Of a stretch of 64,000 nucleotides of DNA, positions 1 to 64,000 are shown piece by piece. Within the stretch, counting starts at the first letter, position 1. The number at the start of each line of letters is the position of its first letter. A program made the translations under genes and the position numbers. The notes beneath the pieces are model-generated. The model was not told where the DNA came from. It worked only from the letters and a program-made list of their open reading frames with translations, and ran no database searches. Location: the sequence record NC_031127.1. One strand, written 5' to 3'.

Positions 1-2
1 CA

Positions 3-980
3 ATCGTCGGTAACTGTCCGGCCTTTACCGGTGCCATCAGCTTTACGTATATGCTGGAAGGGGCAGGCTTTTATCCTGACTCAGGCCCTGGACCGAAAAC
101 CTTATTACAAGGTGACAGCCTGCGTGGTTATTTCGGTGTGGTGGATTCCGCTGAACTCTTTACCCACAAGGCGATTATCGACGCCGTGTTCTTAAAAGGA
201 ACGAAGCCGGTGTTGAGTCCCGGTACCGAAGGGTGGCACAAGTTCTTCTATCAAGGACGGGTGCTGTACTTCCCGGTGAGCGCTATCGGCTACACTATTG
301 CTTGGCAGACGTTGTACGGCGAAGGATTGGTCTATGGCGTAGATGGCCCTGGCCCCTATCCGTCGGGCACGCCGGTTGACCAAGGTCGCATTATTGCTGC
401 CGACTCCGTCAGCGAAGGCCGCTTCTATTACCGCTGTCGTTTACCGTCGCTGGGCAAAGACCCGGTGTCGGCGACCAACCTGCTACCGGCAACGGAATAC
501 GCGGGCAGTGAACTAGAGATGTTCAATTATCTCTATAACGGAAAGTGGGCAGCATTGCGGGGCGCTGCATGGACGGTGTACATCATGACGCAGGCCAGTG
601 TCGTGGGGACGTTAACCAACCACAAGGTTATTACCGGTTCTCTTGCCGCTTCAACCAACATACCGAAAACCATGGCGAGCACGAGTTACACCTGGTTCCC
701 GGTGCTGGAGTTGGTTGACAAAAACGGCACGACCTTAGGACTGGAAGAGATCAAGGGTAACGTTGATCATACGCTCTACCCGATTCTTTTCGATACCACT
801 AACACGATGGAACTCCATCCGGTGGTGTTAGGTAATCCACGTACCGTTGAATTTGCCCCGGTGCTGTTCTCTGCGGATAACAGTATGGCGTTGCATCCGG
901 TGACGTTAGGCTTACCGAAGACCGTAGACTTCACCCCCATCACCTTTACGGCTGAGCTATATACCCCGCCGGAAAGTTAA
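3..980 (+). CDS. Virion structural protein, paralog type C (5'-truncated at window edge)
   Basis: The frame is open from base 3 (IVGNCPAFTGAISFTY) into the track ORF at 51. It shares PAFTG..YPDSGPGPK.L..G....GYFG.V and W.KF motifs with 2941..4335 and 6267..7799. Confidence 0.8.
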   Translation: MVGNCPAFTGAISFTYMLEGAGFYPDSGPGPKTLLQGDSLRGYFGVVDSAELFTHKAIIDAVFLKGTKPVLSPGTEGWHKFFYQGRVLYFPVSAIGYTIAWQTLYGEGLVYGVDGPGPYPSGTPVDQGRIIAADSVSEGRFYYRCRLPSLGKDPVSATNLLPATEYAGSELEMFNYLYNGKWAALRGAAWTVYIMTQASVVGTLTNHKVITGSLAASTNIPKTMASTSYTWFPVLELVDKNGTTLGLEEIKGNVDHTLYPILFDTTNTMELHPVVLGNPRTVEFAPVLFSADNSMALHPVTLGLPKTVDFTPITFTAELYTPPES

Positions 981-992
981 GAGGTAGTTATC

Positions 993-1988
993 ATGTCATT
1001 TACATTGCGTTGGAAGAACCCAAACGTAATTGCCACGGTGGTGAACATCTATCGTGACGTCAAAGATATTTCTGTTAGTGCACTACCTGCTCCGATTGCG
1101 ACGTTGTCGAACGGAGAAACCGAATGGCGTGATACCACCGCCGTGGGTGGGTCGACCTACTACTATTTGCTGACTGTGACCGCGAACGGTAAGACCGTGG
1201 CGACAGCGAGCCAGAAATACGTGGTGGAGGTCAAGCGCGGGATTGGTCCGATGACCATTATCCAGGGCGATGACCGTCTCGGTTTTATGGGCAATGTACC
1301 GTACGATGAGCAGTGGCAGCCTACTCAGATGCCTGCGAGCTTTCAGGCAATGTACCCGACGCTACTGACTGATCGTGTCAGCCTGAGTAAGTTTACCCGC
1401 AACGGTAAAATCCTGTACCTGCTCAATAGCAGCGCACAGTTCCTCGGACAGCAGTCGTGGGCGACGTTGTATCAGGCAGGGTTGGTGTACGGGACGGATG
1501 ACTTTGGGCCAGTTGGTGGCCACGGGACGTTACCCGATACCTTGCAGGATGCAAAGATTTATCACAATGGTGATGTGTATCGGATGCGTCTTGCGCGTGG
1601 ACTTACCGAAGAAGGCCAGTCACCAGCGTTTGCGTTTGACAGCAGCCTACATTTGAAAGACCACGATGCGGTCTCTGCGCTTACCGGATTTAACGAATAC
1701 AACGACCTGCTGTACAGCATGGTGGTGGATGTCCCGGTCAAACAGCGCTGGGCGAACTGGAACCAGCTTGGGTCGAATCTGTTAGGTGCGGGCAGTGTTG
1801 CCAGTAACTCGGTACTGATTAACGGTGGGGTACTTTGCCAAGAACACGACACGGCGACAGACAAGATTCTGCAACGTGGGTTGTTCTTGGCCACGACCCT
1901 GACGGCCACGTCGGCTATTCAACGTATTAACTACACCACCCCTGCTCAGCTAGGGCGTTACTTCCCTATCTTTGAGCTGGTTGAGTAA
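993..1988 (+). CDS. Virion structural protein, paralog type A (N-terminal FN3-like domain)
   Basis: 331 aa with SD agagg. N-terminus LRWKNPN..IYR..W.DT.AV.G.TYYY is FN3-like. Conserved KF.RNGKILY and AGLVYG. Paralog of 4347 and 7812. Confidence 0.8.
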   Translation: MSFTLRWKNPNVIATVVNIYRDVKDISVSALPAPIATLSNGETEWRDTTAVGGSTYYYLLTVTANGKTVATASQKYVVEVKRGIGPMTIIQGDDRLGFMGNVPYDEQWQPTQMPASFQAMYPTLLTDRVSLSKFTRNGKILYLLNSSAQFLGQQSWATLYQAGLVYGTDDFGPVGGHGTLPDTLQDAKIYHNGDVYRMRLARGLTEEGQSPAFAFDSSLHLKDHDAVSALTGFNEYNDLLYSMVVDVPVKQRWANWNQLGSNLLGAGSVASNSVLINGGVLCQEHDTATDKILQRGLFLATTLTATSAIQRINYTTPAQLGRYFPIFELVE

Positions 1989-1997
1989 GGAACGGTC

Positions 1998-2927
1998 ATG
2001 ACTATTCGTTTAAACTGGCCGTCACAAGCGGCCAAAGGTCTCACCGCCATTGAGATTTACCGCAAGGTCGGTTGGAATGCCACGCTGGATGTTAACAATC
2101 CGGGGACTCCACACGCCACGCTTGCAGGGGACGCTACCCAGTTTGTCGATGACGTGGCAACCCTGACCAACAACACGACCTACCGTTATTGGGTGGCGGC
2201 AGTGAAAGGTACCGAACGCCTGATTGGTAATCCGATTACACAAGGCTTCTTCCTCGACACCGGACCGGGCCCACAGACGTTGAAGAGAGGCGATTGGGGT
2301 TGCGGGTATTTCGGCACCCTCACCAAAGAAGAGTTCTTCAACACCCCCGAGCTGAAAGTTCTGTTACCTGCTGGTCAAGCGGCACTGTTTGTTTACGACC
2401 CGCCGCTGTGGCACAAGTTTATTTTCCGGGGCCGTATTCTGTTCTTCCCGAACTACACCCACAGTAGCACCGCCTCGTTCGCCACCGCGTATTTGCGTGG
2501 GATGGCGTACGGCACGGATGATAACGGTCTGTATGTCCCCACTGGGCAAACTGCCACTAAACAGGACTGTAAAGTCACCAAGGACGGCCGTACTTACCGT
2601 ATCCGTTTACCGTGGGCGTTGCCTTACGATACCACCAACGGCGCGTCAGGGGATTACAATAACGGTGAATGGCGCAGTACCATGGCGCGGCTGTTTACGC
2701 GTGGCGCTAATGACCAGTCTCTTTTCGGACTTGGCATGTGGGATTCCCTGGCCAACTGGGGTACCAGTAACAGCATGTCCGACCCAGGTGCTACCGCAAT
2801 GGCACCGATGTACGGTAACGGTTATAACCTGTACTGTTACGGCTATAGCCCTGTCAATATCACTATTAACAGTAACCTCAGCTCACCGACCAGCATGCTT
2901 TTTGTGTTCGAGCTGATTTTACCGTAA
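1998..2927 (+). CDS. Virion structural protein, paralog type B (N-terminal FN3-like domain)
   Basis: 309 aa. LNW..Q...L.AIEIYR..NNPGTP.ATL.G, then GPGP..L.RGDW..GYFG. Paralog of 5373 and 8811. Confidence 0.8.
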   Translation: MTIRLNWPSQAAKGLTAIEIYRKVGWNATLDVNNPGTPHATLAGDATQFVDDVATLTNNTTYRYWVAAVKGTERLIGNPITQGFFLDTGPGPQTLKRGDWGCGYFGTLTKEEFFNTPELKVLLPAGQAALFVYDPPLWHKFIFRGRILFFPNYTHSSTASFATAYLRGMAYGTDDNGLYVPTGQTATKQDCKVTKDGRTYRIRLPWALPYDTTNGASGDYNNGEWRSTMARLFTRGANDQSLFGLGMWDSLANWGTSNSMSDPGATAMAPMYGNGYNLYCYGYSPVNITINSNLSSPTSMLFVFELILP

Positions 2928-2940
2928 CGGAGTATCCATC

Positions 2941-4335
2941 ATGGGTCTGTATAGCAAACCCGCACTCGATTTATTGGGGGCGCTCATTAACCGGGACAAT
3001 CCGGGAGTAAAGACTCAGCTGTCGTCGTCCAACATCCTTGTGCTGGGTGGACCATTCACGACCAGTCTGGGCAACAGTGGCCGCAATACCCGTATCCAAC
3101 TGAACGGGGTTGTGGGTTCTGGCGTCAACGGAAAGATGGAATTTTTCTACGATCGTCTGAACTTAGGGGATTTGTTCAAGAACATCACCATTGTCTTTAA
3201 CGGTGATAACAAGTCGACGAAACTCAAAGATCTGCTACCGGCGTTGAATGCCCAGTATGGGTTAAACTTGACGGCAGCAGATTTGGCTACGCCCGACACC
3301 GCTTTGGATTACGGGTACACCGCAACGCCCGTCACCTTTACCATGGCCGCAACGAGTCTGGCATACCGTGGCAGTTTGACGGCAACGTGGTCACGCAAAC
3401 CGGCCGGGGTCTATCCGAAGTCTGGGCCGGGTACAAAAACACTACTGATGGGGAGTCTGCAAGAAGGCTACTTTGGCGTGGTGTCGAAGGAAGAGATGAT
3501 GACATCCGGGGAGTTCTACGCGAACTTCTTTGATGGCAAAACGGTGAACGGGACAGGGGTGTTGGTTAACAACACGCTGTTCTGGTTGAAGTTTGCGCTG
3601 GACGGAAAGTTTGTCTTTGTCCCGAGCCACAACATGATTTCGAATATCAGCTGGGATACCTTGAACGCGTTTGGTGCGGCGAATGCCGATGCCAAATACC
3701 CGATGTTCGTGCAAAAAGACGACGACCAGTTCTTTTTCCAACTGCGATTACCACGATTCTCCACCACGTTTGAGCTTCCGCCGGATCGTACTGACCCTAC
3801 TTCGGATGCGAATCGTCTGTTCAACAAGGTGCATAAGCAGTCGTACGGTAACGGGGAGTGGGCCGCGTTGACCACCGTGGATATGGCAAACGCCTTTGTC
3901 TGGTGGAACAAGCGAAATGATACCACGGCACCGTTCCCCGTTTACGTCTCGGCGTTTAACCAAGTCTCGGTAAACAATGCCCCATCCGCCAGCCAACAAA
4001 ACTGGCGGCCAGTGTTGGAACTGGTCGATGCAGCTGACTATTTGATGCCGATGCGTAACCTCCAGGCAAAATTGGAAGTACCGGTACGGAACTTTGGGTT
4101 TATTCTCACGAGTATCATCGACTCGAGTACGTTGCAGGCGATGAAAAACATCTCGGCAACACTGGCACGCGGTGTACCGGCACCGGTGTTGTACCGCCCA
4201 ACGGCGAACATCTTCAAAGCAGCGCAAGACTTCCGAGCGACGAATCCGGTACGGTCGTTTGCATTCCGGTTCACAGCGACGTATGACAGGCGGACTGATT
4301 TAGCCACCACCAATGGCGAACTGAACGGCTTTTAA
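2941..4335 (+). CDS. Virion structural protein, paralog type C
   Basis: 464 aa. Starts MGLY..LI.RDNP, has EFFYDRLNL and GPG.K.LL.G...EGYFG, and ends DLATTNGELNGF. Confidence 0.8.
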   Translation: MGLYSKPALDLLGALINRDNPGVKTQLSSSNILVLGGPFTTSLGNSGRNTRIQLNGVVGSGVNGKMEFFYDRLNLGDLFKNITIVFNGDNKSTKLKDLLPALNAQYGLNLTAADLATPDTALDYGYTATPVTFTMAATSLAYRGSLTATWSRKPAGVYPKSGPGTKTLLMGSLQEGYFGVVSKEEMMTSGEFYANFFDGKTVNGTGVLVNNTLFWLKFALDGKFVFVPSHNMISNISWDTLNAFGAANADAKYPMFVQKDDDQFFFQLRLPRFSTTFELPPDRTDPTSDANRLFNKVHKQSYGNGEWAALTTVDMANAFVWWNKRNDTTAPFPVYVSAFNQVSVNNAPSASQQNWRPVLELVDAADYLMPMRNLQAKLEVPVRNFGFILTSIIDSSTLQAMKNISATLARGVPAPVLYRPTANIFKAAQDFRATNPVRSFAFRFTATYDRRTDLATTNGELNGF

Positions 4336-4346
4336 AGGATACGATT

Positions 4347-5363
4347 ATGTCATTAAAACTTTCGTGGGCGAACCCGAACACGGCAGCCACCGCGATCCGT
4401 ATCTATCGTAAAGATACGAACTTTGACTCCAGTTCCCTTCCCACGCCGCTGGCGGAGATTGGGCCATTGGAAACCAGTTACATCGACACCACGGCGGTCG
4501 AAGGCAACAGTTACTACTACGCCATCGGTACCGTGAGTGCGGTGGACGAGGTCTTTACCGCGACGCAGAAAATCGTTGCCACAGATAACCGTGGCGCGGG
4601 CCCGAACATCTTACTCGGTGGCGACACCATGCTTGGCTACTACGGTCAGATGTTAGTTGAAGACTTTGTCAACAACTCCACCATTCTGGCTGCGGCGGCA
4701 ACGCTTGCGGGATTGCCAACGGCGTTGGTATCGCCGAACTGGCACAAGTTTATCCGTAACGGAAAAATCTTGTACTTACCGGACACCAACTTCGGTAATA
4801 CTGATTACCGCTATCTGTACCAAGCGGGTTTTGTCCACGGTATTGATGCGAACGGACCGGCAGGCTTCGCGACGACGGGCCTGACACCAACGAAACAGTT
4901 GCGCACTTTTGTGCTGAAAGGTCAGACGTATAAAATCCGACTGATGCGTGGTTGGAGCGATGGTCCAGAAACGGATATCTCGGCGTACAACGGCGCGGCG
5001 GCTAACCACGATAACGTGGCGAATACCAAAGACAACGAATTCAACGACTTGGTTTACGCGTTGAATAAGTTCACGCCGTTGAAACAACGTACCCCTAACT
5101 TCATCAATCTGGAGTGGGATAAATTTGTCGGTGCGCCTACTACCAACTGGAGCAGCTCCGAGGCCCTGAGTGCCATGATTGCACAGTTCCGCATTGTGAC
5201 TCAGGAGCGCTGGCCGGGCGGCAGTGTATTATCCCGTGGCCAACGTGAAGTGACTTGGGGTCAGTATGCCTCACCACATTCGCGTGCGCATGTGTCGAAC
5301 ATCAGTTCCTCCGGGGTCACGCAAACGCTGATCTGGTTGCCAGTTATCGAACTCGTGGATTAA
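4347..5363 (+). CDS. Virion structural protein, paralog type A
   Basis: 338 aa starting MSLKLSWANPN. FN3-like N-terminus, WHKFIRNGKILY, C-terminal W.PVIELV. Confidence 0.8.
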   Translation: MSLKLSWANPNTAATAIRIYRKDTNFDSSSLPTPLAEIGPLETSYIDTTAVEGNSYYYAIGTVSAVDEVFTATQKIVATDNRGAGPNILLGGDTMLGYYGQMLVEDFVNNSTILAAAATLAGLPTALVSPNWHKFIRNGKILYLPDTNFGNTDYRYLYQAGFVHGIDANGPAGFATTGLTPTKQLRTFVLKGQTYKIRLMRGWSDGPETDISAYNGAAANHDNVANTKDNEFNDLVYALNKFTPLKQRTPNFINLEWDKFVGAPTTNWSSSEALSAMIAQFRIVTQERWPGGSVLSRGQREVTWGQYASPHSRAHVSNISSSGVTQTLIWLPVIELVD

Positions 5364-5372
5364 GAGGTTACA

Positions 5373-6257
5373 ATGGGTATTAAATTAGATTGGGTGGATC
5401 AGTCTGCTCAACAACTCACCGCGATTGAGATTTATCGTAGCGCCACACCAATCTCTACGACTAACCCCGGTACACCGATTGTGACGTTGCCGGGTAACGC
5501 AACGAGTTATGAAGACAACACCGTCAAAAACAAATCGCGTTATTACTACCGTATTGCCGCAGTGAAGGGTAGTGATAAAAGCTTCTCGCCGAATCAACTC
5601 ACCGGCTACTTCGCGGAAACCGGACCCGGCCGTGCTACCCCGATGCGCGGGGACTGGAACGCGGGCTTTATGGATGTACTGCCGATGAACGATTTCGTCA
5701 GTATGTCATCGTTGTTTACTAAGCTCCCCGGTTTGGCGAAATACGGCGCGGTCGCAAACACTATCCCTAGCTGGTACAAGATGTGTTATCAAGGCAAAGT
5801 ATTATTTGTGCCCAGCGCGGCGATCACCAATATGTCTTGGAACGAACTGTACGCGGAGAAAGCCATCTTTGGGGAAGAAAGTACCGCGACGTTACCTAAC
5901 GGCACCTTAGCCAGCGGGAAGCTGACGGTGGAAATCGGCGGGTTGAACTATATCGTTCGCTGCCCGAAACTCTCGCCGGTGGCGTACAGCAACTACGTTA
6001 CCCTGCAAGAGCAAACGGTGGATAGCGAGTGGCGTGATACCGTCAGTCGTCTTGCGCAGCTGTCGCTTGAGCCACAGGCCGGGGCCAAAACCCGCTTGAT
6101 GGACTTGACAGGCGCTCCGTTTATCGCGGTAGGTGGACATCTTCAAAACGCCACCCAACACACTGCGATGCTGACCGCGGCCCCAGGGGCCTTGTCGTAC
6201 GGGGGTGTTAACAACCGTTATGCTATTGGGTTGATTCTTGAACTCGTCATGCCGTAA
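5373..6257 (+). CDS. Virion structural protein, paralog type B
   Basis: 294 aa starting MGIKLDWVDQ. Contains AIEIYRS..NPGTPI, GPG...RGDW, and ends LELVMP. Confidence 0.8.
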   Translation: MGIKLDWVDQSAQQLTAIEIYRSATPISTTNPGTPIVTLPGNATSYEDNTVKNKSRYYYRIAAVKGSDKSFSPNQLTGYFAETGPGRATPMRGDWNAGFMDVLPMNDFVSMSSLFTKLPGLAKYGAVANTIPSWYKMCYQGKVLFVPSAAITNMSWNELYAEKAIFGEESTATLPNGTLASGKLTVEIGGLNYIVRCPKLSPVAYSNYVTLQEQTVDSEWRDTVSRLAQLSLEPQAGAKTRLMDLTGAPFIAVGGHLQNATQHTAMLTAAPGALSYGGVNNRYAIGLILELVMP

Positions 6258-6266
6258 GGAGGGCAC

Positions 6267-7799
6267 ATGGGCTTATACGATCGTGATTCGCTGAGTTTAC
6301 TGTGTCGGCTCATCATGCGCGATAATCCCCAGCTTGCTGTAGCACTTGATCCGACCAAGGTGATGGTGCTCAGCGGACCCTTTACATCCGGTTTAGGTAC
6401 CAGCGGGCGTAATGCCCGCATTACCCTGAACGGACGGACTGGTTCAGGGATTGTTGGGAAAAAAGAATTCTTCTACGACCGCATCAACCTCGGTGCCTTA
6501 TTCAACGGCATTACCGTGGTGTTTATGGCGGCAGGCAGTGCCAAAACGTACGCCGATTTGTTACCGGCTCTCAATGAGCAGTATGGCATCACGTTGCAGG
6601 CTTCAGACCTCGCCAACGGTACCACCAAGCTGCCGCAAGCCTACACCCCTACACAGGTGACACTCACCATTGCCAGCACCTCACCGGCCTTTACAGGTAG
6701 CCTGACGGTCACCTGGACCCGAACGCCGGTAGGCACCTTCCCGGACTCGGGACCGGGCAGCAAGGTGATGTTGATTGGGGATATGAATGAAGGGTACTTC
6801 GGTTTAGTGTCCGAAGAGGAGCTGTTCAATGCCCCTGCATTGCATGCGAAGATAAACGAAGGCAATGCCAGCCCTGTCGGTACGGTTAATGCCATCCCAG
6901 CCACCCGCCACTGGTATAAGTTTGCCCGCGACGGCAAGATTGTTTATCTGGCCAGTTACAACCACATTAACATTCTCTGGCGGGATTTGTATACGCGTGG
7001 GGCAGTGTACGAAACCACCGTACCGCTCAACGATCATAAAGCCCCTGCCAGTTTGACACGCACGGTGCAGAAGTTAGCAATGCGGAAAGTGGAGAGCGGA
7101 CGGGAATGGTATTTGTCGCCATGTATGCCACGTCTGTCCGACCAGACCTCTTGGGACTATAGCGCCATTAACCAAACGCCCGACCCAACGGGTGACGTTG
7201 CCCGGCTGTTTATGAAAGTGGCAAATGCGGGAGGCTACGCTACCGGGGAATGGGACGTTCAGTCCATCGACGCCAACGGTTACTGGCAGTCCACGGCTTC
7301 TAAGTCTGACCCAGCAAAAGCCTTCGGCAGCAGCATGGTCGGTTGGAACCAGGGGATGTACGACATGCTCACCTTCACCGGGGGCTGGCGGCCGATGCTG
7401 GAGCTGATTGATCCGGCCGTTGTGGGTTTACCGTTAGAAAACTTCGTCGGTACCCCAGAGGGGGTTCTGCGTAAACCGTTGGTCACCATTAGTCCAGACA
7501 CCGGTGATATCCTGCTGCTGCTGTCGGACGTCGCGTGGGAAATCCAGGGGGCGTTGAAAAAGCCACAGGTCTCAATGTTACCCTCTCCACTGCTGAATGT
7601 CAGAGAGATAACGGCACGCGTAGCAGCAGAAACCGATCCGCTTGTGCTGGACTTTGTTACGGCACCTCTCCTGAGTGTACGGCAGACCAGCTGGCAAAAC
7701 GTATTGCGAGCACCGCAAGCACAACTTGTTGCGGAATACAAAGCATCGACAGTTGTTAATCTCGCGACTGCGAACGGTGAACTCGACGGCTTTAAATAA
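6267..7799 (+). CDS. Virion structural protein, paralog type C
   Basis: 510 aa starting MGLYDR. Contains EFFYDRINL and PDSGPGSK, and ends NLATANGELDGFK. Confidence 0.8.
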   Translation: MGLYDRDSLSLLCRLIMRDNPQLAVALDPTKVMVLSGPFTSGLGTSGRNARITLNGRTGSGIVGKKEFFYDRINLGALFNGITVVFMAAGSAKTYADLLPALNEQYGITLQASDLANGTTKLPQAYTPTQVTLTIASTSPAFTGSLTVTWTRTPVGTFPDSGPGSKVMLIGDMNEGYFGLVSEEELFNAPALHAKINEGNASPVGTVNAIPATRHWYKFARDGKIVYLASYNHINILWRDLYTRGAVYETTVPLNDHKAPASLTRTVQKLAMRKVESGREWYLSPCMPRLSDQTSWDYSAINQTPDPTGDVARLFMKVANAGGYATGEWDVQSIDANGYWQSTASKSDPAKAFGSSMVGWNQGMYDMLTFTGGWRPMLELIDPAVVGLPLENFVGTPEGVLRKPLVTISPDTGDILLLLSDVAWEIQGALKKPQVSMLPSPLLNVREITARVAAETDPLVLDFVTAPLLSVRQTSWQNVLRAPQAQLVAEYKASTVVNLATANGELDGFK

Positions 7800-7811
7800 G
7801 AGGATTTGTAA

Positions 7812-8807
7812 ATGGCCTTAAAACTAAAATGGAAGAACCCGAATGTCGGGGCGACCACCATTGACATTTATCGTGGCGATACGATTAACGTCAGTCTCAC
7901 CACACCACTGGTGACATTAACGAACGGCGAGCTGTCGTGGGTAGATACGACGGCATTGTTTGGAAAAACGTATTACTACGTCTGGGCCGTGAATACCGCA
8001 AACGACCGCGTAGTCAGTCGCCCACAGAAAATTGAGGTTAACGACCGTAAAGGCCCTGGACCCAACTTGCTGTTGCATGGTAACGAAGGCTACGGTTTCT
8101 TTGGGGTGGTTCCAGCCGCAGATTTTGTTAACAGCGGCGCTATCTTGGCCGTAGCGAAAAATCTCAGTGGTGTCCCACAAGCCACCGTGTATCCGACTTG
8201 GTATAAGTTCATTCGCAAAGGCAAGGTTCTGTTTGTACCAAACCAAAGCTTTGGCGATACCACTTGGCAAGCACTGTATAACGCGGGCTTTGTTTACGGG
8301 GTTAACAATACGGGACCGGGCGGTGCGGGAACCGTTAACCAATTAACAACGTTTGAACTGAACGGCGACCTGTTCTTAGTCCGGGCAACAAAAGCGTTTC
8401 CTGAGGAAGTGCCGTGGACGGACGGACTGGGTTCGTACGATCTTGATACCATGCCTGTGATGGCAAATGTGTACGCCGAATACGAAGACCTGCTGTATCC
8501 GATGGCCGCACACTCCCCGCTGCGTAAACGGATGGTAACGGTTGGAGATGAAAATCTCAACAGCGTCCTACCGCCCCTGTATAACACCGTCTCTCGTACT
8601 GTGATTGGGGTCTGCTGCCAGGACTACAACAACAACTTAGTGCTCCAGCGCGGGGTTGGCTATAACTCATACGGCCAATCCTCACACAACCGCAACACGC
8701 TGCGTGCCTGCAACCGTCGTACCAAGACCGATACCTGCGTCTGGTGGCCGGTGGTGGAATACATTGGGCGTGTAGGTGAAGTAGACTTGACAAAATTAGG
8801 AGTGTAA
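7812..8807 (+). CDS. Virion structural protein, paralog type A
   Basis: 331 aa starting MALKLKWKNPN, with GPGP and WYKFIRKGKVLF. Confidence 0.8.
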   Translation: MALKLKWKNPNVGATTIDIYRGDTINVSLTTPLVTLTNGELSWVDTTALFGKTYYYVWAVNTANDRVVSRPQKIEVNDRKGPGPNLLLHGNEGYGFFGVVPAADFVNSGAILAVAKNLSGVPQATVYPTWYKFIRKGKVLFVPNQSFGDTTWQALYNAGFVYGVNNTGPGGAGTVNQLTTFELNGDLFLVRATKAFPEEVPWTDGLGSYDLDTMPVMANVYAEYEDLLYPMAAHSPLRKRMVTVGDENLNSVLPPLYNTVSRTVIGVCCQDYNNNLVLQRGVGYNSYGQSSHNRNTLRACNRRTKTDTCVWWPVVEYIGRVGEVDLTKLGV

Positions 8808-8810
8808 GGG

Positions 8811-9713
8811 ATGGGAATCACGATTAACTGGGATGACCAGACCGACCAAGCGTTAGATGCCATCGAGGTGTATCGTTCAACATCACCGATTGACATTAAC
8901 AATCCTGGTACCCCGATTGCGACACTGGCAGGAACCGCCCGCTCGTACGAAGATACTGCGGTGAAAGTGGGGAACACGTATTACTACTGTGTGGCGGTAA
9001 AGAAGGGAGAGAACCGTTCTTTCGGTGCGGTGCAGACCCAAGGCTATTATGCTAACTTAGGTCCTGGACCACAGCGGTTGTTACGCGGAGATTGGGTACG
9101 CGGCTACTTCGGTGAAATGTCTCCAGCTGACTGGGTGACCCCGGCGGATGTGGCTAACAAAATCAAGGATGCGCTCAAGTCCACCACGGGGATCACTTTC
9201 ACAACCAGCACCGGCTCTATCTGGTTCAAGTTTATCTATAAAGGGAAGATTCTCTTTATTCCGAACCTGAACCTGTTGAACAGCAGCAACTGGACAACCG
9301 GCTACAATGCTGGGTTTATTTTCGGCACTGACGATTTTGGAAACTCACCAACGGGTGTCCCCGGTGCCGTTAACCAACGTTGTGTGATTGAAATCGCTGG
9401 ACTTCAGTACATCGCTCGTGCGATTCGTCTGTCAGAAAAACCGACTACCCAATACCTGACCGACCAGCTGGACTTTAATGACAGCGAATGGAAGTCTACC
9501 TATGCACGACTGCGGGCCGACGGGTTAGCCATTACCGACCCAACAGTACAACCGCGAGTGAATGACTTGAGCAGTCTTAACAGCACAGGCAGCGCGCATA
9601 TGGCCGACGCTAACAACAGCGCCGCGGTTATTAGCAGCGCTCCTGAAACCTTGGGCAAAACCCCGAAAACTTCGGGTATTGGCTGGATGGTTGTACTCGA
9701 ACTGTTGCAATAA
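8811..9713 (+). CDS. Virion structural protein, paralog type B
   Basis: 300 aa starting MGITINWDDQ, with GPGPQRLLRGDW..GYFG, ending LELLQ. Confidence 0.8.
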   Translation: MGITINWDDQTDQALDAIEVYRSTSPIDINNPGTPIATLAGTARSYEDTAVKVGNTYYYCVAVKKGENRSFGAVQTQGYYANLGPGPQRLLRGDWVRGYFGEMSPADWVTPADVANKIKDALKSTTGITFTTSTGSIWFKFIYKGKILFIPNLNLLNSSNWTTGYNAGFIFGTDDFGNSPTGVPGAVNQRCVIEIAGLQYIARAIRLSEKPTTQYLTDQLDFNDSEWKSTYARLRADGLAITDPTVQPRVNDLSSLNSTGSAHMADANNSAAVISSAPETLGKTPKTSGIGWMVVLELLQ

Positions 9714-9755
9714 AAAAAGATAACCTCTATACCCCGAAGGGTATAGAGGTCTTTT
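9712..9755. terminator. Bidirectional intrinsic terminator
   Basis: 12-bp stem acctctataccc-cgaa-gggtatagaggt (cUUCGg loop on minus strand) with an A-tract before and a T-tract after. Lies between convergent genes. Confidence 0.9.
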
Positions 9756-10210
9756 CATTTCTCGTCAGGACTCGTGGCACACTGCAAGAACGTCATACCC
9801 TCGCCGTTACCGGTAGTCGGGTCAACCGTAGAGTACGAGTAGGTTGCGTTCTTACCTTGGCTGCCGTGTAAGCGGTAATAGCGGGTGCCGGTAAACAGAT
9901 CAACGCTACCGTCAATTTTACCGAGCAAGTCTTTATACAGTTGCGGCGTTTGAACATCACCGCCCGGATAACTGGCGTGCCATGTGGCCCCGTTGTCGAC
10001 CACGGTAACAGAGAAGGGCATCAATTCAAGCTTACCGAGTTGCGGTTGATACTTGACAAAAGTCTCTTTTGCAGCGCTACACTGATAGACCGTGAACTCG
10101 GTCGCTGCAACTGGAATGGTGCCAAATTGGTCCGTTGTGTTCGGTGCCATTGCACAGCCCGCGGCCAACATAATCAGCGCGACGAATAACATTTGAAGTT
10201 TACGCATCAT
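9755..10210 (-). CDS. Putative lipoprotein
   Basis: Start reassigned to ATG 10210 (purine-rich SD upstream). MMRKLQMLFVALIMLAAG-C is a signal peptide with lipobox. Confidence 0.75.
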   Translation of the reverse strand: MMRKLQMLFVALIMLAAGCAMAPNTTDQFGTIPVAATEFTVYQCSAAKETFVKYQPQLGKLELMPFSVTVVDNGATWHASYPGGDVQTPQLYKDLLGKIDGSVDLFTGTRYYRLHGSQGKNATYSYSTVDPTTGNGEGMTFLQCATSPDEK

Positions 10211-10335
10211 TTCCCTACCTTTCACAGTTTCGATTTTATTAGTGACAAACGTCATATAACAAGCCATGTCTGTAAGAAAGCGCGACCCTGCGCTATTTTC
10301 TATGTACCACCTGTTAACACTAAGAGGAATACCCG

Positions 10336-10872
10336 ATGGCCATCATCACTCCACAGGCGCAACTGGTTGCCCTGTTCAATGCGAAAAACGCAAGTCTGCC
10401 ACAAGCGCTGGTTGTTGCTGACGTCACCTTCGGTGCCGTTGATGTCTACACACCGGGCGACGGTGGCGATACCCGCAACACCAAACTGACCATCACCGCA
10501 GTGGCCGACAACGCCCACTTCACCGGTGAGAAAGAACTGCACTACACCCGTCTGAGTTCAGGCATCGTCGGCCCGAAAGCGGTTACCGCGGATCTGGCAG
10601 ACTGGGATACCGACGCGGAAGTGCTGGCCATCCTGAATGCGGACGTTATTGCTGCGGGTAAAACCGAAGATGCGTTTGCACTGGCTGACCTGACCATTAC
10701 GCGCGAAGGTACCGGTACCAACGAAGACCCGATGGTAATTGACGTGTCCATTAATGCGGGCCACATCAAGTACCTGCCGGGGCAGGTTGCCACGTATACC
10801 GTGACTGAAGAAATTCAGAAAACGGATCTGAGCACCACCGATGGTGAGCTGGATGGTTTTACCGTCGCGTAA
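10336..10872 (+). CDS. Virion structural protein sharing N-terminal module and C-terminal GELxGF motif with type C paralogs
   Basis: 178 aa with SD agagga. Contains RNTKLTI..G...HY.R and ends DLSTTDGELDGFTVA. Confidence 0.8.
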   Translation: MAIITPQAQLVALFNAKNASLPQALVVADVTFGAVDVYTPGDGGDTRNTKLTITAVADNAHFTGEKELHYTRLSSGIVGPKAVTADLADWDTDAEVLAILNADVIAAGKTEDAFALADLTITREGTGTNEDPMVIDVSINAGHIKYLPGQVATYTVTEEIQKTDLSTTDGELDGFTVA

Positions 10873-10897
10873 CGCCCTGACTATGGTTAGGTAATAT

Positions 10898-10928
10898 AGG
10901 GAGCTTCGGCTCCCTCTTTTATTTTTTT
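10898..10928 (+). terminator. Intrinsic terminator
   Basis: agggagc-ttcg-gctccct followed by ctttta and a T-run. Confidence 0.85.
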
Positions 10929-10943
10929 CTTCAAGGAGTGCAC

Positions 10944-11444
10944 ATGGCGAAGACATTGCAAGAAGAGTTCATTGATTTAGTGAACACCAAAAACGCAGGA
11001 TTAGGTTTAACGTTAGCGGACGTGGATTTCAGCGACCCGAGCGATTATGTCCCCGGCGCGGAAGGTGGTACGCGTAACAGCGTACTGACGTTAACAGCAA
11101 AAGCAAGCAGCGCGACCTTTAAAGGAAGCAAAGATTATCACTTTAACCGCTTTAACTTTACCCATCCAAATGGGGAAGATGCGGTGTCTGTGATGATAAG
11201 CGACCTAGACTTGTACTGGCAAGAGGACGATTATGCACTGGCGCAGTTTAACAAAGCCTTGCCTAACCATCCCGTTACCCTGTCAGAGGTCACCATCACC
11301 CGTAGTACGGTGGAAGGACACCTGCGTGTGAAGTTGAAAATCGTTCCAACCCATTTGAAATGGCAAGGTGCGTACGTATTCGAAATCTACGACGGTAAAA
11401 CGTTACTGGATAGCCGAGACGGCGAGTTAGACGGTTTCAATTAA
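10944..11444 (+). CDS. Virion structural protein, paralog of 10336..10872
   Basis: Start at ATG 10944 (SD aaggag). Contains RNSVLTL..FKG....FNR and ends LLDSRDGELDGFN. Confidence 0.8.
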   Translation: MAKTLQEEFIDLVNTKNAGLGLTLADVDFSDPSDYVPGAEGGTRNSVLTLTAKASSATFKGSKDYHFNRFNFTHPNGEDAVSVMISDLDLYWQEDDYALAQFNKALPNHPVTLSEVTITRSTVEGHLRVKLKIVPTHLKWQGAYVFEIYDGKTLLDSRDGELDGFN

Positions 11445-11490
11445 TAAAAAGGTGTACCGCTACCCTTCGGGGTAGCGGTATCCTTATTTT
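11445..11490. terminator. Bidirectional intrinsic terminator
   Basis: 11-bp stem taccgctaccc-ttcg-gggtagcggta flanked by A- and T-rich tracts, between convergent genes. Confidence 0.9.
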
Positions 11491-11510
11491 AAACGGCCTG
11501 TACGGCCTTC

Positions 11511-12221
11511 TCAGGCGTTTAACAGTGGAATCTGCGTAATCGGTTGACTTAACGGCTGCGGTTCCCAAGTGACCGTTACAGCGTTAAATGCACGCTTGAT
11601 GTTCTGGTAGCGCGCATTCACACAATGGGCGTGTTTCACATCCCAACGTTCATGCTCAGGAATCGCGTTTTCAATCTGTTCACGGAAGAACAGATAGTTG
11701 CGATTGTAGTTCAGCGTGACATCCGAAATTGACGGGTAGCTGTACTGATGCGGGTTATCGTTCTTATCGGCATACGACGGCCAGCCGAAGTTCTTCACCG
11801 CTTCGTAAAACGAGTTGGCGAGGAATGATTCGACCTTCATCATTTCCATAATCCGCAAGAACATCAAATCCGCAAACGGCTTGTCCGTTGCCCGTGACAG
11901 ATTGCCCGCCGGAGTATCCGGGTAGGGTACTGGGGACGGGGCTTTCTGATACAGCAGGTCGTGGATACAGGCAGCTGCCGCCCAAGGGCCATCAGGGTGC
12001 AGAATCGGCTGTAAGGCAGCTGGGATACTCGCCAAGTCCGTGACGAAGCCCGCGGGGGCGGTGACATACATCAGCGTGTCAGGATGAATACCAGAACGGT
12101 ACACCATGTCATCCAAGCCCGGATGGTCACGGTACAATGCCCTCAGCGTAAACGGTACCCGGAAGTCGTCTGTCAGAATGAACCACTGCTTATCTAACAC
12201 TTTATACTTCAACTCGTTCAT
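11511..12221 (-). CDS. DUF1353-family protein
   Basis: Motifs typical of DUF1353: P.GFVTDLASIP, AA.IHD.LY, AD..F..IM, Y.AV..FG. Confidence 0.75.
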   Translation of the reverse strand: MNELKYKVLDKQWFILTDDFRVPFTLRALYRDHPGLDDMVYRSGIHPDTLMYVTAPAGFVTDLASIPAALQPILHPDGPWAAAACIHDLLYQKAPSPVPYPDTPAGNLSRATDKPFADLMFLRIMEMMKVESFLANSFYEAVKNFGWPSYADKNDNPHQYSYPSISDVTLNYNRNYLFFREQIENAIPEHERWDVKHAHCVNARYQNIKRAFNAVTVTWEPQPLSQPITQIPLLNA

Positions 12222-12353
12222 GAAAGTGCCACCTTAACCATACTGAGCACCACCATGCCTATAATCGACCCCCACAACACATACGCAGGTGGATCATCCT
12301 CGGTAAAGAATTTTGTCGGTACAGAATTGTTCATGGTGATGCCCTTATGGTTA

Positions 12354-12953
12354 TTATTTAGAACATACCCCTACCTTGATAGCGTAGTCGCCCATTTCAC
12401 GGTAGACGCGGTCATACCAACCGTAAGTGAACTCTTCGTTCTGTACACGCTTCTCGGAAATCTCGGTGTAGTAAGACACCTGATGGGAAGTGAGCGCGAA
12501 CATCAAACGGTTGAAGCCATCCAGACCACGGGCTTTCAGGAAACCTTCCAGCGCAGTCATAGTTGCAGGGCCGATACCACCGTCAGCAGAGATGTCGGCA
12601 TACAGTTTACCCTGACGGTTCAACACGTTCAGAATACGCTGAAGCGATTTGATGCAGTTTGCACGACCGGCGTTAATGCCGAAGTCGAACATACGGTCAG
12701 CCAAGAGCGGATTCCATGCGAGAATACGGTCAAGGCGCATACGGTCCCACCACCCTTTCTTGTAGATGTCGAGTGCCATCTGACGCGTCAGGTTACGCAT
12801 GTCGCCGGTGTAGCCGTTTTCACGCGCGGTAGCTTGTGTGATGCCGAAGTTGGTTGGGCCACCCAAGTCGTTCGGGTTGTTAACATAACCGGCTTCAATG
12901 TTAACTTTGGCCGCAATGATACCTTCCATACTCCAACGGTCTACAGTTGTCAT
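12354..12953 (-). CDS. Endolysin, glycoside hydrolase family 108 with PG-binding domain
   Basis: IEAGYVNNPNDLGGPTNFGIT (EGGY-type catalytic motif), FDFGINAG, LQR.LN and DG.IGP.T. Start at ATG 12953 behind SD agagga. Confidence 0.9.
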   Translation of the reverse strand: MTTVDRWSMEGIIAAKVNIEAGYVNNPNDLGGPTNFGITQATARENGYTGDMRNLTRQMALDIYKKGWWDRMRLDRILAWNPLLADRMFDFGINAGRANCIKSLQRILNVLNRQGKLYADISADGGIGPATMTALEGFLKARGLDGFNRLMFALTSHQVSYYTEISEKRVQNEEFTYGWYDRVYREMGDYAIKVGVCSK

Positions 12954-12995
12954 AACATTTCCTCTAATAAAGAACAACAGTCATAACAACCGTAA

Positions 12996-13034
12996 GAAAA
13001 AAAAGAAAAGCGACCCACCCCCGAAGGAGTGGGT
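12996..13034 (-). terminator. Intrinsic terminator closing the radical-SAM operon
   Basis: Minus strand reads acccactcc-ttcg-ggggtgggt (one G-U pair) followed by a long U-rich tract. Confidence 0.8.
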
Positions 13035-13039
13035 ACGAC

Positions 13040-13696
13040 TTAGGCTACACCGTTATCCGCAGCAAGCTGCTTAACTGCGGTGAAGTCTTTTTGTTCCGTG
13101 AGGATACGGATGCGTTGTTTCAACACAGACATGACCATGTGCAGGTCATTGTCACGCGTGATGATTTCCGCATAGAGGGCTTTAACGTCCTCCACCGTCC
13201 ACGGCTCGATAGGCTCGTTGTTCAGCGTCATCCAGTACATCGGGTCAACCCCGGACTGCATGTAGCTTTGCATCGATTCGCGCGACTTCTCGTCAGCTTG
13301 GAACGTCTTGTCACGGAAGGTAATGGGTGCAAACCGTTCCGCGTTATACTTGTCGTTCAGTTTCGGATAAATCGCATTGACTTCCTGATAGAGGTAGTTC
13401 TCCGTCGAGGTCAGCGCGGTACGTACGTGGTCTAAATCAATCTCCAGCACGTCAGCAATAAACTCTTTGGTTTTCTTCATCAGGAATTCAATTTCAACCG
13501 GTGACAGGTCAAAGCCTTTGAGTTTCTCGCGGGCTTTCTTGTCACTCATACCGTTAATCAGATGGTAGTGCAGTAGCAGGCAGAACCCGATACGGTTTTC
13601 CATCTGGTCTTGGTATTCTTCCACGTAGTTACCGTAGCGGTCGATACGCGTGCCCCGTTCGAAATAACGGGCTTTTATTTCGTCGTTACTAAGCAT
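13040..13696 (-). CDS. DUF4376-like protein (phage tail-assembly-associated)
   Basis: The C-terminal half, FQADEKSRESM..W.T.NN....T.EDV.AL...I, matches the remembered DUF4376 pattern. Confidence 0.6.
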   Translation of the reverse strand: MLSNDEIKARYFERGTRIDRYGNYVEEYQDQMENRIGFCLLLHYHLINGMSDKKAREKLKGFDLSPVEIEFLMKKTKEFIADVLEIDLDHVRTALTSTENYLYQEVNAIYPKLNDKYNAERFAPITFRDKTFQADEKSRESMQSYMQSGVDPMYWMTLNNEPIEPWTVEDVKALYAEIITRDNDLHMVMSVLKQRIRILTEQKDFTAVKQLAADNGVA

Positions 13697-14232
13697 CCGG
13701 ATTCTCCTGCAATCCCAAGGTCAACCAGCAGACCGAAGTCAATGAACTGGAAATCATTTTCCAACTCTTCGCCCCAGAGCAGTTTGGCCTCTTCTGCTTC
13801 ATCACCCATCTCTTCCAGCGTCTTACGTGCCACTTCGAATTCGTGGTAGAACGCATCGGTCAGGTGTGTACCGCGTAATGCACGCACAGTCACACCAGGG
13901 AAGTTCAGGGCCAGTCCCACAACGTTGGTTGGGTCTGCATCACCGGTAGAACGGCGCAGTACCTGCAACTTGTGTTTTGGGAACGCCACCACACGTTTTT
14001 CGAAACCGGGATTACGTTTCTCGATTTCGACAACGGACTGGTGATCGTCTTCCACGCCCTGTAAAGGCAGGATGACATTCAGGCCATAACGGTTCAACAG
14101 ACGAATGGTGTCATCGTTGAAATCTTCACCCGGCACGATCGCATGGATGTTGTACAGCTTGTGTTTGCGAATGAACGCATCGACAAGGTGAACGTTACGC
14201 CGAGTAAAATTGTGAATCAGCAATGACTTCAT
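13675..14232 (-). CDS. Hypothetical protein in radical-SAM operon
   Basis: 185 aa with SD ggag located inside the upstream gene. Overlaps both neighbours. Confidence 0.75.
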   Translation of the reverse strand: MKSLLIHNFTRRNVHLVDAFIRKHKLYNIHAIVPGEDFNDDTIRLLNRYGLNVILPLQGVEDDHQSVVEIEKRNPGFEKRVVAFPKHKLQVLRRSTGDADPTNVVGLALNFPGVTVRALRGTHLTDAFYHEFEVARKTLEEMGDEAEEAKLLWGEELENDFQFIDFGLLVDLGIAGESGCLVTTK

Positions 14233-15541
14233 TCGAGGCTCCGAGTTCTAATTTAAGTTTATCTGCTTTCATGCGGTCACGCACGCAGCTCGCACAGTAG
14301 CACATGGATTTATCGTGCAGGTCGGCGACATTCGTGGTACCGGTTTTCTGATACCAGTATTCGGACACCAACAATTTCGCGGTCGTCCAACCACACTGGC
14401 GTCGCTCAGCATGGTACTCTTTACGCGCTTCCAGCTCGCCGTCACCGTTCTCGTAAGAAGCAGCCGCACAGCTACCGCACGAGTGTTTCATCGGGCAGCC
14501 TAAGCAGGTAGACGGGTAGTTGGTGTACTGCGTCTGAATTTCGTTCAGTAGTTTGTGACCGTCAATGTTCACAATCTCACGCCCACGCAGTTCTGCTACC
14601 GCTGAACGGGTGGTTACGGTTGACATGAAGCGGTTACAGCCGTAAATCTTACGGTCGAAGCCAAGACAGGTCATGTGGGTCAGCGTACCGCAGTAAGGAC
14701 GTACACGGTCTGGGTGCAGACGGGTTGCTTCATCGTCCAGCAACTTCTGACGCCAGTCCGGGTCCCATGTCGCCATGAAGTCCAGCCCATCAGGAATGAT
14801 GTGGGTCAGGATGTTACGTGGTGACTTGTGGTAGCCGTTGTCGACCCAGTAATCGATAACGTCAATCATCTGGTTTGCGATACCCAGAGCCATATCACGC
14901 GACAGAATGTCTTCGTACGTGACGTTACCGGAGATGGTACCACCGCCCGTTTCTTTAATCAGGTGAATCATGCTCTCGCCGTAACGAGGCAGGGTCTCAC
15001 CGGTAAAGGTGGCTTTGATACCGAGTTCTGCAATACCGACAGATTTCAGGTATTGGTAGCCGCGCATCGCCTGCTCGTACGAGCCTTCACGCGAAGTGGT
15101 GAAGATACGATAGCGGTCGTGTACTTCTGGCAGACCATCGATGGACACACCAATCGACAGACGGTCTTTCCAGCGTTCAATGATTTCTTTGCTGATAGGA
15201 CGGTCGAACAAGGTGCCGTTGGTAGAAATAGAGAATACGTACTGGCGGTTGTCGCGCGCCGCTAACTCTTCGGCTGTCTCAAAGACGGCTTTCAGAATCT
15301 TCGGCTGCATAAACGGCTCACCCCCGATGATGTCGATAATGATTTCGGCATCTTCGATGTGACGGTCGCGGTCAAAACACGCATGAATAAAATCGACAGC
15401 GTCATCCACTTTGTTGTTGCGCGGATACTTACGTTCGTAGCAATACGAACAGTCGAGATTACAAGACAGGTTAGTTACGACCTGATACGTGAGTGTGGGG
15501 CGCTGTTTACGCGTCTGCGATGAAGATCGTTCTTCACTCAT
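14195..15541 (-). CDS. Radical SAM enzyme with SPASM domain (peptide maturase-like)
   Basis: CNLDCSYC (CxxxCxxC) and GGEP. C-terminal Cys set: C-x7-C..YGC, then CLGCPMKHSCGSC..C, plus an extra CYCASC. Confidence 0.92.
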   Translation of the reverse strand: MSEERSSSQTRKQRPTLTYQVVTNLSCNLDCSYCYERKYPRNNKVDDAVDFIHACFDRDRHIEDAEIIIDIIGGEPFMQPKILKAVFETAEELAARDNRQYVFSISTNGTLFDRPISKEIIERWKDRLSIGVSIDGLPEVHDRYRIFTTSREGSYEQAMRGYQYLKSVGIAELGIKATFTGETLPRYGESMIHLIKETGGGTISGNVTYEDILSRDMALGIANQMIDVIDYWVDNGYHKSPRNILTHIIPDGLDFMATWDPDWRQKLLDDEATRLHPDRVRPYCGTLTHMTCLGFDRKIYGCNRFMSTVTTRSAVAELRGREIVNIDGHKLLNEIQTQYTNYPSTCLGCPMKHSCGSCAAASYENGDGELEARKEYHAERRQCGWTTAKLLVSEYWYQKTGTTNVADLHDKSMCYCASCVRDRMKADKLKLELGASNEVIADSQFYSA

Positions 15542-16431
15542 TTGATTACCTCATTGCGATGTTTGCGAGCGTGGATCGTGCGATTGATGTAACGGTAGGC
15601 TTCTTGCCCAATGACTTTCGCCAGCATGTTACAACCGCTATCGATTTCCATCTCGACATCCATCGTGTAGCCGATAGACGCATCGGAGTCCAGACGAACC
15701 AGACCGCTGCACGCGTTGCACGACTGCTCAAAGAACTTGCTGATGGAGAACCCAGTTGAGCCATTGTTCATGACATTCAGGCGTTCAATCTGGTCTTCCA
15801 TTTTGTTGTAGCCGAACATGAAGTTCATCACCAAATCTTGGTTCAGAGGTTTCTTCATGCGGTTGTCCAACAGCAGCGTCATGTCTTTGAAGCCGTAGTG
15901 GTGGAGTGCGCGGTGTAAGTCCAGCAGGTCAGTGTGCCAATATTTATCAGCCAACTGCTCACGAGTCACCACGGCCCACGTATGGACGTTGTTCAGCGCA
16001 GCCATCACTTCGAAGGCTTCGAATGCACCATCTTCAACGACACGCCAGAGCGGACGTTCGCTCTTTTTGTATCCATCGAACGACACACAGATACGGTTAA
16101 ACTGTTGCAGCATCGGGAGATGTTCCAGACGCATTTTCAGACCGTTCGTGTACAGCTCGTGAGTGAGATGTGGATAACGGGCTTTGACTTCGGCCAGCAA
16201 TGGCTCAATCTTCCGGGTCGCCATTAATGGCTCACCACCCGTCCAGTTCATCCCTTGTAAAGTCGGGTACTTCTCCAGTTGTTCAAACAGCGCTTCACGC
16301 TGAATTTCCCGACCAACATCTTTTGTGTCCATGTAATACGCTCCGCCGCAGAAACTACAATCCAAATTACACTTGGACGTCGTCACTATCGACAGCTCGG
16401 TAGGGGGACGTATTTGTGGTGCATCGGTCAT
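15538..16431 (-). CDS. Radical SAM enzyme (short, possible Twitch-like C-terminus)
   Basis: CNLDCSFC, WTGGEPL, TNG and SFDG motifs, with C-terminal CNAC..GC. ATGA overlap with the downstream rSAM gene. Confidence 0.9.
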   Translation of the reverse strand: MTDAPQIRPPTELSIVTTSKCNLDCSFCGGAYYMDTKDVGREIQREALFEQLEKYPTLQGMNWTGGEPLMATRKIEPLLAEVKARYPHLTHELYTNGLKMRLEHLPMLQQFNRICVSFDGYKKSERPLWRVVEDGAFEAFEVMAALNNVHTWAVVTREQLADKYWHTDLLDLHRALHHYGFKDMTLLLDNRMKKPLNQDLVMNFMFGYNKMEDQIERLNVMNNGSTGFSISKFFEQSCNACSGLVRLDSDASIGYTMDVEMEIDSGCNMLAKVIGQEAYRYINRTIHARKHRNEVIK

Positions 16432-16449
16432 TGCAGATTGCTCCAGTTT

Positions 16450-17328
16450 TTAATAGATCGCGAAAAGGGGGTCGTCCTCAAACTTCGCGCCCACATCCAG
16501 AAGGAAATCGGAGTGGTAGGCATCGAGTATTTGATTCAGAACAGCCTGACGGTCGTTAATCCGTTTAAGATCATCGAGTGTCACGCTTCGCGACTTGATG
16601 TTTGAAACTGCCTTTTCTTCGTCAGCTGTTAAGGAAACCTTCGACAGAAGGAAACTTACCAGCTTGCTCAGGTCAGCCTCGGTACCCGGTGCTTCACCGT
16701 AACGCAATTGAACCAAGAACTGCATCCACGGTTTGCGGATACGGCGACTGATTTCATGTGGATCGGTAATCGCTTCGAACTGCCCATCTACCGCATTCCA
16801 GCGAAACTTGTAGCTATACGCCAGTAAGTCAGCCAGACAATGGATACCGAGCGTTTCATAACCTAAGATGTGATGGTATTTTTCCACACCTTTATATTCT
16901 TCCGTGCCGGTCGGTACTACGGTGTACCAGAACGGATTAGAAGACGGGTAGTCCCAGCTCCACTCGCGACGAACCATGGGAATGACGTCCAAATCCGCAA
17001 ACGGCGTGAAGATCATTTCCAAATCCATCGAGTGGTTCAGGACTGCATCAGTAAAGAAATACTTACCGTCAATCAGTCGGCCACTGGCGTTCAGCTCGCC
17101 TTCATTAAACTTCACATGCTGAACAGTGTGCTTACCGATGGAGTAGGTATTCTCTTCGGTGTACTGCTTACGTGTAATATCCCGCCCACGTACCTTAGGC
17201 CATTCGCCTGGCAGCATCGAGATAAGGCGTACTTCGTCAGCGATGTGTGCTTTCACACTGTCGTACGACGAAATGTGTAACGGGAAATTTTGCGTCGTGC
17301 GGTACGCCAAATGGAGGTCGTTCTTCAT
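16450..17328 (-). CDS. Hypothetical protein between Cys-rich peptides and radical SAM genes
   Basis: 292 aa ORF with SD aagga, co-oriented with short spacers. No motif recognised. Confidence 0.8.
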   Translation of the reverse strand: MKNDLHLAYRTTQNFPLHISSYDSVKAHIADEVRLISMLPGEWPKVRGRDITRKQYTEENTYSIGKHTVQHVKFNEGELNASGRLIDGKYFFTDAVLNHSMDLEMIFTPFADLDVIPMVRREWSWDYPSSNPFWYTVVPTGTEEYKGVEKYHHILGYETLGIHCLADLLAYSYKFRWNAVDGQFEAITDPHEISRRIRKPWMQFLVQLRYGEAPGTEADLSKLVSFLLSKVSLTADEEKAVSNIKSRSVTLDDLKRINDRQAVLNQILDAYHSDFLLDVGAKFEDDPLFAIY

Positions 17329-17346
17329 GGTTTCTTTATCCTTACT

Positions 17347-17556
17347 TTATCGGTTACCCGCGCCGTAACTGCACCCACCACTGCACGACCAGCTACAGCT
17401 ACCGTTGCAGTTATAATGCGAGAGTGGAAGCCCAGCAAGGTTGTTGGTCGAACTGACCGTGCCGCGTGTGGCGATATAGTTATTGGCCTGTGCGGTCGTG
17501 ATGTAGCCTTCGACGTTCTGCACCCGATCGCGAATGTTTTTCAATGAGATTGCCAT
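17347..17556 (-). CDS. Cys-rich precursor-like peptide 3 (69 aa, 4 Cys)
   Basis: Leader MAISLKNIRDRV..VE and core NCNGSCSWSCSGGCS. SD gagga. Confidence 0.85.
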   Translation of the reverse strand: MAISLKNIRDRVQNVEGYITTAQANNYIATRGTVSSTNNLAGLPLSHYNCNGSCSWSCSGGCSYGAGNR

Positions 17557-17577
17557 AGGTCCTCACTCGATAGAGTT

Positions 17578-17970
17578 CTATCGACTGCCTGAACAGCCAG
17601 AGCATCCCGTACAACTTGAACTACAGGAACCGGAACAGTTACCGGAGCATGTACCCGAACAACCGGAGCACCCACCCGAACACGAACCAGAACATCCTGA
17701 GCACCCACTGGTACACCCAGCAGTACAGCTCGACGAACATGAGGAACCGCAGCCCCCTGATGCCGAACCGGAACAGCCACCTGAACAGCTAGAGCAACCC
17801 CAGCTACAGGTTCCGCCGCAATCGTAATGAATACGTCCTTGGCCGCCGAATAAGTCGACGTTATTGGTTGCCTTATTACGGATGTAGGTTTGTACCCCAC
17901 CTTCCGTTTTTAAGGAGTTCGCTTCGATCACTGCAATGCGATCCGCGATGTTTCGTAAGTTGATAGCCAT
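17578..17970 (-). CDS. Cys-rich precursor-like peptide 2 (130 aa, 20 Cys, CxxxC/CxxC repeats)
   Basis: Leader MAINLRNIADRI..IE, followed by an ~80-aa core almost entirely C/S/G/T. SD ggag. Confidence 0.9.
   Translation of the reverse strand: MAINLRNIADRIAVIEANSLKTEGGVQTYIRNKATNNVDLFGGQGRIHYDCGGTCSWGCSSCSGGCSGSASGGCGSSCSSSCTAGCTSGCSGCSGSCSGGCSGCSGTCSGNCSGSCSSSCTGCSGCSGSR
17581..17820 (-). repeat. Degenerate Cys-x2/x3 coding repeat
   Basis: Recurrent tgt/tgc codons every 9-12 nt encoding CSGSC/CSGC units. Confidence 0.85.
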
Positions 17971-17979
17971 TGTTTCTCC

Positions 17980-18369
17980 CTACTGTGGACCAGAGCAACC
18001 AGAGCAACCGGTGCAGCTGGAAGAACACGACCCGGCGCAACCACCGCCACACTTACCACTGCACGAAGACGCACAGGTACCTGAGCAACCTGAACAACCC
18101 GAACACCCACCGCCGCAGTTAGAAGAACAGCTACCCACGCACGTAGAAGTACAGGTTCCTGCACAGCTAGTACAGCTTGCAGAACACCCGTTAGAACACG
18201 ACCAGCTACAACTGCCGCCACAATCCAGACGGGAGGGAGACCACCCACTGAACGAGTCCGCAGCGTTGTAAGCTTTCGATGCAACCTGCCCGTCTACACG
18301 AGCCCCGGTAGCATAGTTTGCTTCCACATTGTTAACGCGGTCGCGTATGTTTTTCATTGAAATCGCCAT
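17980..18369 (-). CDS. Cys-rich precursor-like peptide 1 (129 aa, 21 Cys, CxxxC/CxxC repeats)
   Basis: Leader MAISMKNIRDRV..VE, followed by an ~80-aa C/S/G/T core. SD aagga. Confidence 0.9.
   Translation of the reverse strand: MAISMKNIRDRVNNVEANYATGARVDGQVASKAYNAADSFSGWSPSRLDCGGSCSWSCSNGCSASCTSCAGTCTSTCVGSCSSNCGGGCSGCSGCSGTCASSCSGKCGGGCAGSCSSSCTGCSGCSGPQ
17983..18222 (-). repeat. Degenerate Cys-x2/x3 coding repeat
   Basis: Same pattern as 17581..17820. Both cores end in CSSSCTGCSGCSG. Confidence 0.85.
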
Positions 18370-18386
18370 ACGTTTCCTTTGTCAAT

Positions 18387-18424
18387 AAAAAAATGAGGAC
18401 GCTGCCATAATGACAGCACCTCAT
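18387..18424 (-). terminator. Intrinsic terminator-like hairpin just upstream of the peptide genes
   Basis: Minus strand reads atgagg-t-gctg-(9 nt loop)-cagc-gt-cctcat followed by U7. Confidence 0.65.
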
Positions 18425-18434
18425 GTAATAAGTG

Positions 18435-19640
18435 TTATCGTGAACCCGCTTCGGCTTGTACGTCGTCGCGAGAAGTCAGGCTGCTGTTGACGTGTACTGC
18501 CGCCTGAACCACACCGCCGTACTGCTTGTGGAGATAGTTCGGGTGTGGGTTATCTGCGTTAACGTGGTTCTGGAGATTCTGCGACAGGGTGTTAATGGAG
18601 TTCTGCAATCCAGCAACTTGCTGTTTCAGTGCATTCAGCTGACCAGAGAGATCCTGAATCTGCTGCTGCGTATCGGAACCGGCGGATTCCAAATCACTGA
18701 TGCGCTGCTTGAGCCCATTGATGACTTGGTTCTGGTCATTGATCATCTTCTGGAGTTGTAACACCAGAGAGTTCAGGTCGGCCTGTTGTAACGCCGCCTT
18801 TTGGTAGTTCAATGCCACCGAATTCAGTTGGTCATTCCACGAACCGAGTGCACTGACCACCGCATCGATACGCGCACCGAGTGCTGTGTCCGCTGCTTTC
18901 AAATTACCGATGTCAGCGAGGACAGCGTTAATGGCAGTCTGAACCGTTTGAATCAGCGCGCGAATTTCGGTTTCAGTGAGACCGTTCGCCTGATGAATAT
19001 CCAGTGCGTGAACATTACCTTTGGCATCGATGTGCGATTGTAGCGCCGCCATCATCTGGGTTTGCATGTCAGACATGGCTGCCAGAATCTGCTGGAGCTG
19101 AACTTCGTTACCGGAGTTAATCGCATCGGTCATCAACGCGAGTTGCGTAATGATGTATTCGAAACCAAACAGGTCGCCGAGGTCTTTAAAGGCCGGAGCC
19201 GCTGCAAAGGTATCCGGGACATTACGCAGGTCAGCGAAGTCAACTTTGCGGTCTTCAAGGTTGGCATCAGCCAACGCCTGTTTAATCGCAGAGATAACCG
19301 CCGACTGTGGGCCACCGACAACCTGTGCAAGACAGACGATATCGGTTGGGATAGCCGGGTTAGTGACGACCACACCCATACAGATTTCGCGGTTCTTAGC
19401 AAGCTTCATGTACGCCGGATGGATGTAAATCAGCTCGTAGTCGGTACCGCGTTTATAAATGGTGTTGGGTTGATTGGCAGGCCGCATACGGAACGTATCC
19501 GCAAAGAACGGCCCTGCTGGGAAAGCGAACGCACGGTTGACCTTCCCCCCACCTAACACAACCGGGACATTGACCGCGTTACTGGACGCAGCCCCTGTCA
19601 GGTCAAGTGGGTATTGAAATAGAATATCTGGCATGGCCAA
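18435..19640 (-). CDS. Tail-fibre-related virion protein with long coiled coil
   Basis: 401 aa. N-terminal YPLD.TG..SN..P.GPFF..L..G.DY module is shared with the three long fibre genes. Heptad-rich C-terminal half and HVNADNPH motif. Confidence 0.75.
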   Translation of the reverse strand: MAMPDILFQYPLDLTGAASSNAVNVPVVLGGGKVNRAFAFPAGPFFADTFRMRPANQPNTIYKRGTDYELIYIHPAYMKLAKNREICMGVVVTNPAIPTDIVCLAQVVGGPQSAVISAIKQALADANLEDRKVDFADLRNVPDTFAAAPAFKDLGDLFGFEYIITQLALMTDAINSGNEVQLQQILAAMSDMQTQMMAALQSHIDAKGNVHALDIHQANGLTETEIRALIQTVQTAINAVLADIGNLKAADTALGARIDAVVSALGSWNDQLNSVALNYQKAALQQADLNSLVLQLQKMINDQNQVINGLKQRISDLESAGSDTQQQIQDLSGQLNALKQQVAGLQNSINTLSQNLQNHVNADNPHPNYLHKQYGGVVQAAVHVNSSLTSRDDVQAEAGSR

Positions 19641-19681
19641 ACTCCCTTAGTGAGACGTCCTTGTCTCGACGTGTTAGATGG

Positions 19682-22600
19682 TTACGGCAACTTAGGCATA
19701 AGATTGACCGTCAGTTTTGACGGGGTGACCGTTCCGCCGTAATAGTTGACCCCGTTGCCGATGTACAACGCGTTGTCGGCAATAAGCATGGGTATCGGTT
19801 GGCGGAAGATGACATCTCCATGAACAATCGGGAAATAATCATCGATGGAAACACCTGCTGGCATGGCGACTTTATAAACATCAAGCACACCACCAGTGAT
19901 ACGCCCCGCCGCACCCTGTACGTTCGTTATGGCACGAATGGCCACAGTAGCAGCATCGGAGATATAGAACACCGTCGCTGTGCCGTTATCCACGTTGGAG
20001 ACACTGAACGCAGCGAACGCGGTGGTCTGACCCCCGTTGATACCATTAAACACGAATGTGTTTTTGACCCCCACCTCGGCAGCAAGTGTGACCTCAGCCA
20101 GTGCAGAAGAAAACGTTGCAGAAACATCGAGGTTGGCGTTGGTACATCCAATGGTGCCGGAGCCCAAAGAGTAACCACTCTTCAATTTGATTTTCACCGT
20201 CGGGGTCGACGGGGTAATCTCCACAATCATTTTCCACGCAATCGAGATGACAGCCGACATCCCCGGAATACCCACCAAATACGCATTGTCTACATCAGAA
20301 GCCTGACCAAAGTTGGCACCCTTCATCGTGAACTTCTTGTAGTCTTTAGGCAAGGTAGCGACCGGCGCATCCCGCAGCAACTCGATAGGAACCTTGTGGC
20401 TTTGAGACGCGAAGACCGGGCCAATCTGCGACATATCCAGATACCCATCACCGGTAGCCGCCGGAGCAGAAAGGGGTTGCTTACGCAATAGCCCCAGTCG
20501 CGAAAGCCGCGCTTCACTGTCCACATTCACATCGTGGCTGTAGACCGTGGCGGTATGCTCCGCCAACTGTTTCAACTCGCCCAAGCGTTTCACTTTTGTG
20601 AACTCAGACGACAAGATACGCTGACTGTCGGTGACTACCGTCCCGATAAACAACCGGGTATCCGTATCGGGCATTTTCTGCGTCAAAAGCTGGTATTCCG
20701 GTTTGCCGTTCACCACCGCCGCGTGCATGTAGAACGTACGGTTTTGGTACGCACCGGGGAACAACGTCTTGAGGTTCTGGTTATACGCATCCAACGTGTA
20801 ATAGTCGGAACCAAACCGTAAGCTCTCAGACTCGGTGATGTACAGCTCCCACCCTTCTGCGGTTTTTACCCCAGCAACGATTGCAACATTCCCCGCAGGG
20901 GTGTAGTTTGTCACCCCTGCCGCAACAAAGTCGTTCGGTGGTGCGCTTGGGCCTGCGAAATAAGACGGTGAAATCACCTGCCCGTTTGACCGCAGCATTC
21001 GCTCCCCAACAAACGAAAGGATGGTAGCATAGTTGTAAAACGTGCTGCCGAGCACCCCCGCCTTCGTCGCCGTCAGCTTACCTCCGTTCAAACTGAAAAT
21101 CAGCTCAAGGTGGTACGCCGCGGATGACCCCACGACCTGCCGAATCATGAAGTTCGGCAAGTGCATGATGCCCGTACCGTCACCTTTCTCGTAGAAGATT
21201 GGTTGGCCCATTCTGCTGCTGTGCCCAGAATAGTTGGTATTCTGAATGAGTTGCAGGTTGCTGTACGTCGCGATGTTGGTGTATACAACGTCAGCTGTGG
21301 TCGTGACCAGCTGAACAACCCCGTTCACGACGCTCGGGTAGATTTGGAACGTAACATTCCCTAACCGCTTATTGCCGTTATAGAGTGCGTAGTACGACAT
21401 TTGTGCAATCCAAATCGGATTGGCATCAAGGGGTCGAATCGCCCACACGGAAAAGAGGAGGTTAATCGGGTTGGCAATGCTGTCCGCCACCTCACCTGCC
21501 GGTGCTGCCGCTTTTAAGGCCGCCGTTATCTTGTTCCATGTGTCGGAGGACAACGTAAGGGTATCGGCTTTTGGTACCGCACCCACGGCCTGGTACCGCT
21601 TCACACCGGGACCGTTCCAATACGCGCCGTTTAACTTACCCGACTGGAGCGTGGATGTCGCACACCACGTCATGTCTGCCAAAGCGTAGTAATCGTCAAC
21701 CGAGAAATTGCGGCGCACGTTACTCGGCCCTGCGCCCAAGTACGCGGGACCGTATGTTGTGTTTGGGTCTACCTCGACATACACCGCGCTGTTGGCGTTG
21801 GCGGGACTAAACAGATACGCATTATTGCCCAGATACACCGGATGGGATTGACCGACAGAATACACCGAGCCAATACCGCCCGTGAACTGCCAGTTCGCCA
21901 GAGAGGTGTAACCGCTTTTGTGGTCTCCTGCGATAAAGTCGTAGAAGTCCGCGTCCATTGTCGAGTGTGCTAACCCGTTGGGGAGGGTGTCCTGAGACTG
22001 ATCGTAAATAGACCATGCACGTTGGCCAACCCCTTGGAACACCCGCATGCGGTTATCAGCATTGCCGTACGGGAACCGAACTTTCCAGCCTGCCTCTTTG
22101 AGCTTTGTCCCAGTGGCAAGATACACATCGTCCGCATCGATTTTGAATGGGAAGATATCTGCATTATCCAGCGAGACCGTCAACGTATCCATGTCAATCT
22201 GGAACGAAGTCGCCCAAGTGAAACGGCCATACGAGTCATCAGGGCTCAACAATAACAGGGTGCTCAAAATACCTACCCTGGTCATGTTCTCGCGCTGCGC
22301 TACCGCATACGTCGCGATGTTGTGTGCGATGTTGCGCAGGTTACCCCAGCGTACTTTACCGGCCTCGGTCACATAGGTGGTGCCCTGTGTCGCAGGGTCG
22401 GTCGCATCGGTGTCTGTGTTAGCGCGCAGCAACACTGAGATACCGTTGACGCTGTTCCCCCCTTTGAGAGCAGCAGGGGTGTAAACCATCTTGTCCCCAC
22501 TGACTGACCCTACTAACGCATAGACACTGTACTGGGTATTGGTCAATTCCAGATGAAGAATGTAGACCTTCCCTTTATACACGATGGTTTGTTCGCGTGT

Positions 22601-24673
22601 CTGATCGCCGAGGTAGCCACTGACCGTGCCGTTCGCGTCGAACGAGGCAGGGAATTCACTCCGATACACCTGTTTGTGTTTGGTGTAGTTCAGTGTTCCT
22701 TCTAGCATGACTGTGTAGAAATATCCGTCGCTGCCTAAACAGACAAGTGCCGCATCGCCTGACGCAACCAGTGTGAGTAGCCGGACACCGGGATACTTAC
22801 TCATTCCCGCTGGGTGGTATGGGAACGACGTCTGCTGCTCCCCTGCAATTGACCCATCGTTGTTTACACGGGCATAGCCGTAGTAAATGCGATCGGTGTT
22901 CGGCAATCCGTCGTTTGCATTGCGTAACAGGTAAACGATGTCTCCTTCCTGCTTGACTGCCCCCAACCCTTTCCAGCTCAGCTGTTTCGCAAAACCGGCA
23001 AAATTCCCCACCGTTGGAATAGGCAGGAACCCACTGTTACCGTACGAGGCACCCCCAGTCGTCCACGACGGCAACAGACCGTCCAACACGTCTTTGTACG
23101 TATTAAGGCGCTGTTGTACGTTATAGCCCTGCTTTGACGTCACCACTTTGTTCGTGGTGGTATCAATCGCATCCCACAGTTGCAACAGACCTGCGTCCGT
23201 ATCAGACGCCGTTGGTACGCCCGTCAGGTCGGCAAACGTGTGCGTGTGGTTTGCCAGAGCCTTATTTGCCAACACCGCACGAATGGCGTTGGTCAACGGT
23301 TTCTCAGCAGGCGCGGTGTTGTTGATGTTACCCACACCTAAATCGGCGGTCGTTAAGGTAAGGGACTGTTTCGTACCGTCATCAATGAACTTCTTCCCGT
23401 TAATGGTGTACGTGTTGTCCACGTAATCATCCAGCGTCTTTTTCAGGACGTTAACAGCATACTGCGAAATCGCGGTACCCGAAGAAATATTTGCAGACAG
23501 GTTGGTGATAGCAAACAGCCCCGGCACTTTGTCAGTTGCCGTGGGCAGTTGCGCGTTCATGGTCAGTGGAGAAGACTGCTTCGCTGTACCGAATACCTTG
23601 ATGGTGTCGGTTGGAGAAAAGTAAGCGTTCCCCGGTAAGAGTTTTACTTCGGACAGGTACAACGAGACCATGTCCGGTGTGACCAGATATGCACCGTTAA
23701 AGATGGGTGCCACTGCGCCGTTGAGCACATAAGCCGTGTTCAGCCCCGAGCCCAACTCAACCCCCACACCCCGTTCGTTACTGTCTGCATCAGCAGTGAT
23801 GTTGATAGCACGGGTGGTGGTAATAAGGAACTTATCGCCTTGCAGGGTGATAACATGGCTCGAGTCGGCGGTACGGAATGTCAACGCACCGTTATTCAGC
23901 ACCTTGAGGCGACCACGCAGTTCACCAAGCACCACAGGCATCAGGGTATCGATGTGAGCTTGCTGAATGCCGTTTGCTTTCATGATAGCGACTAACTCAT
24001 CCAGCGTTTTACCGAATGCCTTCGTCGAGTCTACCGCTTTGGTCAGTACCTTTAACGCCCCAATCTCATCCGCAGTGTATTGGTGTGCGTTTTTGATACG
24101 ATGGTGGCTGTACATGTTGTCGTCGAAAATCTTTTTACCGTTGGCAAAAATCAAATCGGTGACCTCGGCGTACGCCACATCCATATCGCCTGCCCGCTTA
24201 ATCAAACCTTGACGGATATCATCCAGCGCTTTCACGACTTCATCGCGGAGCAGGGCTTCATCTAAGTTGGCAGGTGGGTCAATTGCAGGAACCACTGGTG
24301 CATAACGCATCAGTTCAGACCAGTCGGTGTTACGCGGGTCTTTGATGTCCTCTTTCACCAAGAACTTGCCAATCTCGGTCTGTGGTACGCGGTATTCGCG
24401 ACCAATCGAATAGATCGTGTAGTCAACAGAGGTGTCTCCGTTAATCAACATAATCCCGCCGTAGATTTGGTCTTTCATTGCGACAGCGGCTTCTTTATAA
24501 TAGTAGCCGAGGTAGTAATCCAGACCCTCAATGAGCTTCACGCCTGCGCTGTTTTTCAGCTCAAGCCCGGTACGGAAGAACGGCCCCTCAGGAGGGATGA
24601 CCACATTGTATTTGTTCGGATATGTGGTCGTCAGTAGCGTACCGGTAAATTTGGCTACGTTCGTGCTCGCCAT
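19682..24673 (-). CDS. Large tail fibre protein (1663 aa)
   Basis: N-terminal P.EGPFF..L..G.DY module, fibre motifs (DLGVGNINNTAPAEKP, HTHTF, AGLLQL) and a long beta-rich variable region. Confidence 0.8.
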   Translation of the reverse strand: MASTNVAKFTGTLLTTTYPNKYNVVIPPEGPFFRTGLELKNSAGVKLIEGLDYYLGYYYKEAAVAMKDQIYGGIMLINGDTSVDYTIYSIGREYRVPQTEIGKFLVKEDIKDPRNTDWSELMRYAPVVPAIDPPANLDEALLRDEVVKALDDIRQGLIKRAGDMDVAYAEVTDLIFANGKKIFDDNMYSHHRIKNAHQYTADEIGALKVLTKAVDSTKAFGKTLDELVAIMKANGIQQAHIDTLMPVVLGELRGRLKVLNNGALTFRTADSSHVITLQGDKFLITTTRAINITADADSNERGVGVELGSGLNTAYVLNGAVAPIFNGAYLVTPDMVSLYLSEVKLLPGNAYFSPTDTIKVFGTAKQSSPLTMNAQLPTATDKVPGLFAITNLSANISSGTAISQYAVNVLKKTLDDYVDNTYTINGKKFIDDGTKQSLTLTTADLGVGNINNTAPAEKPLTNAIRAVLANKALANHTHTFADLTGVPTASDTDAGLLQLWDAIDTTTNKVVTSKQGYNVQQRLNTYKDVLDGLLPSWTTGGASYGNSGFLPIPTVGNFAGFAKQLSWKGLGAVKQEGDIVYLLRNANDGLPNTDRIYYGYARVNNDGSIAGEQQTSFPYHPAGMSKYPGVRLLTLVASGDAALVCLGSDGYFYTVMLEGTLNYTKHKQVYRSEFPASFDANGTVSGYLGDQTREQTIVYKGKVYILHLELTNTQYSVYALVGSVSGDKMVYTPAALKGGNSVNGISVLLRANTDTDATDPATQGTTYVTEAGKVRWGNLRNIAHNIATYAVAQRENMTRVGILSTLLLLSPDDSYGRFTWATSFQIDMDTLTVSLDNADIFPFKIDADDVYLATGTKLKEAGWKVRFPYGNADNRMRVFQGVGQRAWSIYDQSQDTLPNGLAHSTMDADFYDFIAGDHKSGYTSLANWQFTGGIGSVYSVGQSHPVYLGNNAYLFSPANANSAVYVEVDPNTTYGPAYLGAGPSNVRRNFSVDDYYALADMTWCATSTLQSGKLNGAYWNGPGVKRYQAVGAVPKADTLTLSSDTWNKITAALKAAAPAGEVADSIANPINLLFSVWAIRPLDANPIWIAQMSYYALYNGNKRLGNVTFQIYPSVVNGVVQLVTTTADVVYTNIATYSNLQLIQNTNYSGHSSRMGQPIFYEKGDGTGIMHLPNFMIRQVVGSSAAYHLELIFSLNGGKLTATKAGVLGSTFYNYATILSFVGERMLRSNGQVISPSYFAGPSAPPNDFVAAGVTNYTPAGNVAIVAGVKTAEGWELYITESESLRFGSDYYTLDAYNQNLKTLFPGAYQNRTFYMHAAVVNGKPEYQLLTQKMPDTDTRLFIGTVVTDSQRILSSEFTKVKRLGELKQLAEHTATVYSHDVNVDSEARLSRLGLLRKQPLSAPAATGDGYLDMSQIGPVFASQSHKVPIELLRDAPVATLPKDYKKFTMKGANFGQASDVDNAYLVGIPGMSAVISIAWKMIVEITPSTPTVKIKLKSGYSLGSGTIGCTNANLDVSATFSSALAEVTLAAEVGVKNTFVFNGINGGQTTAFAAFSVSNVDNGTATVFYISDAATVAIRAITNVQGAAGRITGGVLDVYKVAMPAGVSIDDYFPIVHGDVIFRQPIPMLIADNALYIGNGVNYYGGTVTPSKLTVNLMPKLP

Positions 24674-24697
24674 GAAAAAACACTCCTACGTATTGAT

Positions 24698-24727
24698 AAA
24701 AGGTTACCGCCCTCTCGGGCGGTAGCT
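24698..24727 (-). terminator. Intrinsic terminator between fibre genes
   Basis: Minus strand reads ctaccgccc-gaga-gggcggta (GNRA loop) followed by uuuu. Confidence 0.7.
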
Positions 24728-24759
24728 TGCGGGTATCACGCCCGCAAGCGTGTACCCCT

Positions 24760-27700
24760 TTATACCCACTGACCGAAGTCAGTTCCATCTGTGGTGCGCT
24801 CAGCGTCCATCTTAGCCTGCAACACATTCCACAGCCTCGTGGTCATGTGTAGCGGGTTTATCCTTTTCGCTGTATAGCGGTCAGCGACAAACCACATCGC
24901 ATCCGCTACGGTATTTTCCGTTATCGTGGTGAGTAGTGTACCGCCCGCATCGTAGAGTTCGTACGTGAACTCCAGTTTCAACGGATCGGATGTGTACCCC
25001 GGAAGGTACGCCAGCTGAAGTTTCAAATCCCCACGACGGGCCGGTACCGGAACGCCGAGTTCACCGCCAAGGGATGAAGCGTAAGCCACATTTATCACCT
25101 GTCCACCAATGGCAAGCTGACGCACCGCATTGGCTTGTGTGCCTTTGACGATTTTCAGTTTGGCCACTTTGGAGGACTGCGGGAGATTGTACTCAACCAG
25201 CATGCCTGAGATAAGGAAGTTCGTGCCGTCAGAGCTGCCGGGTTTTCCGAACCAGTTGCCGTTCGTGTCGACAGAGTGAACCGACTGGAGCAGCGCATCC
25301 CGGTTAAACGCCAGTGGCAGGTAACCTGCGTGTGACGCATGGAAGGAACGACACCCCATCGGGACTAACTGGTATTCGGTATACCGCACGTCAGGTACGA
25401 ACACTCCCGCAGGTAACACCACGGTCGCATTCTTCACCGACGTGTTCGGCAGCACACCCGAATCGGCATACGACTCGAACAGCGAACGAAGGTACTGGTA
25501 GGCATCTTCAACAAACCCAATCCCGTCCAGCGGAGCCACAGACCCCAGAAGGCTACAGACACTCGTACCACCACCCAACGGTGGCAGTTCAAGTCCAACG
25601 AAGCCACCCATCAGTCCCCGGACATCAACATCGAACTGAATCTCCAGCTCATTAATGAGCAAAGAGCCATCGACGTCGTTTGGATTGCCCGCGAAGTACA
25701 CGCTGAACACCGACAGTTTCCGAAGCGTGACGTTGTACGAGTAACGCACCGCCAATCTCGGAGAGCCTGCTTTCAGTGTGGTCAAATCCATCACCCCCAA
25801 GACCGCTGACGCTTCATTCTTCCGAAGTGACGTCGTCTTGGAATACAGGATGTTGGATTCAAACGTTGGCAATGTCGTATTGACACCCGCATGGGTAGCG
25901 ATAGCGTTAACGTAGCCGTAATCCGGTTCAGTCACACCATCGAGTGGCACGCGCAGATAGCGGTTTCGGTAATCCGCAGGCACACTCCCAAGGGTTGGGC
26001 TGGCAAACAACAAGGCCGGTAACGGTTGTGCGAACAGTCCGTTGGTCTGGTATTCTTCGTACACTAACCCACCTTGGAACGTCGGTGCCCCATTCGCCTT
26101 CGGGTTGGATGGGGTGAACCACCATTGCGGTGTTTGCTCCGTCGTCTCCAGCAGCATGTACGCTTTTTTCGTGGTGCTGTTGCGTGACATCTGCGCCAGT
26201 CCGTACACCGTCTCGGCTCCGGCAGTGACTTCACCGTAGAGGGCCGATGGTGAATTGAACCGCAGTTTACCAATCGGCAACATCGCCAGATTATCCGTCA
26301 GTGTCCAATCACGGGCCGCTGGGATATGTTGTTGCAAACTGGCTATATGGTCGGACGCCTCGTTGGAAATCCCGTAATCGCGCATCATCGGGAAACTGAC
26401 GGTCGGGGTAGTGATGCCGCCCGCAGGGACATCAACCACACCAATCAAGGCGGTTTCCGGTGAAACCTCATTTGTCGGTTGCGGTTCAGCACGACTGTAC
26501 ATGGATTGAGTTACCATGTTCAGATACAGGAAGTGACGATTACCGAACGTTGGGGTCATGAACTCCCCAAGCTGGGTGATCGGCGTCCCGACGTCACTGC
26601 GGTAAATCGGCAGAGATTCGTCATAAACCTCAAAGGCCATCGCCGCAGCTTTCGTCGCGTCATTGCAGTCCGCACGAATCCCCAAGCAGGCAGATTGTTT
26701 TGCGGAGTCCACATCGACTTCCAAGAAGAACGGCGAGTTGCCCGTCCCCACTTCCTGACCATCCAGATAGACCGTCACCTTACCACCCGCCACGATATAC
26801 AGCCTCAGCGTTCCTGTGTACGATTTTAAGCGTAGTTTGGACAGCAGAGAGATAACGGACAGGTTACCCATCCCATTGGCACTCAAGCCGATAGGCGTCG
26901 CTTTTAAGGCGAAGTTGGGTTTGGAGGAAATGGCGGAGAAGTCAAAGTTCGCTGCGGTGTTCTTCACCGCAGGCGTCCAGTTACGCTCCATCGTGTTGTT
27001 CGGACTGAACCAGTTGAACATCGGGGTGGTTTCGAGGTTAATCGACCCACTTACCTTCCCCTCAGCCCGGTCATTCCCCCGCAGATAGAAATACTGGAGG
27101 TCTTTGACTTGAAGGATACGGCCAGATGCAACCGACCACGTTGAAGCATCGATGATGGAGAAATCTGTTGACACTCCGGTTTTCACCGACTTCAACGCAT
27201 CACTAATCGCATCCAAACGATCGCTCAAGCGCTTCATGACGTTCGGTGTCACACCTTTACTGCCGGACAGACCATCGTCCAAATCGGTGTACCGTCCCAG
27301 ACCCTCAGTGGCGTTCGTTGCCAGTGGCAAGTTTAAGGATGCAAATGTGTGCTTGTGTCCTTTATCACTCAACCCATCCATTGCGGTAGATTGGTCAGCA
27401 GAGACCGGTTTGTTGACGTCAGCAGTGTTATCTGCTTGGCTCAGACCAATATCTGACTTGGTCATCACACGCGCCCCGTCGTCCATTGGTTTGGAGTTGA
27501 GCATGGTGGTTTTCGCCACATAGCCCGACGCCTTACCTTCATACGGCTGCAACGAGTCTGGGGTCGAAGCAACACCACTGACTTCGTCGCCCACACCCGA
27601 CTTTAACACCGCGGTACCTTTTACGGTGGTGGTGGCAGACGGTAGCGTCAGTGAGGCTTTAACCGGGTCGGCTTTTGAACCTTTACCAGTGACTGAAATA

Positions 27701-28839
27701 CCACCACGCCCCTGAACGTAAATCTTCTGGTCGTCCGGGTCGCTGGTTTGTCCGCTCTCAGTCGGTTGGTATTTCATCAGTAACGTGGTCGTGAGCAACA
27801 CTTTCCCGTTCAGGGTCAGCTTGTCCATCCCGAGCGCATTACCTGATGACTCGATACGCAGGGTGTTCGTTCCCGACGTCCACTCCATGAAACGGGTAGT
27901 GGTATCGTTGGCGTCGTAACCTGCGGCCAGAATAACCGCCCCGTTGCTTTTAATCGTAAAGGCTGTATCGGTGAAGGTGATTTCCGATGTTCCGCTTTTC
28001 GACTTGAACAACGACCGGTTGGCAGCAAGTTGCTGAATAAAGACACCGGAGACATCTTTGCACGCCCACTTCTCGATATACTTATCGATATCGCTTTGCT
28101 GGAGCCCCAAGGCGCGGATTTCAGCCGTCAGGGTACGCAAGGTCTTCCCGTAAGCTAAGAACGTGTCTGGGGTCTTCAGGTTCGCAGGATGTGCGTTCGC
28201 TTGTGCGGACGTCGTCCCGTGGGGGTTGTGTGCCGCAATGTGTGCAGGGTAGTTAAAGGTGGTGATTTCCTTTGCTAATCCGGCAACGGTGACTTTCAGT
28301 GCCGCAAGCTTTGCCTTAACGGCATTGTTCGCGGCCTCAGAATCCAGCTCAACGTCATGCACGGCTGACGCCACGTATTTTTTATTCAGCAGGTCATGCC
28401 ATGAAGTGGCAGCCGGTTTAGGGGGGAAGAACGTCGGGCGATTATCAACCTTAAACCAATCTGCATCCACAGGGTTATTCAGGTATTTAATCAGTTCATC
28501 GAGGATGTCAATGAACGGCGAATAGAACGTATCCCCCAACGCTTGACCTACAAAGGTCAAAGACCCACCGATTTTCGGATTGATGAGTTGGATACCGCAC
28601 GCAACAGGTGTGGCCACCGACTCATTCAGTTCTGGCATCTGGTAGGTTATTTCATAATCGACCCCACGGGTAAGCGGGGTCGTACTGCCGGACGCAGTCA
28701 CCACTAAGCTGACTTCGAAGAACGGGCGGTTTTTCAGAATCACCACCCGGTCATCGGTCTTCTCGTTTGTGATGATGCGTTCTTCCTTGAACGCATTTGC
28801 GGGGCTAGTACCCTTCCAGTCGTAAGGATACGAAACCAT
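24760..28839 (-). CDS. Large tail fibre protein (1359 aa)
   Basis: YDWKG..P.N..RPFF..L..G.DY N-terminus, HIAAHNPHGTT, ATTTVKG.AVL and DIGLSQADNTADVNKP..HKH motifs. Confidence 0.8.
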   Translation of the reverse strand: MVSYPYDWKGTSPANAFKEERIITNEKTDDRVVILKNRPFFEVSLVVTASGSTTPLTRGVDYEITYQMPELNESVATPVACGIQLINPKIGGSLTFVGQALGDTFYSPFIDILDELIKYLNNPVDADWFKVDNRPTFFPPKPAATSWHDLLNKKYVASAVHDVELDSEAANNAVKAKLAALKVTVAGLAKEITTFNYPAHIAAHNPHGTTSAQANAHPANLKTPDTFLAYGKTLRTLTAEIRALGLQQSDIDKYIEKWACKDVSGVFIQQLAANRSLFKSKSGTSEITFTDTAFTIKSNGAVILAAGYDANDTTTRFMEWTSGTNTLRIESSGNALGMDKLTLNGKVLLTTTLLMKYQPTESGQTSDPDDQKIYVQGRGGISVTGKGSKADPVKASLTLPSATTTVKGTAVLKSGVGDEVSGVASTPDSLQPYEGKASGYVAKTTMLNSKPMDDGARVMTKSDIGLSQADNTADVNKPVSADQSTAMDGLSDKGHKHTFASLNLPLATNATEGLGRYTDLDDGLSGSKGVTPNVMKRLSDRLDAISDALKSVKTGVSTDFSIIDASTWSVASGRILQVKDLQYFYLRGNDRAEGKVSGSINLETTPMFNWFSPNNTMERNWTPAVKNTAANFDFSAISSKPNFALKATPIGLSANGMGNLSVISLLSKLRLKSYTGTLRLYIVAGGKVTVYLDGQEVGTGNSPFFLEVDVDSAKQSACLGIRADCNDATKAAAMAFEVYDESLPIYRSDVGTPITQLGEFMTPTFGNRHFLYLNMVTQSMYSRAEPQPTNEVSPETALIGVVDVPAGGITTPTVSFPMMRDYGISNEASDHIASLQQHIPAARDWTLTDNLAMLPIGKLRFNSPSALYGEVTAGAETVYGLAQMSRNSTTKKAYMLLETTEQTPQWWFTPSNPKANGAPTFQGGLVYEEYQTNGLFAQPLPALLFASPTLGSVPADYRNRYLRVPLDGVTEPDYGYVNAIATHAGVNTTLPTFESNILYSKTTSLRKNEASAVLGVMDLTTLKAGSPRLAVRYSYNVTLRKLSVFSVYFAGNPNDVDGSLLINELEIQFDVDVRGLMGGFVGLELPPLGGGTSVCSLLGSVAPLDGIGFVEDAYQYLRSLFESYADSGVLPNTSVKNATVVLPAGVFVPDVRYTEYQLVPMGCRSFHASHAGYLPLAFNRDALLQSVHSVDTNGNWFGKPGSSDGTNFLISGMLVEYNLPQSSKVAKLKIVKGTQANAVRQLAIGGQVINVAYASSLGGELGVPVPARRGDLKLQLAYLPGYTSDPLKLEFTYELYDAGGTLLTTITENTVADAMWFVADRYTAKRINPLHMTTRLWNVLQAKMDAERTTDGTDFGQWV

Positions 28840-28849
28840 TTGCTTCTCC

Positions 28850-31800
28850 TTAATCTCTAAATACGATGGCCTTGTAGTTATTGCCTACGAGTTGCAAGTC
28901 CATCCCCACGTAGTTAATCGCGCTCGGTAGACCGTCACCCCATTTCGCGGCAGCGATGTTGTTGGCGATAACGGATTTCTTGAGGTCAATCGCTTGCGAG
29001 TTTCCGGCCAGCCCTTCGTAAACCCGTACCCGGCCCAACTCACTGTAGTTGTTCAGGTAATCGAGTGCCGTGACATACCGATGCTGTGCGTTGAACTGCC
29101 CGGCAGTATAACTCACCATGATTTTTACCGTCTTGTTCAGCGCAGCCCCAACACCGAAATAAATCGGCTTTTCAGGGGTACTGAGAAGCATGGCGACGTC
29201 GATGTCAGCGGCCGCTAAACGGCTTGTGATATCAGTCGTGCTTTTCTCCCCAGTCTCTACCCGTTCAATCACCATCGTTGACGCCACCGTGGAGAGCGTG
29301 ATCGTGTACTTGATGGTATAGTTGAGCAGCTTCACCGTACCGGTAATGACGATGCTAGGCCCGCGATTCAGGCCATACGTCAATCGTGGGTTGAGCCTGT
29401 CAAACGATGATGCTATCGCGTAACGCGACTCGTCGATACCTAACGTGAACGACGGGGTTGCGCCCGCTGCGCCCCAGTTGCCACACAATGCCAGATTGAC
29501 ACGGTTACCCGCAGGACTGTTGACACCTGAAGTGGTAACAGCCAAGGACAAGGTGCGGAAGGCGGCACCTTTCTTGTACGCCAAGAGGTGTAAGAGTCCA
29601 TCACCCGAAACGGTTGTCTCGTCCGGTGTGAAGTTAACACCCACACCATCAGCGTTTGAGATTGGTGTCAGGTTCACCCATCCAGCACGATAGGTCGTGG
29701 TGACTTGGAAACCACCATCAATGGGGTAGCCTGCCGCTAATGCGGTGAGACCATCGATAGCGAACTCTCGCCAATCACTCCCTACGGTGTTTACCGAGCC
29801 TGACCCACCGGCCCACGAAACACCTTCTTTTCCATAAGTGTACCCAAACGCTGCCTGTGTGATAGCGCGTGGCGTATGGGCACTGACGTTCTCCGCATGG
29901 TCAGACAACTCGCGGTAATCGCCCAAACGCGTTACGTTACGGACACTGGCAGAAATGACACTGTCTTCGTCAGTCACGATGTCGCCAATTCGTGTCATCG
30001 TTTCCGATTCGGCGAGATTGGTACTGTCCTTAATGACATAAACCGCAGCATTATCAACGATGTCTACAAAGATACCAAAGGTGGCATCTACATGGCTTGC
30101 CGGGAACAGTTCTGCGACGTTAAACGTGGTTAGGGGCACCGTGTAATCACGACCAACGAAATAGTTGTTCGCTTTGATGGACACCATCCAGCCCGTGATG
30201 GTTACAGCCGCTTGAATCGCACCGTTACCACTCTCACCATAACGCAAGATATCAATCACCGCATTCGGGTCACTGTTATCCTGCACCGCTTCGAGCTTCG
30301 CCACATCTTTCAGTTGTTGAAGCACGTAGGAACCGTCGAGCGCGAGTGTGGCGTCATTCACCAACCCACCGTAGCGAATAAGACCCGCTTTAGCTGTGGT
30401 AGCCGAACCAATACCAAACGCCGCAGCGTCGTGGGTATGGCCGACTTGGGCATACTTCGCAAACTCGGTAGCCTGTGCGGTCGAGACCGGCAGCGCATCA
30501 TCGCTGATGTTCTCCACACTACCCAGATTCAATGTGTACTTGTCGATGGTCACAGACGAAGCCAACGATACCCCGTTGATATACGCACGGGCCTTCTCCA
30601 GTTTCCCGGTAAAGGTTTGCGCCAGCTTCTTAATCAAAGCCGGGGTCGCAGCCAATGTTTGTGAGTCACCAAACTCACTGGTGAGCAGGCGCATGGCCAG
30701 CGTATTCACATCGGTATCAGACGGCGGGAGGAAAGTCAGGATAAACGGTTGGGTTTCAATCCCGTTACCAGTAATACTAACCGTTGGGGTATTGGCACCG
30801 TAATAGATACCGTCACCCCCACCGCTGTTCCCCGGTAGGTACTGACCGACTGTCGTTGGATCGAGTAAGATTTTGTTGTTCCACCGCAGACCACGCGAGT
30901 CGGGGTAGAGTACAAACGTATTCGCCCCGGCAGTAAACGTAATCGGTTGGTTACCGGCAGACACACGGATGTTGTCACGCGCTAACGCCCGAACCGCTTT
31001 ATCGTCAACCTGCAAATTCGTACCTACACCATTTGACTCAGCGTCTTTTGATGAGGTTACAGATGACAGACCCGGTAACATGGTAAAGGTACCGGTAATC
31101 GTCCGGTCAGCACCGGTACGCAACATCTTGTCTGTGAAGTCTGAGGCTTTCGCACTGAGGCCATTCACATACGTGGCTAATTGCGCCTGTGTACGCCCGT
31201 AGACGAGAGTTGCATCGTCAGCAATACCGTTCTTCTCAATCGCACGCATACGCCCGTAGGAATCGTCACCGTGCGGATTGTTCTTATCAGTGACGTGTGC
31301 AATCGCCGGAGAGGTGCGATACAGCTTATCGACCAACTCGTGATACTTTTTGAGGATGGTTAAGACATCGCTGCCGTCGGAATCGGTGGGGACTTGGGCA
31401 AGCTTTTTACCGATGGCCGCGATGGCGTTCATCAGTTCACGTTCGCCTTTCCAATTTTCCCAATCGAACTGGATATCCACTGGCGGGAAATACACATCCC
31501 CAATGACCATCTCCCACTGACACTCGGACGGGAACACATCTTTATTCCGGTCACGCTCGGCATTAACCTGCGCAGTGCTTCCGACACCGATACCTACCGC
31601 GTGGTAATCCAATGTGAAGTTCTGCGTGTAATTTGGGTTGATTATCCAAACCATGCCGTGGGTGGAACGCCCTGTCCGCTGCATAGAGGTCATATACGGA
31701 TGAGTGATGACGTAGTCCGAGGCCAGCTTTAAAACTTTACCAGCACTTTTGACGACCAACGAACCGGTGTAAAAAGGGCCATTCTTCGGGACCAGCATGC

Positions 31801-31885
31801 GGTACTTCGTACCAATGACGGTTCCCGGCTCACCGGTAATTTTATTACCCGGTAATTTTTGATGCGGGTCAAAGACGACAGCCAT
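28850..31885 (-). CDS. Large tail fibre protein (1011 aa)
   Basis: FDP....P.N..PKNGPFY..L..SDY N-terminus, HVTDKNNPHG, LGSVENISDDALP..HTH and ATTAKAGLI motifs. Confidence 0.8.
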   Translation of the reverse strand: MAVVFDPHQKLPGNKITGEPGTVIGTKYRMLVPKNGPFYTGSLVVKSAGKVLKLASDYVITHPYMTSMQRTGRSTHGMVWIINPNYTQNFTLDYHAVGIGVGSTAQVNAERDRNKDVFPSECQWEMVIGDVYFPPVDIQFDWENWKGERELMNAIAAIGKKLAQVPTDSDGSDVLTILKKYHELVDKLYRTSPAIAHVTDKNNPHGDDSYGRMRAIEKNGIADDATLVYGRTQAQLATYVNGLSAKASDFTDKMLRTGADRTITGTFTMLPGLSSVTSSKDAESNGVGTNLQVDDKAVRALARDNIRVSAGNQPITFTAGANTFVLYPDSRGLRWNNKILLDPTTVGQYLPGNSGGGDGIYYGANTPTVSITGNGIETQPFILTFLPPSDTDVNTLAMRLLTSEFGDSQTLAATPALIKKLAQTFTGKLEKARAYINGVSLASSVTIDKYTLNLGSVENISDDALPVSTAQATEFAKYAQVGHTHDAAAFGIGSATTAKAGLIRYGGLVNDATLALDGSYVLQQLKDVAKLEAVQDNSDPNAVIDILRYGESGNGAIQAAVTITGWMVSIKANNYFVGRDYTVPLTTFNVAELFPASHVDATFGIFVDIVDNAAVYVIKDSTNLAESETMTRIGDIVTDEDSVISASVRNVTRLGDYRELSDHAENVSAHTPRAITQAAFGYTYGKEGVSWAGGSGSVNTVGSDWREFAIDGLTALAAGYPIDGGFQVTTTYRAGWVNLTPISNADGVGVNFTPDETTVSGDGLLHLLAYKKGAAFRTLSLAVTTSGVNSPAGNRVNLALCGNWGAAGATPSFTLGIDESRYAIASSFDRLNPRLTYGLNRGPSIVITGTVKLLNYTIKYTITLSTVASTMVIERVETGEKSTTDITSRLAAADIDVAMLLSTPEKPIYFGVGAALNKTVKIMVSYTAGQFNAQHRYVTALDYLNNYSELGRVRVYEGLAGNSQAIDLKKSVIANNIAAAKWGDGLPSAINYVGMDLQLVGNNYKAIVFRD

Positions 31886-31951
31886 TTTCTACTCCTTAAT
31901 ATCCAAGTCGTCGAGTTCATACTATGACCTGAACCCTTAGAGGAATCGCTT

Positions 31952-33211
31952 GTGGATGCTATTTATCAAGTGCGGGGCGACTGTGCATTTGGCTTCTCCA
32001 GAGACACCCGGACTTGGGTTGCCATCGACGTTTCCCAGCCATTAAAAACACTCTGTGGGAATTACCACACCTTTGAAGTGGGGTTAGAATCCCTCGGACA
32101 CGAGTTTACCTTATTCAGTCTGTATTACTTAGGCGAACTCCAGCAGCGTTCTGATACGTTGCAAGACTGGTTAAACACCAAAGCAGGGGTAAGCTTAGCC
32201 TTGCTGAAAGATGGGCTGCCTAAGCTCGAATTCGTAGAAGGCCATTACCAGTGCCTGAATGCGCCTGTGGGGCCGGAAGCCTACTTGTGCCCACCGAACT
32301 ACCACTACAGTCAAGACTTTGCGTTAGACGACGCCAGCGACATGGTCGTGCTGGCAACCGGGGACGATCGTCAGACACTGGCTACCAATGCGTTGTTCAA
32401 CATAAACGGCCAATGGGTACCACACAAACAAGACAGTGTCGGTGTTCGCTTACCGGGCGCGGGTAATATTGTTCGTCGTAGTGGGCAGTCTGATATCGGC
32501 TGTTGGTTCTTTGATGATATTGGGTCTGTTGAAACCTACCCGATGAAAGACCTGACCCTTACTAAGTTGGATACGACACGCGACTACCACTCCACTCTGA
32601 TGGTGTCTCTCCCAACGAGCATTACTGGGAAAACCGTCGGGTATGTGATTGGTGGTATCCTGTACTGGTTGAAGCCAGAGTTCTATTTCAGTGACAAAGC
32701 CATTATGTTGAGTCTGCCGAACATGAGCCTGATTAAAACCATCATGGAAACCCGTGAGTATTACGACTGGGAGAAAATCGGCATCGGTGATTTGTCCACC
32801 CCGACCTCCGTGAATGCGCTCAAGAACCCAGAGAACTTCAAAGCGTTACTCCAGCACGAATCCAGTTTCATCGTGTTGGTCGATAACCCGTATTTGGAGT
32901 TTGAAGAACTTGGTCTCAATCACGGTGCGTCGTATGGTCGTTTCCACTTGCGTGACCCGAATGACATTGACAGCGAAAAGCCTCTTGGCCCGCTGTTCAA
33001 CCAATTCGGTAAATGCGTCGGTTACTGGCCAACGTGGGAAGACGGGGAGTGGACATTCCACACCGGGGAACTGACTCGACCTAATTGGCTGTTTAACCGC
33101 AGCAAGTGGCAGAACCAAAGTCTGGTAAATGATGCCATCCCGATTCACAGCTACCAGCCGTACCGCGTCATCAATGCGCACATGAAGCGCGTCAAGGCAC
33201 GAAAAAAATAA
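31952..33211 (+). CDS. Probable virion structural protein
   Basis: 419 aa, GTG start with SD agagga, divergent from the fibre operon. Structural role inferred from context only. Confidence 0.6.
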   Translation: MDAIYQVRGDCAFGFSRDTRTWVAIDVSQPLKTLCGNYHTFEVGLESLGHEFTLFSLYYLGELQQRSDTLQDWLNTKAGVSLALLKDGLPKLEFVEGHYQCLNAPVGPEAYLCPPNYHYSQDFALDDASDMVVLATGDDRQTLATNALFNINGQWVPHKQDSVGVRLPGAGNIVRRSGQSDIGCWFFDDIGSVETYPMKDLTLTKLDTTRDYHSTLMVSLPTSITGKTVGYVIGGILYWLKPEFYFSDKAIMLSLPNMSLIKTIMETREYYDWEKIGIGDLSTPTSVNALKNPENFKALLQHESSFIVLVDNPYLEFEELGLNHGASYGRFHLRDPNDIDSEKPLGPLFNQFGKCVGYWPTWEDGEWTFHTGELTRPNWLFNRSKWQNQSLVNDAIPIHSYQPYRVINAHMKRVKARKK

Positions 33212-33258
33212 CCTGTCTACCTCTCCTTCACGGGAGAGGTAGTGGTTTTACTTTTTTT
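33202..33258. terminator. Bidirectional intrinsic terminator
   Basis: ctacctctcc-ttcacg-ggagaggtag with flanking A- and T-tracts, between convergent genes. Confidence 0.85.
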
Positions 33259-33260
33259 GC

Positions 33261-33470
33261 TTATTCAGCTTTGTAGACGATGGCGCTACCGTGCTGGGTG
33301 TTGTTGCCGGAGATACCGACCACCTTGAAGGCATCGCCGCCTGCTTCTTCGGCTTTCTTAGCCAGCGCGGCAGTTACGTCATCAACAGTCGAACCGGTAG
33401 CGCTGACGTTACCGATTTTCTTGTAGTTGGACGGAATGGTTTCTGCGCTTGCGAACTCTTTAATGCTCAT
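33261..33470 (-). CDS. DUF1471 (YdgH/BhsA/McbA-like) domain protein without signal peptide
   Basis: KIGNVSATGSTVDD..AALAKKAEEAGGDAFKV..NNTQHGSAIVYK matches the family pattern. SD agagga sits directly before the ATG. Confidence 0.85.
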   Translation of the reverse strand: MSIKEFASAETIPSNYKKIGNVSATGSTVDDVTAALAKKAEEAGGDAFKVVGISGNNTQHGSAIVYKAE

Positions 33471-33531
33471 TACAAAATCCTCTTTCTGATTAAAGGCACA
33501 ATGCCATGTAGCATAATAACAGGCCAGAACG

Positions 33532-33566
33532 TAAAAAGAAAAGAACCCTACTCCGAAGAGTAGGGG
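33532..33566 (-). terminator. Intrinsic terminator
   Basis: Minus strand reads cccctactc-ttcg-gagtagggt followed by ucuuuucuuuuu. Confidence 0.8.
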
Positions 33567-33722
33567 TTTCCCATGGCTTTAATTTAGACCGAGGTCTGCC
33601 ATGCCTATTGTGAACATCTTCAAATTAGCGCGGAAAAAAGTGGCTGCTTAACAAGACGGGGTTTAATGTCGTCGAGTATTCGACAGCTATGACGTTTGTC
33701 ATAATAGACAGGTGTCTTGTAA

Positions 33723-34670
33723 TTAATGTGGTTTAGACACATCTTTACCGTCACCTTGTTCGGTGTGCGTGTGGACAGAGAACGTGATGTTGGCAATCTT
33801 CGCATCACTCACAGTGAACATACCTACACCTTCACCCGTGCCGCCATACAGGAAGTCTTTCCCGACTTCGACATTGCCGGTGAATTTGGACTTCGGTGAG
33901 TCAACCAACCAGTCTTGCGTTTTGAACGTGGCCGACTTACCAGCGGTCACATCCCAGACATCACACTTCCCTTTAATGAGTTTCGATTCCATGTTTATCG
34001 ATTTCTTCGAGAACATGAAGATGTCTTCTTTGTTCATGTTGATTTTCGATAGCATGGCATTCTCAAACCCAAGGTCATACTCCAGTGAGTTCATGTAATA
34101 CTGGTTCCCGAGGTGGTCACGGCATATCCACGTACCGTCGCGGGTGTTGAACTGATGGATGTAAGCGGCCTTCTCTCCGTTCATCATCGAGGTGCGCAAG
34201 GTGATGTGTCCGTCCATCGGTGAATAGTTCACGACGTAGGCGTTCGACAGGTCATCTGCCATCATGTTGTTCGGGTCGGCCGAGAAGGCGAAGATAGCAT
34301 CCTCTAATCTCTTCACGTTTGCCGTGTTCAGGTCAACCCAAAAGAAGATGTCCGTTTCACCCAAACGGTAAATGAGCACTTGGTCTTCTTTGCGGACGTT
34401 CGGGGAGTTGACCCGGTTGGAGTTGAACCTCCACCACCGGGCGGTAATGGTGTTCCCCTCTTTAACTTTTAAGTTGTCAGTTGCGGTGCCCGTGGAGTGG
34501 GATTTTTCTGTTTCCATCTCTTGGACAGCAACCTTGGTCGGTTCCATGAAGCTGACTTCAATGGGAATGATTCTCACGATATCGGTTTTCCGAGCTTTGT
34601 CTTCGGCAACGATACCCAGAGAATAGAAATGGACTTGAGACTTTTCCACGTTTACCTCCTCGGTTCTCAT
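33723..34670 (-). CDS. Putative baseplate central spike (gpV/gp138-like)
   Basis: OB-like N-terminus, beta-helix-like repeats, and C-terminal ITFSVHTHTEQGDG with the HxH metal-binding apex of contractile-tail spikes. Confidence 0.75.
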   Translation of the reverse strand: MRTEEVNVEKSQVHFYSLGIVAEDKARKTDIVRIIPIEVSFMEPTKVAVQEMETEKSHSTGTATDNLKVKEGNTITARWWRFNSNRVNSPNVRKEDQVLIYRLGETDIFFWVDLNTANVKRLEDAIFAFSADPNNMMADDLSNAYVVNYSPMDGHITLRTSMMNGEKAAYIHQFNTRDGTWICRDHLGNQYYMNSLEYDLGFENAMLSKINMNKEDIFMFSKKSINMESKLIKGKCDVWDVTAGKSATFKTQDWLVDSPKSKFTGNVEVGKDFLYGGTGEGVGMFTVSDAKIANITFSVHTHTEQGDGKDVSKPH

Positions 34671-34932
34671 ATTACCCCTTTTTTACGTCTGATCCGTTTG
34701 ATGTGTCGAAGGGAAACCGTCGGGGGAAAGGGGGGATCTGTGTGAGGATTGCATAGATCAACGGAGGTAGCGTCCCTGCTACCGACACCCTTTATTCTTT
34801 TTGTCTTGACCTTGCCCTATTCTTTTTTACACCAGTGGGCAGTCGTATGGCATTGAGCCATACGGATACCGTTTTCGTTTCCCGATTAGGGGTCGTCGGT
34901 TATCCTTTCTTCCTTTTTCAGAGGTATTAGAA

Positions 34933-35640
34933 ATGAGCAGAATCAATTACAACTTCGACTTTAAGCTGGGTGCTAAGTTATTAGAAGAGAACGTCCTTCG
35001 TGCCCCGAATTCCCACTGGCGGCTAAAGTTCGGTAAGCTCCTGTCCGAATCCGGGTTACGTGCGATTGCCTCACCGTACTACCAGATAGACGAACTTGTG
35101 TCGGTGGTGCCATGCGAAGACCGTGAGGGGGGTGCGCTAATTCTCGAACTCAACAACAACGAGTACCTCCGGCAGTTAGAGAACCACTACGCGAAAATGC
35201 TCATGACTGCGTACGATGTCACGGATAAGAAAGTCTCGGTTGGGAATATGCAATCCAAAGTCATTATCCGACAGCACGGCAACTCTAACACGGCTGTTGT
35301 GCTTGAGCTGTGGGTTAGCGGTAACATTAATGACGGGCACCCACAAGGCGTGAAGCCGTTTACGGAGTGCTTTGTGTTTGAAGCGTCTATGGAACGCGAT
35401 CCGTACCCGACCGGGACAACCGACTTTGGTACCGACGAAGAACGTATTCCTGATGTACAGGAGCGCAGCATCAACTCGCCGGTCTATCTGGTACAGGCCC
35501 AAAACGTGAAAACCATCTTTGGCGTGGGGGCAAAAGAAAACCCGGAACGCATTTACGTGATGGCCCGTTGGGCAGGTTGGAGTGAAGTGAAATTCTACGG
35601 CGGTCAGGTTCTCCTGATAGCGAAGCTGTCTATCGGTTAA
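34933..35640 (+). CDS. Hypothetical protein (paralog family with 35749 and 36384)
   Basis: 235 aa with SD gagg. C-terminal A...GW...G.Q..LI motif. Confidence 0.75.
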   Translation: MSRINYNFDFKLGAKLLEENVLRAPNSHWRLKFGKLLSESGLRAIASPYYQIDELVSVVPCEDREGGALILELNNNEYLRQLENHYAKMLMTAYDVTDKKVSVGNMQSKVIIRQHGNSNTAVVLELWVSGNINDGHPQGVKPFTECFVFEASMERDPYPTGTTDFGTDEERIPDVQERSINSPVYLVQAQNVKTIFGVGAKENPERIYVMARWAGWSEVKFYGGQVLLIAKLSIG

Positions 35641-35644
35641 CCTT

Positions 35645-35678
35645 GTGGGGCTTCGGCCCCACTCTGATTATATTTTTT
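35645..35678 (+). terminator. Intrinsic terminator
   Basis: gtggggc-ttcg-gccccac with a T-rich tail shortly downstream. Confidence 0.7.
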
Positions 35679-35704
35679 CTCAGATATATATTACTTAGGT
35701 GAGA
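35678..35704 (+). promoter_or_regulatory. Phage early promoter motif (TATATTAC core)
   Basis: tctcagatatatattacttaggtgaga is 26/27 identical to 38745..38771. TATATTAC is the reported phiKZ early-promoter core. Confidence 0.8.
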
Positions 35705-35748
35705 TTGCATTCGTAATCTTTAATCTATTGACTTTCGAGGAATTCATT

Positions 35749-36366
35749 ATGCCTAAAATTACCATGATGCACATCGCCCTTAATGCACTGCGCGGTACCC
35801 AGCGTATCGAGTCGTTAACTTATCCACTTTTGGACACCGCCGCTCGTATCTTCGGTACGGGAATGGTGTATCAACACGACTGGGTGGGTAACGACAAACG
35901 TGAAGAAGTGTACGACACCGACAGCGAACATTGCCGTCAACTTCGTGAACTACTTCGTACTGCCGCAGAAGAAACCGGACTGAATACGCTGCTGCCTAAC
36001 GGTAAGGTGACTGTCCATGTGTCAGATAGTAAGGACATGCCTGACTACGAACCCGTGATACATTTGGATTGTATTCGCGTCTCTGTAGTGGTTTATAACG
36101 ACACTGATACCGTGTCTTTTAATACCATCATGCGGCCTGCGGAAGGTGTTGAAGTGACAACACGCGAACTGGAATGGGATCGTAAACCGTTCCCTTGTCC
36201 GGGAGACGCCACCACTCAGCGCCCAGTTTTACTGTTAGAGCATCATGACCTCATCGCCATGACAACCACCGAAACCAGCTTTAATGAGTTCATCAAGACC
36301 GCCGTGGATAAAGGTTGGCAAAACATCCAACGCTACGGTCAGCAAATTGTATTAATCAAACACTAG
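35749..36366 (+). CDS. Hypothetical protein (paralog family)
   Basis: Start reassigned to ATG 35749 (SD gagg). Ends AVDKGWQNIQRYGQQIVLI. Confidence 0.75.
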   Translation: MPKITMMHIALNALRGTQRIESLTYPLLDTAARIFGTGMVYQHDWVGNDKREEVYDTDSEHCRQLRELLRTAAEETGLNTLLPNGKVTVHVSDSKDMPDYEPVIHLDCIRVSVVVYNDTDTVSFNTIMRPAEGVEVTTRELEWDRKPFPCPGDATTQRPVLLLEHHDLIAMTTTETSFNEFIKTAVDKGWQNIQRYGQQIVLIKH

Positions 36367-36383
36367 ACTATCGAGGATTAACC

Positions 36384-36989
36384 ATGTGCCAATTTCCAGA
36401 TGTAAACGATATTCTCAACGACCTTGAACGGGGTGCGGATGAAGTAGAGTACGCGGAGATTGCCCGCCTGCTTCCGAATGACACTTCCGATTTGTACGAG
36501 GTGGTTGAGCCGCGTAACGTGTTGTCGGTGAAGATTATCCGTGCACAAAGCGCTGGGTTTTCAAAGAACCTGCTCGGTGGGTTGTACGAAGCGATAAGCC
36601 GTAACAAACTTATCAGCAGTGCGCAGCTCAAAGTCGAAGCCACGACGATGCGCATTCGCCGTTACCGTCGTACTGTGCGGGTGCCGGGGGTGTCACTGTA
36701 TTACAAACCCAACATCTTCCCGGATGATAAAGGGCCGATTGAGATTCACCTTGTGTTACGGGACGGGTGGGAAGATACGTGGTTGGCTGTGGAACATGAC
36801 AAGTTCCCTTGTGCCGACGACGTAACACCTAACGAGCCGATGCGTCTGCTGGGAGCCAATGAACTACGTGCCATTTGCAGTGCGTTGATTCCTCGTGAAC
36901 ACCACGCGAAAGTGGTGGCGGATTTAGCGGTACAGTACGGCTGGCGTCGCGGGGTTCCCGCGGGTAATCAAGTGTGCTTAATCGGATGA
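36384..36989 (+). CDS. Hypothetical protein (paralog family)
   Basis: Start reassigned to ATG 36384 (SD gagga). Ends AVQYGW....GNQVCLI. Confidence 0.75.
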   Translation: MCQFPDVNDILNDLERGADEVEYAEIARLLPNDTSDLYEVVEPRNVLSVKIIRAQSAGFSKNLLGGLYEAISRNKLISSAQLKVEATTMRIRRYRRTVRVPGVSLYYKPNIFPDDKGPIEIHLVLRDGWEDTWLAVEHDKFPCADDVTPNEPMRLLGANELRAICSALIPREHHAKVVADLAVQYGWRRGVPAGNQVCLIG

Positions 36990-37531
36990 AAAATAAAATG
37001 ATTGTAAAACAAATGAACAGCGGCGAAGTCATGTTCAATTACGGCAAAGAATTTCCAGCCGTGCAGAAGTTACCTATCGCCGGGGAATATATCGTCTTTG
37101 AGGACGACTATAAACCGGCTGTTATCTTCAAACATGCCACGATGGCCGCCTCGCGGGTTTTCCTGCTGGAGGCTATCTTCACCACCAAAAATGAATTGCC
37201 CGTTCGTGACCTGCATGCGTTTTGTCCCGGTGGGCCAAAGCAATTCGCGGTTATCTTTGTTCTTCCTCTTTCACTTACGGTCGTGGATAGAGAACCGTCG
37301 GGTTCTATTTGTGCCCCCGATGGCGAGAACGGATACAAAGGGATTAGCGATGCGTTGATTTTGACTGATGCGCACCACTTCTCGAATGACGATATTGACA
37401 AGATACTGAAAGGCGCGGACGGCCGTAATGTGGTGGTCTGCTATTCCAGTGACGTTTTACGTACAAAAGCGCTTCGCCATCTGGCGGAGCAACACAACTA
37501 TTGTGTAGCAAAACACATCTATTCATTCTAA
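36986..37531 (+). CDS. Hypothetical protein
   Basis: ATGA overlap with the upstream stop codon. No family recognised. Confidence 0.65.
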   Translation: MKNKMIVKQMNSGEVMFNYGKEFPAVQKLPIAGEYIVFEDDYKPAVIFKHATMAASRVFLLEAIFTTKNELPVRDLHAFCPGGPKQFAVIFVLPLSLTVVDREPSGSICAPDGENGYKGISDALILTDAHHFSNDDIDKILKGADGRNVVVCYSSDVLRTKALRHLAEQHNYCVAKHIYSF

Positions 37532-37541
37532 GGAGCAAGAC

Positions 37542-38105
37542 ATGCGCTATGAAGCGTTTCACATCTGCAAACCTTCTACCTTTATTGAGTCACTGAAAGC
37601 AATGGAGGGCACCACCCTCGTTGAGATGCGCCCGACGTTCTACACAGCGACTCGTGAAGGGGCGCAAAAGATTGCCAAGCAGTACGGCAGCGTGACAATC
37701 ATCCCGGTCACACTCGCTTTGTCACGTCCGTTCATTAATGCACCGGATGCGTCACGAATCACACTCGACTGGTTCTATGAGTTTCTGCCAGGTTATAAGG
37801 TGCTTGCGATCGCAGGTCGTTTTGAGCACCTTTTAGTCAACACCAGCCGCTGGCAGGAACTTGAAGCCAGTTATGGGACACCACTCACGCTGTCTTCCCT
37901 TTACGACCGAAGCCTTCAGGACTTCCTGACGTTACCTTTAGAAATCTGTGCATTAGCCGAAGACGGCGCGATACGGAACATGGTCTCGTCAATGGGGTAC
38001 GATGGTTTCATCTATGGCGGCAGTGGCGATGCAGAAGGGGAAGTGATTTACTATCCCCTGAACACCGCCGGGATTCGCTATGGCAGTGAAGAAATGGTGA
38101 GTTAA
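37542..38105 (+). CDS. Putative ADP-ribosyltransferase-fold protein (ART-PolyVal-like)
   Basis: Pattern FH..FY.A....A...A..V.+.PV.L.+.RPF..GYDG+.Y, with SD aaggag. Confidence 0.5.
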   Translation: MRYEAFHICKPSTFIESLKAMEGTTLVEMRPTFYTATREGAQKIAKQYGSVTIIPVTLALSRPFINAPDASRITLDWFYEFLPGYKVLAIAGRFEHLLVNTSRWQELEASYGTPLTLSSLYDRSLQDFLTLPLEICALAEDGAIRNMVSSMGYDGFIYGGSGDAEGEVIYYPLNTAGIRYGSEEMVS

Positions 38106-38109
38106 GTCG

Positions 38110-38133
38110 CGGGGACGTTGTCCCCGATTTTTT
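38110..38133 (+). terminator. Intrinsic terminator
   Basis: cggggac-gtt-gtccccg followed by atttttt. Confidence 0.75.
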
Positions 38134-38165
38134 ACAACAGCAATCTATATTTTTAGGATAACATC

Positions 38166-38738
38166 ATGCTACAAATGCACAGCTATTTTGATACAGCTGA
38201 ATTGGAACGCCTGCAACGTGAGGGGAAGCTTCCCGTCGGGCTAACGCTGGGCAGTATTCAGAAATGCATGAGCAAAGGGGACGGGGTATTAATGTTATTC
38301 CGTTGTGCACGGTCATGGGACGTGAAAGCAGCCCTTGTCTCGTTGCCGATCGGTGAAACCAAAAATACCCGCAAGGTGTTGACTGCGTTTTGCTCTGTCA
38401 GTGAACTGCCTTCCGAGACGCTCTATTATCACCTCGAGTCCAACCACTTTGCCAGTGCCGAAGTCCATATTCCATCCTCAGCCTGTCTGTCAGATGACTT
38501 CCCGGATTGGGTGGTCTACCGTCATGTTCGTCAAGCGCCGGGTGTGCCTGATGAGATGCGGATTCTGGAACCGGGAATGGTTGATGTGGCGTTGGGGAAT
38601 CTTGACGACAACGAACGCCCCGAACGCATGGAAATCTTTGTGGCCCGTAAAGCCATTAAAGATGTCGGCAACAACATGCGTGGGTTAATTAAGCGCGGGT
38701 TCATCTCACGCAAGTTCATTTACCAGATCTCGCAGTAA
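38166..38738 (+). CDS. Hypothetical protein
   Basis: 190 aa with SD agga. Confidence 0.7.
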   Translation: MLQMHSYFDTAELERLQREGKLPVGLTLGSIQKCMSKGDGVLMLFRCARSWDVKAALVSLPIGETKNTRKVLTAFCSVSELPSETLYYHLESNHFASAEVHIPSSACLSDDFPDWVVYRHVRQAPGVPDEMRILEPGMVDVALGNLDDNERPERMEIFVARKAIKDVGNNMRGLIKRGFISRKFIYQISQ

Positions 38739-38744
38739 AAATAA

Positions 38745-38771
38745 TCTCAGATATATATTACCTAGGTGAGA
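38745..38771 (+). promoter_or_regulatory. Phage early promoter motif (TATATTAC core)
   Basis: tctcagatatatattacctaggtgaga, a near-identical copy of 35678..35704, located in an intergenic gap. Confidence 0.8.
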
Positions 38772-38824
38772 GTTAGCTATTAACTCTTGCCTTTCTTTCT
38801 TTTTATCACTTACAGGATAACATC

Positions 38825-39289
38825 ATGCACGATACAACGATCAACTCTACCCGTAAACTATTGGAACGCCGTAACGATATCGAGGCACATTTCAACAGCT
38901 TCAAAGACAAGCTGGGCGACCTGTGGAAAGTGGTACGTAGCGCAAACGGCGATGTGCGTAAGTATGACGAAACGTCCCCAGAAGTGGAGTTCGCGAGGAA
39001 CCTGCCAATGACGCTGCGTGTCCAATTCATGGACACCTTCGGCGACTGGGCAAACCGTTTCGCCGTTGATGTCATTGGCCAATTCAATTATGAAAAATTT
39101 GACATTGACATAGATGGCTGTATTCGTTCTGATGTGGGTCGTGTGGGTGATAGCGTGTACATTAACTTTACCGAAATCGCAAGCGGCATTTCGGTTCGCA
39201 TCGAACTGACCTACGTCGAAATCGCGGGCATGATCGCAGCCGGTTACAACTATAGCATCGAAGCTCCGCTGTTCTTTACTGTTTACTGA
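38825..39289 (+). CDS. Hypothetical protein
   Basis: 154 aa with SD agga. First gene after the promoter. Confidence 0.7.
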   Translation: MHDTTINSTRKLLERRNDIEAHFNSFKDKLGDLWKVVRSANGDVRKYDETSPEVEFARNLPMTLRVQFMDTFGDWANRFAVDVIGQFNYEKFDIDIDGCIRSDVGRVGDSVYINFTEIASGISVRIELTYVEIAGMIAAGYNYSIEAPLFFTVY

Positions 39290-39347
39290 TTCCTTGTGGT
39301 GGCCCTCGCGGTCGCCGCATCCTTAACTTTTTTAAGAGAATGAAAAA

Positions 39348-39731
39348 ATGCGCAAGCTCCTCTCGACTATCGCGGTTGTATGTTTTGTACTGGCAGGTCT
39401 GTCTAAAGTAGTGGAAGCGAACGATACCACGTTCGACAAATTCAAGCCCGCGGATGATACCTATCCGATGGCTCCTGACGAACACGCGGAGTTGCTTCGA
39501 TTTCAAGGAAACATCTACGTGTACAAACTGGTGGGTGCAGATGGTAGCTGTCATGGAGTGGCCATTGCAAATGGTGATACCCGCTTCTACCAGCGTCTCG
39601 AAGATATCGGGTGTGACCCAGATGTCGACCATGTGTCCTTTGCCCCATCTGAACTAGATGGATACCAGATGTTGAACTTCTACAGTAAAACGGTCGCCGT
39701 AGGGCGGATCACAATTAAAGCTCAGGAGTAA
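39348..39731 (+). CDS. Secreted protein with Cys pair (paralog 1)
   Basis: Sec signal MRKLLSTIAVVCFVLAGLSKVVEA and ADGSC...GCDP motif. Confidence 0.75.
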   Translation: MRKLLSTIAVVCFVLAGLSKVVEANDTTFDKFKPADDTYPMAPDEHAELLRFQGNIYVYKLVGADGSCHGVAIANGDTRFYQRLEDIGCDPDVDHVSFAPSELDGYQMLNFYSKTVAVGRITIKAQE

Positions 39732-39735
39732 TATC

Positions 39736-40137
39736 ATGAAAGTTATCCTTACGCTGTTGGTTGCAACCCTGTTTAGTTTTGCCAATCTGTCTTACGCGAA
39801 CACCAAACCTCGGTACCCCGACCACATCACCTACGAAAAGACCAAGGTCTCCTTCTGGTGTCAGCGTGAGGATATCAAAGCCGGTGATTGCGACGTGGTC
39901 TCCATGACCCCGGACGAAGAGTGGGTGTCCGTCACCGGCACTCCGGGCACAGCGTGTGAAGATACCCCTATCGGTATCGTGAACCTGCGTACCGGCAAAG
40001 CACGCGATATCGATTACGACGGTGGGTGTAAAACTCAGACCCGTCCGCAGTTTGTACAGATGGCTGATGGCAAGATAGGCTTGCAGGTCGTCGATGTTAA
40101 AGCCAATTGGGCAATCACCACTGTTCCCCTGAACTAA
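39736..40137 (+). CDS. Secreted protein with Cys pairs (paralog 2)
   Basis: Sec signal ending SYA and PGTAC..IVNLRTG..GGC motif. Confidence 0.75.
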   Translation: MKVILTLLVATLFSFANLSYANTKPRYPDHITYEKTKVSFWCQREDIKAGDCDVVSMTPDEEWVSVTGTPGTACEDTPIGIVNLRTGKARDIDYDGGCKTQTRPQFVQMADGKIGLQVVDVKANWAITTVPLN

Positions 40138-40147
40138 GGAAAGTCAC

Positions 40148-40537
40148 ATGCGCCACGCAGTTGCAGTCATCACCGGTTTCGTTTTCGCTTTAGCCGTTTC
40201 GTTTGTCCCTACCGCTTCCGCGTCAACGGATATCGGTGCTATCTTGCAGGAGATTCAGTATCAGTACAACCCGCCGGATTTCGGCGTGTGTGAAAATGGT
40301 ACCGTGGCGTGTAAAGAAGTCGGCAAAAAGGACGAGTTCATTCTCGTCCATGCTGACGGTGGCACCCAATGCCCTGCGGGATATTACTTCATCCTGAATT
40401 CCAAAGAAGGAATCATTGAGCCGGTCATTGCACCGACCTGTGACCCGTCTTTAAAGATTGGTTTCGCACACAGCAGTCGTGCCATCGAACTCGCCTTGTT
40501 TGGTAAAGTCTCAGGTACAGTTCCGCTTGACCGCTAA
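40148..40537 (+). CDS. Secreted protein with Cys pairs (paralog 3)
   Basis: Sec signal ending ASA and DGGTQC..ILNSKEG..TCDP motif. Confidence 0.75.
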   Translation: MRHAVAVITGFVFALAVSFVPTASASTDIGAILQEIQYQYNPPDFGVCENGTVACKEVGKKDEFILVHADGGTQCPAGYYFILNSKEGIIEPVIAPTCDPSLKIGFAHSSRAIELALFGKVSGTVPLDR

Positions 40538-40620
40538 CAGTTTGGCCCTGTAACGTTTTCCCCTAAGATGTTATCCTGGTTGCAGGGTCCTTTTTATTCT
40601 TGACTATCGAGGTTTATATC

Positions 40621-41166
40621 ATGATTACTTCTATTACCACAGCTGTCAATACCGCCCGTCGTTATTTCGAAGTGAAAACCGCGTACAACATTGATCGGTT
40701 CCGTTTCCAGTCAATGGTCTCCACTGCCCACAAACTGCTCACCCTGTCTGATGCGATTCGTCGTGACGGGGATGAGCAGGCGGTGGCGCTGGCAGAGAGT
40801 ATCAGCCATCACTGGTTTACCAAAACGCTGGGTTCTAGCCTGTTCGCCGAACACAAGGAAGCCTTCCTTGCAGTACAGTCGTGGATTTATGCGTCAGGCC
40901 ACCAGTTCGATGTGTCACAGAACCAGTACGCAACCGATGAGTATTGTCAACATATTCTGGTCTTACCACCTGCTACCTCGACGCCAAAGATTCTGAACAT
41001 GACCAATTCAGAAATGGCGTTACCGGATTTCGTGCGCTCGGAAATGCACAAAAAGGCAAACGGTGTGCTGCAAATTGGCAAGCGTCGTTTACCTATCTTC
41101 GATTTTACTCGCCGTGAGTGTGGACCGTCGTACAATATCGTGAGCGGATATTGGCCGACTGTCTAA
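40621..41166 (+). CDS. Hypothetical protein
   Basis: Start reassigned to ATG 40621 (SD gaggt). Confidence 0.7.
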   Translation: MITSITTAVNTARRYFEVKTAYNIDRFRFQSMVSTAHKLLTLSDAIRRDGDEQAVALAESISHHWFTKTLGSSLFAEHKEAFLAVQSWIYASGHQFDVSQNQYATDEYCQHILVLPPATSTPKILNMTNSEMALPDFVRSEMHKKANGVLQIGKRRLPIFDFTRRECGPSYNIVSGYWPTV

Positions 41167-41171
41167 GTCGC

Positions 41172-41205
41172 AGAGGGTGGGGGCTATTGCCCACCCTCTT
41201 TTTTT
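41172..41205 (+). terminator. Intrinsic terminator
   Basis: agagggtggg-(8 nt)-cccaccctct followed by a T-run. Confidence 0.85.
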
Positions 41206-41224
41206 GCCCAAAAAAGGAACCATT

Positions 41225-41800
41225 ATGCTTGACCAACAACTGTTAACCGCTTTACGTGTACTGGAAATTCAAGAGTCCCTCAAGAACGGCACCAGTGCCT
41301 TTATGATGGGTTGTTCAAAAGAGACCTTTGATCTGTTCCGTCAACACCCGACGTTAGGTCCGTGGATGGAGCAGAAGTATCCGCATACGCTGGCCGCGAT
41401 TGATGCGTACTACGAAGAACCCGAAGACGAGCGGAACATACACGAAGACCCGTTCCGTTATCTGACCAATCAGGAAATGCCGGTGCGGGTGATGTTGGTG
41501 TCTAATACAGAGAACACCATCGAGTGTGAGTTCCCGGACTGGGGTAACGGTAAATCTCGTGTGGTGGTGATTCGTAATCCTGTCGGCCATCAGAAAGTCG
41601 GGGCACCGGGTACCCTTTATGATTTCCAAAATCCTTCCTCGCCGTATATCGTTCCGGTCTTCTTAGGCGATAAGGCACCGCTCTATACACACGACCTCGC
41701 CGTCATGATGACTCAGGTTACATTGGAACTATTACAGTCGGATGAAGGTGTTGCGTGGAGTAACATTTTGGCAACGCGTTCAAAAGACGTGAATGCCTGA
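41225..41800 (+). CDS. Hypothetical protein
   Basis: Start reassigned to ATG 41225 (SD aagga), because the track's GTG start lies inside the terminator stem. Confidence 0.7.
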   Translation: MLDQQLLTALRVLEIQESLKNGTSAFMMGCSKETFDLFRQHPTLGPWMEQKYPHTLAAIDAYYEEPEDERNIHEDPFRYLTNQEMPVRVMLVSNTENTIECEFPDWGNGKSRVVVIRNPVGHQKVGAPGTLYDFQNPSSPYIVPVFLGDKAPLYTHDLAVMMTQVTLELLQSDEGVAWSNILATRSKDVNA

Positions 41801-41803
41801 CGT

Positions 41804-41836
41804 GGTGGCCTTCGGGCCACCTCTCTTAATTTTTTT
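41804..41836 (+). terminator. Intrinsic terminator
   Basis: ggtggcc-ttcg-ggccacc followed by a T-rich tail. Confidence 0.75.
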
Positions 41837-41890
41837 ACGTGAGTATTAATGATTATGAAATAACTACAACTAATTCATTAGGACCTCGCG

Positions 41891-44404
41891 ATGCTGAAGG
41901 TTGAGCGCATTATTCTAAAAGGTTTTACGGGCATGGGATTGCACGAAATCGAAACTTTTGATTTCACTCTCATGTCCGACGTGACCATTATCTTAGGGGG
42001 TAATGGTTGCGGGAAAACAAGTCTGTTGAATGTCTTCTTCCCGATAGCCCCACCGAAAACCGATTTTGTTGACGGGGGGATGTACACCAATATCGCCCTG
42101 TGTGGCGATGACCGTTACGAGTTCAAAGTGAAACGTGATGGGAACAGTCTGGTTTGCTTTATTAAGAACCTGAGCAAAGATTTAGTGGTGTTGGATCACG
42201 CCAATGCCAAAGTGTATAATTCCCGTGTGTACGAATTGACCGGCATTGATAAAGAAGTCAAAGAACTCATCAACGGCGAATCGTTATTAACGAACGGGAA
42301 TACCGAACAACGTCGTAAATGGTTCACCCGGATGTCCACCTCGGATCTGAACTACGCGCTGGACTTCTACAAGAAGCTGCGCAAGCAAGCCAGTCTGATG
42401 AACGGGGCCATTGACCACACGGCGAAAAAGATAGCGGATTTGCAAGTGCGTGTATTGCACGACGATGAAGAACGCAAACTGCTCAGTGCTCGCTTGGTCG
42501 AGATGGAGTCCGAACTCCGTCAGCTCGATGATGCCATTGCAATCCTTCCAAACTTTGACGGATCATCGAACAAAGAGAAAATCGTTGCGTTCCTGAAGAG
42601 TCTGGAAAGCCAAGTCGCCAAGGTGTTGAACGAACGCACCTTACCAACCGATTTGGAAATCAGCGTGGCTGAACAGACCCTCTCCGTGTGGAAAGAGTCT
42701 GCTGCATCAGCAGATGCCACGACCGATGCGTATAGCCGTGAGTTGTCTATTCTAATGGATGAGGCAACGCGTCAGGAATACCTGATGAAAAACCACAGCG
42801 GACTCAAGGAAACGATTGAAAACCAATCGGCGGCATTAAATGAAATGGTTAAGCATATCACCGCTTGGCCTGATTTGATTGCCGAAGGGTCTATCACTAC
42901 GCAAATGCTGTTAAACGCGCAGAACGACCTCTCTCAGTGGTCTTACTCTTTATCCGGGTCGTTGGATGAAATTATTCATCCGTCACGTTTACGTGAGGCT
43001 GAGGGCCGTTTAACGGAGCATGACGCCATCTCTGCGGATTTGCGTGAGCAACTCCAACGCGCGGAGAATGTGTTGCGTGGGTTAGAACACGATCGTACGC
43101 ATTTTCTTGATACGCAGGAAGTCGCCTGTCCCCGCTGCACGCACGTCTTTCGTCCCGGTGTCAATGACAGCTTAGAGAATATCGAAGCGGCCATTGGACG
43201 TGAAGTCAGTGTATGTAAAGCGCTACGGGAAAGGATTGCGACACACCAATCAACGCGCGGTGACATTGAAACGGATGTAATGGCAAAACGTCGTATCCGT
43301 GACATTATCATGACGTACACAAAAGACCCGGTCGTGGGGTTGTTCTTCAAGCGGTTGATTGAAGAAGAAGTCTTCACCGTGAACCGTGACCGTTATGCGA
43401 TGTTGTCCGTCCAGTTCTTTGACGAACTGAAACAGGCGATTGAATACCGACGGGTGTTTGAAGACTTGGTGAAGTCCAAGAAGGATTGGGATGAAGCGGT
43501 AAACGCGGTGGGGAACATCGACGGGGCACTGAACTCAAAGATTGACCGTATTCGTGCGCTCTTAGCAGAGTCCTCTCAGAAGCGCTCAGACGCGCAACGT
43601 GAGGTTGTGAAGTGGCGTGAAGAGTTACACCGTTTGAACGATGTACGCACGACAGTGGAGTTCCTGAGCCGCGCATTTACGGTTCTCGACACCATGATTG
43701 AAACCTCAACCACCAACGTGATGGTAAACTGCTTACAAACCAAACGACAATCGTTGCTGGACACGTACTCTGTGGCCCGTGATCGTTTCCGTCAGATGGA
43801 CAGTGAGCTGAACGTGCTGGCGGCGTTGGAGGCTGAGCAGAAAGAACTGCAACACCGACAGAAAAACATTCGTCTCATGATTACCGCGTGGTCACCAGAG
43901 AAGGGTGTGCTGAAAAAGTACATCTACAACTCGATCGTGCGCATCACGGAGATGATGAACCGTTATATCGGGGCAGTGTGGCAGTACCCGATGAACGTTC
44001 TGCCGTGTGATGTCAGTGAAGGCGATTTGGATTACACGTTCCCGTACACGCTAAAAAACAACCCGGACCCTGTGGTCGATGTCATTAAAGGCTCCAAGGC
44101 ACAGAAGAACATCTTTAACCTGAGCTACCGCTTGACCGCCTACAAAGGGCTGAACTTACGTCAGTATCCTTTGCTATTGGACGAGCCGTCAGAAGGGATG
44201 GATGAAGAACACAAGCAAGCACTCGTGGCCTTTATCAAGATGTTGGCTGAATCGGGGGAATTCTCTCAGGTGATTGTGGTCTCCCACGAGCCAGAGGTGC
44301 ATTCCAAGTTGAACGAAGCGACGTACTGTGTTGTTGAACCAACGGGTGTGACGTTACCCCCGGTTTACAACGTGGGCGTGAAAATCAAATACGCAGGCCA
44401 GTAA
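41891..44404 (+). CDS. sbcC: SbcC/Rad50-like SMC ATPase
   Basis: Walker A GGNGCGKTS, long coiled coils with central CPRC zinc hook, signature GSKAQK, Walker B LLLDEP and H-loop VSH. Confidence 0.92.
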   Translation: MLKVERIILKGFTGMGLHEIETFDFTLMSDVTIILGGNGCGKTSLLNVFFPIAPPKTDFVDGGMYTNIALCGDDRYEFKVKRDGNSLVCFIKNLSKDLVVLDHANAKVYNSRVYELTGIDKEVKELINGESLLTNGNTEQRRKWFTRMSTSDLNYALDFYKKLRKQASLMNGAIDHTAKKIADLQVRVLHDDEERKLLSARLVEMESELRQLDDAIAILPNFDGSSNKEKIVAFLKSLESQVAKVLNERTLPTDLEISVAEQTLSVWKESAASADATTDAYSRELSILMDEATRQEYLMKNHSGLKETIENQSAALNEMVKHITAWPDLIAEGSITTQMLLNAQNDLSQWSYSLSGSLDEIIHPSRLREAEGRLTEHDAISADLREQLQRAENVLRGLEHDRTHFLDTQEVACPRCTHVFRPGVNDSLENIEAAIGREVSVCKALRERIATHQSTRGDIETDVMAKRRIRDIIMTYTKDPVVGLFFKRLIEEEVFTVNRDRYAMLSVQFFDELKQAIEYRRVFEDLVKSKKDWDEAVNAVGNIDGALNSKIDRIRALLAESSQKRSDAQREVVKWREELHRLNDVRTTVEFLSRAFTVLDTMIETSTTNVMVNCLQTKRQSLLDTYSVARDRFRQMDSELNVLAALEAEQKELQHRQKNIRLMITAWSPEKGVLKKYIYNSIVRITEMMNRYIGAVWQYPMNVLPCDVSEGDLDYTFPYTLKNNPDPVVDVIKGSKAQKNIFNLSYRLTAYKGLNLRQYPLLLDEPSEGMDEEHKQALVAFIKMLAESGEFSQVIVVSHEPEVHSKLNEATYCVVEPTGVTLPPVYNVGVKIKYAGQ

Positions 44405-44577
44405 TGTACAATGCAGCGGTATCGATAGTAGGTTGGGTTCTGACGGTGTTATACATCGTCTTTGGGGCAGGGTGGGCGGTCGGTATCGCGACCGCTTCAC
44501 TGTTCATGATTGCATGGCCAATGCCGTTGCGGTTTGCTAAGCGGGTAAAAGCAAAGTACAAAGGGGGTAGGTCATGA
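44404..44577 (+). CDS. Small membrane protein (57 aa, not in ORF track)
   Basis: MYNAAVSIVGWVLTVLYIVFGAGWAVGIATASLFMIAWPMPLRFAKRVKAKYKGGRS. TAATG overlap with the sbcC stop, two hydrophobic segments and a basic tail. Confidence 0.6.
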   Translation: MYNAAVSIVGWVLTVLYIVFGAGWAVGIATASLFMIAWPMPLRFAKRVKAKYKGGRS

Positions 44578-44681
44578 TCTTCGATGTGTTGTTTACGTTA
44601 GGTTGTTTGTATCTTGTTGCACGTTCCCTGAACTGGGTGCTGAAACGTGCTAAATTTAAAGGAGCCTTTGATGAAATATAA
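44574..44681 (+). CDS. Small membrane protein (35 aa, not in ORF track)
   Basis: MIFDVLFTLGCLYLVARSLNWVLKRAKFKGAFDEI. ATGA overlap with the upstream gene and SD-like gggggtagg. Confidence 0.55.
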   Translation: MIFDVLFTLGCLYLVARSLNWVLKRAKFKGAFDEI

Positions 44682-44868
44682 AAAGCCGATGTGTGAACAC
44701 ACCATCACCTGGTGGGATGGTTTGTGCATCGCCGTGATGTTGTCGATAGTCCTTTTTTTGAAGTGGGACTGGTTTACGATATTTATCGTTGCCCTTGACA
44801 TGTTTGTGCTGGGCATGCGCTTTGGGCGCAACACGTCGTACTTTAAACCGCTTCTGTTCTGGCGGTAA
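44671..44868 (+). CDS. Small membrane protein (65 aa)
   Basis: Start reassigned to ATG 44671 (SD aaggag). Two hydrophobic segments. Confidence 0.65.
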   Translation: MKYKKPMCEHTITWWDGLCIAVMLSIVLFLKWDWFTIFIVALDMFVLGMRFGRNTSYFKPLLFWR

Positions 44869-44873
44869 CTATA

Positions 44874-44981
44874 ATGACTAAGATCTTCAAAGGTCTACTT
44901 TGCTCCATTCTTTACTTCGTTACTGGTACATGCGCATTCGCCTTTGGGGCGGTGTATTCCTTGTGCATGGGATTGTTCTGA
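44874..44981 (+). CDS. Small hydrophobic protein (35 aa, not in ORF track)
   Basis: MTKIFKGLLCSILYFVTGTCAFAFGAVYSLCMGLF fills the gap exactly, but the SD is weak. Confidence 0.45.
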   Translation: MTKIFKGLLCSILYFVTGTCAFAFGAVYSLCMGLF

Positions 44982-44995
44982 TATAGGACCAATTC

Positions 44996-45247
44996 ATGAA
45001 AAAAGAAAATCCATCTGAGAATGATGACATCGAGGACAGAGTGCGGAAGATAGTAGTAATCGGTCTGGGGATGACCGGTATCTCTACTGCACGCTCTATC
45101 GACGATTTTGCTCAGGAAGTAAAATTAGAGAATGTGAAGTTGGAGCGGCGTTTCGGGGAAGACTGGCGGGGAAACCAGACGAGCCACGAACGGCATGTGG
45201 GGAAGCATGCCGCAAAAACGCGACTTTGGAAAAGTCAACGACGATAA
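44996..45247 (+). CDS. Hypothetical protein with isolated GxGxxG motif
   Basis: 83 aa with SD agga. Contains KIVVIGLGMTGISTAR. Confidence 0.65.
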   Translation: MKKENPSENDDIEDRVRKIVVIGLGMTGISTARSIDDFAQEVKLENVKLERRFGEDWRGNQTSHERHVGKHAAKTRLWKSQRR

Positions 45248-45322
45248 TAGCAACCATGCTATGCGTACTACGCAACCGATTTCACTAACCGTCTTTTAGG
45301 CGGTCTCACTCAGGATAATAAG

Positions 45323-45808
45323 ATGATTGAAGCAGCGATTCTTAAAGACTCGACTGAGCTGACAACAGATCAGCAGAAACAGTTGTTAGGTTTACATTAT
45401 GCTTTTTTGAATTACCAACGTAGCGTTTTAGGCGTCAAGATTGACGTGCCTGAGCTGGCCGTTGCCACACTGTTCCGCGGTAACCGCATTGCGGTTGCAC
45501 TCGAAGCAGGTCGTGTGGTGGGCTACTGCATTTACCGGGTTATTTCCGGGGTGCTAAAACTGCGTACGCTCTTTGTGGCTGAAGAACACCGTCGTTCCGG
45601 TAAGATGTCTGCCCTCATTGAGTTGATTAGCGCGCGTGAGGTCTATGCCAATGCACAACTGACCGTGCATCAAAAATGCCGACCTGCGTACAATTTCTTT
45701 ACACGTCTGGGGTACGTGGCCAGTGAGTTAGATGGCTGGTTAAACCTGTTCTTTGATAGACACACCAGTTTGGCCAATAACAAGACCACACAATCAGCCG
45801 TTGTTTAA
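45323..45808 (+). CDS. GNAT-family acetyltransferase
   Basis: VVGYC..LRTLFVAEEHRRSGK (acetyl-CoA motif A) and PAYNFFTRLGY (motif B). Confidence 0.85.
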   Translation: MIEAAILKDSTELTTDQQKQLLGLHYAFLNYQRSVLGVKIDVPELAVATLFRGNRIAVALEAGRVVGYCIYRVISGVLKLRTLFVAEEHRRSGKMSALIELISAREVYANAQLTVHQKCRPAYNFFTRLGYVASELDGWLNLFFDRHTSLANNKTTQSAVV

Positions 45809-45874
45809 AACTGTAGCTCTCCTTACGATTCACCTCACTATGAGTGAAGTGTTTTTACGTGAGGAGAGCTATTT

Positions 45875-46207
45875 ATGTTAAACCCTAAAATTTCGTTTAT
45901 CCCGGAAATCGTCTGTGCGCAAGAATACGCACGGGTGATACCGTTCTTAAAGGACACACTGATGGCTGAGCCAAAGCATGTGAATGTGGGGACGATTGGT
46001 CACGTTGATCATTCCCGTTCCGGTATCTCGGCGTGTATTTCTGGCGCACTGGGTACCTTACCAAAGACCACGACCCACTGGGATGTGATCGGTGTTAAAC
46101 CGCAGCAACCGTTGAACGCAATGAATGCGAGCATGGTGGAGCTGATTGAAGACGCGGTGCTTAACGGCCGAGACGTTTACGTTGCGCACGTTCACCCGAA
46201 GGTGTAG
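45875..46207 (+). CDS. Small protein carrying an EF-Tu N-terminal motif
   Basis: [12 protein letters not shown] is identical to the EF-Tu G1 region, but GKT is replaced by SRS. A possible second start lies at 45962. Confidence 0.7.
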   Translation: [110 protein letters not shown]

Positions 46208-46209
46208 CA

Positions 46210-46722
46210 ATGAGTCAGGTAGACATCTACGGTGAGGAGCACACGGTAGATGAGCGCAATCGGGTGGAATGGGCAATACTCGATAACCATCGTCGTAAGC
46301 CTTACCAGTTCCTGCTGTGCGAAGAACTGGGGCCGTATGCTTGGCATACCCCTAAAGAAATCGCACAGGCTATCAAAGACCGGATGTGGAGCATTTCACC
46401 ACGCGGGTTGGAACTGGCCTTAAAGCTCAAGATACCGGCCATCGGTATCGACCTTTGGGATGACGATGTTTATGCCAAAGACATCAAAGATAAAAACGGC
46501 TTTGCGGTCAATGTAAGCCGGAGTTTCTTCTTACGTGAAACCAAGATGGTAGACACGATAGAGGAGTACCGACAGAAAGGTCGGTTGGCCGTCATGTTAG
46601 GTGACGCGCATTTACGTACCGTTGCGACAAAAGAGCTGGGTGAACCTTCTTTGCTGTGGCAGCGGTTTCGAAAAGACAAACAAGTGGTTATTTACCGTAG
46701 CCCTTGTAAAGAAATTGACTAA
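46210..46722 (+). CDS. Putative TraB/TIKI/ChaN-superfamily-like protein
   Basis: Pattern LL.EE..IGID..RE.KM...I..VMLGDAHL. Confidence 0.45.
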   Translation: MSQVDIYGEEHTVDERNRVEWAILDNHRRKPYQFLLCEELGPYAWHTPKEIAQAIKDRMWSISPRGLELALKLKIPAIGIDLWDDDVYAKDIKDKNGFAVNVSRSFFLRETKMVDTIEEYRQKGRLAVMLGDAHLRTVATKELGEPSLLWQRFRKDKQVVIYRSPCKEID

Positions 46723-46734
46723 GGATAACAGGCC

Positions 46735-47127
46735 ATGACTTTTAGACCCGCCATTCAAACTGTTTACGAAGACGAAGCGAAAGTGCTACAAATTACACAA
46801 CTGGCGCACGAAATGATGCTGCGTTGGAAGTGCACCCAAATCGGCAACACCATGTTGACCCGCCTTAATTTCCTGCTGCGCATGGAGCCGGAGATTGAAA
46901 TGGCCAACATCACACCGAAGTACCTTCGTCCGTCTCTGTTCCGTGAAGTCAAAATGTTGACCCACATTGGTGTCGATGTGCGGAAGGTCTGGCCTGCTAT
47001 GATGAACCCGCAGAAATGCGAACAAATTACATCAACCATCAATCTTGTGTCTTGCCTTCGCCGTAGTGGAATCCACCACGAAGGGTTGGAAGCCGCATTT
47101 GCTTCCTGGGTAAGGAAAAATAAATGA
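46735..47127 (+). CDS. Hypothetical protein
   Basis: 130 aa with SD aagga. Confidence 0.7.
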   Translation: MTFRPAIQTVYEDEAKVLQITQLAHEMMLRWKCTQIGNTMLTRLNFLLRMEPEIEMANITPKYLRPSLFREVKMLTHIGVDVRKVWPAMMNPQKCEQITSTINLVSCLRRSGIHHEGLEAAFASWVRKNK

Positions 47128-47390
47128 CCAAAGTTATACCGGAGCATGTCTCCGAAGCCTTAAAAGAGTTGTCGGGTGTTCACCGACCGCTCATCAGTAG
47201 CTGTACCGAGGCGGAGCGCACATACCTCCACTCGACGTTAGCCATTGCATTACGGTGGTACGAAAAGGATACCCGGCCGGTAGCGGAGGGTTACAAACGT
47301 ACCTTCTACTACACCCGTAAAGACGAGTTCCCCCACACCTACGTCTTTACGCATTCCGATGAGATTATCAACCATGCTCATCTTCCGTGA
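47124..47390 (+). CDS. Hypothetical protein
   Basis: 88 aa with ATGA overlap. Confidence 0.6.
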   Translation: MTKVIPEHVSEALKELSGVHRPLISSCTEAERTYLHSTLAIALRWYEKDTRPVAEGYKRTFYYTRKDEFPHTYVFTHSDEIINHAHLP

Positions 47391-47859
47391 TGAACGCCAC
47401 GTTGAGGGCGATTTGTTTAATGCTCCAGAAACGTACAAAGTCATCACGATAAACTGCGTCGGAGCAATGGGCAAGGGTATTGCGCTTGCCTGTCGCGAAC
47501 GTTATCCCGATTTGTATGAAAACTATCGCACGCGTTGTCGTGCTGGTGAAATTACAATCGGGCACGTTTACCTCTACGAAGAGGAGAAGATTATTCTGCT
47601 GCCAACCAAGACCCACTTTAAGATGCGGTCTGAGTTGTCATTCGTCACGACAGGGATTGATGCGTTAGCCGACCTTGGGCGTGACCTGAACGAGTCCATT
47701 GCTATCCCGCCTTTGGGGATGGTAAATGGGTGGATGAAATGGAAAGAACGTGTAGAGGTTTATCATCACCTCTACAACCGGCTACAACCTGGAGAAACGA
47801 ACTATCGCGTATACTTGCCTTTAGCGTTAATCACAGAGGCAAAGAAAGCCTTAATCTAA
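47374..47859 (+). CDS. Macro-domain protein (Poa1p/TARG1/DarG-like ADP-ribose hydrolase)
   Basis: VEGDLF..INCVGAMGKGIAL..RERYP..LPTK.HF..SIAIPPLG..NG. The start could be 47359 or 47374. Confidence 0.88.
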   Translation: MLIFRDERHVEGDLFNAPETYKVITINCVGAMGKGIALACRERYPDLYENYRTRCRAGEITIGHVYLYEEEKIILLPTKTHFKMRSELSFVTTGIDALADLGRDLNESIAIPPLGMVNGWMKWKERVEVYHHLYNRLQPGETNYRVYLPLALITEAKKALI

Positions 47860-47974
47860 ACTTTCTTAAATAGATATTATCACATGGGCACGTACCAAGG
47901 AGTCATTGCTGTCCGCGCCGTTATTCATGTCGAGTAACGGAAAAGTATAAAGAACACCAACGGAGTATACGACG

Positions 47975-48739
47975 ATGTTACGTTTCATTCTTATTTGCTT
48001 GGCAACATTGCTGTCGTTTAACGCGGCTGCCATCACTTCGAGTCCAAAGAAGGACTACGCAACAGAGTTCAAGATGATTGAGGGCCGGTTTGAAAAGGTT
48101 CGCCCCCTCATCGTGAAAATCAGTAATGAGCAAGGCGTCCACAGTGGACTCATGACGACACTGATTTATAAGGAATCCACATTCAACCGCATGGCGGTGA
48201 ATAAACAGGGCAGTACGGCAAAAGGGCTCGTCGGTATGACTGACCCCACCAAGCGAGCGATGCTCAAAATGTACGGTAAGCAGCTTGGACTTGCCCGCAA
48301 TGCAGACATTCATAATTCGCGCGTGGCCATTAAATTAGCCTCGGCCTATCTTAACCATGTCGAAAACGCCATGACCAAACGCTTGAAGCGTCCTGTGTCT
48401 AACGGAGAAATTTATCTGGGCTACAAATTCGGCCCTGCGGGTGCTATCGCTATGCTCAAGAAGAAACCGTCTAAGGCGGCTCGTGAGCTTCGCTCCTATA
48501 AACGGGATGCGGCCTTTTATGGCGCGTTGGTTAAGCCTATCGATGCATCTGAACCAGTAAAACAAACTGCCGCAGTCAAACCTGACGACAGTGAGAAAGT
48601 CGCCGAACTCCAAGAGATTTGGCACACCTTGTACGGCACATATGCGCCGGTAACTCGCACCACGTTACTGGCCTCTACATTGACTATAGGAGCACCGCTT
48701 GAACATCGTCCAACAACCATGGTATCCCGCTTTATGTAA
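47975..48739 (+). CDS. Lytic transglycosylase (SLT domain) with N-terminal signal peptide
   Basis: Signal MLRFILICLATLLSFNAAA, catalytic KES.FN..A.N, A.GL motif and YL.Y..GP. Confidence 0.85.
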   Translation: MLRFILICLATLLSFNAAAITSSPKKDYATEFKMIEGRFEKVRPLIVKISNEQGVHSGLMTTLIYKESTFNRMAVNKQGSTAKGLVGMTDPTKRAMLKMYGKQLGLARNADIHNSRVAIKLASAYLNHVENAMTKRLKRPVSNGEIYLGYKFGPAGAIAMLKKKPSKAARELRSYKRDAAFYGALVKPIDASEPVKQTAAVKPDDSEKVAELQEIWHTLYGTYAPVTRTTLLASTLTIGAPLEHRPTTMVSRFM

Positions 48740-49211
48740 AGCGGCACAATTGACAGCCGGTGACATTCTGTCAATTGCGTTAGGGGCGGACACTATCGAC
48801 CCTGAAAAACCATTTACCCGAGAAGAGTTCTCGGAGCGCCACAACTTCTGGGATGCGTTTGAAAATGCGTTCGGTGATACCGAAGATGCAGAATTCGACT
48901 GGAACGCAAACCAAGCGGTCATGTGGATATGTGGCATGCGCCCGTATGTTGACGAAACCGAAGTCGGCCATGTCCTGACGTGGCGTCAAAGCCAAGCGTA
49001 CAATCGCGACCTGAGCTTCACCGAAGCGTATATGGAAGCGTCTGTTGCGTTGCAGAACATTTTCTGGGGTGAGTCAGCGTACGTTCAACGTTCGTTCCTG
49101 ACCATTCTGGAAAAGCTCAAGCAGACGCACAAAATCTGGCGCAGTGAAACGGCCCCAGAGCATCTGTTTGTGCTGGAGTACCAAGTGGTGCCTAACCAGC
49201 CGTTAGTGTAA
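48699..49211 (+). CDS. Hypothetical protein (start uncertain)
   Basis: Acidic ORF filling the gap before a terminator. It overlaps the SLT gene end, so the true start may be later. Confidence 0.6.
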   Translation: MNIVQQPWYPALCKAAQLTAGDILSIALGADTIDPEKPFTREEFSERHNFWDAFENAFGDTEDAEFDWNANQAVMWICGMRPYVDETEVGHVLTWRQSQAYNRDLSFTEAYMEASVALQNIFWGESAYVQRSFLTILEKLKQTHKIWRSETAPEHLFVLEYQVVPNQPLV

Positions 49212-49214
49212 CCG

Positions 49215-49250
49215 AAAACACCAGACCTTTCGGGGTCTGGTTGTTTTAAT
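49215..49250 (+). terminator. Intrinsic terminator
   Basis: ccagacc-tttcg-gggtctgg, extendable into aaaca/tgtttt, followed by a T-rich tail. Confidence 0.75.
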
Positions 49251-49279
49251 TTATTTTGCCCCCTACAAGGAGATTCTTT

Positions 49280-49768
49280 ATGTTTGCACGTTATCAACGC
49301 TGGGGACACAACGATCCCTATGCCTACTTCATGTTAAACGCACTGGTTGTCTGCACCCTCTTTTACGCTTACGGGGTGTTCGTGCTCAATCAAGACCCGG
49401 CAGGAGCTTTTCTGTTTGTCTACATCGGCATGTGGGTATTTTGTTGCAGCATCATGGCAATCCTCTACCGACTGACCATGGTCGAATACTGGGTAGACCA
49501 CTCTGGTTACACGCTTGAAGAGTTGAACTGGCTGCAACGTCTTGCGGCAGAGGAAGTGCGTGGGTTGTACAAGACCGCTGATTGGATGGACTTGCGCAAT
49601 GCGGCAAAACGCGTTCAGCGTGAGTTGCCAAACTTTGACATGGATTACGCGATCATGGCCATTATTTGGGCGCAAGGCAAACGGAACAAACCGGTCAGGG
49701 TCTGTGAGGACGCCACCGATTTCATCGCGTTCAACCCAAAGATATGGCACATCGTCAATTACGTTTAA
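49280..49768 (+). CDS. Membrane protein (2 TM)
   Basis: Start reassigned to ATG 49280 (SD aaggag). Two hydrophobic helices followed by a soluble domain. Confidence 0.7.
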   Translation: MFARYQRWGHNDPYAYFMLNALVVCTLFYAYGVFVLNQDPAGAFLFVYIGMWVFCCSIMAILYRLTMVEYWVDHSGYTLEELNWLQRLAAEEVRGLYKTADWMDLRNAAKRVQRELPNFDMDYAIMAIIWAQGKRNKPVRVCEDATDFIAFNPKIWHIVNYV

Positions 49769-49777
49769 GGAAAAATA

Positions 49778-50344
49778 TTGATGGCTAATACATCGCTCAT
49801 TAAGTTGGCAGAAATCAGAAAGCCGGTTCATCCGTTCCGGCTATACATTCTCACCCGTTGGCGTTTCCTCTCCACGTACTTGGTACTGGTGATGTTGTGT
49901 CTCATCTCCTCGGTCATTCTCTCACTGCTGACCAACTGGAGTGCGTTTGATCTGTTGGTGTTTGAATCCTTTGTCATTCCGGTACTCATCACACTCAGCG
50001 TGACGGGATACCTGAAACGACGTTGGATACAGAAATCTACACTGACCACGGATGATGTTTACGAACTGGTCGGCTATGGGAAGTGGCTGGTGCGCAAATA
50101 CGGCAAAAGGATGGAGTGGCCAACGATTTGCGCGGCCGCATCTAATCCTGAACCCAAAGTAGGGTCGCAGGCAGGATACTCAAGCCCGCCACGTTTCGAC
50201 CGTGAGTTTCCACAGGAGGCTGTGCTTGGTGGTATTCTTTGTGCCATGGTGAAAGAAGGCGGTTGGGATTCTTTACCGCAAGAAGCCATCAACGCCATGT
50301 TCTATTACCCGAACATCTACAAGCCGTTCTACGGCCACTATTAA
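49778..50344 (+). CDS. Membrane protein (2 TM), possible paralog of upstream gene
   Basis: Two hydrophobic helices followed by a W+..S..T..++..L segment similar to 49280..49768. Confidence 0.7.
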   Translation: MMANTSLIKLAEIRKPVHPFRLYILTRWRFLSTYLVLVMLCLISSVILSLLTNWSAFDLLVFESFVIPVLITLSVTGYLKRRWIQKSTLTTDDVYELVGYGKWLVRKYGKRMEWPTICAAASNPEPKVGSQAGYSSPPRFDREFPQEAVLGGILCAMVKEGGWDSLPQEAINAMFYYPNIYKPFYGHY

Positions 50345-50396
50345 TTTTACGTAATCCACCCTTTTAATGACTATCTAAAACACAAGGAATAACAAC

Positions 50397-51278
50397 ATGT
50401 TTCATGCTTCCGTAATCAAAGCCCTCGTAGCCCGTATCCAATCTCGTGACTTCTCTTATCCGCTGAATGCACTGAATGCGCTCAGTAACCTCATCGTCAT
50501 GCGCAACGCCGGTCTGAACACGGTTACGGTTTCTGAACTCGAAACGCTGCTCGGGTGTGAGCTGGAAAAGGCATTCCCGCTGCCTGCCATTCAAATCGTC
50601 GTTGACGGCGTTGAAAACACCGTGGCCATCAACGGTCACAAATTCCACACGCCGGATGAAGAAGCGGCGAAGCTGACGTGGCGTCCACACCCAGCATGGG
50701 GCATTGTGGTCAAAGACGAAGCGGGTGTTTACCAGCTTATCGCCTCCGCTGACCCGTACCGTATTCCGCGTGGTGAACTGTCTATTCCGTTTGACTATGC
50801 CGAGTACGAAGAATCCCTCGGTGCTATCAAGCAGGACAACATGCTGATGTCCCGCGGCCAGGTTATCTGGGAAATCCGTAATTGGTCTGACGTGTCGAAG
50901 ATTCTCAACTCCTGCGAATATTTCGAAATGGGTATTCAGCGTCGTCATCCACAGTTTAAGGATGAAATCCCCACCCTACTCGGCAACGAAGACGATCTGA
51001 AAACCACCTTCGTTGATATCAACCTGCTGGAAGAACGTGGTCTGGAAATCGGGGCTTACGGCAACTCCGTGCTGGAACTGGTTGACCGTCTGATTAAAGT
51101 CGAAGGTGAAACCGTGAAGGTGGACATCGATGAAGAACAGATGGCTATCGTAGCGAAGATTCACAAAGAGCTGGGCATCGATGCAATCGTCGAGCAGCTC
51201 CAGCGTGTCCCGGCCAAGAAGCGTACCCGCAAAGAAGTGCGCGGTATTATGGCTGCGTTCCTCGCTCAAGACAAATAA
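50397..51278 (+). CDS. Hypothetical protein
   Basis: 293 aa with SD aagga and highly biased codon usage. Confidence 0.8.
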   Translation: MFHASVIKALVARIQSRDFSYPLNALNALSNLIVMRNAGLNTVTVSELETLLGCELEKAFPLPAIQIVVDGVENTVAINGHKFHTPDEEAAKLTWRPHPAWGIVVKDEAGVYQLIASADPYRIPRGELSIPFDYAEYEESLGAIKQDNMLMSRGQVIWEIRNWSDVSKILNSCEYFEMGIQRRHPQFKDEIPTLLGNEDDLKTTFVDINLLEERGLEIGAYGNSVLELVDRLIKVEGETVKVDIDEEQMAIVAKIHKELGIDAIVEQLQRVPAKKRTRKEVRGIMAAFLAQDK

Positions 51279-51324
51279 ATAAAAAGCCTACCTACCCCGT
51301 CGGGGTAGGTAGCTTTATTTTTTT
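51273..51324. terminator. Bidirectional terminator (copy 1 of a repeated element)
   Basis: aaataaataaaaagc-ctacctacccc-gtc-ggggtaggtag-ctttattttttt, between convergent genes. Confidence 0.9.
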
Positions 51325-51940
51325 AATTTGTTAAGCCAGCATCTTTGATGATTTTCAACATGTTGTCGTTCATCACCTGCAACTCATTCGCACGCTGCGT
51401 TGCTGCTGCCAATTGCTCAGTCAGCGGAGCCGATTGACGAATGTTCGCTTTGCGTCGTGCTTCCATCTTGATATGGTCTTCCTCGGTGACAGTCCCCTCG
51501 TATTGCATGACGGTCAACTCACCGGTGGTTTCCACACCCACTTGCGATTTAATCAGCGCAATGATGTCATCATTCAGCTTACCCGCATCCACATAACTCG
51601 GCGTCAACCCCAAATCGAACACATACACATTACGGGTATACGAAATCGAGTTTTGTCCGGGGTAATCTGCCAAGAACGTGTTGGGCACATAACGGACTTC
51701 CCCATCGGTCGATTTGAACGTTAAGATTGCAGCCTTAACATCCGCATCGTCGAGATAGTCCTGCCGTGATAGCCCTTTTGGTTCGTAATACTTGAGATAA
51801 ACATCCTCACCATCACGTACCAGTTCGGGGAACGTACGAATGGCCTCGAGTTTGAAGACCACGTTGCTCGGAAACTCGTAGGGGTTATTCGCGGTGAACA
51901 ACCCGGCTAAGTTTACCTCTGGCGTTAAAGGTATCCGCAT
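51323..51940 (-). CDS. Probable virion structural protein
   Basis: 205 aa with SD aggag, co-transcribed with the upstream 452-aa gene. Function inferred from context only. Confidence 0.6.
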   Translation of the reverse strand: MRIPLTPEVNLAGLFTANNPYEFPSNVVFKLEAIRTFPELVRDGEDVYLKYYEPKGLSRQDYLDDADVKAAILTFKSTDGEVRYVPNTFLADYPGQNSISYTRNVYVFDLGLTPSYVDAGKLNDDIIALIKSQVGVETTGELTVMQYEGTVTEEDHIKMEARRKANIRQSAPLTEQLAAATQRANELQVMNDNMLKIIKDAGLTN

Positions 51941-51950
51941 TTACGACTCC

Positions 51951-53309
51951 TTATTGCCAAACAGCGCTACGTGCCAGAACACGGAACTCCACGTTCTCGA
52001 ACTCAAAGACCCAGAAGGTTAACCCGTCGTGATCTTCATCTTCCATTTTCACCACGTTCAGGGATGAGTTATATGGATGGTACTCCTCGGCCGCAATCAA
52101 TGCTTCGAGGTATAAGCTCAACCATTCTGTGGTCGGTTTTGAAACACGGGAGATGTCCGGGTTGCTGCTGCCAATCAACGCGTAGTCTGGAATGATGTCC
52201 ATCAAGGACGCTTTCTTCTTATCATTCTCAGGGCCAGCGATTGCGATAGCATTGAGCGACTTATAAATGCTCGGCAAGTCAGAAACTTCCGTGGTCGGTA
52301 ACGGGATAGTACCGTTATTTTTCTCAGCAGCGGTGAGCGCGCGCCATTCGCCGAATTTGGAAATGGCTTTTACCTGGAGATCATATGGGAACAGGGGCAA
52401 ATATAATGCTGCGACGTCTTCTTGGTTTGGAATCCCTCGGATAGACCAGCCAGGAATGATGGTGAATTTGGTAGTGGTGAAGATTTCCGGGAAGACCGGC
52501 ACCCAATCCTTATTCCCATAATCCGAGTTCGCCAGAATGTAATCGCGTAATGCTTGTTTCTGGCGAGTTGGGTTCAAACCTGCCCGACCGTAGATTATGA
52601 GGGTCATCGGAATGACCAATGTAGCCTCGTAGTCCTCGCGGTCGTGCCAGGTGTAGTTGTGCGTTAAACGCGCCGTAAATGGATAACCGTCAGCGAGCAC
52701 GTTGACTTTATCGTCGTGGTCGGGTAAGTTGAAAGATTCCATCGCTTTTGCGACAACCGTTTTGACAGCCTGGAAGGTGTCAACCGGCATGATGGGCATC
52801 TGCACTTCAATTTCCCAGCCAAGATAATCTTGATCAAAATCAGCGTCTGAGAACCAAACCATAATTTGGTTATCAACATCGGATGGACTTTCTACTTTGT
52901 CCACCGTGGTTTCGAATTTCCAGCTCACCCAGCGTGGGAACCAGTTACCGTTTGCCTGAATCATGGCACCCGTCTGCACATTGCTGATTGTGGTTTGGAA
53001 TTGTCCCACTAACAAACGCTGAAACTCTGACTCGTCATTTTTCGTGTTGCCCAGAATCGCTTGGTTGTAAATCCACTGGGTCAGCGCGAGGACATGGTCA
53101 GTAAAGAGTGCCGGTACTTTTATCTTCGTCTCATCGCGAAGATACGTGAACGCCACTAATTCAACCTGAAGGTTAGCCTTAGCGAATTTTTGTTTATTCT
53201 TCGCAAAAGACCAACTTTGATCGGATAACTCACCTACTGGAGCAACTGCACCTTCAGGAGCGTTATCGATTAGTGCCGGTATTTCGATGAAGCCTTGTAA
53301 ATTGAACAT
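51951..53309 (-). CDS. Probable virion structural protein (452 aa)
   Basis: Start reassigned to ATG 53309 (MFNLQGFIEI, SD cggag). The longer track ORF would overlap the divergent gene. Confidence 0.7.
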   Translation of the reverse strand: MFNLQGFIEIPALIDNAPEGAVAPVGELSDQSWSFAKNKQKFAKANLQVELVAFTYLRDETKIKVPALFTDHVLALTQWIYNQAILGNTKNDESEFQRLLVGQFQTTISNVQTGAMIQANGNWFPRWVSWKFETTVDKVESPSDVDNQIMVWFSDADFDQDYLGWEIEVQMPIMPVDTFQAVKTVVAKAMESFNLPDHDDKVNVLADGYPFTARLTHNYTWHDREDYEATLVIPMTLIIYGRAGLNPTRQKQALRDYILANSDYGNKDWVPVFPEIFTTTKFTIIPGWSIRGIPNQEDVAALYLPLFPYDLQVKAISKFGEWRALTAAEKNNGTIPLPTTEVSDLPSIYKSLNAIAIAGPENDKKKASLMDIIPDYALIGSSNPDISRVSKPTTEWLSLYLEALIAAEEYHPYNSSLNVVKMEDEDHDGLTFWVFEFENVEFRVLARSAVWQ

Positions 53310-53331
53310 AAAAATAAACTCCGAGGTGAGC

Positions 53332-53820
53332 ATGATAGCTGCAATTATTAAACTGCTTCCTTTTCTCCAGTTGCTTCTAGAAGCATTCAAGCCGGGGGAT
53401 GGAGAAAAGGTAACCCGAGCCAATAAAATCACAGCACTCGCAATCGTTTTACTTCTGACGTATTCACTCTTTGTGTCGTACGCCTACGTTGACCAGTTTC
53501 ATAAATTGGTTCAGATTCGAGAACACGACCAGTACGTCGCTCGCCAGAACGACGAGCGTGGAGAGACCATCAAAACGCAGGCGGATGAGTTAAGAACGCT
53601 CTACAGCCGCATTTTCGAATGCTTGAGCAATCGACCATATGATGGCGCGAAGGGCGCAGCAAGTGTACCACCTCCTGCTCCAGTGGCGGTACCGCAAACA
53701 CCGGTTCACACCGAAACCAAAACCGCCGACAACAAGCGCGAGGCTGCTGCTAAGCCGGTAGGTGTAGTAGATATGAGTCAGTTCCGTCAAGAACTGCTCA
53801 AGAACTTAAACGAGGAGTGA
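53332..53820 (+). CDS. Putative inner-membrane spanin (Rz-like)
   Basis: Start ATG 53332 (SD gaggt). Single TM, periplasmic coiled coil and Pro-rich stretch, directly followed by a lipoprotein gene. Confidence 0.6.
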   Translation: MIAAIIKLLPFLQLLLEAFKPGDGEKVTRANKITALAIVLLLTYSLFVSYAYVDQFHKLVQIREHDQYVARQNDERGETIKTQADELRTLYSRIFECLSNRPYDGAKGAASVPPPAPVAVPQTPVHTETKTADNKREAAAKPVGVVDMSQFRQELLKNLNEE

Positions 53821-54287
53821 AAATGAGGGTCATGCTAATTTGCTTATCGCTGTTGCTCACAGCGTGTAGCAGCTGGGCACCCGTCAAGACGACCACTGCA
53901 AACACTGAGTGGTCGGTTCGTGAACTTGGACCACCCCCTGTTTATCCACAAGGGGTAGTAAATCTGGATGACCCGCGATACCGTTCGTGGGTGGCAGATG
54001 TTAATGCGTATGCGTACTACGTGTTCGTGTACGCCCGTAATCTTAACGATTACGCCAGAGTTCATGGATGGCGGCCACCGCAAGTTGCACCCATTTGTGA
54101 GAAGTTTGATTTGTGGGTGGTTCATCCCATTCCACAACGCATTACCTTGGACGAACGTGCTCGCCGTCCTGAGGACATCTCACGCGATTTGGCAACGCAA
54201 CTCAAGCGCATTCTACTGAACTACCGTGAAGATCGTAAGTCTTTCCAGAAAGCATACGAAGCCCACCTTAGCACATGCCTTAACTAA
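53817..54287 (+). CDS. Putative outer-membrane lipoprotein spanin (Rz1-like)
   Basis: Lipobox LLLTA-C, Pro-rich mature region, and overlap with the upstream TM gene. Confidence 0.6.
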   Translation: MKMRVMLICLSLLLTACSSWAPVKTTTANTEWSVRELGPPPVYPQGVVNLDDPRYRSWVADVNAYAYYVFVYARNLNDYARVHGWRPPQVAPICEKFDLWVVHPIPQRITLDERARRPEDISRDLATQLKRILLNYREDRKSFQKAYEAHLSTCLN

Positions 54288-54291
54288 AACA

Positions 54292-54332
54292 CGACACCTA
54301 TTCCTTCGGGGGTAGGTGTCGCTTTATTTTTA
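54292..54332 (+). terminator. Intrinsic terminator
   Basis: cgacacctattcc-ttcg-ggggtaggtgtcg (G-U pairs) followed by ctttattttt. Confidence 0.85.
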
Positions 54333-54375
54333 CACAACCAACCCATCTAATGTATACCCACAGGAGAGTTTAATC

Positions 54376-55131
54376 ATGACCGAAGTCACCCCAACCAAAC
54401 GCACGCCGAATATCTTCGATGCACCCGATATCCATATCCCAACCATCGTCATCGGTATCGACGCCGAGACTAAGTCAACCCGCGCCGATGCGTATCCGGT
54501 TGCCATTGGGGCAGGGGCATGGGACATCGCCACAATGCGTCTTATCGCGACGCATTACCAGACCATCGACCCGAACGATGAGAAGGCCAAAGCCATCTTC
54601 CATGAAGACCCATACACCATGGCGTGGTGGCGTGGGGAAGGGGATAACCCAGACTATGCTCCATCGCGTGAAGCGTATGCCGAAGCATTCTCCGGCACCA
54701 TGCCGATGCCAGAAGCGTTGTGGGGGATGTACAACTTCCTTGAGAAGTTCAAATCTCACAAGGTTGCACTGACTATGCGTGGCCCAGAGTTCGATCAACC
54801 GATTCTGATGAACGCCTTTGCCCAGTGTGATGTCCCGACGAGTCTCCTGAAACGTTTCTCAATGCTGGACTCTGACCGGACGGCTGAGCGTATTATGCAC
54901 GCTTTCAACCTGACGCCGGACTACCGTGCGGAATCACATAACTGGACGCGCGGTAAAGACGCTTATCTGCACCATGCCTGTTTTGATGCAGCGCGTGAAG
55001 GTTACATTACTGCCCGTATTTATCACTTAGCGCTGGTTGCGCGGTTGCACGGCTTTGACCGTATGCTTGAAGCGCACAACCAACTGATGACCGGTGAATA
55101 TACGGCTATGGATTATCTGAGAGAGGAATAA
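54376..55131 (+). CDS. DEDDh-family 3'-5' exonuclease
   Basis: GIDAET (ExoI), GPEFD..IL (ExoII) and H.ACFDA (ExoIII). Start reassigned to 54376 (SD caggag). Confidence 0.85.
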   Translation: MTEVTPTKRTPNIFDAPDIHIPTIVIGIDAETKSTRADAYPVAIGAGAWDIATMRLIATHYQTIDPNDEKAKAIFHEDPYTMAWWRGEGDNPDYAPSREAYAEAFSGTMPMPEALWGMYNFLEKFKSHKVALTMRGPEFDQPILMNAFAQCDVPTSLLKRFSMLDSDRTAERIMHAFNLTPDYRAESHNWTRGKDAYLHHACFDAAREGYITARIYHLALVARLHGFDRMLEAHNQLMTGEYTAMDYLREE

Positions 55132-56651
55132 TGGACGTTAAAGAGTACGATCATGTCGTCGTCTATACGGACGGTAGTCGTGTAGGCCCTCCAAATGGTA
55201 CGGGGGGCGGTATCCACGGGTACGCTTTCAACAGTGGGGTGTTAAATGAAAACACCCCGTACAGCCTGCCGGACGTAGAGGAGTGTGTCACGACCAACGG
55301 GTACAAGAAGTTCCCGAAGGACATTAAGAAGCCCACGGTACCTGAAACAGTTGATTTCTTCGACTGTGTAATTCCCGTTCCGGCGGAGTTCTGGTCGGAC
55401 GTGGCAGAACTGATGGCATTTATCAGTCTCTTTGAAAACTCACCTATCCTTGCCAAGAACTACACCATCTATATCGATGCGTCTTACGTGGTCAACGCGT
55501 GGAACGATTGGATGGACGGATGGCGTAAGCGCGGTTGGACGAAGGCAGACGGTACCCCGATTGCTAACGTCAACCTTATCAAGAAGATTGATGAGATTAA
55601 GACCCGTTTGCGTCAAGAAGGCCGTTCTATCCGCGTGATCAAAATCAAAGGCCACGCAGGGTTCTACGGTAACGAGCGTGCAGACATGATGGCGCGTAAA
55701 GCCTCATCAATGGTTGCTGCGGGTCAAGGGGTTGAGTACCGTCCGTTGTGGAGCGTCTCCGGTGAGCTGCCTGTGGAACCCGAAGCTGAGGTCATGGGTA
55801 GCGACGGCAGTTTACTCAACATGCCAAAAATCACCAACACGAAGTTCTGCTATCCGTTAGTGAATGAGGAACACCCAACCTTGTCCATTAACGGTGAAAG
55901 CTGGAAATACATGTTCGGTGGGAACCACGCAAAGAACAAGGAAGATATCGTGTTCATCGGTAAGATGATACCCGATGCGCAGTTTGCGGTGTTCCTGAGT
56001 AAAGACGGTTGGGATAACATTTACCAGTTGGTCAACAAGCACAACGAATTGGCGTGGGATAATATCCCGCCGATGAAACGTTATGACCCAATTGCCATTG
56101 TGTACAACACGATGATTAAGCGCAAGAAGTTCCAAGACGCTGCGAAAGAAGGGTTGCCGGTTAATCTGATGAAATTCAGTGAAGACGGGAACCTGTGGAT
56201 GTACGATGACCTTGCAATTACGCGTGTCGTGCGCCCAGCGCTGCTCTCTTACCGTGCGTTGGAAATCCGTGATGAACTGGCTGCCTTTTTACGCGACGGC
56301 GTAGAAGACCGCTCAAGCGTTGTGCTGAACGATATCACCCATCTGCTATTTGATGAGAAAGACAAGCCGGTGAAGACCTTCTACCGTAATGTCGATGTCA
56401 GCTTCAACGTGAAGGTCAACTACCCTGAAAGTGACAAGCAGATTCCGATTATCCTGACCCGTAATATCGACATGCCGGATCGTACCGACATGAACCGTAT
56501 CATGGAGCCAGGCGGTAAATGGTACGTGGCTTGTCGTCGTCCCCAGAAACGTTGCGTGGAGTTTGCTGTAGTCTACATTGGTAAGGAATACCATGGACTG
56601 TGGTGTGGCTATTATGCCAACAAACGCATCCTGAGAGAAGAGGAAGTGTAA
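55131..56651 (+). CDS. rnhA: Ribonuclease H with C-terminal extension
   Basis: YTDGS, AEL.A, IDASYV, W..GW...GW..ADG.P+AN, KGHAG..GNERAD. TAATG overlap with the exonuclease gene. Confidence 0.9.
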   Translation: MDVKEYDHVVVYTDGSRVGPPNGTGGGIHGYAFNSGVLNENTPYSLPDVEECVTTNGYKKFPKDIKKPTVPETVDFFDCVIPVPAEFWSDVAELMAFISLFENSPILAKNYTIYIDASYVVNAWNDWMDGWRKRGWTKADGTPIANVNLIKKIDEIKTRLRQEGRSIRVIKIKGHAGFYGNERADMMARKASSMVAAGQGVEYRPLWSVSGELPVEPEAEVMGSDGSLLNMPKITNTKFCYPLVNEEHPTLSINGESWKYMFGGNHAKNKEDIVFIGKMIPDAQFAVFLSKDGWDNIYQLVNKHNELAWDNIPPMKRYDPIAIVYNTMIKRKKFQDAAKEGLPVNLMKFSEDGNLWMYDDLAITRVVRPALLSYRALEIRDELAAFLRDGVEDRSSVVLNDITHLLFDEKDKPVKTFYRNVDVSFNVKVNYPESDKQIPIILTRNIDMPDRTDMNRIMEPGGKWYVACRRPQKRCVEFAVVYIGKEYHGLWCGYYANKRILREEEV

Positions 56652-57403
56652 TGCAGAAGTTGCACAGCCAAACGCTTGTGATGCACACCGCGCAGTTGGT
56701 GGAGTCGATGGCGGACTACGCGTTTCTCACGTATGTGAAAGACCGTGCACGGTGTCAGGTGGAAGGGATTCCACCGTTTGATTGTCGTGAGATTGGGAAG
56801 CAGGCCATGGCGGAAGTCGTGGCTGAACTCCTGCTCGATGCGATCATGGGAATTAACGCCAACACCGGTTTCAGTTATCGCGGCGTCGTGAAGATGCCGG
56901 TTATCCACACTGAGAAGTATCAGAACTGGCGTGATTCAGGTAATTGTGGGATGTTCACCATCGAAGAGATGTTTGACGCCCATTGTCGCGAGTTACCACT
57001 GGGGCCACTCATCGAAGGCGCTATCCGCTGGTACACCAGTGAGTTTGTCAACGAGATCATGGCACTGATCAACAACGATTGGTACTGTGACCGAGAAAAT
57101 GAACTCGTTATCTTTACCAATCGTGAGTTGCTCGTGAAGCAGATTCTCAACGGGACGGTGGTGTTGCCATTGCTGGCGAAGGAAGATTACGAATTTGCCG
57201 CTGAGGCGGACAGCTTCGAAGCAATTCGTGACGAAGTCTTCCAATGGCCATACTCGTTTGTCACCCAAAACGAGATGAAGGTGTTGCACGAACGTATTCC
57301 GTCTTTCATCCTCTCGCCAGAAGACCAAGATTCCGATGAAGATCCTACGGTCGAACTCTACGTCTTGAAGCCAGAAGTGATTGATAGAATCAAAAAACTC
57401 TGA
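56651..57403 (+). CDS. Hypothetical protein
   Basis: Start reassigned to ATG 56651 (TAATG overlap, SD gagga). Confidence 0.7.
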   Translation: MQKLHSQTLVMHTAQLVESMADYAFLTYVKDRARCQVEGIPPFDCREIGKQAMAEVVAELLLDAIMGINANTGFSYRGVVKMPVIHTEKYQNWRDSGNCGMFTIEEMFDAHCRELPLGPLIEGAIRWYTSEFVNEIMALINNDWYCDRENELVIFTNRELLVKQILNGTVVLPLLAKEDYEFAAEADSFEAIRDEVFQWPYSFVTQNEMKVLHERIPSFILSPEDQDSDEDPTVELYVLKPEVIDRIKKL

Positions 57404-57424
57404 GATAGATATTATCTTGGTGAG
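57402..57424 (+). promoter_or_regulatory. Variant copy of early promoter motif
   Basis: gagatagatattatcttggtgag versus cagatatatattacctaggtgag, in an intergenic position. Confidence 0.6.
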
Positions 57425-57445
57425 CAGTCTATAAGGAGTATCAAA

Positions 57446-58180
57446 ATGCTTCGTGTCAACACCCCCGAACTCCTTCTCTTTAACCCCTCGCTTGTCGAGG
57501 GGTTGTTCGACAAGATGTGGGAGCGATACTTTAGAGAGGAGATGAATTCTGACCCGTGGTGGGAACGCTACCGTGGTGACTTCTTTCTGGACTCTTCGCA
57601 GATTACGCTGGATGTGTTCAGCCGCTGTGTCGAAGAAGTAGTACAAGCTGCAAACCTGCGTCGTCCGATGGACTTCAATTACATCACGTTTGATTTTTCA
57701 TGGTACATGGACAATTACAACTACGAATGTGATTTGGGGATAGACGACCAAGAGAAGATTGAAAACAAGATGTTTGATTTCTTCCACTTTGCAATTAACC
57801 AATTGGTTTCACAGGAGTTCTTAGATGCGGCATGCAAACGACTAACCCCGACATGGGAATCCTTAACGGAACTCGTGGGGCAGCGTGGCATTGTGGGCTT
57901 CTGGTACGAACCCTGTCAAGGCCAGATGCACATGGACTCAGGACGTGACCACGTCTGGGCGGTGCAAGAAGGGGATTATGACGCTGAGCTGTATGCTGAG
58001 TGGCAAGGTGCGGTTGCAGGCACACTCTTTTACCACGCCACCATTGGCGATGGTAATGAGTTTTATTTATTTAATGGGTCGCTTATCCAAGACGGACAAA
58101 CACTTGACCACATCCCACTTGGGGAGATGGTGACACTGTGTCGTCTGACTGAACAAGCACAAACTATCATTGACCTTTAA
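57446..58180 (+). CDS. Hypothetical acidic protein
   Basis: 244 aa with SD aaggag. Confidence 0.75.
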   Translation: MLRVNTPELLLFNPSLVEGLFDKMWERYFREEMNSDPWWERYRGDFFLDSSQITLDVFSRCVEEVVQAANLRRPMDFNYITFDFSWYMDNYNYECDLGIDDQEKIENKMFDFFHFAINQLVSQEFLDAACKRLTPTWESLTELVGQRGIVGFWYEPCQGQMHMDSGRDHVWAVQEGDYDAELYAEWQGAVAGTLFYHATIGDGNEFYLFNGSLIQDGQTLDHIPLGEMVTLCRLTEQAQTIIDL

Positions 58181-58192
58181 GGAGTATCTACC

Positions 58193-58561
58193 ATGAAACT
58201 TGATCAAGCTATCCAACAGTATGTTACCCAATTCGACCGACACGGCCTGTTCCTGCTGCGCTTCACTAACGAAACCCAACTGCTGGAGCACAACCCAAAA
58301 ACGTTTGCCGTGGTGTATGAAAACGACGGCATCGGTGAACCAGAGCGTATGACGCTGCGTAAGCTGCGTCAAGATGCCATTGAAGCCAAGGTCGTTCATG
58401 TTCAACCTGTCGTCTGTGCCCAAGGCTGGCCGGGTAAGCTCGATGTCGAAGCAGACGTGGTGTTAACTGTCGTGCAGGACGGTGACGTGCGTCGACTGGT
58501 GCCTGTAAAATGGCGTACCCTTGACACCCTGCCAGACGGCGTTGAATTCACGGAGTTGTAA
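58193..58561 (+). CDS. Hypothetical protein
   Basis: 122 aa with SD aaggag. Confidence 0.75.
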   Translation: MKLDQAIQQYVTQFDRHGLFLLRFTNETQLLEHNPKTFAVVYENDGIGEPERMTLRKLRQDAIEAKVVHVQPVVCAQGWPGKLDVEADVVLTVVQDGDVRRLVPVKWRTLDTLPDGVEFTEL

Positions 58562-58563
58562 GT

Positions 58564-59301
58564 ATGGATATGCGTCCCGTCAGGTTATACCTGCTGACGG
58601 CGCTTCACGATCATTTGATGCGTCTCGGTGAGGCGCGTCATATCGCGAAGACAGCGTATCTGATGATTGCGCGAGAAATCGCGCGGTCTGACTTACGTGA
58701 CCGTCACAAATGGCTGTTAACGGATGTGTGCGAGCGTTTGAAAGCACGCGTCTATTCGGATGAACTTACCCGTGCCCTTTCCTACGTCTGGGTCTATGAT
58801 GACATTCGGGACGAATCCTTTCTCGACAACAGCGCACGGGTGGTTAAGTTAATCGAACGGGTGACCAACGATTACTACGCAACCACGGGTGGCCTCACAA
58901 CCGAAGTGAATATCCAAAGCTCCATCTTGGATTCGCTTCGTGAGACTGCCAATCATCTCGATGCGCCCATTCTTTTTTCTACCGACTATGACCTGTTGCG
59001 TTTTCGCATCTGGTTTACTGGGGAAATGGATGACGTCGACATGCACGAGCTGTGGTGTCATGACGTGCACAGCATGGATGAATGGACGTCCCTGCTTACG
59101 ACCTACCCATCGGAGAAATACTTGTGGCGTCAAGATCACGAGCCGCTGCTTCCAGAGAGATTAGATGAAGAAGGTTACGACATCGAAGCGTTCTGGAAAA
59201 ACATCACGATTCTCAGTTTGGACAAGCTCTACGTCGAAGCGAAGGAGCGTCTGTGCTCCGAGGATGAAGACCGATGCGAACTGTACACAGCTATGCACTG
59301 A
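58564..59301 (+). CDS. Hypothetical protein
   Basis: 245 aa, 2 nt after the upstream stop. Confidence 0.7.
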   Translation: MDMRPVRLYLLTALHDHLMRLGEARHIAKTAYLMIAREIARSDLRDRHKWLLTDVCERLKARVYSDELTRALSYVWVYDDIRDESFLDNSARVVKLIERVTNDYYATTGGLTTEVNIQSSILDSLRETANHLDAPILFSTDYDLLRFRIWFTGEMDDVDMHELWCHDVHSMDEWTSLLTTYPSEKYLWRQDHEPLLPERLDEEGYDIEAFWKNITILSLDKLYVEAKERLCSEDEDRCELYTAMH

Positions 59302-59690
59302 TGATGTTCCAAGCGTGGTGGCCAAAGCTCACGGAAGGGATTATTGGCGTGTCGGGGTGGGAATATGTGCTGGTGACCTCGTACCTGATAGAGTGTGCGA
59401 AGAACGGCCTTATCCTGCCCAGTGAACGTCGTCAGGCGATGCTGATGGAGAAACTTGACTCCATGTATCCCGCGGCGATGTTCCAACACCGTAAGCATTT
59501 GTTCCATGCTGCGCTTGTTGAGTTAGGTGATGAACGTACTGCGATTATCGTGAAGAAAATACGCGATGAGATGGTTAATGTGTCACGCGAACTTAATCTG
59601 GTTTGGGTCGGTGTGTCGTACACACCGTTAGATGTTGTTCGTTGTCGTTACCAAGTTAATTTCGCAGCCACAACCCGAGGTGTTGCATGA
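59301..59690 (+). CDS. Hypothetical protein
   Basis: Start reassigned to the TGATG overlap at 59301. Confidence 0.65.
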   Translation: MMFQAWWPKLTEGIIGVSGWEYVLVTSYLIECAKNGLILPSERRQAMLMEKLDSMYPAAMFQHRKHLFHAALVELGDERTAIIVKKIRDEMVNVSRELNLVWVGVSYTPLDVVRCRYQVNFAATTRGVA

Positions 59691-60226
59691 AAGTATTATT
59701 AGACTTCTCGTTATCAGAATCGCGGGCAAAGCTCGATGCGGTTTTGCTGGCGATGAAGAAGTCATTGGAGTTCGAAGTCCACAACGCGCTCGCGGAGTAT
59801 GAGCGTACGTTAAAAGTGGAAACGGGCGATACCTATTGTCTGGTCGATGCCGAGGGGATTGTCAAAACCACGGTCGATGGGATGATTGATAAAGTCCGTA
59901 ACGTCCTCAGTACCCCACTGCCAGTTATGGTGGCACACTGGGACGATGGGGCCGATGTACTTGACCTGATTCGCGATGCCTTTGAGAAAGGTGCAGCGAA
60001 CATGGAAAGTATGGCACTGGGTGATGCTACCGAAGTGTACGTGACCGTCCCGATGAAAGAGGGCGGTAACAACTTTGAGATGGTGTCTCTGCACGAGGTG
60101 CTGAACACGGCCAATTCGCAGGCGATTGATAAGATACTGAACGACGCGTGTGTTAAAGTGCGCGACATCTGTATCAAAGAGATTGTCTACATTCAGGAAA
60201 AACTCTTGAAGGGAGCTACCTGGTGA
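59687..60226 (+). CDS. Hypothetical protein
   Basis: 179 aa with ATGA overlap and SD gaggt. Confidence 0.7.
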   Translation: MKVLLDFSLSESRAKLDAVLLAMKKSLEFEVHNALAEYERTLKVETGDTYCLVDAEGIVKTTVDGMIDKVRNVLSTPLPVMVAHWDDGADVLDLIRDAFEKGAANMESMALGDATEVYVTVPMKEGGNNFEMVSLHEVLNTANSQAIDKILNDACVKVRDICIKEIVYIQEKLLKGATW

Positions 60227-60825
60227 AACTCCACATTAACCTGACCCCCAGTAACTTTGAAAAGCACTGGCCGGAAATGATGATGCAAATCCGTGAGTCG
60301 ATGGATGCGTTCATGCATGAGTTTACCGGCTTGGCGGTAGAAGACAACAAACTTCTCACGCTGCCACTCTGGTCTGTTTTGTTTGATCCGATATCGCGGT
60401 TGTCTAACTCCATGCTGACGTTTGAATTTGACAAGACAGACATCGAAGATAAACGTATTGAGAAGAACATCGAGATTATCACCCTCGATACGAAACTCGA
60501 CAGCGTGCTGGAAGACATTCGCGATGCGGTGAACTACGAGTTGAATGAGTTCAAGACATCCACCACTGCGAATGAAGCACTCAACGAATGGTTAAAAGAG
60601 ATGTCTGACGAAACCCGTGGTAAGTTACGGGATGAGTTGGTTGGGTTGGTTCATCGACACATCTCGACACTACTCGATATCCTGTTCGCGCAACTGACAG
60701 CGGAAATCATCGAAATCTCGTTCCGCTTTCGCCCGCGTCCGGTGTTAGTGTCAACGGATGGTGGTACGAAGATGGTAGGACGTATATCGGATATGATTCA
60801 GGACGTCCCTGACGAACCGGCTTAA
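60223..60825 (+). CDS. Hypothetical acidic helical protein
   Basis: 200 aa with GTGA overlap and SD gggag. Confidence 0.7.
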   Translation: MKLHINLTPSNFEKHWPEMMMQIRESMDAFMHEFTGLAVEDNKLLTLPLWSVLFDPISRLSNSMLTFEFDKTDIEDKRIEKNIEIITLDTKLDSVLEDIRDAVNYELNEFKTSTTANEALNEWLKEMSDETRGKLRDELVGLVHRHISTLLDILFAQLTAEIIEISFRFRPRPVLVSTDGGTKMVGRISDMIQDVPDEPA

Positions 60826-60827
60826 CC

Positions 60828-61307
60828 ATGAACGTGTATTTCGATTACGATGACTCGCATATCCGGCAGTTGTGGGTTGATGCGTTTGACAGTATTCGTA
60901 TCGATTTGCAAGAGTATCTGCGAAATCAGATGCGTGAGTGCTCGCACACGGAATCGGTTGTTCTGGCGCAAACGTTGTTACAGCCCACCTATCAGGTGTT
61001 TTACAAACAACACGACACTGTGTTTCGGACGGTCGTGGAAAAGGAAGACTTAGACGCATCGGAGTATTCGTTTGAGCTTGACGATGAAGCATACCGGAAA
61101 CTCATCACCCAGAGTATCGAGGTGTCGGTTGTGGCAACGAAGAAGACGTGGAATGTCAGGACGTTGCCGGTGTTATTCGACCGGGATATCGTCTGCCAAA
61201 AAATCGAGGCCATTCTCTTCGAGCATTTGGATGAGTTTGTCATTGAGTTGGTTGGGTACATGGAAGCCTTTGTCAACGAACTGATAGAGCAACGTCGAAA
61301 TAAATAA
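60828..61307 (+). CDS. Hypothetical acidic helical protein
   Basis: 159 aa, last gene before the terminator. Confidence 0.7.
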   Translation: MNVYFDYDDSHIRQLWVDAFDSIRIDLQEYLRNQMRECSHTESVVLAQTLLQPTYQVFYKQHDTVFRTVVEKEDLDASEYSFELDDEAYRKLITQSIEVSVVATKKTWNVRTLPVLFDRDIVCQKIEAILFEHLDEFVIELVGYMEAFVNELIEQRRNK

Positions 61308-61352
61308 AAAGCCTACCTACTCCATCGGGAGTAGGTAGCTTTATTTTTTTTA
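61298..61352. terminator. Bidirectional terminator (copy 2 of a repeated element)
   Basis: aaataaataaaaagc-ctacctactcc-atcg-ggagtaggtag-ctttattttttt, between convergent genes. Confidence 0.9.
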
Positions 61353-62105
61353 TTTTGAATTGGCCTTTAAGGCTTTCAGTCTATCCCCGGTCTGGCTTAA
61401 TGCTTGAATCAGCTCGTTGTTCTGTTTCATGAACAGACCAAACAGCTCAACCCAATCGGATGCCATGTCCAGCATCTTGACGATTTCAGCAGCGCACTGC
61501 GGATGTACCGGCGTTTCTGCTAACTCATCTGTGCTGGCACCGATGCTGGCAATCAGCTTATCGATATTGCGCTTGAGCTTTTCAGTAACCTCTTTGCTCA
61601 GTGCTTTGCTGCGGTTGAACGCCACATCAATCTCACCGGCATTGTGGAAGACCTTCTCAATCGGACGTTGGTCGACCGACGTTGTGGTGTAAGACGCAGC
61701 CAATTTCTTGACGAGGTCTTTCGGGTCAACGTTTTTGAGCGGGTATTTCAAATCTTTGAAGCGGAAACCGACAGGAACGGTAAGCATTCCTTTGTCATGG
61801 GTAAACGCAGCCAGTTGGCGGTTCACCGGTTCCAGCACGCCATCAATCAGGTTGTCCAGTACAGACCACACCGATTCCAGACGCTGGATATGGTCAATCA
61901 TGTACACGTTCAGACCCGGTGGTACGGTGACAAGCATCCCGGAGAAATGCAGGAACTTCTCTTGCTGCATCCATTTGGACATTGCCGACATGTCATCGTA
62001 GTTTGCCGGTTTGATTTCTTGTTCGCTTCCGTTGAACGTCTTAGGAAGCACAGCCGACACTTTCGAGGCAAAAGTAGAAAGCGCGGCAATCGGGTTCAGG
62101 TTCAT
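61350..62105 (-). CDS. Hypothetical helical protein
   Basis: Start reassigned to ATG 62105 (SD gaggt). 251 aa. Confidence 0.75.
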   Translation of the reverse strand: MNLNPIAALSTFASKVSAVLPKTFNGSEQEIKPANYDDMSAMSKWMQQEKFLHFSGMLVTVPPGLNVYMIDHIQRLESVWSVLDNLIDGVLEPVNRQLAAFTHDKGMLTVPVGFRFKDLKYPLKNVDPKDLVKKLAASYTTTSVDQRPIEKVFHNAGEIDVAFNRSKALSKEVTEKLKRNIDKLIASIGASTDELAETPVHPQCAAEIVKMLDMASDWVELFGLFMKQNNELIQALSQTGDRLKALKANSK

Positions 62106-62196
62106 TTTCACCTCGGTGGAAGGGTAGGCTACATACTAAGTCTTTTTACGGTTAAGCCCTGTGTTATGTAGACGACTAACCCCTGAGGAATTGAAG

Positions 62197-62472
62197 ATGC
62201 AAATCAAAATGTTTACGCGTGCCTTGTCCGCGAAATTCGAACCTGAAATCTATTTCACCCCGCTGCGTAAGGATAATGAAGGCAATCGTGTTGTGGTTGG
62301 TCGTATCCTGAAATCAGAAACGCTGGCTGATGGTAAGCGTCAGTTGACCATCGAAATCGACGATCGTAACAAAAACCGTTTCAAAGACTTGGGCGAAGAA
62401 GCCTGGGTTGAGCAACACTTCGAACTGAATAACAAGCGTCGCCTGATGCTGCCTACCAAAAAACGCGCTTAA
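62197..62472 (+). CDS. Hypothetical protein
   Basis: Start reassigned to ATG 62197 (SD gagga). Confidence 0.7.
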   Translation: MQIKMFTRALSAKFEPEIYFTPLRKDNEGNRVVVGRILKSETLADGKRQLTIEIDDRNKNRFKDLGEEAWVEQHFELNNKRRLMLPTKKRA

Positions 62473-62484
62473 CGGAGTTACGAC

Positions 62485-63984
62485 ATGGCAGGTCCAGCAA
62501 AACAAGTCATGGGTGAGGTGATTCGCCCACGCTTTAACGTCTACACCATTATGGATCATGCGCTTGGTACGTATGTGAAAGGTGAAGACGGCCTCTACTA
62601 CCTGAACGGTGGTTTTGCCCACATCATGGGCTTTGCGGGTCGCGGTAACACCTTTAAGTCGACGCTGATGGATTTCTGCATCTTCCAGATGCTTATCCGT
62701 TATCGTGCTGCGTGGGGGTCGAAGTTCGATACCGAAGTCTCAGCAGCACTCGACCGTCTGGAGCAGGGCTATATCTCTGCACAGAACGCCAACGGTATCC
62801 ACGATGGGTCTTCTGTACTGAGCCTCATTGAAGAAGAACGTTATAACCTCGTGGGTTCTGACGTCATGCCGGGCGAAGAGTATTACGCCAACTACATCCG
62901 TGATGAAGTGGAAGGCCGCTTTAAAGCGTACATGGGCGGCAAGGGTGTGCGTGAAACGCCGTTCCCTGATCCGGTACGCAAACGCAATAAGACCATGAAC
63001 GACCCATGGTATTACTCCATCGACTCCCTGTCTGAGTGGCACTCGTCTAAAATTGAAGACAAGCACTCTGAAACCAAAGTCGGTGATTCAGAGCAGAACG
63101 CCCTGAACATGCGTGACTCACTGGAGAAATCCAACATGATGTCACGTTGGCCGTCAGCGCTGGCTCGTGGTGGCTTCTTCTTAGCCTTCGTTGCGCAGCT
63201 GGCTGATGACTCCGGTAAAGCAATGTCGCAGGGCGGCAAAGGCGCGAAGCCTGCTAACGCCAAACTGCTGGATGATGCGGGCGATGATCTGAAATTCGCG
63301 GGCATCCCACGTCGTCAAATTTCCTTCCTGACCAACTCCCTGCTGGTTGCGACCAAGTCGGGTGAGCTGAAACATGAAGGTAGCTACGACGCGAAGACCG
63401 GCGTCAACGAAGAGTTGTACCCGACCAAACGTTCGAAGGCGATGAACGCCTCGGTGAACGACCTGAAAGAAATCGTCTTCACACAGTATCGTGCGAAGGG
63501 CGGCCATACCGGTGTGAAATTCCGTATGGTGTTCTCTCAGGAGATGGGTCTGCTGTATCACCTCTCACTGTGGCATTACCTCGATAAGGTACTGAAAACC
63601 GAATACGGTTACACCAGTGCTGGTTCAGGTGGCGCTATCAAAGAGCTGGCGATTCTGCCGGGTCTCAAGTTCGGCCGTACGACGATTCGTGACCTCTGCG
63701 ATGAGAACGTGCGTCTGCGTCGTGCACTGGAAATTACCGCTGCGCTGGCGTACATGCAGAACAACTACCACCGTCTGGAAATGAAGTATCACATCTCTCC
63801 TCAGGAATTGTATGAGAAGATCAACGAAAAGTGGGACTGGGACGAGATTCTGGATAACACCGTTGAGTATTGGATGTTCAAAGACCAGGAAGTCAAAGGT
63901 GGTAAACGCACACTGACAGCAATGAGTCTGCTGGCAATGGCGGTGGATGGTCTGGAACCGAAGTTCTTAACCAAGAAAAAGTAA
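62485..63984 (+). CDS. uvsX: UvsX/RecA-like recombinase
   Basis: Walker A variant GRGNTFKST (FKS as in T4 UvsX), FDTE, and Walker B region IDSLS. 499 aa. Confidence 0.8.
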   Translation: MAGPAKQVMGEVIRPRFNVYTIMDHALGTYVKGEDGLYYLNGGFAHIMGFAGRGNTFKSTLMDFCIFQMLIRYRAAWGSKFDTEVSAALDRLEQGYISAQNANGIHDGSSVLSLIEEERYNLVGSDVMPGEEYYANYIRDEVEGRFKAYMGGKGVRETPFPDPVRKRNKTMNDPWYYSIDSLSEWHSSKIEDKHSETKVGDSEQNALNMRDSLEKSNMMSRWPSALARGGFFLAFVAQLADDSGKAMSQGGKGAKPANAKLLDDAGDDLKFAGIPRRQISFLTNSLLVATKSGELKHEGSYDAKTGVNEELYPTKRSKAMNASVNDLKEIVFTQYRAKGGHTGVKFRMVFSQEMGLLYHLSLWHYLDKVLKTEYGYTSAGSGGAIKELAILPGLKFGRTTIRDLCDENVRLRRALEITAALAYMQNNYHRLEMKYHISPQELYEKINEKWDWDEILDNTVEYWMFKDQEVKGGKRTLTAMSLLAMAVDGLEPKFLTKKK

Positions 63985-64000
63985 TCTGTTGTGGCGGGGC

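Follow-up and report, generated by a model that had tools for sequence, protein, structure and literature searches.

A radical-SAM gene cassette with CXXX-repeat proteins in the tail module of a jumbo phage: a candidate system for tail-fibre maturation

Results

A compact cassette lies among virion genes of phage Huxley

The window analysed here is a stretch of 64,000 nucleotides from record NC_031127.1 (240,761 bp), the genome of Erwinia phage vB_EamM_Huxley of the Chimalliviridae, the family in which the genus Machinavirus is placed. Its cassette region at positions 13040-18369 (5,330 bases) matches the record with 100% identity. An earlier note, made from the sequence alone, had described eight co-oriented, tightly packed genes here, and all eight ORFs were found where it had placed them: on the minus strand, contiguous or overlapping, and in the order three Cys/Ser/Gly CXXX-repeat proteins, gp174, a first radical-SAM enzyme (rSAM-1), a SPASM-type enzyme (rSAM-SPASM), gp171 and gp170. 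The two enzyme genes have positions 15538-15541 in common, while 14195-14232 belong to both the rSAM-SPASM and the gp171 genes. Terminator-like hairpins bound the block on the minus strand, one 5′ of pepA and 3′ of gp178 (18398-18420) and the other 3′ of gp170 (13013-13034), in agreement with the same account, as are the neighbours: upstream gp178 and gp179, both genes for structural proteins of the virion, and downstream a GH108 endolysin. gp178 (18435-19640, minus strand) encodes a coiled-coil virion structural protein of 401 aa that matches phrog_2163 (1.5e-110). Nearby, gp167 (11511-12221, minus strand) is annotated as a tail assembly chaperone and contains DUF1353 (PF07087, 59.6 bits).

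The three repeat genes, all on the minus strand, are pepA (17980-18369; 129 aa, 21 Cys), pepB (17578-17970; 130 aa, 20 Cys) and pepC (17347-17556; 69 aa, 4 Cys). RefSeq annotates plus-strand ORFs in place of the first two, at 17948-18271 for pepA and 17534-17827 for pepB. If this annotation were followed, the plus-strand ORFs would be the real genes, or the Cys-rich ORFs non-coding low-complexity sequence; we reject both with a negligible residual chance. Between Huxley and pEa_SNUABM_6, substitutions in the minus-strand Cys-rich frames number 17, 5 and 104 at codon positions 1, 2 and 3, so that 104 of 126 fall on the third position, and there are 3-9 amino-acid changes in the sense frame versus 7-42 in the antisense frames. 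All three products match phrog_6085 (E-values 3.7e-29 to 1e-50; pepA 1e-48), their orthologues are kept across four genera, and an SD-like sequence stands 5′ of every start codon. The Cys-rich minus-strand frames are truly coding.

Three Cys-repeat proteins with a common N-terminal part

pepA consists of an N-terminal part of ~49 aa followed by an 80-aa CXXX/CXX repeat that holds the 21 Cys. pepB is its paralogue, the N-termini matching mutually at 1e-11 to 1e-12 in phmmer, and pepC shares the N-terminal part and the junction with both; it carries only 4 Cys, and its orthologues in CR5 and Kwan carry 2 each. Taken together, the Cys of the three proteins are spaced by 4 residues in 31 gaps, by 3 residues in 10 and by 8 residues in one, and the repeat cores contain no Asp or Glu at all. 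A Pfam search of the three proteins returned no domain match, and the NCBIfam models TIGR04114 and TIGR04118 matched nothing in the cassette or gave faint matches only. The genes lie 0.9-2.8 kb upstream of the SPASM gene, in the same operon.

The likeness of these proteins is to fibres. Junction and repeat together match the C-terminal ends of fibre-like proteins, among which one has PF12571 (138.8 bits), and the N-terminal parts are similar to the stretch of fibre in front of the repeat in such fused proteins. Cys-Ser-Trp, the junction in the Huxley proteins, was found in 9 of the 13 proteins compared. As we read the sequences, pepA, pepB and pepC are best regarded as short fibre-type proteins with, as their C-terminal CXXX repeat, the domain in which full-length fibre-like proteins of other phages end. 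We recognised no virion-attachment domain in the short Huxley proteins, an observation that counts against the explanation we prefer below.

Two radical-SAM enzymes distantly related to peptide maturases

The SPASM enzyme gp172 (14195-15541, minus strand; 448 aa; Pfam Radical_SAM 56.5 bits) combines a CxxxCxxC cluster motif with a Cys-rich SPASM C-terminal domain. Across 21 aligned homologues, C27, C31 and C34 of the motif are invariant, as are C284, C302, C346, C349, C355, C358 and C383, and C292 is nearly so. The earlier note had suggested comparing the enzymes with peptide-maturase models: the best NCBIfam match is indeed TIGR04115, the radical-SAM maturase family for CXXX-repeat targets (126.6 bits, E 1.6e-36), followed by PapB (NF047865; 125 bits, E 3.6e-36), but the scores fall below the curated cut-offs of 350 and 340, and the SCIFF maturase model TIGR03974 gives 61.3 bits against a cut-off of 425. 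By these matches gp172 is a distant relative of the TIGR04115 and PapB families, on a separate branch. Its position far below every curated maturase cut-off counts against our preferred explanation. The solved structure nearest to gp172 by sequence is 5wgg (E 1.9e-12), deposited as 'Radical SAM domain protein', which we take to be the SCIFF maturase CteB; the match is limited to residues 24-197, the radical-SAM core only. CteB carries an N-terminal recognition domain.

rSAM-1 (gp173; 15538-16431, minus strand; 297 aa; Pfam Radical_SAM 44.8 bits) shows, when aligned with its homologues from other cassettes, a CxxxCxxC motif, a GGEP motif and three C-terminal Cys, without a full SPASM domain; in an NCBIfam search no family came near its cut-off. 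At one related locus (L091) the small radical-SAM and SPASM enzymes form a single 686-aa protein, a fusion that suggests functional coupling of the two. No cassette protein matches TIGR04119 (CXXX_matur) or TIGR04116 (CXXX_rpt_assoc), and family searches of the cassette and its flanks found no peptidase and no exporter or transporter, just as the first reading of the sequence had noticed.

Candidate helper proteins

gp174 (16450-17328, minus strand; 292 aa) matches phrog_8030. Its AF2 model (pLDDT 88.4, pTM 0.84) found no match in the PDB, and in BFVD matched only its own phage-clade orthologue. Homologues of ~216-290 aa adjoin the enzymes at loci L004, L090-L092, L171-L173 and L176, and the same locus set is recovered when loci are retrieved through gp174. 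gp174 is thus a conserved companion of the enzymes, and we propose that it acts as a substrate-handling or assembly factor. It gave no RRE-like match in Pfam or by fold, which we also count against the preferred explanation. gp171 (13675-14232, minus strand; 185 aa; phrog_7988) is an alpha/beta protein of the jumbo clade only, with homologues solely from contigs of ~240 kb; its AF2 model (pLDDT 89) has weak PDB matches only (E at least 1.6e-3, TM at most 0.41). gp170 (13040-13696, minus strand; 218 aa) is a DUF4376 protein (PF14301, 39.8 bits) with matches to phrog_8169, phrog_1807 and phrog_2837, those to tail-fibre and tail families being weak. A DUF4376 gene also adjoins the enzyme pair at L172, and a DUF1353 gene lies directly 3′ of the pair in a Campylobacter prophage (L005). 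The DUF1353 protein gp167 may form one assembly set with the cassette.

In relatives the Cys repeat ends tail-fibre proteins

The cassette is present in 62 SPN3US-like jumbo phage records, bearing out the synteny that the earlier note had proposed to look for, and all 7 SPN3US-like representatives inspected have the three peptide genes. Outside the jumbo clade, the closest relatives (31-39% identity) sit in prophage and viral tail modules, and most of the upstream neighbours at related viral loci fall in PHROGs for tail fibres, tail collars, tails or virions. L005, a P2-like prophage of Campylobacter, encodes a 384-aa protein that contains PF12571 (Phage_tail_fib; 1.8e-40, 138.8 bits) and has a Cys-repeat C-terminus. 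After its gene come those of a 250-aa protein, the SPASM and the small radical-SAM enzymes and the DUF1353 protein, and the cassette lies between the fibre gene and the sheath gene. This arrangement, a fibre-like protein ending in the repeat and then the helper protein and the enzymes, is also seen in a Deferribacter prophage (L004) and at L090-L092, L171, L173 and L176, while at L170 and L172 the Cys-repeat ORFs are short and separate.

Could the short Huxley proteins nonetheless be precursors of a classical RiPP, in which the ~49-aa N-terminus, as a leader, is removed and the cross-linked core set free to serve as a signalling or antimicrobial peptide? Their leader-like plus core layout, the paralogy of the three N-termini, the kinship of gp172 with RiPP maturases and the 61-aa peptide at the canonical bacterial CXXX locus L012, where TIGR04115 scores 521.8 bits and TIGR04119 and TIGR04116 are present, would all fit. 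We nevertheless regard this as very improbable, as the cassette lacks a protease and a transporter, the relatives carry the repeat on fibre-like proteins whose lengths run from 258 to more than 534 aa, and the position is consistently within tail modules. The best reading is that the product is not a secreted RiPP. The earlier preference for a virion appendage over a secreted antimicrobial is thereby supported, both by the tail modules in which the relatives lie and by the fibre-like proteins that the repeat ends.

The repeat and the enzymes also occur together with great regularity. At all 80 of the related viral loci found with the enzyme alignment there is a co-oriented Cys-repeat ORF (74/80 with a strict gene caller; median gap 400 bp), as against 4/68 in a comparison set of unrelated radical-SAM loci. 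Enzymes commonly occurring without Cys-rich genes, which the earlier note had named as evidence against its reading, were not seen among these 80 loci, and its central claim of a phage radical-SAM system acting on CXXX-repeat proteins gains support. We strongly infer that the Cys-repeat proteins are substrates of the radical-SAM enzymes. Gut-phage loci, L094 for one, encode true TIGR04115 members (497.8 bits) beside proteins with at least 62 Cys.

This co-occurrence also bears on the possibility that the Cys repeats serve the fibre as a scaffold for binding metal or iron-sulfur clusters, the radical-SAM enzymes having another purpose or only aiding folding. Some phage fibre tips are lined by metal ions, and the extremely Cys-rich composition, with small residues between the Cys, would suit such a role; the authors of the CrpA study likewise raise metal binding for their Cys-rich protein (PMC13692751). 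Against a metal scaffold stand the strict pairing of the repeat with a peptide-maturase-type SPASM enzyme, the enzyme fusion in L091 and the result of family searches, which found no metal-chaperone or cluster-assembly family in the cassette. We judge it decidedly unlikely, and composition is all that speaks for the 'metal-loaded' product suggested earlier.

Annotated cassette products are absent from SPN3US virions

Virion mass spectrometry of SPN3US detected the tail proteins gp167-171 but none of gp161-166 and none of the annotated cassette products (PMC5105663 Table S4). The absent proteins include gp165, the orthologue of gp174, as well as gp162 and gp161, the counterparts of gp171 and gp170, whereas the gp178 orthologue, gp167 of SPN3US, is found in virions and is lost from tailless particles (PMC5105663). 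We count the absence of the annotated cassette proteins among the observations that back the central claim (PMC5105663). Two of the SPN3US Cys-rich genes are unannotated and one is misframed; because of these gaps in the annotation, virion proteomics was blind to the Cys-rich proteins themselves. One candidate for the protein that carries the short Cys-repeat products is gp178.

The short Huxley proteins might alternatively act inside the infected cell after their modification and never become virion parts. Examples would be a scaffold for assembly, a decoy substrate or, at lysis, a factor acting on components of the host envelope. Their size of only 69-130 aa, unlike that of the fused fibres elsewhere, speaks for such a role, as do the endolysin adjoining the cassette in Huxley and the retention in pepC of the junction with most Cys lost. 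However, the endolysin does not adjoin the cassette in SPN3US, so this linkage is not conserved, the N-terminal parts are like the fibre segments before the repeat in fused proteins, and the flanking genes encode tail proteins. We consider a purely intracellular role unlikely; the short Huxley proteins are presumably virion parts.

Discussion

We find it somewhat probable that the cassette is a tail-fibre maturation system, which introduces radical cross-links, probably thioethers, into a fibre-tip domain. All steps would take place in the infected cell. gp172 would use S-adenosylmethionine radical chemistry to turn the thiols of the repeat Cys into covalent intramolecular cross-links, most likely thioethers that join carbon atoms of nearby Ser, Thr, Gly or Ala residues, and rSAM-1 would add a second radical modification. 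The SPASM enzyme leaves no space at its N-terminus for a recognition domain, and for this reason gp174 may present or chaperone the substrate. Joining of the product to gp178 and gp179 of the fibre apparatus could be aided by gp171, gp170 and perhaps the DUF1353 protein. The distal end of a fibre would in this way gain a rod or knob that resists proteases and is proof against reduction. Because the gene set recurs in many unrelated phages and the repeat ends a true fibre, phages probably staple their fibre tips chemically. The hosts are aerobes, so the oxygen-labile enzymes must function in the cytoplasm, which counts against this explanation.

How does the cassette compare with known systems? 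It is most like the CXXX-repeat system (TIGR04114 to TIGR04119; PF27846) in having a SPASM enzyme beside Cys-Xaa-Xaa-Xaa repeat proteins. It differs in that Huxley has, in place of TIGR04119 and TIGR04116, a second full radical-SAM enzyme and the gp174 family, in that the Huxley-type repeat is tied to tail fibres, and in the score of gp172 (126.6 bits against 350). For the CXXX-repeat family we found only family models in the literature, with no experimental work and no mass or structural data on any product. The thioether chemistry that the earlier note called established is thus established for PapB, CteB and CrpC, but not for CXXX repeats. PapB/PapA (freyrasin) is alike in its SPASM enzyme without a long N-terminal extension and its Cys motifs repeated every four residues. 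PapB links Cys to Asp or Glu, whereas the Huxley cores lack these residues and with them the Cys-X3-Asp/Glu acceptor motifs, which we count against the preferred explanation; the PapB product is, moreover, a small peptide and not a phage structural protein, and gp172 reaches 125 bits against the cut-off of 340. CteB is alike as the presumed nearest structure, and unlike in the restricted match and in its SCIFF model (~61 bits against 425).

A precedent, with a parallel in substrate architecture, comes from Methanococcus voltae, in which the SPASM enzyme CrpC puts thioether (ranthionine) links on the 29-kDa Cys-rich repeat protein CrpA (PMC13692751). Its paralogous CrpA-type substrates have an N-terminal part of ~47 residues in common, paralleling pepA, pepB and pepC, although this is a cellular system of an archaeon, with repeat units of 17 residues (PMC13692751). 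An RRE is predicted for CrpC, and phage and virus go unmentioned in that paper (PMC13692751).

From the phage side, the arrangement recalls the fibre assembly chaperones (P2 gpG-type position; DUF1353, DUF4376), as the L005 cassette directly follows the fibre gene. Tail-fibre assembly chaperones are encoded by non-virion genes directly after the fibre gene and are needed for fibre maturation, and the place of the L005 cassette, after the fibre gene and before the sheath gene, is presumably that of the fibre chaperone gene in phage P2. To our knowledge, fibre chaperones help folding without covalent chemistry; the Huxley-type set, in contrast, includes two radical-SAM enzymes. In the literature we found no virion protein reported to mature covalently through the action of radical-SAM enzymes.

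The tips of tail fibres determine the bacteria to which a phage can attach, and they have to withstand harsh surroundings. Tentatively, and with slightly more doubt than confidence, we extend the proposal to a general one: that phage radical-SAM enzymes cross-link a Cys-repeat domain at distal tail-fibre ends, an undescribed post-translational modification of virions common to jumbo Chimalliviridae, P2-like and lambda-like prophages and many gut-phage contigs, and that the 'CXXX-repeat RiPP' family serves for the most part in phage structure and not in a natural-product pathway. If true, this would give the TIGR04114 to TIGR04119 family a biological role and would extend RiPP-type chemistry from small peptides to viral structural proteins. 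The SPN3US proteome data are already deposited, which opens the idea to descriptive examination. Current phage annotation has these genes wrong in both phages, two of the three in Huxley being on the wrong strand and those of SPN3US missing or misframed.

Layout and coding status of the cassette

The cassette of Erwinia phage vB_EamM_Huxley, whose 240,761-bp genome (NC_031127.1) matches positions 13040-18369 with 100% identity and falls under current taxonomy into the genus Machinavirus of the Chimalliviridae, lies on the minus strand. All eight minus-strand ORFs described in the earlier note were found in place, abutting or overlapping: the Cys-repeat genes pepA (17980-18369), pepB (17578-17970) and pepC (17347-17556), followed by gp174 (16450-17328), gp173 (15538-16431), gp172 (14195-15541), gp171 (13675-14232) and gp170 (13040-13696). 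The bounding terminators that the note had proposed were confirmed as terminator-like hairpins on the same strand, one directly ahead of the first gene (18420-18398) and one directly past the last (13034-13013). Equally, the location between tail genes and the endolysin held, with the virion structural genes gp178 and gp179 upstream and a GH108/PG_binding_3 endolysin downstream. Pfam assigns Radical_SAM to the 297-aa gp173 and the 448-aa gp172 and DUF4376 to the 218-aa gp170, and returned no match for the remaining five cassette proteins; all eight match PHROGs, either of unknown function or labeled 'radical SAM domain-containing protein'.

In the public record, pepC is annotated on the minus strand, while the places of pepA and pepB are taken by plus-strand ORFs antisense to the Cys-repeat genes (gp177, 17948-18271, and gp176, 17534-17827). 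Could the Cys-rich ORFs be an artefact? A codon-position test refutes this reading: pepA, pepB and pepC together show 126 differences between Huxley and pEa_SNUABM_6, distributed 17/5/104 over codon positions 1/2/3 of the minus-strand frame, and each gene incurs 3-9 amino-acid changes in this frame versus 7-42 in the antisense frames. Furthermore, an SD-like purine run precedes each ATG, the N-terminal parts of the three proteins are paralogous by phmmer, and all three match phrog_6085. Taken together with the codon-position pattern, these features identify the minus-strand frames as the coding ones. SPN3US likewise has three Cys-repeat genes (130, 134 and 68 aa), as do CR5 and Kwan; in the SPN3US record (locus L002), gp166 replaces one of them in the wrong frame (8410-8745), and the other two are unannotated.

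Two long and one short Cys-repeat paralogue are conserved clade-wide. The Huxley proteins contain 21 (pepA), 20 (pepB) and 4 (pepC) cysteines, the first at residue 50 or 51, with gaps between successive cysteines of 4 residues in 31 cases, 3 residues in 10 and 8 residues in one. Their cores consist almost entirely of Ser, Gly, Cys and Thr and are free of Asp and Glu. Of 13 proteins compared, 9, among them all three from Huxley, have a Cys-Ser-Trp junction after the second cysteine; the other four have in common a different junction before the repeat. The pepC orthologues of CR5 (L167, 4780-4989) and Kwan (L168, 4779-4988) retain the N-terminal part and the Cys-Ser-Trp junction with two cysteines only, so the role of the short paralogue may differ from that of the long ones. 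One possible explanation of the clade-wide conservation is a heteromeric fibre.

The radical-SAM enzymes

Among 21 homologues of gp172, C27, C31, C34 and seven further cysteines are invariant, and C292 is nearly so. The earlier note had suggested comparing both radical-SAM enzymes with curated peptide-maturase models. For gp172, the top curated match was indeed the CXXX-repeat target maturase TIGR04115 (126.6 bits, cut-off 350), followed by the PapB model (125 bits, cut-off 340), with the SCIFF, sactipeptide and anaerobic sulfatase maturase models scoring below these two; all scores stayed under the curated cut-offs. Hence, gp172 is an enzyme of the peptide-maturase type, on a separate branch and a member of no curated family. 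The nearest solved structure by sequence is 5wgg (E 1.9e-12), deposited as 'Radical SAM domain protein', which we take to be CteB. PapB and CteB form thioether cross-links. By analogy with these nearest characterized relatives, and with the CrpC/CrpA precedent, in which a SPASM enzyme was shown to thioether-cross-link a whole Cys-rich protein (PMC13692751), the likeliest chemistry at the repeat would be thioether cross-linking.

In the second enzyme, gp173, the cluster motif is accompanied by a GGEP motif and three C-terminal cysteines, and the protein came near the cut-off of none of the curated family models. In SPN3US (L002, 6346-7140) and CR5 (L167, 6022-6801), the annotated start of the corresponding small radical-SAM gene lies downstream of the CxxxCxxC motif. 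An upstream in-frame, stop-free extension contains the motif in both phages, so the deposited proteins are devoid of a cluster site on paper only.

Cys repeats at the ends of fibre-like proteins

A protein search with gp172 recovered the jumbo clade at 49% identity or more, followed by a sharp fall to a second group at 31-39%, and it is in such relatives that the repeat is found fused to longer proteins. In Campylobacter pinnipediorum (L005), the enzyme lies within a P2-like prophage in the order gpW, gpJ, gpI, a 384-aa protein, a 250-aa protein, the SPASM enzyme, a small radical-SAM enzyme, DUF1353, sheath and tube. Pfam recognizes a tail-collar fibre N-terminal domain in the 384-aa protein (PF12571, 138.8 bits); the final 43 residues of this protein are a Cys repeat. 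In Deferribacter abyssi (L004), a lambda-J-like gene is followed by a 302-aa protein, a 250-aa protein and both enzymes; the 302-aa protein shows a weak, sub-threshold phage-tail-repeat match (PF12789, E 0.0078) and ends in a Cys repeat of about 100 residues. Long fibre-like proteins with a terminal Cys repeat also occur in six further comparison loci (L090, L091, L092, L171, L173 and L176), and in two others (L170 and L172) the Cys repeat is encoded beside the enzymes by separate short ORFs (76 and 116 aa); L172 has a DUF4376 gene as well.

Some of these loci deviate in gene structure. On a lambda-J-type viral contig (L171, 5306-8134), three consecutive radical-SAM genes follow the Cys-repeat fibre and a gp174-like gene. 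On a 284-kb viral contig (L091, 6134-8191), a single 686-aa fusion protein comprises both radical-SAM enzymes and has two cluster motifs. In L170, a 577-aa gene with a weak T7 tail-fibre Pfam match shares its end with the 76-aa Cys-repeat ORF (5021-5248), which lies in a different frame.

The strongest reading of the cassette, which we regard as slightly more likely than not, is that of a tail-fibre maturation module. The Cys repeat would form a domain at the fibre end, which the SPASM enzyme would modify ahead of assembly, and the second radical-SAM enzyme and the gp174 family would assist the SPASM enzyme. A secreted RiPP is unlikely, since both a protease and an exporter are missing from the cassette, as the earlier note had said, relatives fuse the repeat to long fibre-like proteins, and the position is consistently within tail modules. 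The note's preference for a RiPP-like pathway yielding a virion appendage rather than a secreted antimicrobial is thus supported by the tail modules and the fibre-fused repeats; the short Huxley proteins would be placed in the virion by extrapolation.

The wider enzyme family

When IMG/VR was scanned with the enzyme alignment, 80 loci were retrieved. Radical-SAM homologues commonly occurring apart from Cys-rich genes would have spoken against the earlier proposal, but a co-oriented Cys-repeat ORF lies beside the enzyme in all 80 viral loci, and in 74 of them with a stricter gene caller, which gives a median enzyme-repeat gap of 400 bp and up to 92 cysteines per protein. The same alignment run against genome contigs listed mostly distant radical-SAM families, which served as a background set only; among these listed matches, 68 loci of unrelated radical-SAM enzymes include only 4 with a Cys-repeat ORF. 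The repeats might instead serve as a metal-binding scaffold, but this would leave the strict linkage to the enzyme unexplained, and we regard it as quite improbable.

Most IMG/VR loci show a second architecture, which combines a protein whose N-terminal domain (about 110 aa) precedes a long repeat, a helical protein (about 100 aa) and only one SPASM enzyme. In one of them, L094, the SPASM enzyme is a true TIGR04115 member (497.8 bits). Upstream genes of 70 such viral cassettes match mostly tail-fibre, tail-collar-fibre, tail and virion structural PHROGs. Homologues of gp178 were considered as a general upstream partner and rejected, as a single-sequence phmmer search with gp178 matched the jumbo clade only; 9 of 70 upstream neighbours match phrog_2163, the gp178 family, and these extra matches probably reflect coiled-coil similarity.

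The pairing of a SPASM enzyme with a CXXX repeat is of a known kind, defined bioinformatically only. Curators have already defined the target family (repeat model TIGR04114, Pfam PF27846), and the canonical bacterial system, as in a Lachnospiraceae locus (L012), combines TIGR04115, TIGR04119 and TIGR04116 proteins with a 61-aa peptide. A literature search returned no description of CXXX repeats and no paper that connects radical-SAM enzymes with tail fibres. New with respect to the literature searched are therefore the tail-fibre context of the pairing, the fusion of the repeat to fibre-like proteins, and the architecture of two radical-SAM enzymes with a gp174-like protein. On two Candidatus Termititenax contigs (L007, 4405-6405; L009, 4671-6653), the neighbour of a TIGR04115-like enzyme (275 bits) is a protein of roughly 660 aa that contains some 120 cysteines.

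The accessory proteins gp174 and gp171

As a candidate PqqD/RRE-like recognition protein, the gp174 family gave no Pfam match even at E <= 5 for 12 members. The predicted structure of gp174 (pLDDT 88.4, pTM 0.84) found no significant match in the PDB, and in BFVD its own orthologue only. Proteins of about 216-290 aa that adjoin the enzymes in relatives are gp174 homologues, with a BLASTP match to the L004 protein at 3e-12 and phmmer matches to four loci at 1e-8 to 9e-4; the L091 member matches phrog_8030, and the alignment of the family spans twelve proteins. A gp174 profile retrieved only 46 clusters from 1.84 billion representatives. In both of two distant clusters examined, a radical-SAM gene adjoins, and in one distant match (L176) so does the fibre-like protein with the terminal Cys repeat. 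For gp171, a confident alpha/beta structure is predicted (pLDDT 89); as a candidate flavodoxin-like electron donor, its model gave only weak Rossmann/TIM-type matches (TM <= 0.41). A function follows from neither the gp174 nor the gp171 structure.

Distribution among jumbo phages and SPN3US virion data

By tblastn, 67 phage records contain gp172 and 62 contain gp174, the 62 being the SPN3US-like phages of Erwinia, Salmonella, Escherichia, Cronobacter and Proteus. Synteny across the Chimalliviridae, another comparison suggested earlier, bears out a clade-restricted cassette: SPN3US gp161-165, which include the orthologues of gp170 (gp161), gp171 (gp162) and gp174 (gp165), are common to PhiEaH2 and CR5 and not shared with phiKZ, and the flanking gp167-171 have phiKZ structural homologues (supplementary table, Thomas et al. 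2016, PMC5105663). The cassette has thus been inserted into the tail and baseplate module of a single clade.

In SPN3US particles, gp167-171, with gp167 as the gp178 orthologue, were detected and are lost in tailless particles, and gp161-166 are not among the proteins detected (PMC5105663, Table S4). By their absence, the enzymes, the gp174 and gp171 orthologues and the DUF4376 protein behave as non-virion factors. The main texts of published SPN3US papers mention none of gp161-gp167, and supplementary Tables S1 and S4 were the informative sources. The Cys-repeat proteins of SPN3US were undetectable by proteomics because they are missing from the protein database, and the repeat cores offer almost no tryptic sites. 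That the short Huxley proteins act inside the infected cell is a reading to which we give a small chance.

Surroundings of the cassette

Upstream, gp178 (18435-19640) and the 1359-aa gp180 (24760-28839) are similar (phmmer 2.9e-7), suggesting a domain common to two tail proteins. At the other end, nine successive plus-strand genes (1-9713), annotated as virion structural proteins or putative ones, match by position the SPN3US block gp138-gp154, described by Thomas et al. 2016 (PMC5105663) as a family of 17 head paralogues. No tRNA genes or Rfam families were found in the window. Between the endolysin and a DUF1353 gene lies a 38-aa minus-strand ORF (12218-12334) that has a hydrophobic stretch and may encode a lysis accessory protein, and a strong GC-rich hairpin between convergent genes (11454-11481), with T-runs on either strand, has the look of a bidirectional terminator.

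What the first reader, a model, noticed from the sequence alone, without database searches (positions are those of the whole stretch)
17347..18369. Three paralogous precursor-like peptides with a fixed ~50-residue leader and a variable Cys core
Seen: all three start MAI(S/N)(L/M)(K/R)NI(R/A)DR(V/I)xx(V/I)E. The first Cys falls at residue 50, 51 and 50 even though residues ~17-48 are divergent. All cores open with (D/N)C(G/N)G(S/T)CSW(S/G)CS. Cys counts are 21, 20 and 4, and the two long cores both end CSSSCTGCSGCSG. Inference: this is leader/core architecture, with a conserved recognition helix and a length-constrained spacer. The amphipathic N-terminal helix could alternatively be a trimerising coiled coil that docks the Cys-rich tails onto a fibre. 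The 4-Cys paralog may be a cap or terminator subunit.
Basis: partly seen in the sequence, partly recalled or inferred. Interest (0 to 1): 0.8.

Follow-up and report, generated by a model that had tools for sequence, protein, structure and literature searches.

The report
Radical-SAM-matured cysteine-ladder tail-fibre proteins
Three small, mostly unannotated genes of a giant Erwinia phage encode cysteine-every-fourth-residue proteins that sit in the tail-fibre module next to two radical SAM enzymes, and the same cysteine domain is fused to the end of tail-fibre proteins in many other phages, which suggests that phages chemically cross-link part of their fibres.

Summary
The window is Erwinia jumbo phage vB_EamM_Huxley. 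Three minus-strand ORFs (129, 130 and 69 aa; 21, 20 and 4 Cys; first Cys at residue 50, 51 and 50) are real genes. Against a relative 88% identical in DNA, 79-87% of substitutions fall on their third codon positions. GenBank instead annotates antisense shadow ORFs over the two long ones.

They form a tight same-strand block with a 292-aa protein of unknown fold and two radical SAM enzymes. One is a SPASM enzyme whose best family matches are the CXXX-repeat-target and PapB thioether maturases. The block lies inside the tail-fibre module.

A released RiPP is unlikely. In ten other phage and prophage lineages the same cysteine-repeat domain, nine of them with the same junction motif, sits next to the same cassette of a ~224-290-aa protein and two radical SAM enzymes. 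In eight it is the C-terminus of 211-568-aa fibre-like proteins. No peptidase or exporter domain was detected.

Best explanation: fibre-associated proteins with an enzymatically cross-linked cysteine ladder, probably thioethers. The chemistry and virion location are inferred, not shown. I found no description in the searched literature. Novelty: new variant of a known kind.

The parts
17980..18369 (-). pepA: 129-aa protein. Residues 1-49 are non-Cys (weakly predicted helices 5-18 and 22-35). Residues 50-129 are an 80-residue Cys-X-X-X repeat domain with 21 Cys. Not annotated in NC_031127.
   Evidence: 42 of 53 substitutions at codon position 3; phrog_6085, E 1e-48
17578..17970 (-). pepB: 130-aa paralogue with 20 Cys. 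Not annotated in NC_031127. The equivalent ORF is annotated in Parshik.
   Evidence: 36 of 43 at position 3; phrog_6085, E 1e-50
17347..17556 (-). pepC: 69-aa short paralogue (annotated gp175). It has the same N-terminal part and junction motif but only 4 Cys; orthologues have 2-4.
   Evidence: (26 of 30 at position 3)
16450..17328 (-). gp174: 292-aa accessory protein. The fold prediction is confident but matches no known fold. Its C-terminal helical half is related to the ~224-250-aa proteins found in the same cassette in other phages.
   Evidence: no family; phrog_8030; pLDDT 89.8; no structural match apart from its own orthologue; hhalign 93%, E 3.4e-7
15538..16431 (-). gp173: 297-aa radical SAM enzyme with CX3CX2C and GGEP motifs. 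Only 3 C-terminal Cys, so no full SPASM domain. Its stop overlaps the gp172 start by 4 nt.
   Evidence: PF04055, 2e-11; phrog_1802
14195..15541 (-). gp172: 448-aa radical SAM enzyme with a SPASM-like C-terminal Cys cluster. Best matches are the CXXX-repeat-target maturase and PapB families and CteB. It has no N-terminal RRE-sized extension.
   Evidence: TIGR04115 1.6e-36; NF047865 3.6e-36; both below curated cut-offs; CteB 5WGG, 1.9e-12, aligned from CteB residue 104
13675..14232 (-). gp171: 185-aa protein of unknown function. It overlaps gp172 and gp170 and lies inside the same terminator-bounded block. It is not part of the cassette conserved outside SPN3US-like phages.
   Evidence: (phrog_7988)
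13040..13696 (-). gp170: 218-aa DUF4376 protein with weak matches to tail-fibre PHROGs. It is the last gene of the block.
   Evidence: (PF14301, 7e-10)
18398..18420 (-). Terminator-like hairpin followed by a T-run, between the 399-aa virion protein gene and pepA.
13013..13034 (-). Terminator-like hairpin after gp170. It is the downstream bound of the pepA-to-gp170 block.
18435..19634 (-). Neighbour gp178: 399-aa coiled-coil 'virion structural protein'. It always lies immediately upstream of the trio in SPN3US-like phages.
   Evidence: (phrog_2163)
19682..24673 (-). Neighbour gp179: 1663-aa protein. It is the syntenic counterpart of SPN3US gp168, which is described as a structural baseplate/fibre protein.
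   Evidence: PMC5105663
17534..17827 (+). Annotated gp176: antisense shadow ORF over pepB. Not supported as a gene.
17948..18271 (+). Annotated gp177: antisense shadow ORF over pepA. Not supported as a gene.
   Evidence: 21 amino-acid changes in this frame against 9 in the pepA frame

Best explanation
pepA, pepB and pepC are real, co-expressed late-module genes of a giant phage. Each product has a short N-terminal helical part, a conserved junction of about 15 residues, and a C-terminal run of Cys-X-X-X repeats (X is mostly Ser, Gly or Thr).

The repeats are the substrate of the two radical SAM enzymes encoded just downstream, gp173 and the SPASM enzyme gp172. The 292-aa gp174 acts as a non-catalytic partner. 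The enzymes most likely convert the cysteine thiols into thioether cross-links inside the reducing cytoplasm. This would give a redox-insensitive, covalently stapled rod, a 'cysteine ladder'.

The modified protein is not cleaved and exported like a RiPP antibiotic. It stays whole and is a fibre-associated virion component or fibre tip. That matches the relatives in which the same domain is simply the C-terminus of the tail-fibre protein.

Shown: the genes are real; the architecture; the enzyme families; the conserved cassette; the fusions to fibre proteins. Inferred: that the repeats are the substrate; that the chemistry is thioether formation (acidic acceptors are excluded, and C-alpha is the only acceptor carbon present at every X position); that the product is in the virion.
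For: 1. Real genes. Third-position substitution bias and Shine-Dalgarno-like sites. The trio is conserved in order in nine sampled phages of five genera. All 41 Cys columns are conserved in every sampled orthologue.

2. Operon-like block. Gaps of 9-21 nt or overlaps run from pepA to gp170, bounded by two terminator-like hairpins.

3. Enzymes. Both have CX3CX2C and GGEP motifs. The best family matches of gp172 are TIGR04115 'CXXX-repeat target' and the PapB ranthipeptide maturase. Its best solved relative is CteB.

4. Rosetta-stone fusions next to the same cassette:
- L031: 568 aa, after baseplate wedge genes.
- L048: 494 aa.
- L052: Deferribacter prophage, 302-aa protein with a weak, below-cut-off phage-tail-repeat match, downstream of a GpJ-like gene.
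- L050: Campylobacter P2-like prophage, PF12571 tail-fibre N-terminus, E 1.8e-40.
- L053, L055, L056, L057.
- L058: a Huxley-like trio in an unrelated phage.
All 10 informative contexts have two radical SAM genes; 9 of the 10 also keep the junction motif (L050 lacks it). The gp172 orthologues in L031 and L048 are 37% and 33% identical (E 3e-79 and 9e-64).

5. The accessory protein is shared: gp174 against the 224-250-aa family, hhalign 93%.

6. No peptidase or transporter domain was detected in the block.

7. The block lies between proteins that are annotated, not shown here, as baseplate/fibre and tail-assembly proteins.

8. Precedent for protein-sized radical SAM thioether substrates with paralogues sharing about 47 N-terminal residues: CrpA/CrpB/CrpC (PMC13692751).
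Against: - No direct evidence exists for transcription, translation, modification or virion location. Published SPN3US proteomics could not have found these proteins, because the ORFs are missing or mis-framed in the annotation. I found no mention of the neighbouring genes either.
- gp172 scores far below the curated cut-offs of TIGR04115 (126.6 against 350 bits) and PapB (125 against 340).
- The Huxley peptides do not match the TIGR04114 repeat model.
- There is no Asp or Glu in any core. The known PapB, QhpD and CrpC-type acceptor chemistry therefore cannot apply.
- No RRE was detected in gp172 or gp174.
- The monomer AlphaFold model of pepA is uninformative (pLDDT 39).
- In trio-type phages only two of the three chains carry a long repeat. 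This differs from a homotrimeric fused fibre.
- The role of the second enzyme is unknown.
Confidence: 0.6

Rival explanations
1. Classical RiPP. The ~50-residue leaders guide the radical SAM enzymes. The leader is then cut off, and the cross-linked Cys-rich cores are released at lysis as bioactive peptides, for example against competing bacteria or phages, or acting on the host.
For: Leader/core-like layout with three paralogous precursors. The enzyme is related to the CXXX-repeat, PapB and CteB RiPP maturases. Automated annotation of a relative even labels the enzyme AlbA.
Against: The same domain with the same enzymes is the C-terminus of 211-568-aa fibre-like proteins, one of which carries a bona fide tail-fibre N-terminal domain. 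No peptidase, exporter or immunity gene was detected in the block. No RRE was detected. The position inside the structural fibre module is conserved in myo-like and sipho-like prophages. The cores are 80 residues long.
Confidence: 0.12
2. Metal-binding or iron-sulfur scaffold. The Cys ladders are not covalently modified. Instead they bind metal ions or clusters, either as a metal-stabilised fibre needle or as a thiol or metal store for the two radical SAM enzymes, which act on something else.
For: 16% Cys content with strictly conserved Cys positions. Many Cys-rich proteins are metal ligands (PMC13692751). From my own knowledge, some phage fibre tips are stabilised by metal ions.
Against: The constant pairing with two radical SAM enzymes and an accessory protein across very different phages is the signature of an enzyme-substrate cassette. 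The SPASM enzyme belongs to the peptide-modifying branch. The Ser/Gly-rich spacing shows no recognised metal-site motif, and no Pfam or NCBIfam metal-binding family matched.
Confidence: 0.1
3. Assembly factors rather than virion parts. The small proteins, or the C-terminal domains in fused forms, act as chaperone-like modules for trimerisation of the large fibres and are absent from the mature particle.
For: The cassette lies next to fibre genes, close to annotated tail-assembly-chaperone genes. In my own knowledge phage fibre chaperones are usually encoded just downstream of fibre genes, and C-terminal fibre domains are sometimes removed after assembly. A DUF4376 protein closes the block.
Against: It is hard to see why a transient chaperone would need about 20 invariant cysteines and two dedicated radical SAM enzymes. 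No protease or autocleavage domain was detected.
Confidence: 0.13
4. Not genes. The plus-strand ORFs annotated in GenBank (gp176, gp177) are the real genes, and the Cys-rich frames are by-products.
For: They are annotated in NC_031127 and several relatives.
Against: Substitutions concentrate on the third codon position of the minus frame, and the annotated antisense frame of gp177 accumulates 2.3 times more amino-acid changes. The minus-frame ORFs are paralogous, carry ribosome-binding sites, are conserved across five genera and match phrog_6085. Annotation of the plus-strand ORFs is inconsistent between near-identical genomes.
Confidence: 0.02

Closest known systems
CXXX-repeat radical SAM target systems (NCBIfam TIGR04114 repeat, TIGR04115 maturase, TIGR04117 and TIGR04118 targets; defined bioinformatically by Haft & Basu 2011, cited in PMC13692751, not readable here)
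   Same: Tandem Cys-X-X-X repeats next to a radical SAM/SPASM maturase. TIGR04115 is the top family match of gp172. A fused relative (P0205) passes the TIGR04114 repeat cut-off at 30 bits against 20.
   Different: gp172 reaches only 126.6 of the 350 bits required. The Huxley peptides do not match TIGR04114, TIGR04117 or TIGR04118 (the best is E 0.09 for pepC). The phage system has a second radical SAM enzyme and a novel-fold accessory protein. It lies in tail-fibre modules and is often fused to fibre proteins. The chemistry of the bacterial family was not available to me.
PapB / freyrasin (ranthipeptide, Cys-X3-Asp thioethers)
   Same: Repeated short Cys-X3 units are modified iteratively by a SPASM radical SAM enzyme. 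NF047865 is the second-best match of gp172 and the best match for the Deferribacter orthologue.
   Different: PapB needs an acidic side chain or a carboxylate as acceptor, and it recognises a leader through an RRE (PMC12373016). The phage cores contain no Asp or Glu at all, and gp172 lacks an RRE-sized N-terminus.
CteB / SCIFF thermocellin maturase (PDB 5WGG, 5WHY)
   Same: Closest solved structure by sequence (E 1.9e-12). It has a radical SAM core and a SPASM domain and forms thioethers.
   Different: The alignment starts at CteB residue 104, so the N-terminal RRE is missing. The substrates here are 69-568 residues long with up to 30 Cys, not a six-Cys peptide of about 45 residues.
CrpA/CrpB/CrpC of Methanococcus voltae (protein-level ranthionine cross-links, PMC13692751)
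   Same: Protein-sized Cys-repeat substrates. Paralogous substrates share about 47 N-terminal residues and then diverge. They lie next to a SPASM radical SAM enzyme, and the product is not an obvious released peptide.
   Different: CrpC belongs to TIGR04463 and has an RRE. The CrpA repeats are 17 residues long with C-X-X-Q/D motifs. The setting is archaeal and cellular and involves one enzyme. gp172 matches TIGR04463 only weakly (1.3e-15).
QhpC/QhpD (thioether cross-links in a subunit of quinohemoprotein amine dehydrogenase)
   Same: A radical SAM/SPASM enzyme cross-links a protein that stays part of a larger assembly (PMC13692751). TIGR03906 is among the gp172 matches (3.4e-18).
   Different: QhpC has three Cys-to-Asp/Glu links. 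Recognition depends on an RRE and a leader. The product is a periplasmic enzyme subunit, not a repeat ladder and not viral.
Two-enzyme sactipeptide systems (thuricin CD TrnC/TrnD; RumC)
   Same: Two radical SAM enzymes are encoded together with paralogous Cys-containing precursors (PMC12093266 and PMC8188230, listed). S-to-C-alpha links tolerate any acceptor residue, which would fit the Ser/Gly/Thr cores.
   Different: Those products are short, exported bacteriocins with cleaved leaders. In the phage cassette two enzymes persist even where there is a single fused substrate.
Covalently or metal-stabilised phage structural proteins (HK97 capsid cross-links; metal-stabilised fibre tips), from my own knowledge; the HK97 reference appears in the list of PMC10052503
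   Same: The idea of stabilising an extracellular virion part by bonds formed during cytoplasmic assembly.
   Different: Those bonds are autocatalytic or are metal coordination. No dedicated radical SAM enzymes are involved.

Membership tests
CXXX-repeat radical SAM target system (TIGR04114/TIGR04115) | Target protein with tandem Cys-X-X-X repeats | tested here: met
   Cys spacing is 4 in 15 of 20 (pepA) and 13 of 19 (pepB) intervals. Cys columns are 100% conserved.
CXXX-repeat radical SAM target system (TIGR04114/TIGR04115) | Target matches the TIGR04114 repeat model above its 20-bit cut-off | tested here: not met
   No hit for pepA, pepB or pepC at E <= 0.1. The fused relative P0205 does pass at 30 bits.
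CXXX-repeat radical SAM target system (TIGR04114/TIGR04115) | Adjacent maturase scores above the TIGR04115 curated cut-off of 350 bits | tested here: not met
   It is the best family match of gp172, but at 126.6 bits. The prophage orthologues score 144-155 bits. The enzymes are related but are not members by the curated rule.
Ranthipeptides (PapB/CteB type) | Acidic (Asp/Glu) or other defined side-chain acceptor C-terminal to each donor Cys | tested here: not met
   There is no Asp or Glu after the first Cys in 18 orthologues. The PapB requirement is taken from PMC12373016.
Ranthipeptides (PapB/CteB type) | Maturase carries an N-terminal RRE that binds the leader | tested here: not met
   The radical SAM core of gp172 starts at about residue 20 and aligns from CteB residue 104. 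The TIGR04115 and PapB models align from their positions 3-8.
Ranthipeptides / sactipeptides | Thioether between Cys sulfur and a C-beta/C-gamma (ranthionine) or C-alpha (sactionine) carbon | not testable with these tools
   This needs mass spectrometry or NMR of the protein. The only inference available is that Gly occurs at each of the three X positions in some repeats, so only C-alpha is available at every position.
RiPP (general definition) | Leader removed and modified core released as the final product | tested here: inconclusive
   No peptidase or exporter domain was detected in the block. Homologous domains are C-termini of 211-568-aa proteins. Cleavage itself cannot be tested in silico.
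SPASM-domain radical SAM enzymes | CX3CX2C cluster motif plus a C-terminal Cys-rich auxiliary-cluster domain | tested here: met
   gp172 has CX3CX2C at residues 27-34 and at least 8 further Cys in residues 283-427, including a Cx2Cx5Cx2C run. A jgi-sourced homologue is named 'with 4Fe4S-binding SPASM domain'. gp173 has the CX3CX2C motif but only 3 C-terminal Cys.
Phage tail fibre / fibre-associated protein | Encoded in the fibre/baseplate module, with homologous domains found in proteins that carry recognised fibre domains | tested here: met
   The Huxley block lies between gp178-gp181 and genes annotated as tail assembly chaperones. L050 carries PF12571 at 1.8e-40 plus a below-cut-off fibre-repeat match, and L052 has a weak, below-cut-off phage-tail-repeat match. 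L031 follows baseplate wedge genes.
Phage tail fibre / fibre-associated protein | Protein physically present in the virion | not testable with these tools
   No proteomic data include these ORFs. Papers on SPN3US gave nothing for the region.

The most novel reading that the evidence does not exclude
Phages of several morphotypes post-translationally harden part of their host-recognition fibres with a dedicated pair of radical SAM enzymes. These install a ladder of about 20 thioethers, probably S-to-C-alpha and possibly between chains, in a Cys-X-X-X repeat tip. The thioethers stand in for disulfides that cannot form in the cytoplasm. In SPN3US-like jumbo phages the tip has become three separate small subunits that may assemble as an A:B:C heterotrimer through their shared N-terminal helix. 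This would be the first enzyme-installed radical cross-link in a virion structural protein.
Probability: 0.35. Interest if true: 0.9.

Novelty: new variant of a known kind. Interest (0 to 1): 0.78.

Why it matters
If correct, this links two fields that have not met. One is radical SAM/RiPP enzymology: iterative cross-linking of protein-sized Cys-repeat substrates without an RRE, with two enzymes and a novel-fold partner. The other is phage structural biology: an enzymatically cross-linked fibre component.

It also exposes a systematic annotation error. In most of the roughly 60 SPN3US-like genomes, which include a genetic model phage, two or three of these genes are missing, mis-framed or replaced by antisense ORFs. 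Proteomic studies therefore could not have seen them.

The cassette (Cys-repeat fibre domain, ~224-290-aa protein, two radical SAM enzymes) gives a simple genomic signature. It can be used to survey the system in phages and prophages of distant bacterial phyla.

Tried and rejected
- Word-indexed protein search with the pepA leader and junction gave one hit only, because gene callers rarely call these ORFs. I switched to DNA-pattern and profile searches.
- The genome-contig scan with the exact junction pattern found no confirmed relative. Prophage examples were reached through gp172 homologues instead.
With the three window paralogues the pepA model was uninformative (pLDDT 39).
- gp174 gave a confident model but no fold match in the PDB or BFVD apart from its own orthologue. 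The RRE, peptidase and chaperone ideas for it are therefore unsupported.
- Pfam gave nothing for the peptides even at E 10. PF27846 is seen only in precomputed tables and appears to be absent from the local copy.
- Literature: no paper in the held library links these genes, radical SAM enzymes and tail fibres. SPN3US proteome papers and one set of supplements do not mention the region. Haft & Basu 2011 and the SPN3US infection-proteome paper are not held.
- Recent gene conversion between pepA and pepB was rejected. DNA repeats between them are only 60-77% identical.
- Similarity of the leader to other ORFs in the window was rejected. Nothing scored below E 0.3.
- Homology of gp178 or gp174 to ORFs of L031 and L048 by BLAST: none.

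Declared slips: my notebook holds a short degenerate pattern for the junction motif. In my reasoning I also recalled generic tail-fibre, SPASM and sulfatase motif patterns from memory. None of these was used as a query or as evidence. No full-length consensus was built.
Full report
**Identity of the window.** The region is 100% identical to Erwinia phage vB_EamM_Huxley (NC_031127). This is a 240.8-kb jumbo myovirus of the genus Machinavirus, and window position 15000 equals record position 139000. It is a bacteriophage with intact genes.

**Check of the observation.** The three ORFs lie on the minus strand.
- pepA, 17980-18369: 129 aa, 21 Cys, first Cys at residue 50.
- pepB, 17578-17970: 130 aa, 20 Cys, first Cys at residue 51.
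- pepC, 17347-17556: 69 aa, 4 Cys, first Cys at residue 50.

Cys spacing is mostly 4 and sometimes 3.

The deposited annotation carries only pepC (gp175). Over pepB and pepA it annotates plus-strand ORFs (gp176, gp177). Near-identical relatives are annotated inconsistently. I therefore tested which strand codes.

Against pEa_SNUABM_6, 42 of 53, 36 of 43 and 26 of 30 nucleotide differences fall on the third codon position of the minus frames. These give 9, 6 and 3 amino-acid changes. The best antisense frame, which for pepA is the frame annotated as gp177, takes 21, 13 and 7. Each minus-strand ORF has a Shine-Dalgarno-like run 4-6 nt upstream, and all three match phrog_6085. The minus-strand ORFs are the genes. 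The annotated plus-strand ORFs are shadows of a Cys/Ser/Gly-rich frame.

**Surroundings.** From pepA to gp170 the genes are separated by 9-21 nt or overlap. The order is pepA, pepB, pepC, gp174 (292 aa), gp173 (radical SAM, 297 aa), gp172 (radical SAM, 448 aa), gp171 and gp170 (DUF4376). Terminator-like hairpins lie just upstream of pepA and just downstream of gp170.

Upstream on the same strand are a 399-aa coiled-coil 'virion structural protein' and three very large proteins. Huxley gp179 is the syntenic counterpart of SPN3US gp168, which is described as a structural baseplate/fibre protein (PMC5105663). Downstream are an endolysin and an annotated tail assembly chaperone.

**The enzymes.** Both radical SAM proteins have the CX3CX2C and GGEP motifs.
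- gp172 has in addition a C-terminal Cys cluster of the SPASM kind.
- Its best NCBIfam matches are TIGR04115 'radical SAM peptide maturase, CXXX-repeat target family' (1.6e-36) and the PapB ranthipeptide maturase (3.6e-36). Both are far below the curated cut-offs.
- Its best solved relative is the thioether synthase CteB, aligned from CteB residue 104. The N-terminal RiPP recognition element is therefore missing.
- gp173 is a shorter paralogue in the same PHROG with only three C-terminal Cys.

**The accessory protein.** gp174 has no family match. Its AlphaFold model is confident (pLDDT 89.8). It has no structural neighbour in the PDB or BFVD other than its own orthologue.

**Distribution among cultured phages.**
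- The 292-aa protein and gp172 each have homologues in 62 of 50,697 phage records, with identical organism and host breakdowns. All are SPN3US-like jumbo phages recorded on Erwinia, Salmonella, Escherichia, Cronobacter and Proteus.
- The pepA N-terminal part is found by tblastn in 50 of the records, mostly under 'no annotated feature'.
- In nine sampled phages from five genera the order is constant: fibre, 400-aa protein, pepA, pepB, pepC, 292-aa protein, two radical SAM enzymes.
- In SPN3US the annotated gp166 is an out-of-frame ORF over pepB.
- In the alignment of 25 peptides, all 21 and 20 Cys columns are conserved in every one of 8 orthologues each. Non-Cys core columns are 59-67% identical and N-terminal columns 54%.
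- No core contains Asp or Glu.

**The decisive lead.** DNA-pattern and profile searches found the same junction and Cys-X-X-X repeats as the C-terminal domain of much longer proteins.

| Locus | Source | Protein with the Cys domain | Rest of the cassette |
|---|---|---|---|
| L031 | 213-kb viral contig | 568 aa, 30 Cys, directly after baseplate wedge genes | 157-aa and 224-aa proteins, two radical SAM genes; one is 37% identical to gp172 (E 3e-79) |
| L048 | 228-kb contig | 494 aa, 27 Cys | two radical SAM genes, then a 224-aa protein |
| L050 | P2-like prophage of Campylobacter pinnipediorum | tail fibre with PF12571 N-terminal domain (1.8e-40), ending in Cys repeats | 250-aa protein and two radical SAM genes, between the baseplate J/I genes and the sheath gene |
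| L052 | lambda-like prophage region of Deferribacter abyssi | 302 aa, 29 Cys, with a weak phage-tail-repeat match, downstream of a GpJ-like protein | 250-aa protein and two radical SAM genes |

The two prophage loci were reached through gp172 homologues.

A profile search of 1.84 billion representatives gave 120 hits. Of these, 67 carry the junction motif, and in 55 of those the Cys run ends within 20 residues of the C-terminus. The stretch before the first Cys ranges from 47 to more than 1,400 residues.

Five further contexts showed the same cassette (L053, L055, L056, L057, L058). One is a temperate phage with an integrase. L058 has a Huxley-like trio of two long and one short protein with a different N-terminal helix and a gp174 homologue. 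All ten informative contexts hold two radical SAM genes and a 224-290-aa protein; nine of the ten also keep the junction motif, which the Campylobacter fibre (L050) lacks. That protein family is related to the C-terminal half of gp174 (hhalign 93%, E 3.4e-7).

**Interpretation.** The conserved unit has three parts: a Cys-repeat domain, a SPASM radical SAM enzyme with a second radical SAM enzyme, and an accessory protein. The unit sits where phages encode their fibres.

Because the domain is so often the C-terminus of a fibre protein, the Huxley proteins are best read as minimal, free-standing versions of that domain. A fibre-associated product is more likely than a cleaved, exported peptide. 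No peptidase or exporter domain was detected in the block.

The element shared by free and fused forms is not the N-terminal helix. It is the junction around the anchor Cys, the second Cys of the junction (Cys54 in pepA). In 69 anchored sequences the shares are: Cys 100% at the anchor, Cys 88% at -4, Ser 81% at +1, Trp 75% at +2, Cys 97% at +4, Tyr 61% at -6 and Gly 54% at -12. I infer that this junction, rather than a length-measured leader, is what the enzymes recognise.

**Chemistry.** This part is inferred. The enzyme's relatives form Cys thioethers (PMC13692751, PMC12373016). Acidic acceptors are excluded, because the cores contain no Asp or Glu. Gly occurs at each X position in some repeats, so C-alpha is the only acceptor carbon present at every X position.

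A ladder of thioethers made in the reducing cytoplasm would give an extracellular structure the stability that disulfides cannot provide during assembly.

Two enzymes persist even with a single fused substrate. They are therefore not simply one enzyme per paralogue. Some relatives nevertheless add a third, gp173-like gene between pepA and pepB.

**Comparison with known systems.** The closest known kinds are:
- the bioinformatically defined CXXX-repeat radical SAM target systems (TIGR04114, TIGR04115, TIGR04117, TIGR04118);
- PapB/freyrasin;
- CteB/SCIFF;
- the protein-level cases QhpC/QhpD and CrpA/CrpB/CrpC. The last shares the feature of paralogous substrates with a common N-terminal part of about 47 residues.

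Membership by curated cut-offs fails for the enzyme and for the Huxley peptides. One fused relative does pass the TIGR04114 repeat cut-off. Precomputed Pfam tables list PF27846, a 'Cxxx repeat' target family, weakly on relatives.

I found no paper in the held library that connects radical SAM enzymes with tail fibres or that describes these genes. I therefore file it as a new variant of a known kind.

**Limits.**
- No expression, modification or virion-location data exist for these ORFs.
- The monomer model of pepA is uninformative.
- The role of pepC, which keeps the junction but has only 2-4 Cys, is open.
- The proposal of an A:B:C heterotrimer is untested.

Noticed in passing
window 17534-17827 (+) and 17948-18271 (+); L006:5910-6245 (SPN3US_0166): GenBank annotates antisense shadow ORFs (gp176, gp177) instead of pepB and pepA. 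In SPN3US the annotated gp166 is an out-of-frame ORF over pepB, and pepA is unannotated. Most of the 50 phage records hit by the pepA leader show no feature there.
   Followed up: yes
L036:7418-8329 (also L016 and L040): Some metagenomic SPN3US-like contigs carry an extra 303-aa gp173-like radical SAM gene inserted between pepA and pepB. This hints that the small radical SAM enzyme may be matched to particular substrates.
   Followed up: partly
window 16450-17328 (-): gp174 gives a confident AlphaFold model (pLDDT 89.8) with no structural neighbour in the PDB or BFVD except its own orthologue. It may be a new fold. Only its C-terminal helical half is shared with the accessory proteins of other cassettes.
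   Followed up: partly
P0192, P0193, P0197, P0200, P0203, P0214, P0218; giants P0209, P0211, P0219, P0236: A second group of Cys-X-X-X-rich proteins has a different N-terminal domain. It includes proteins of 934-1785 aa with hundreds of Cys. Their gene contexts were not examined.
   Followed up: no
L031:7885-9303 and L031:6627-7100: The smaller radical SAM enzyme of this contig is 472 aa and internally duplicated. A separate 157-aa ORF is a fragment-like paralogue of it.
   Followed up: no
window 18398-18420 (-) and 13013-13034 (-): Terminator-like hairpins bracket the pepA-to-gp170 block and so suggest a separate transcription unit inside the fibre module. These are consensus scans only, and the promoters of these phages are not covered by the tool.
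   Followed up: partly
L050:10068-10433; L053:5069-5458: Outside SPN3US-like phages the cassette is followed by different genes: a DUF1353 gene and then sheath and tube genes in one case, an M15 peptidase (likely endolysin) in another. gp171 and gp170 of Huxley are therefore not part of the conserved core.
   Followed up: partly
LR535921.1 (Salmonella phage SPFM2), hit H144: Automated annotation names the gp172 orthologue 'AlbA, subtilosin biosynthesis protein' and the gp173 orthologue 'MoaA'. These labels are not supported by curated cut-offs.
   Followed up: no
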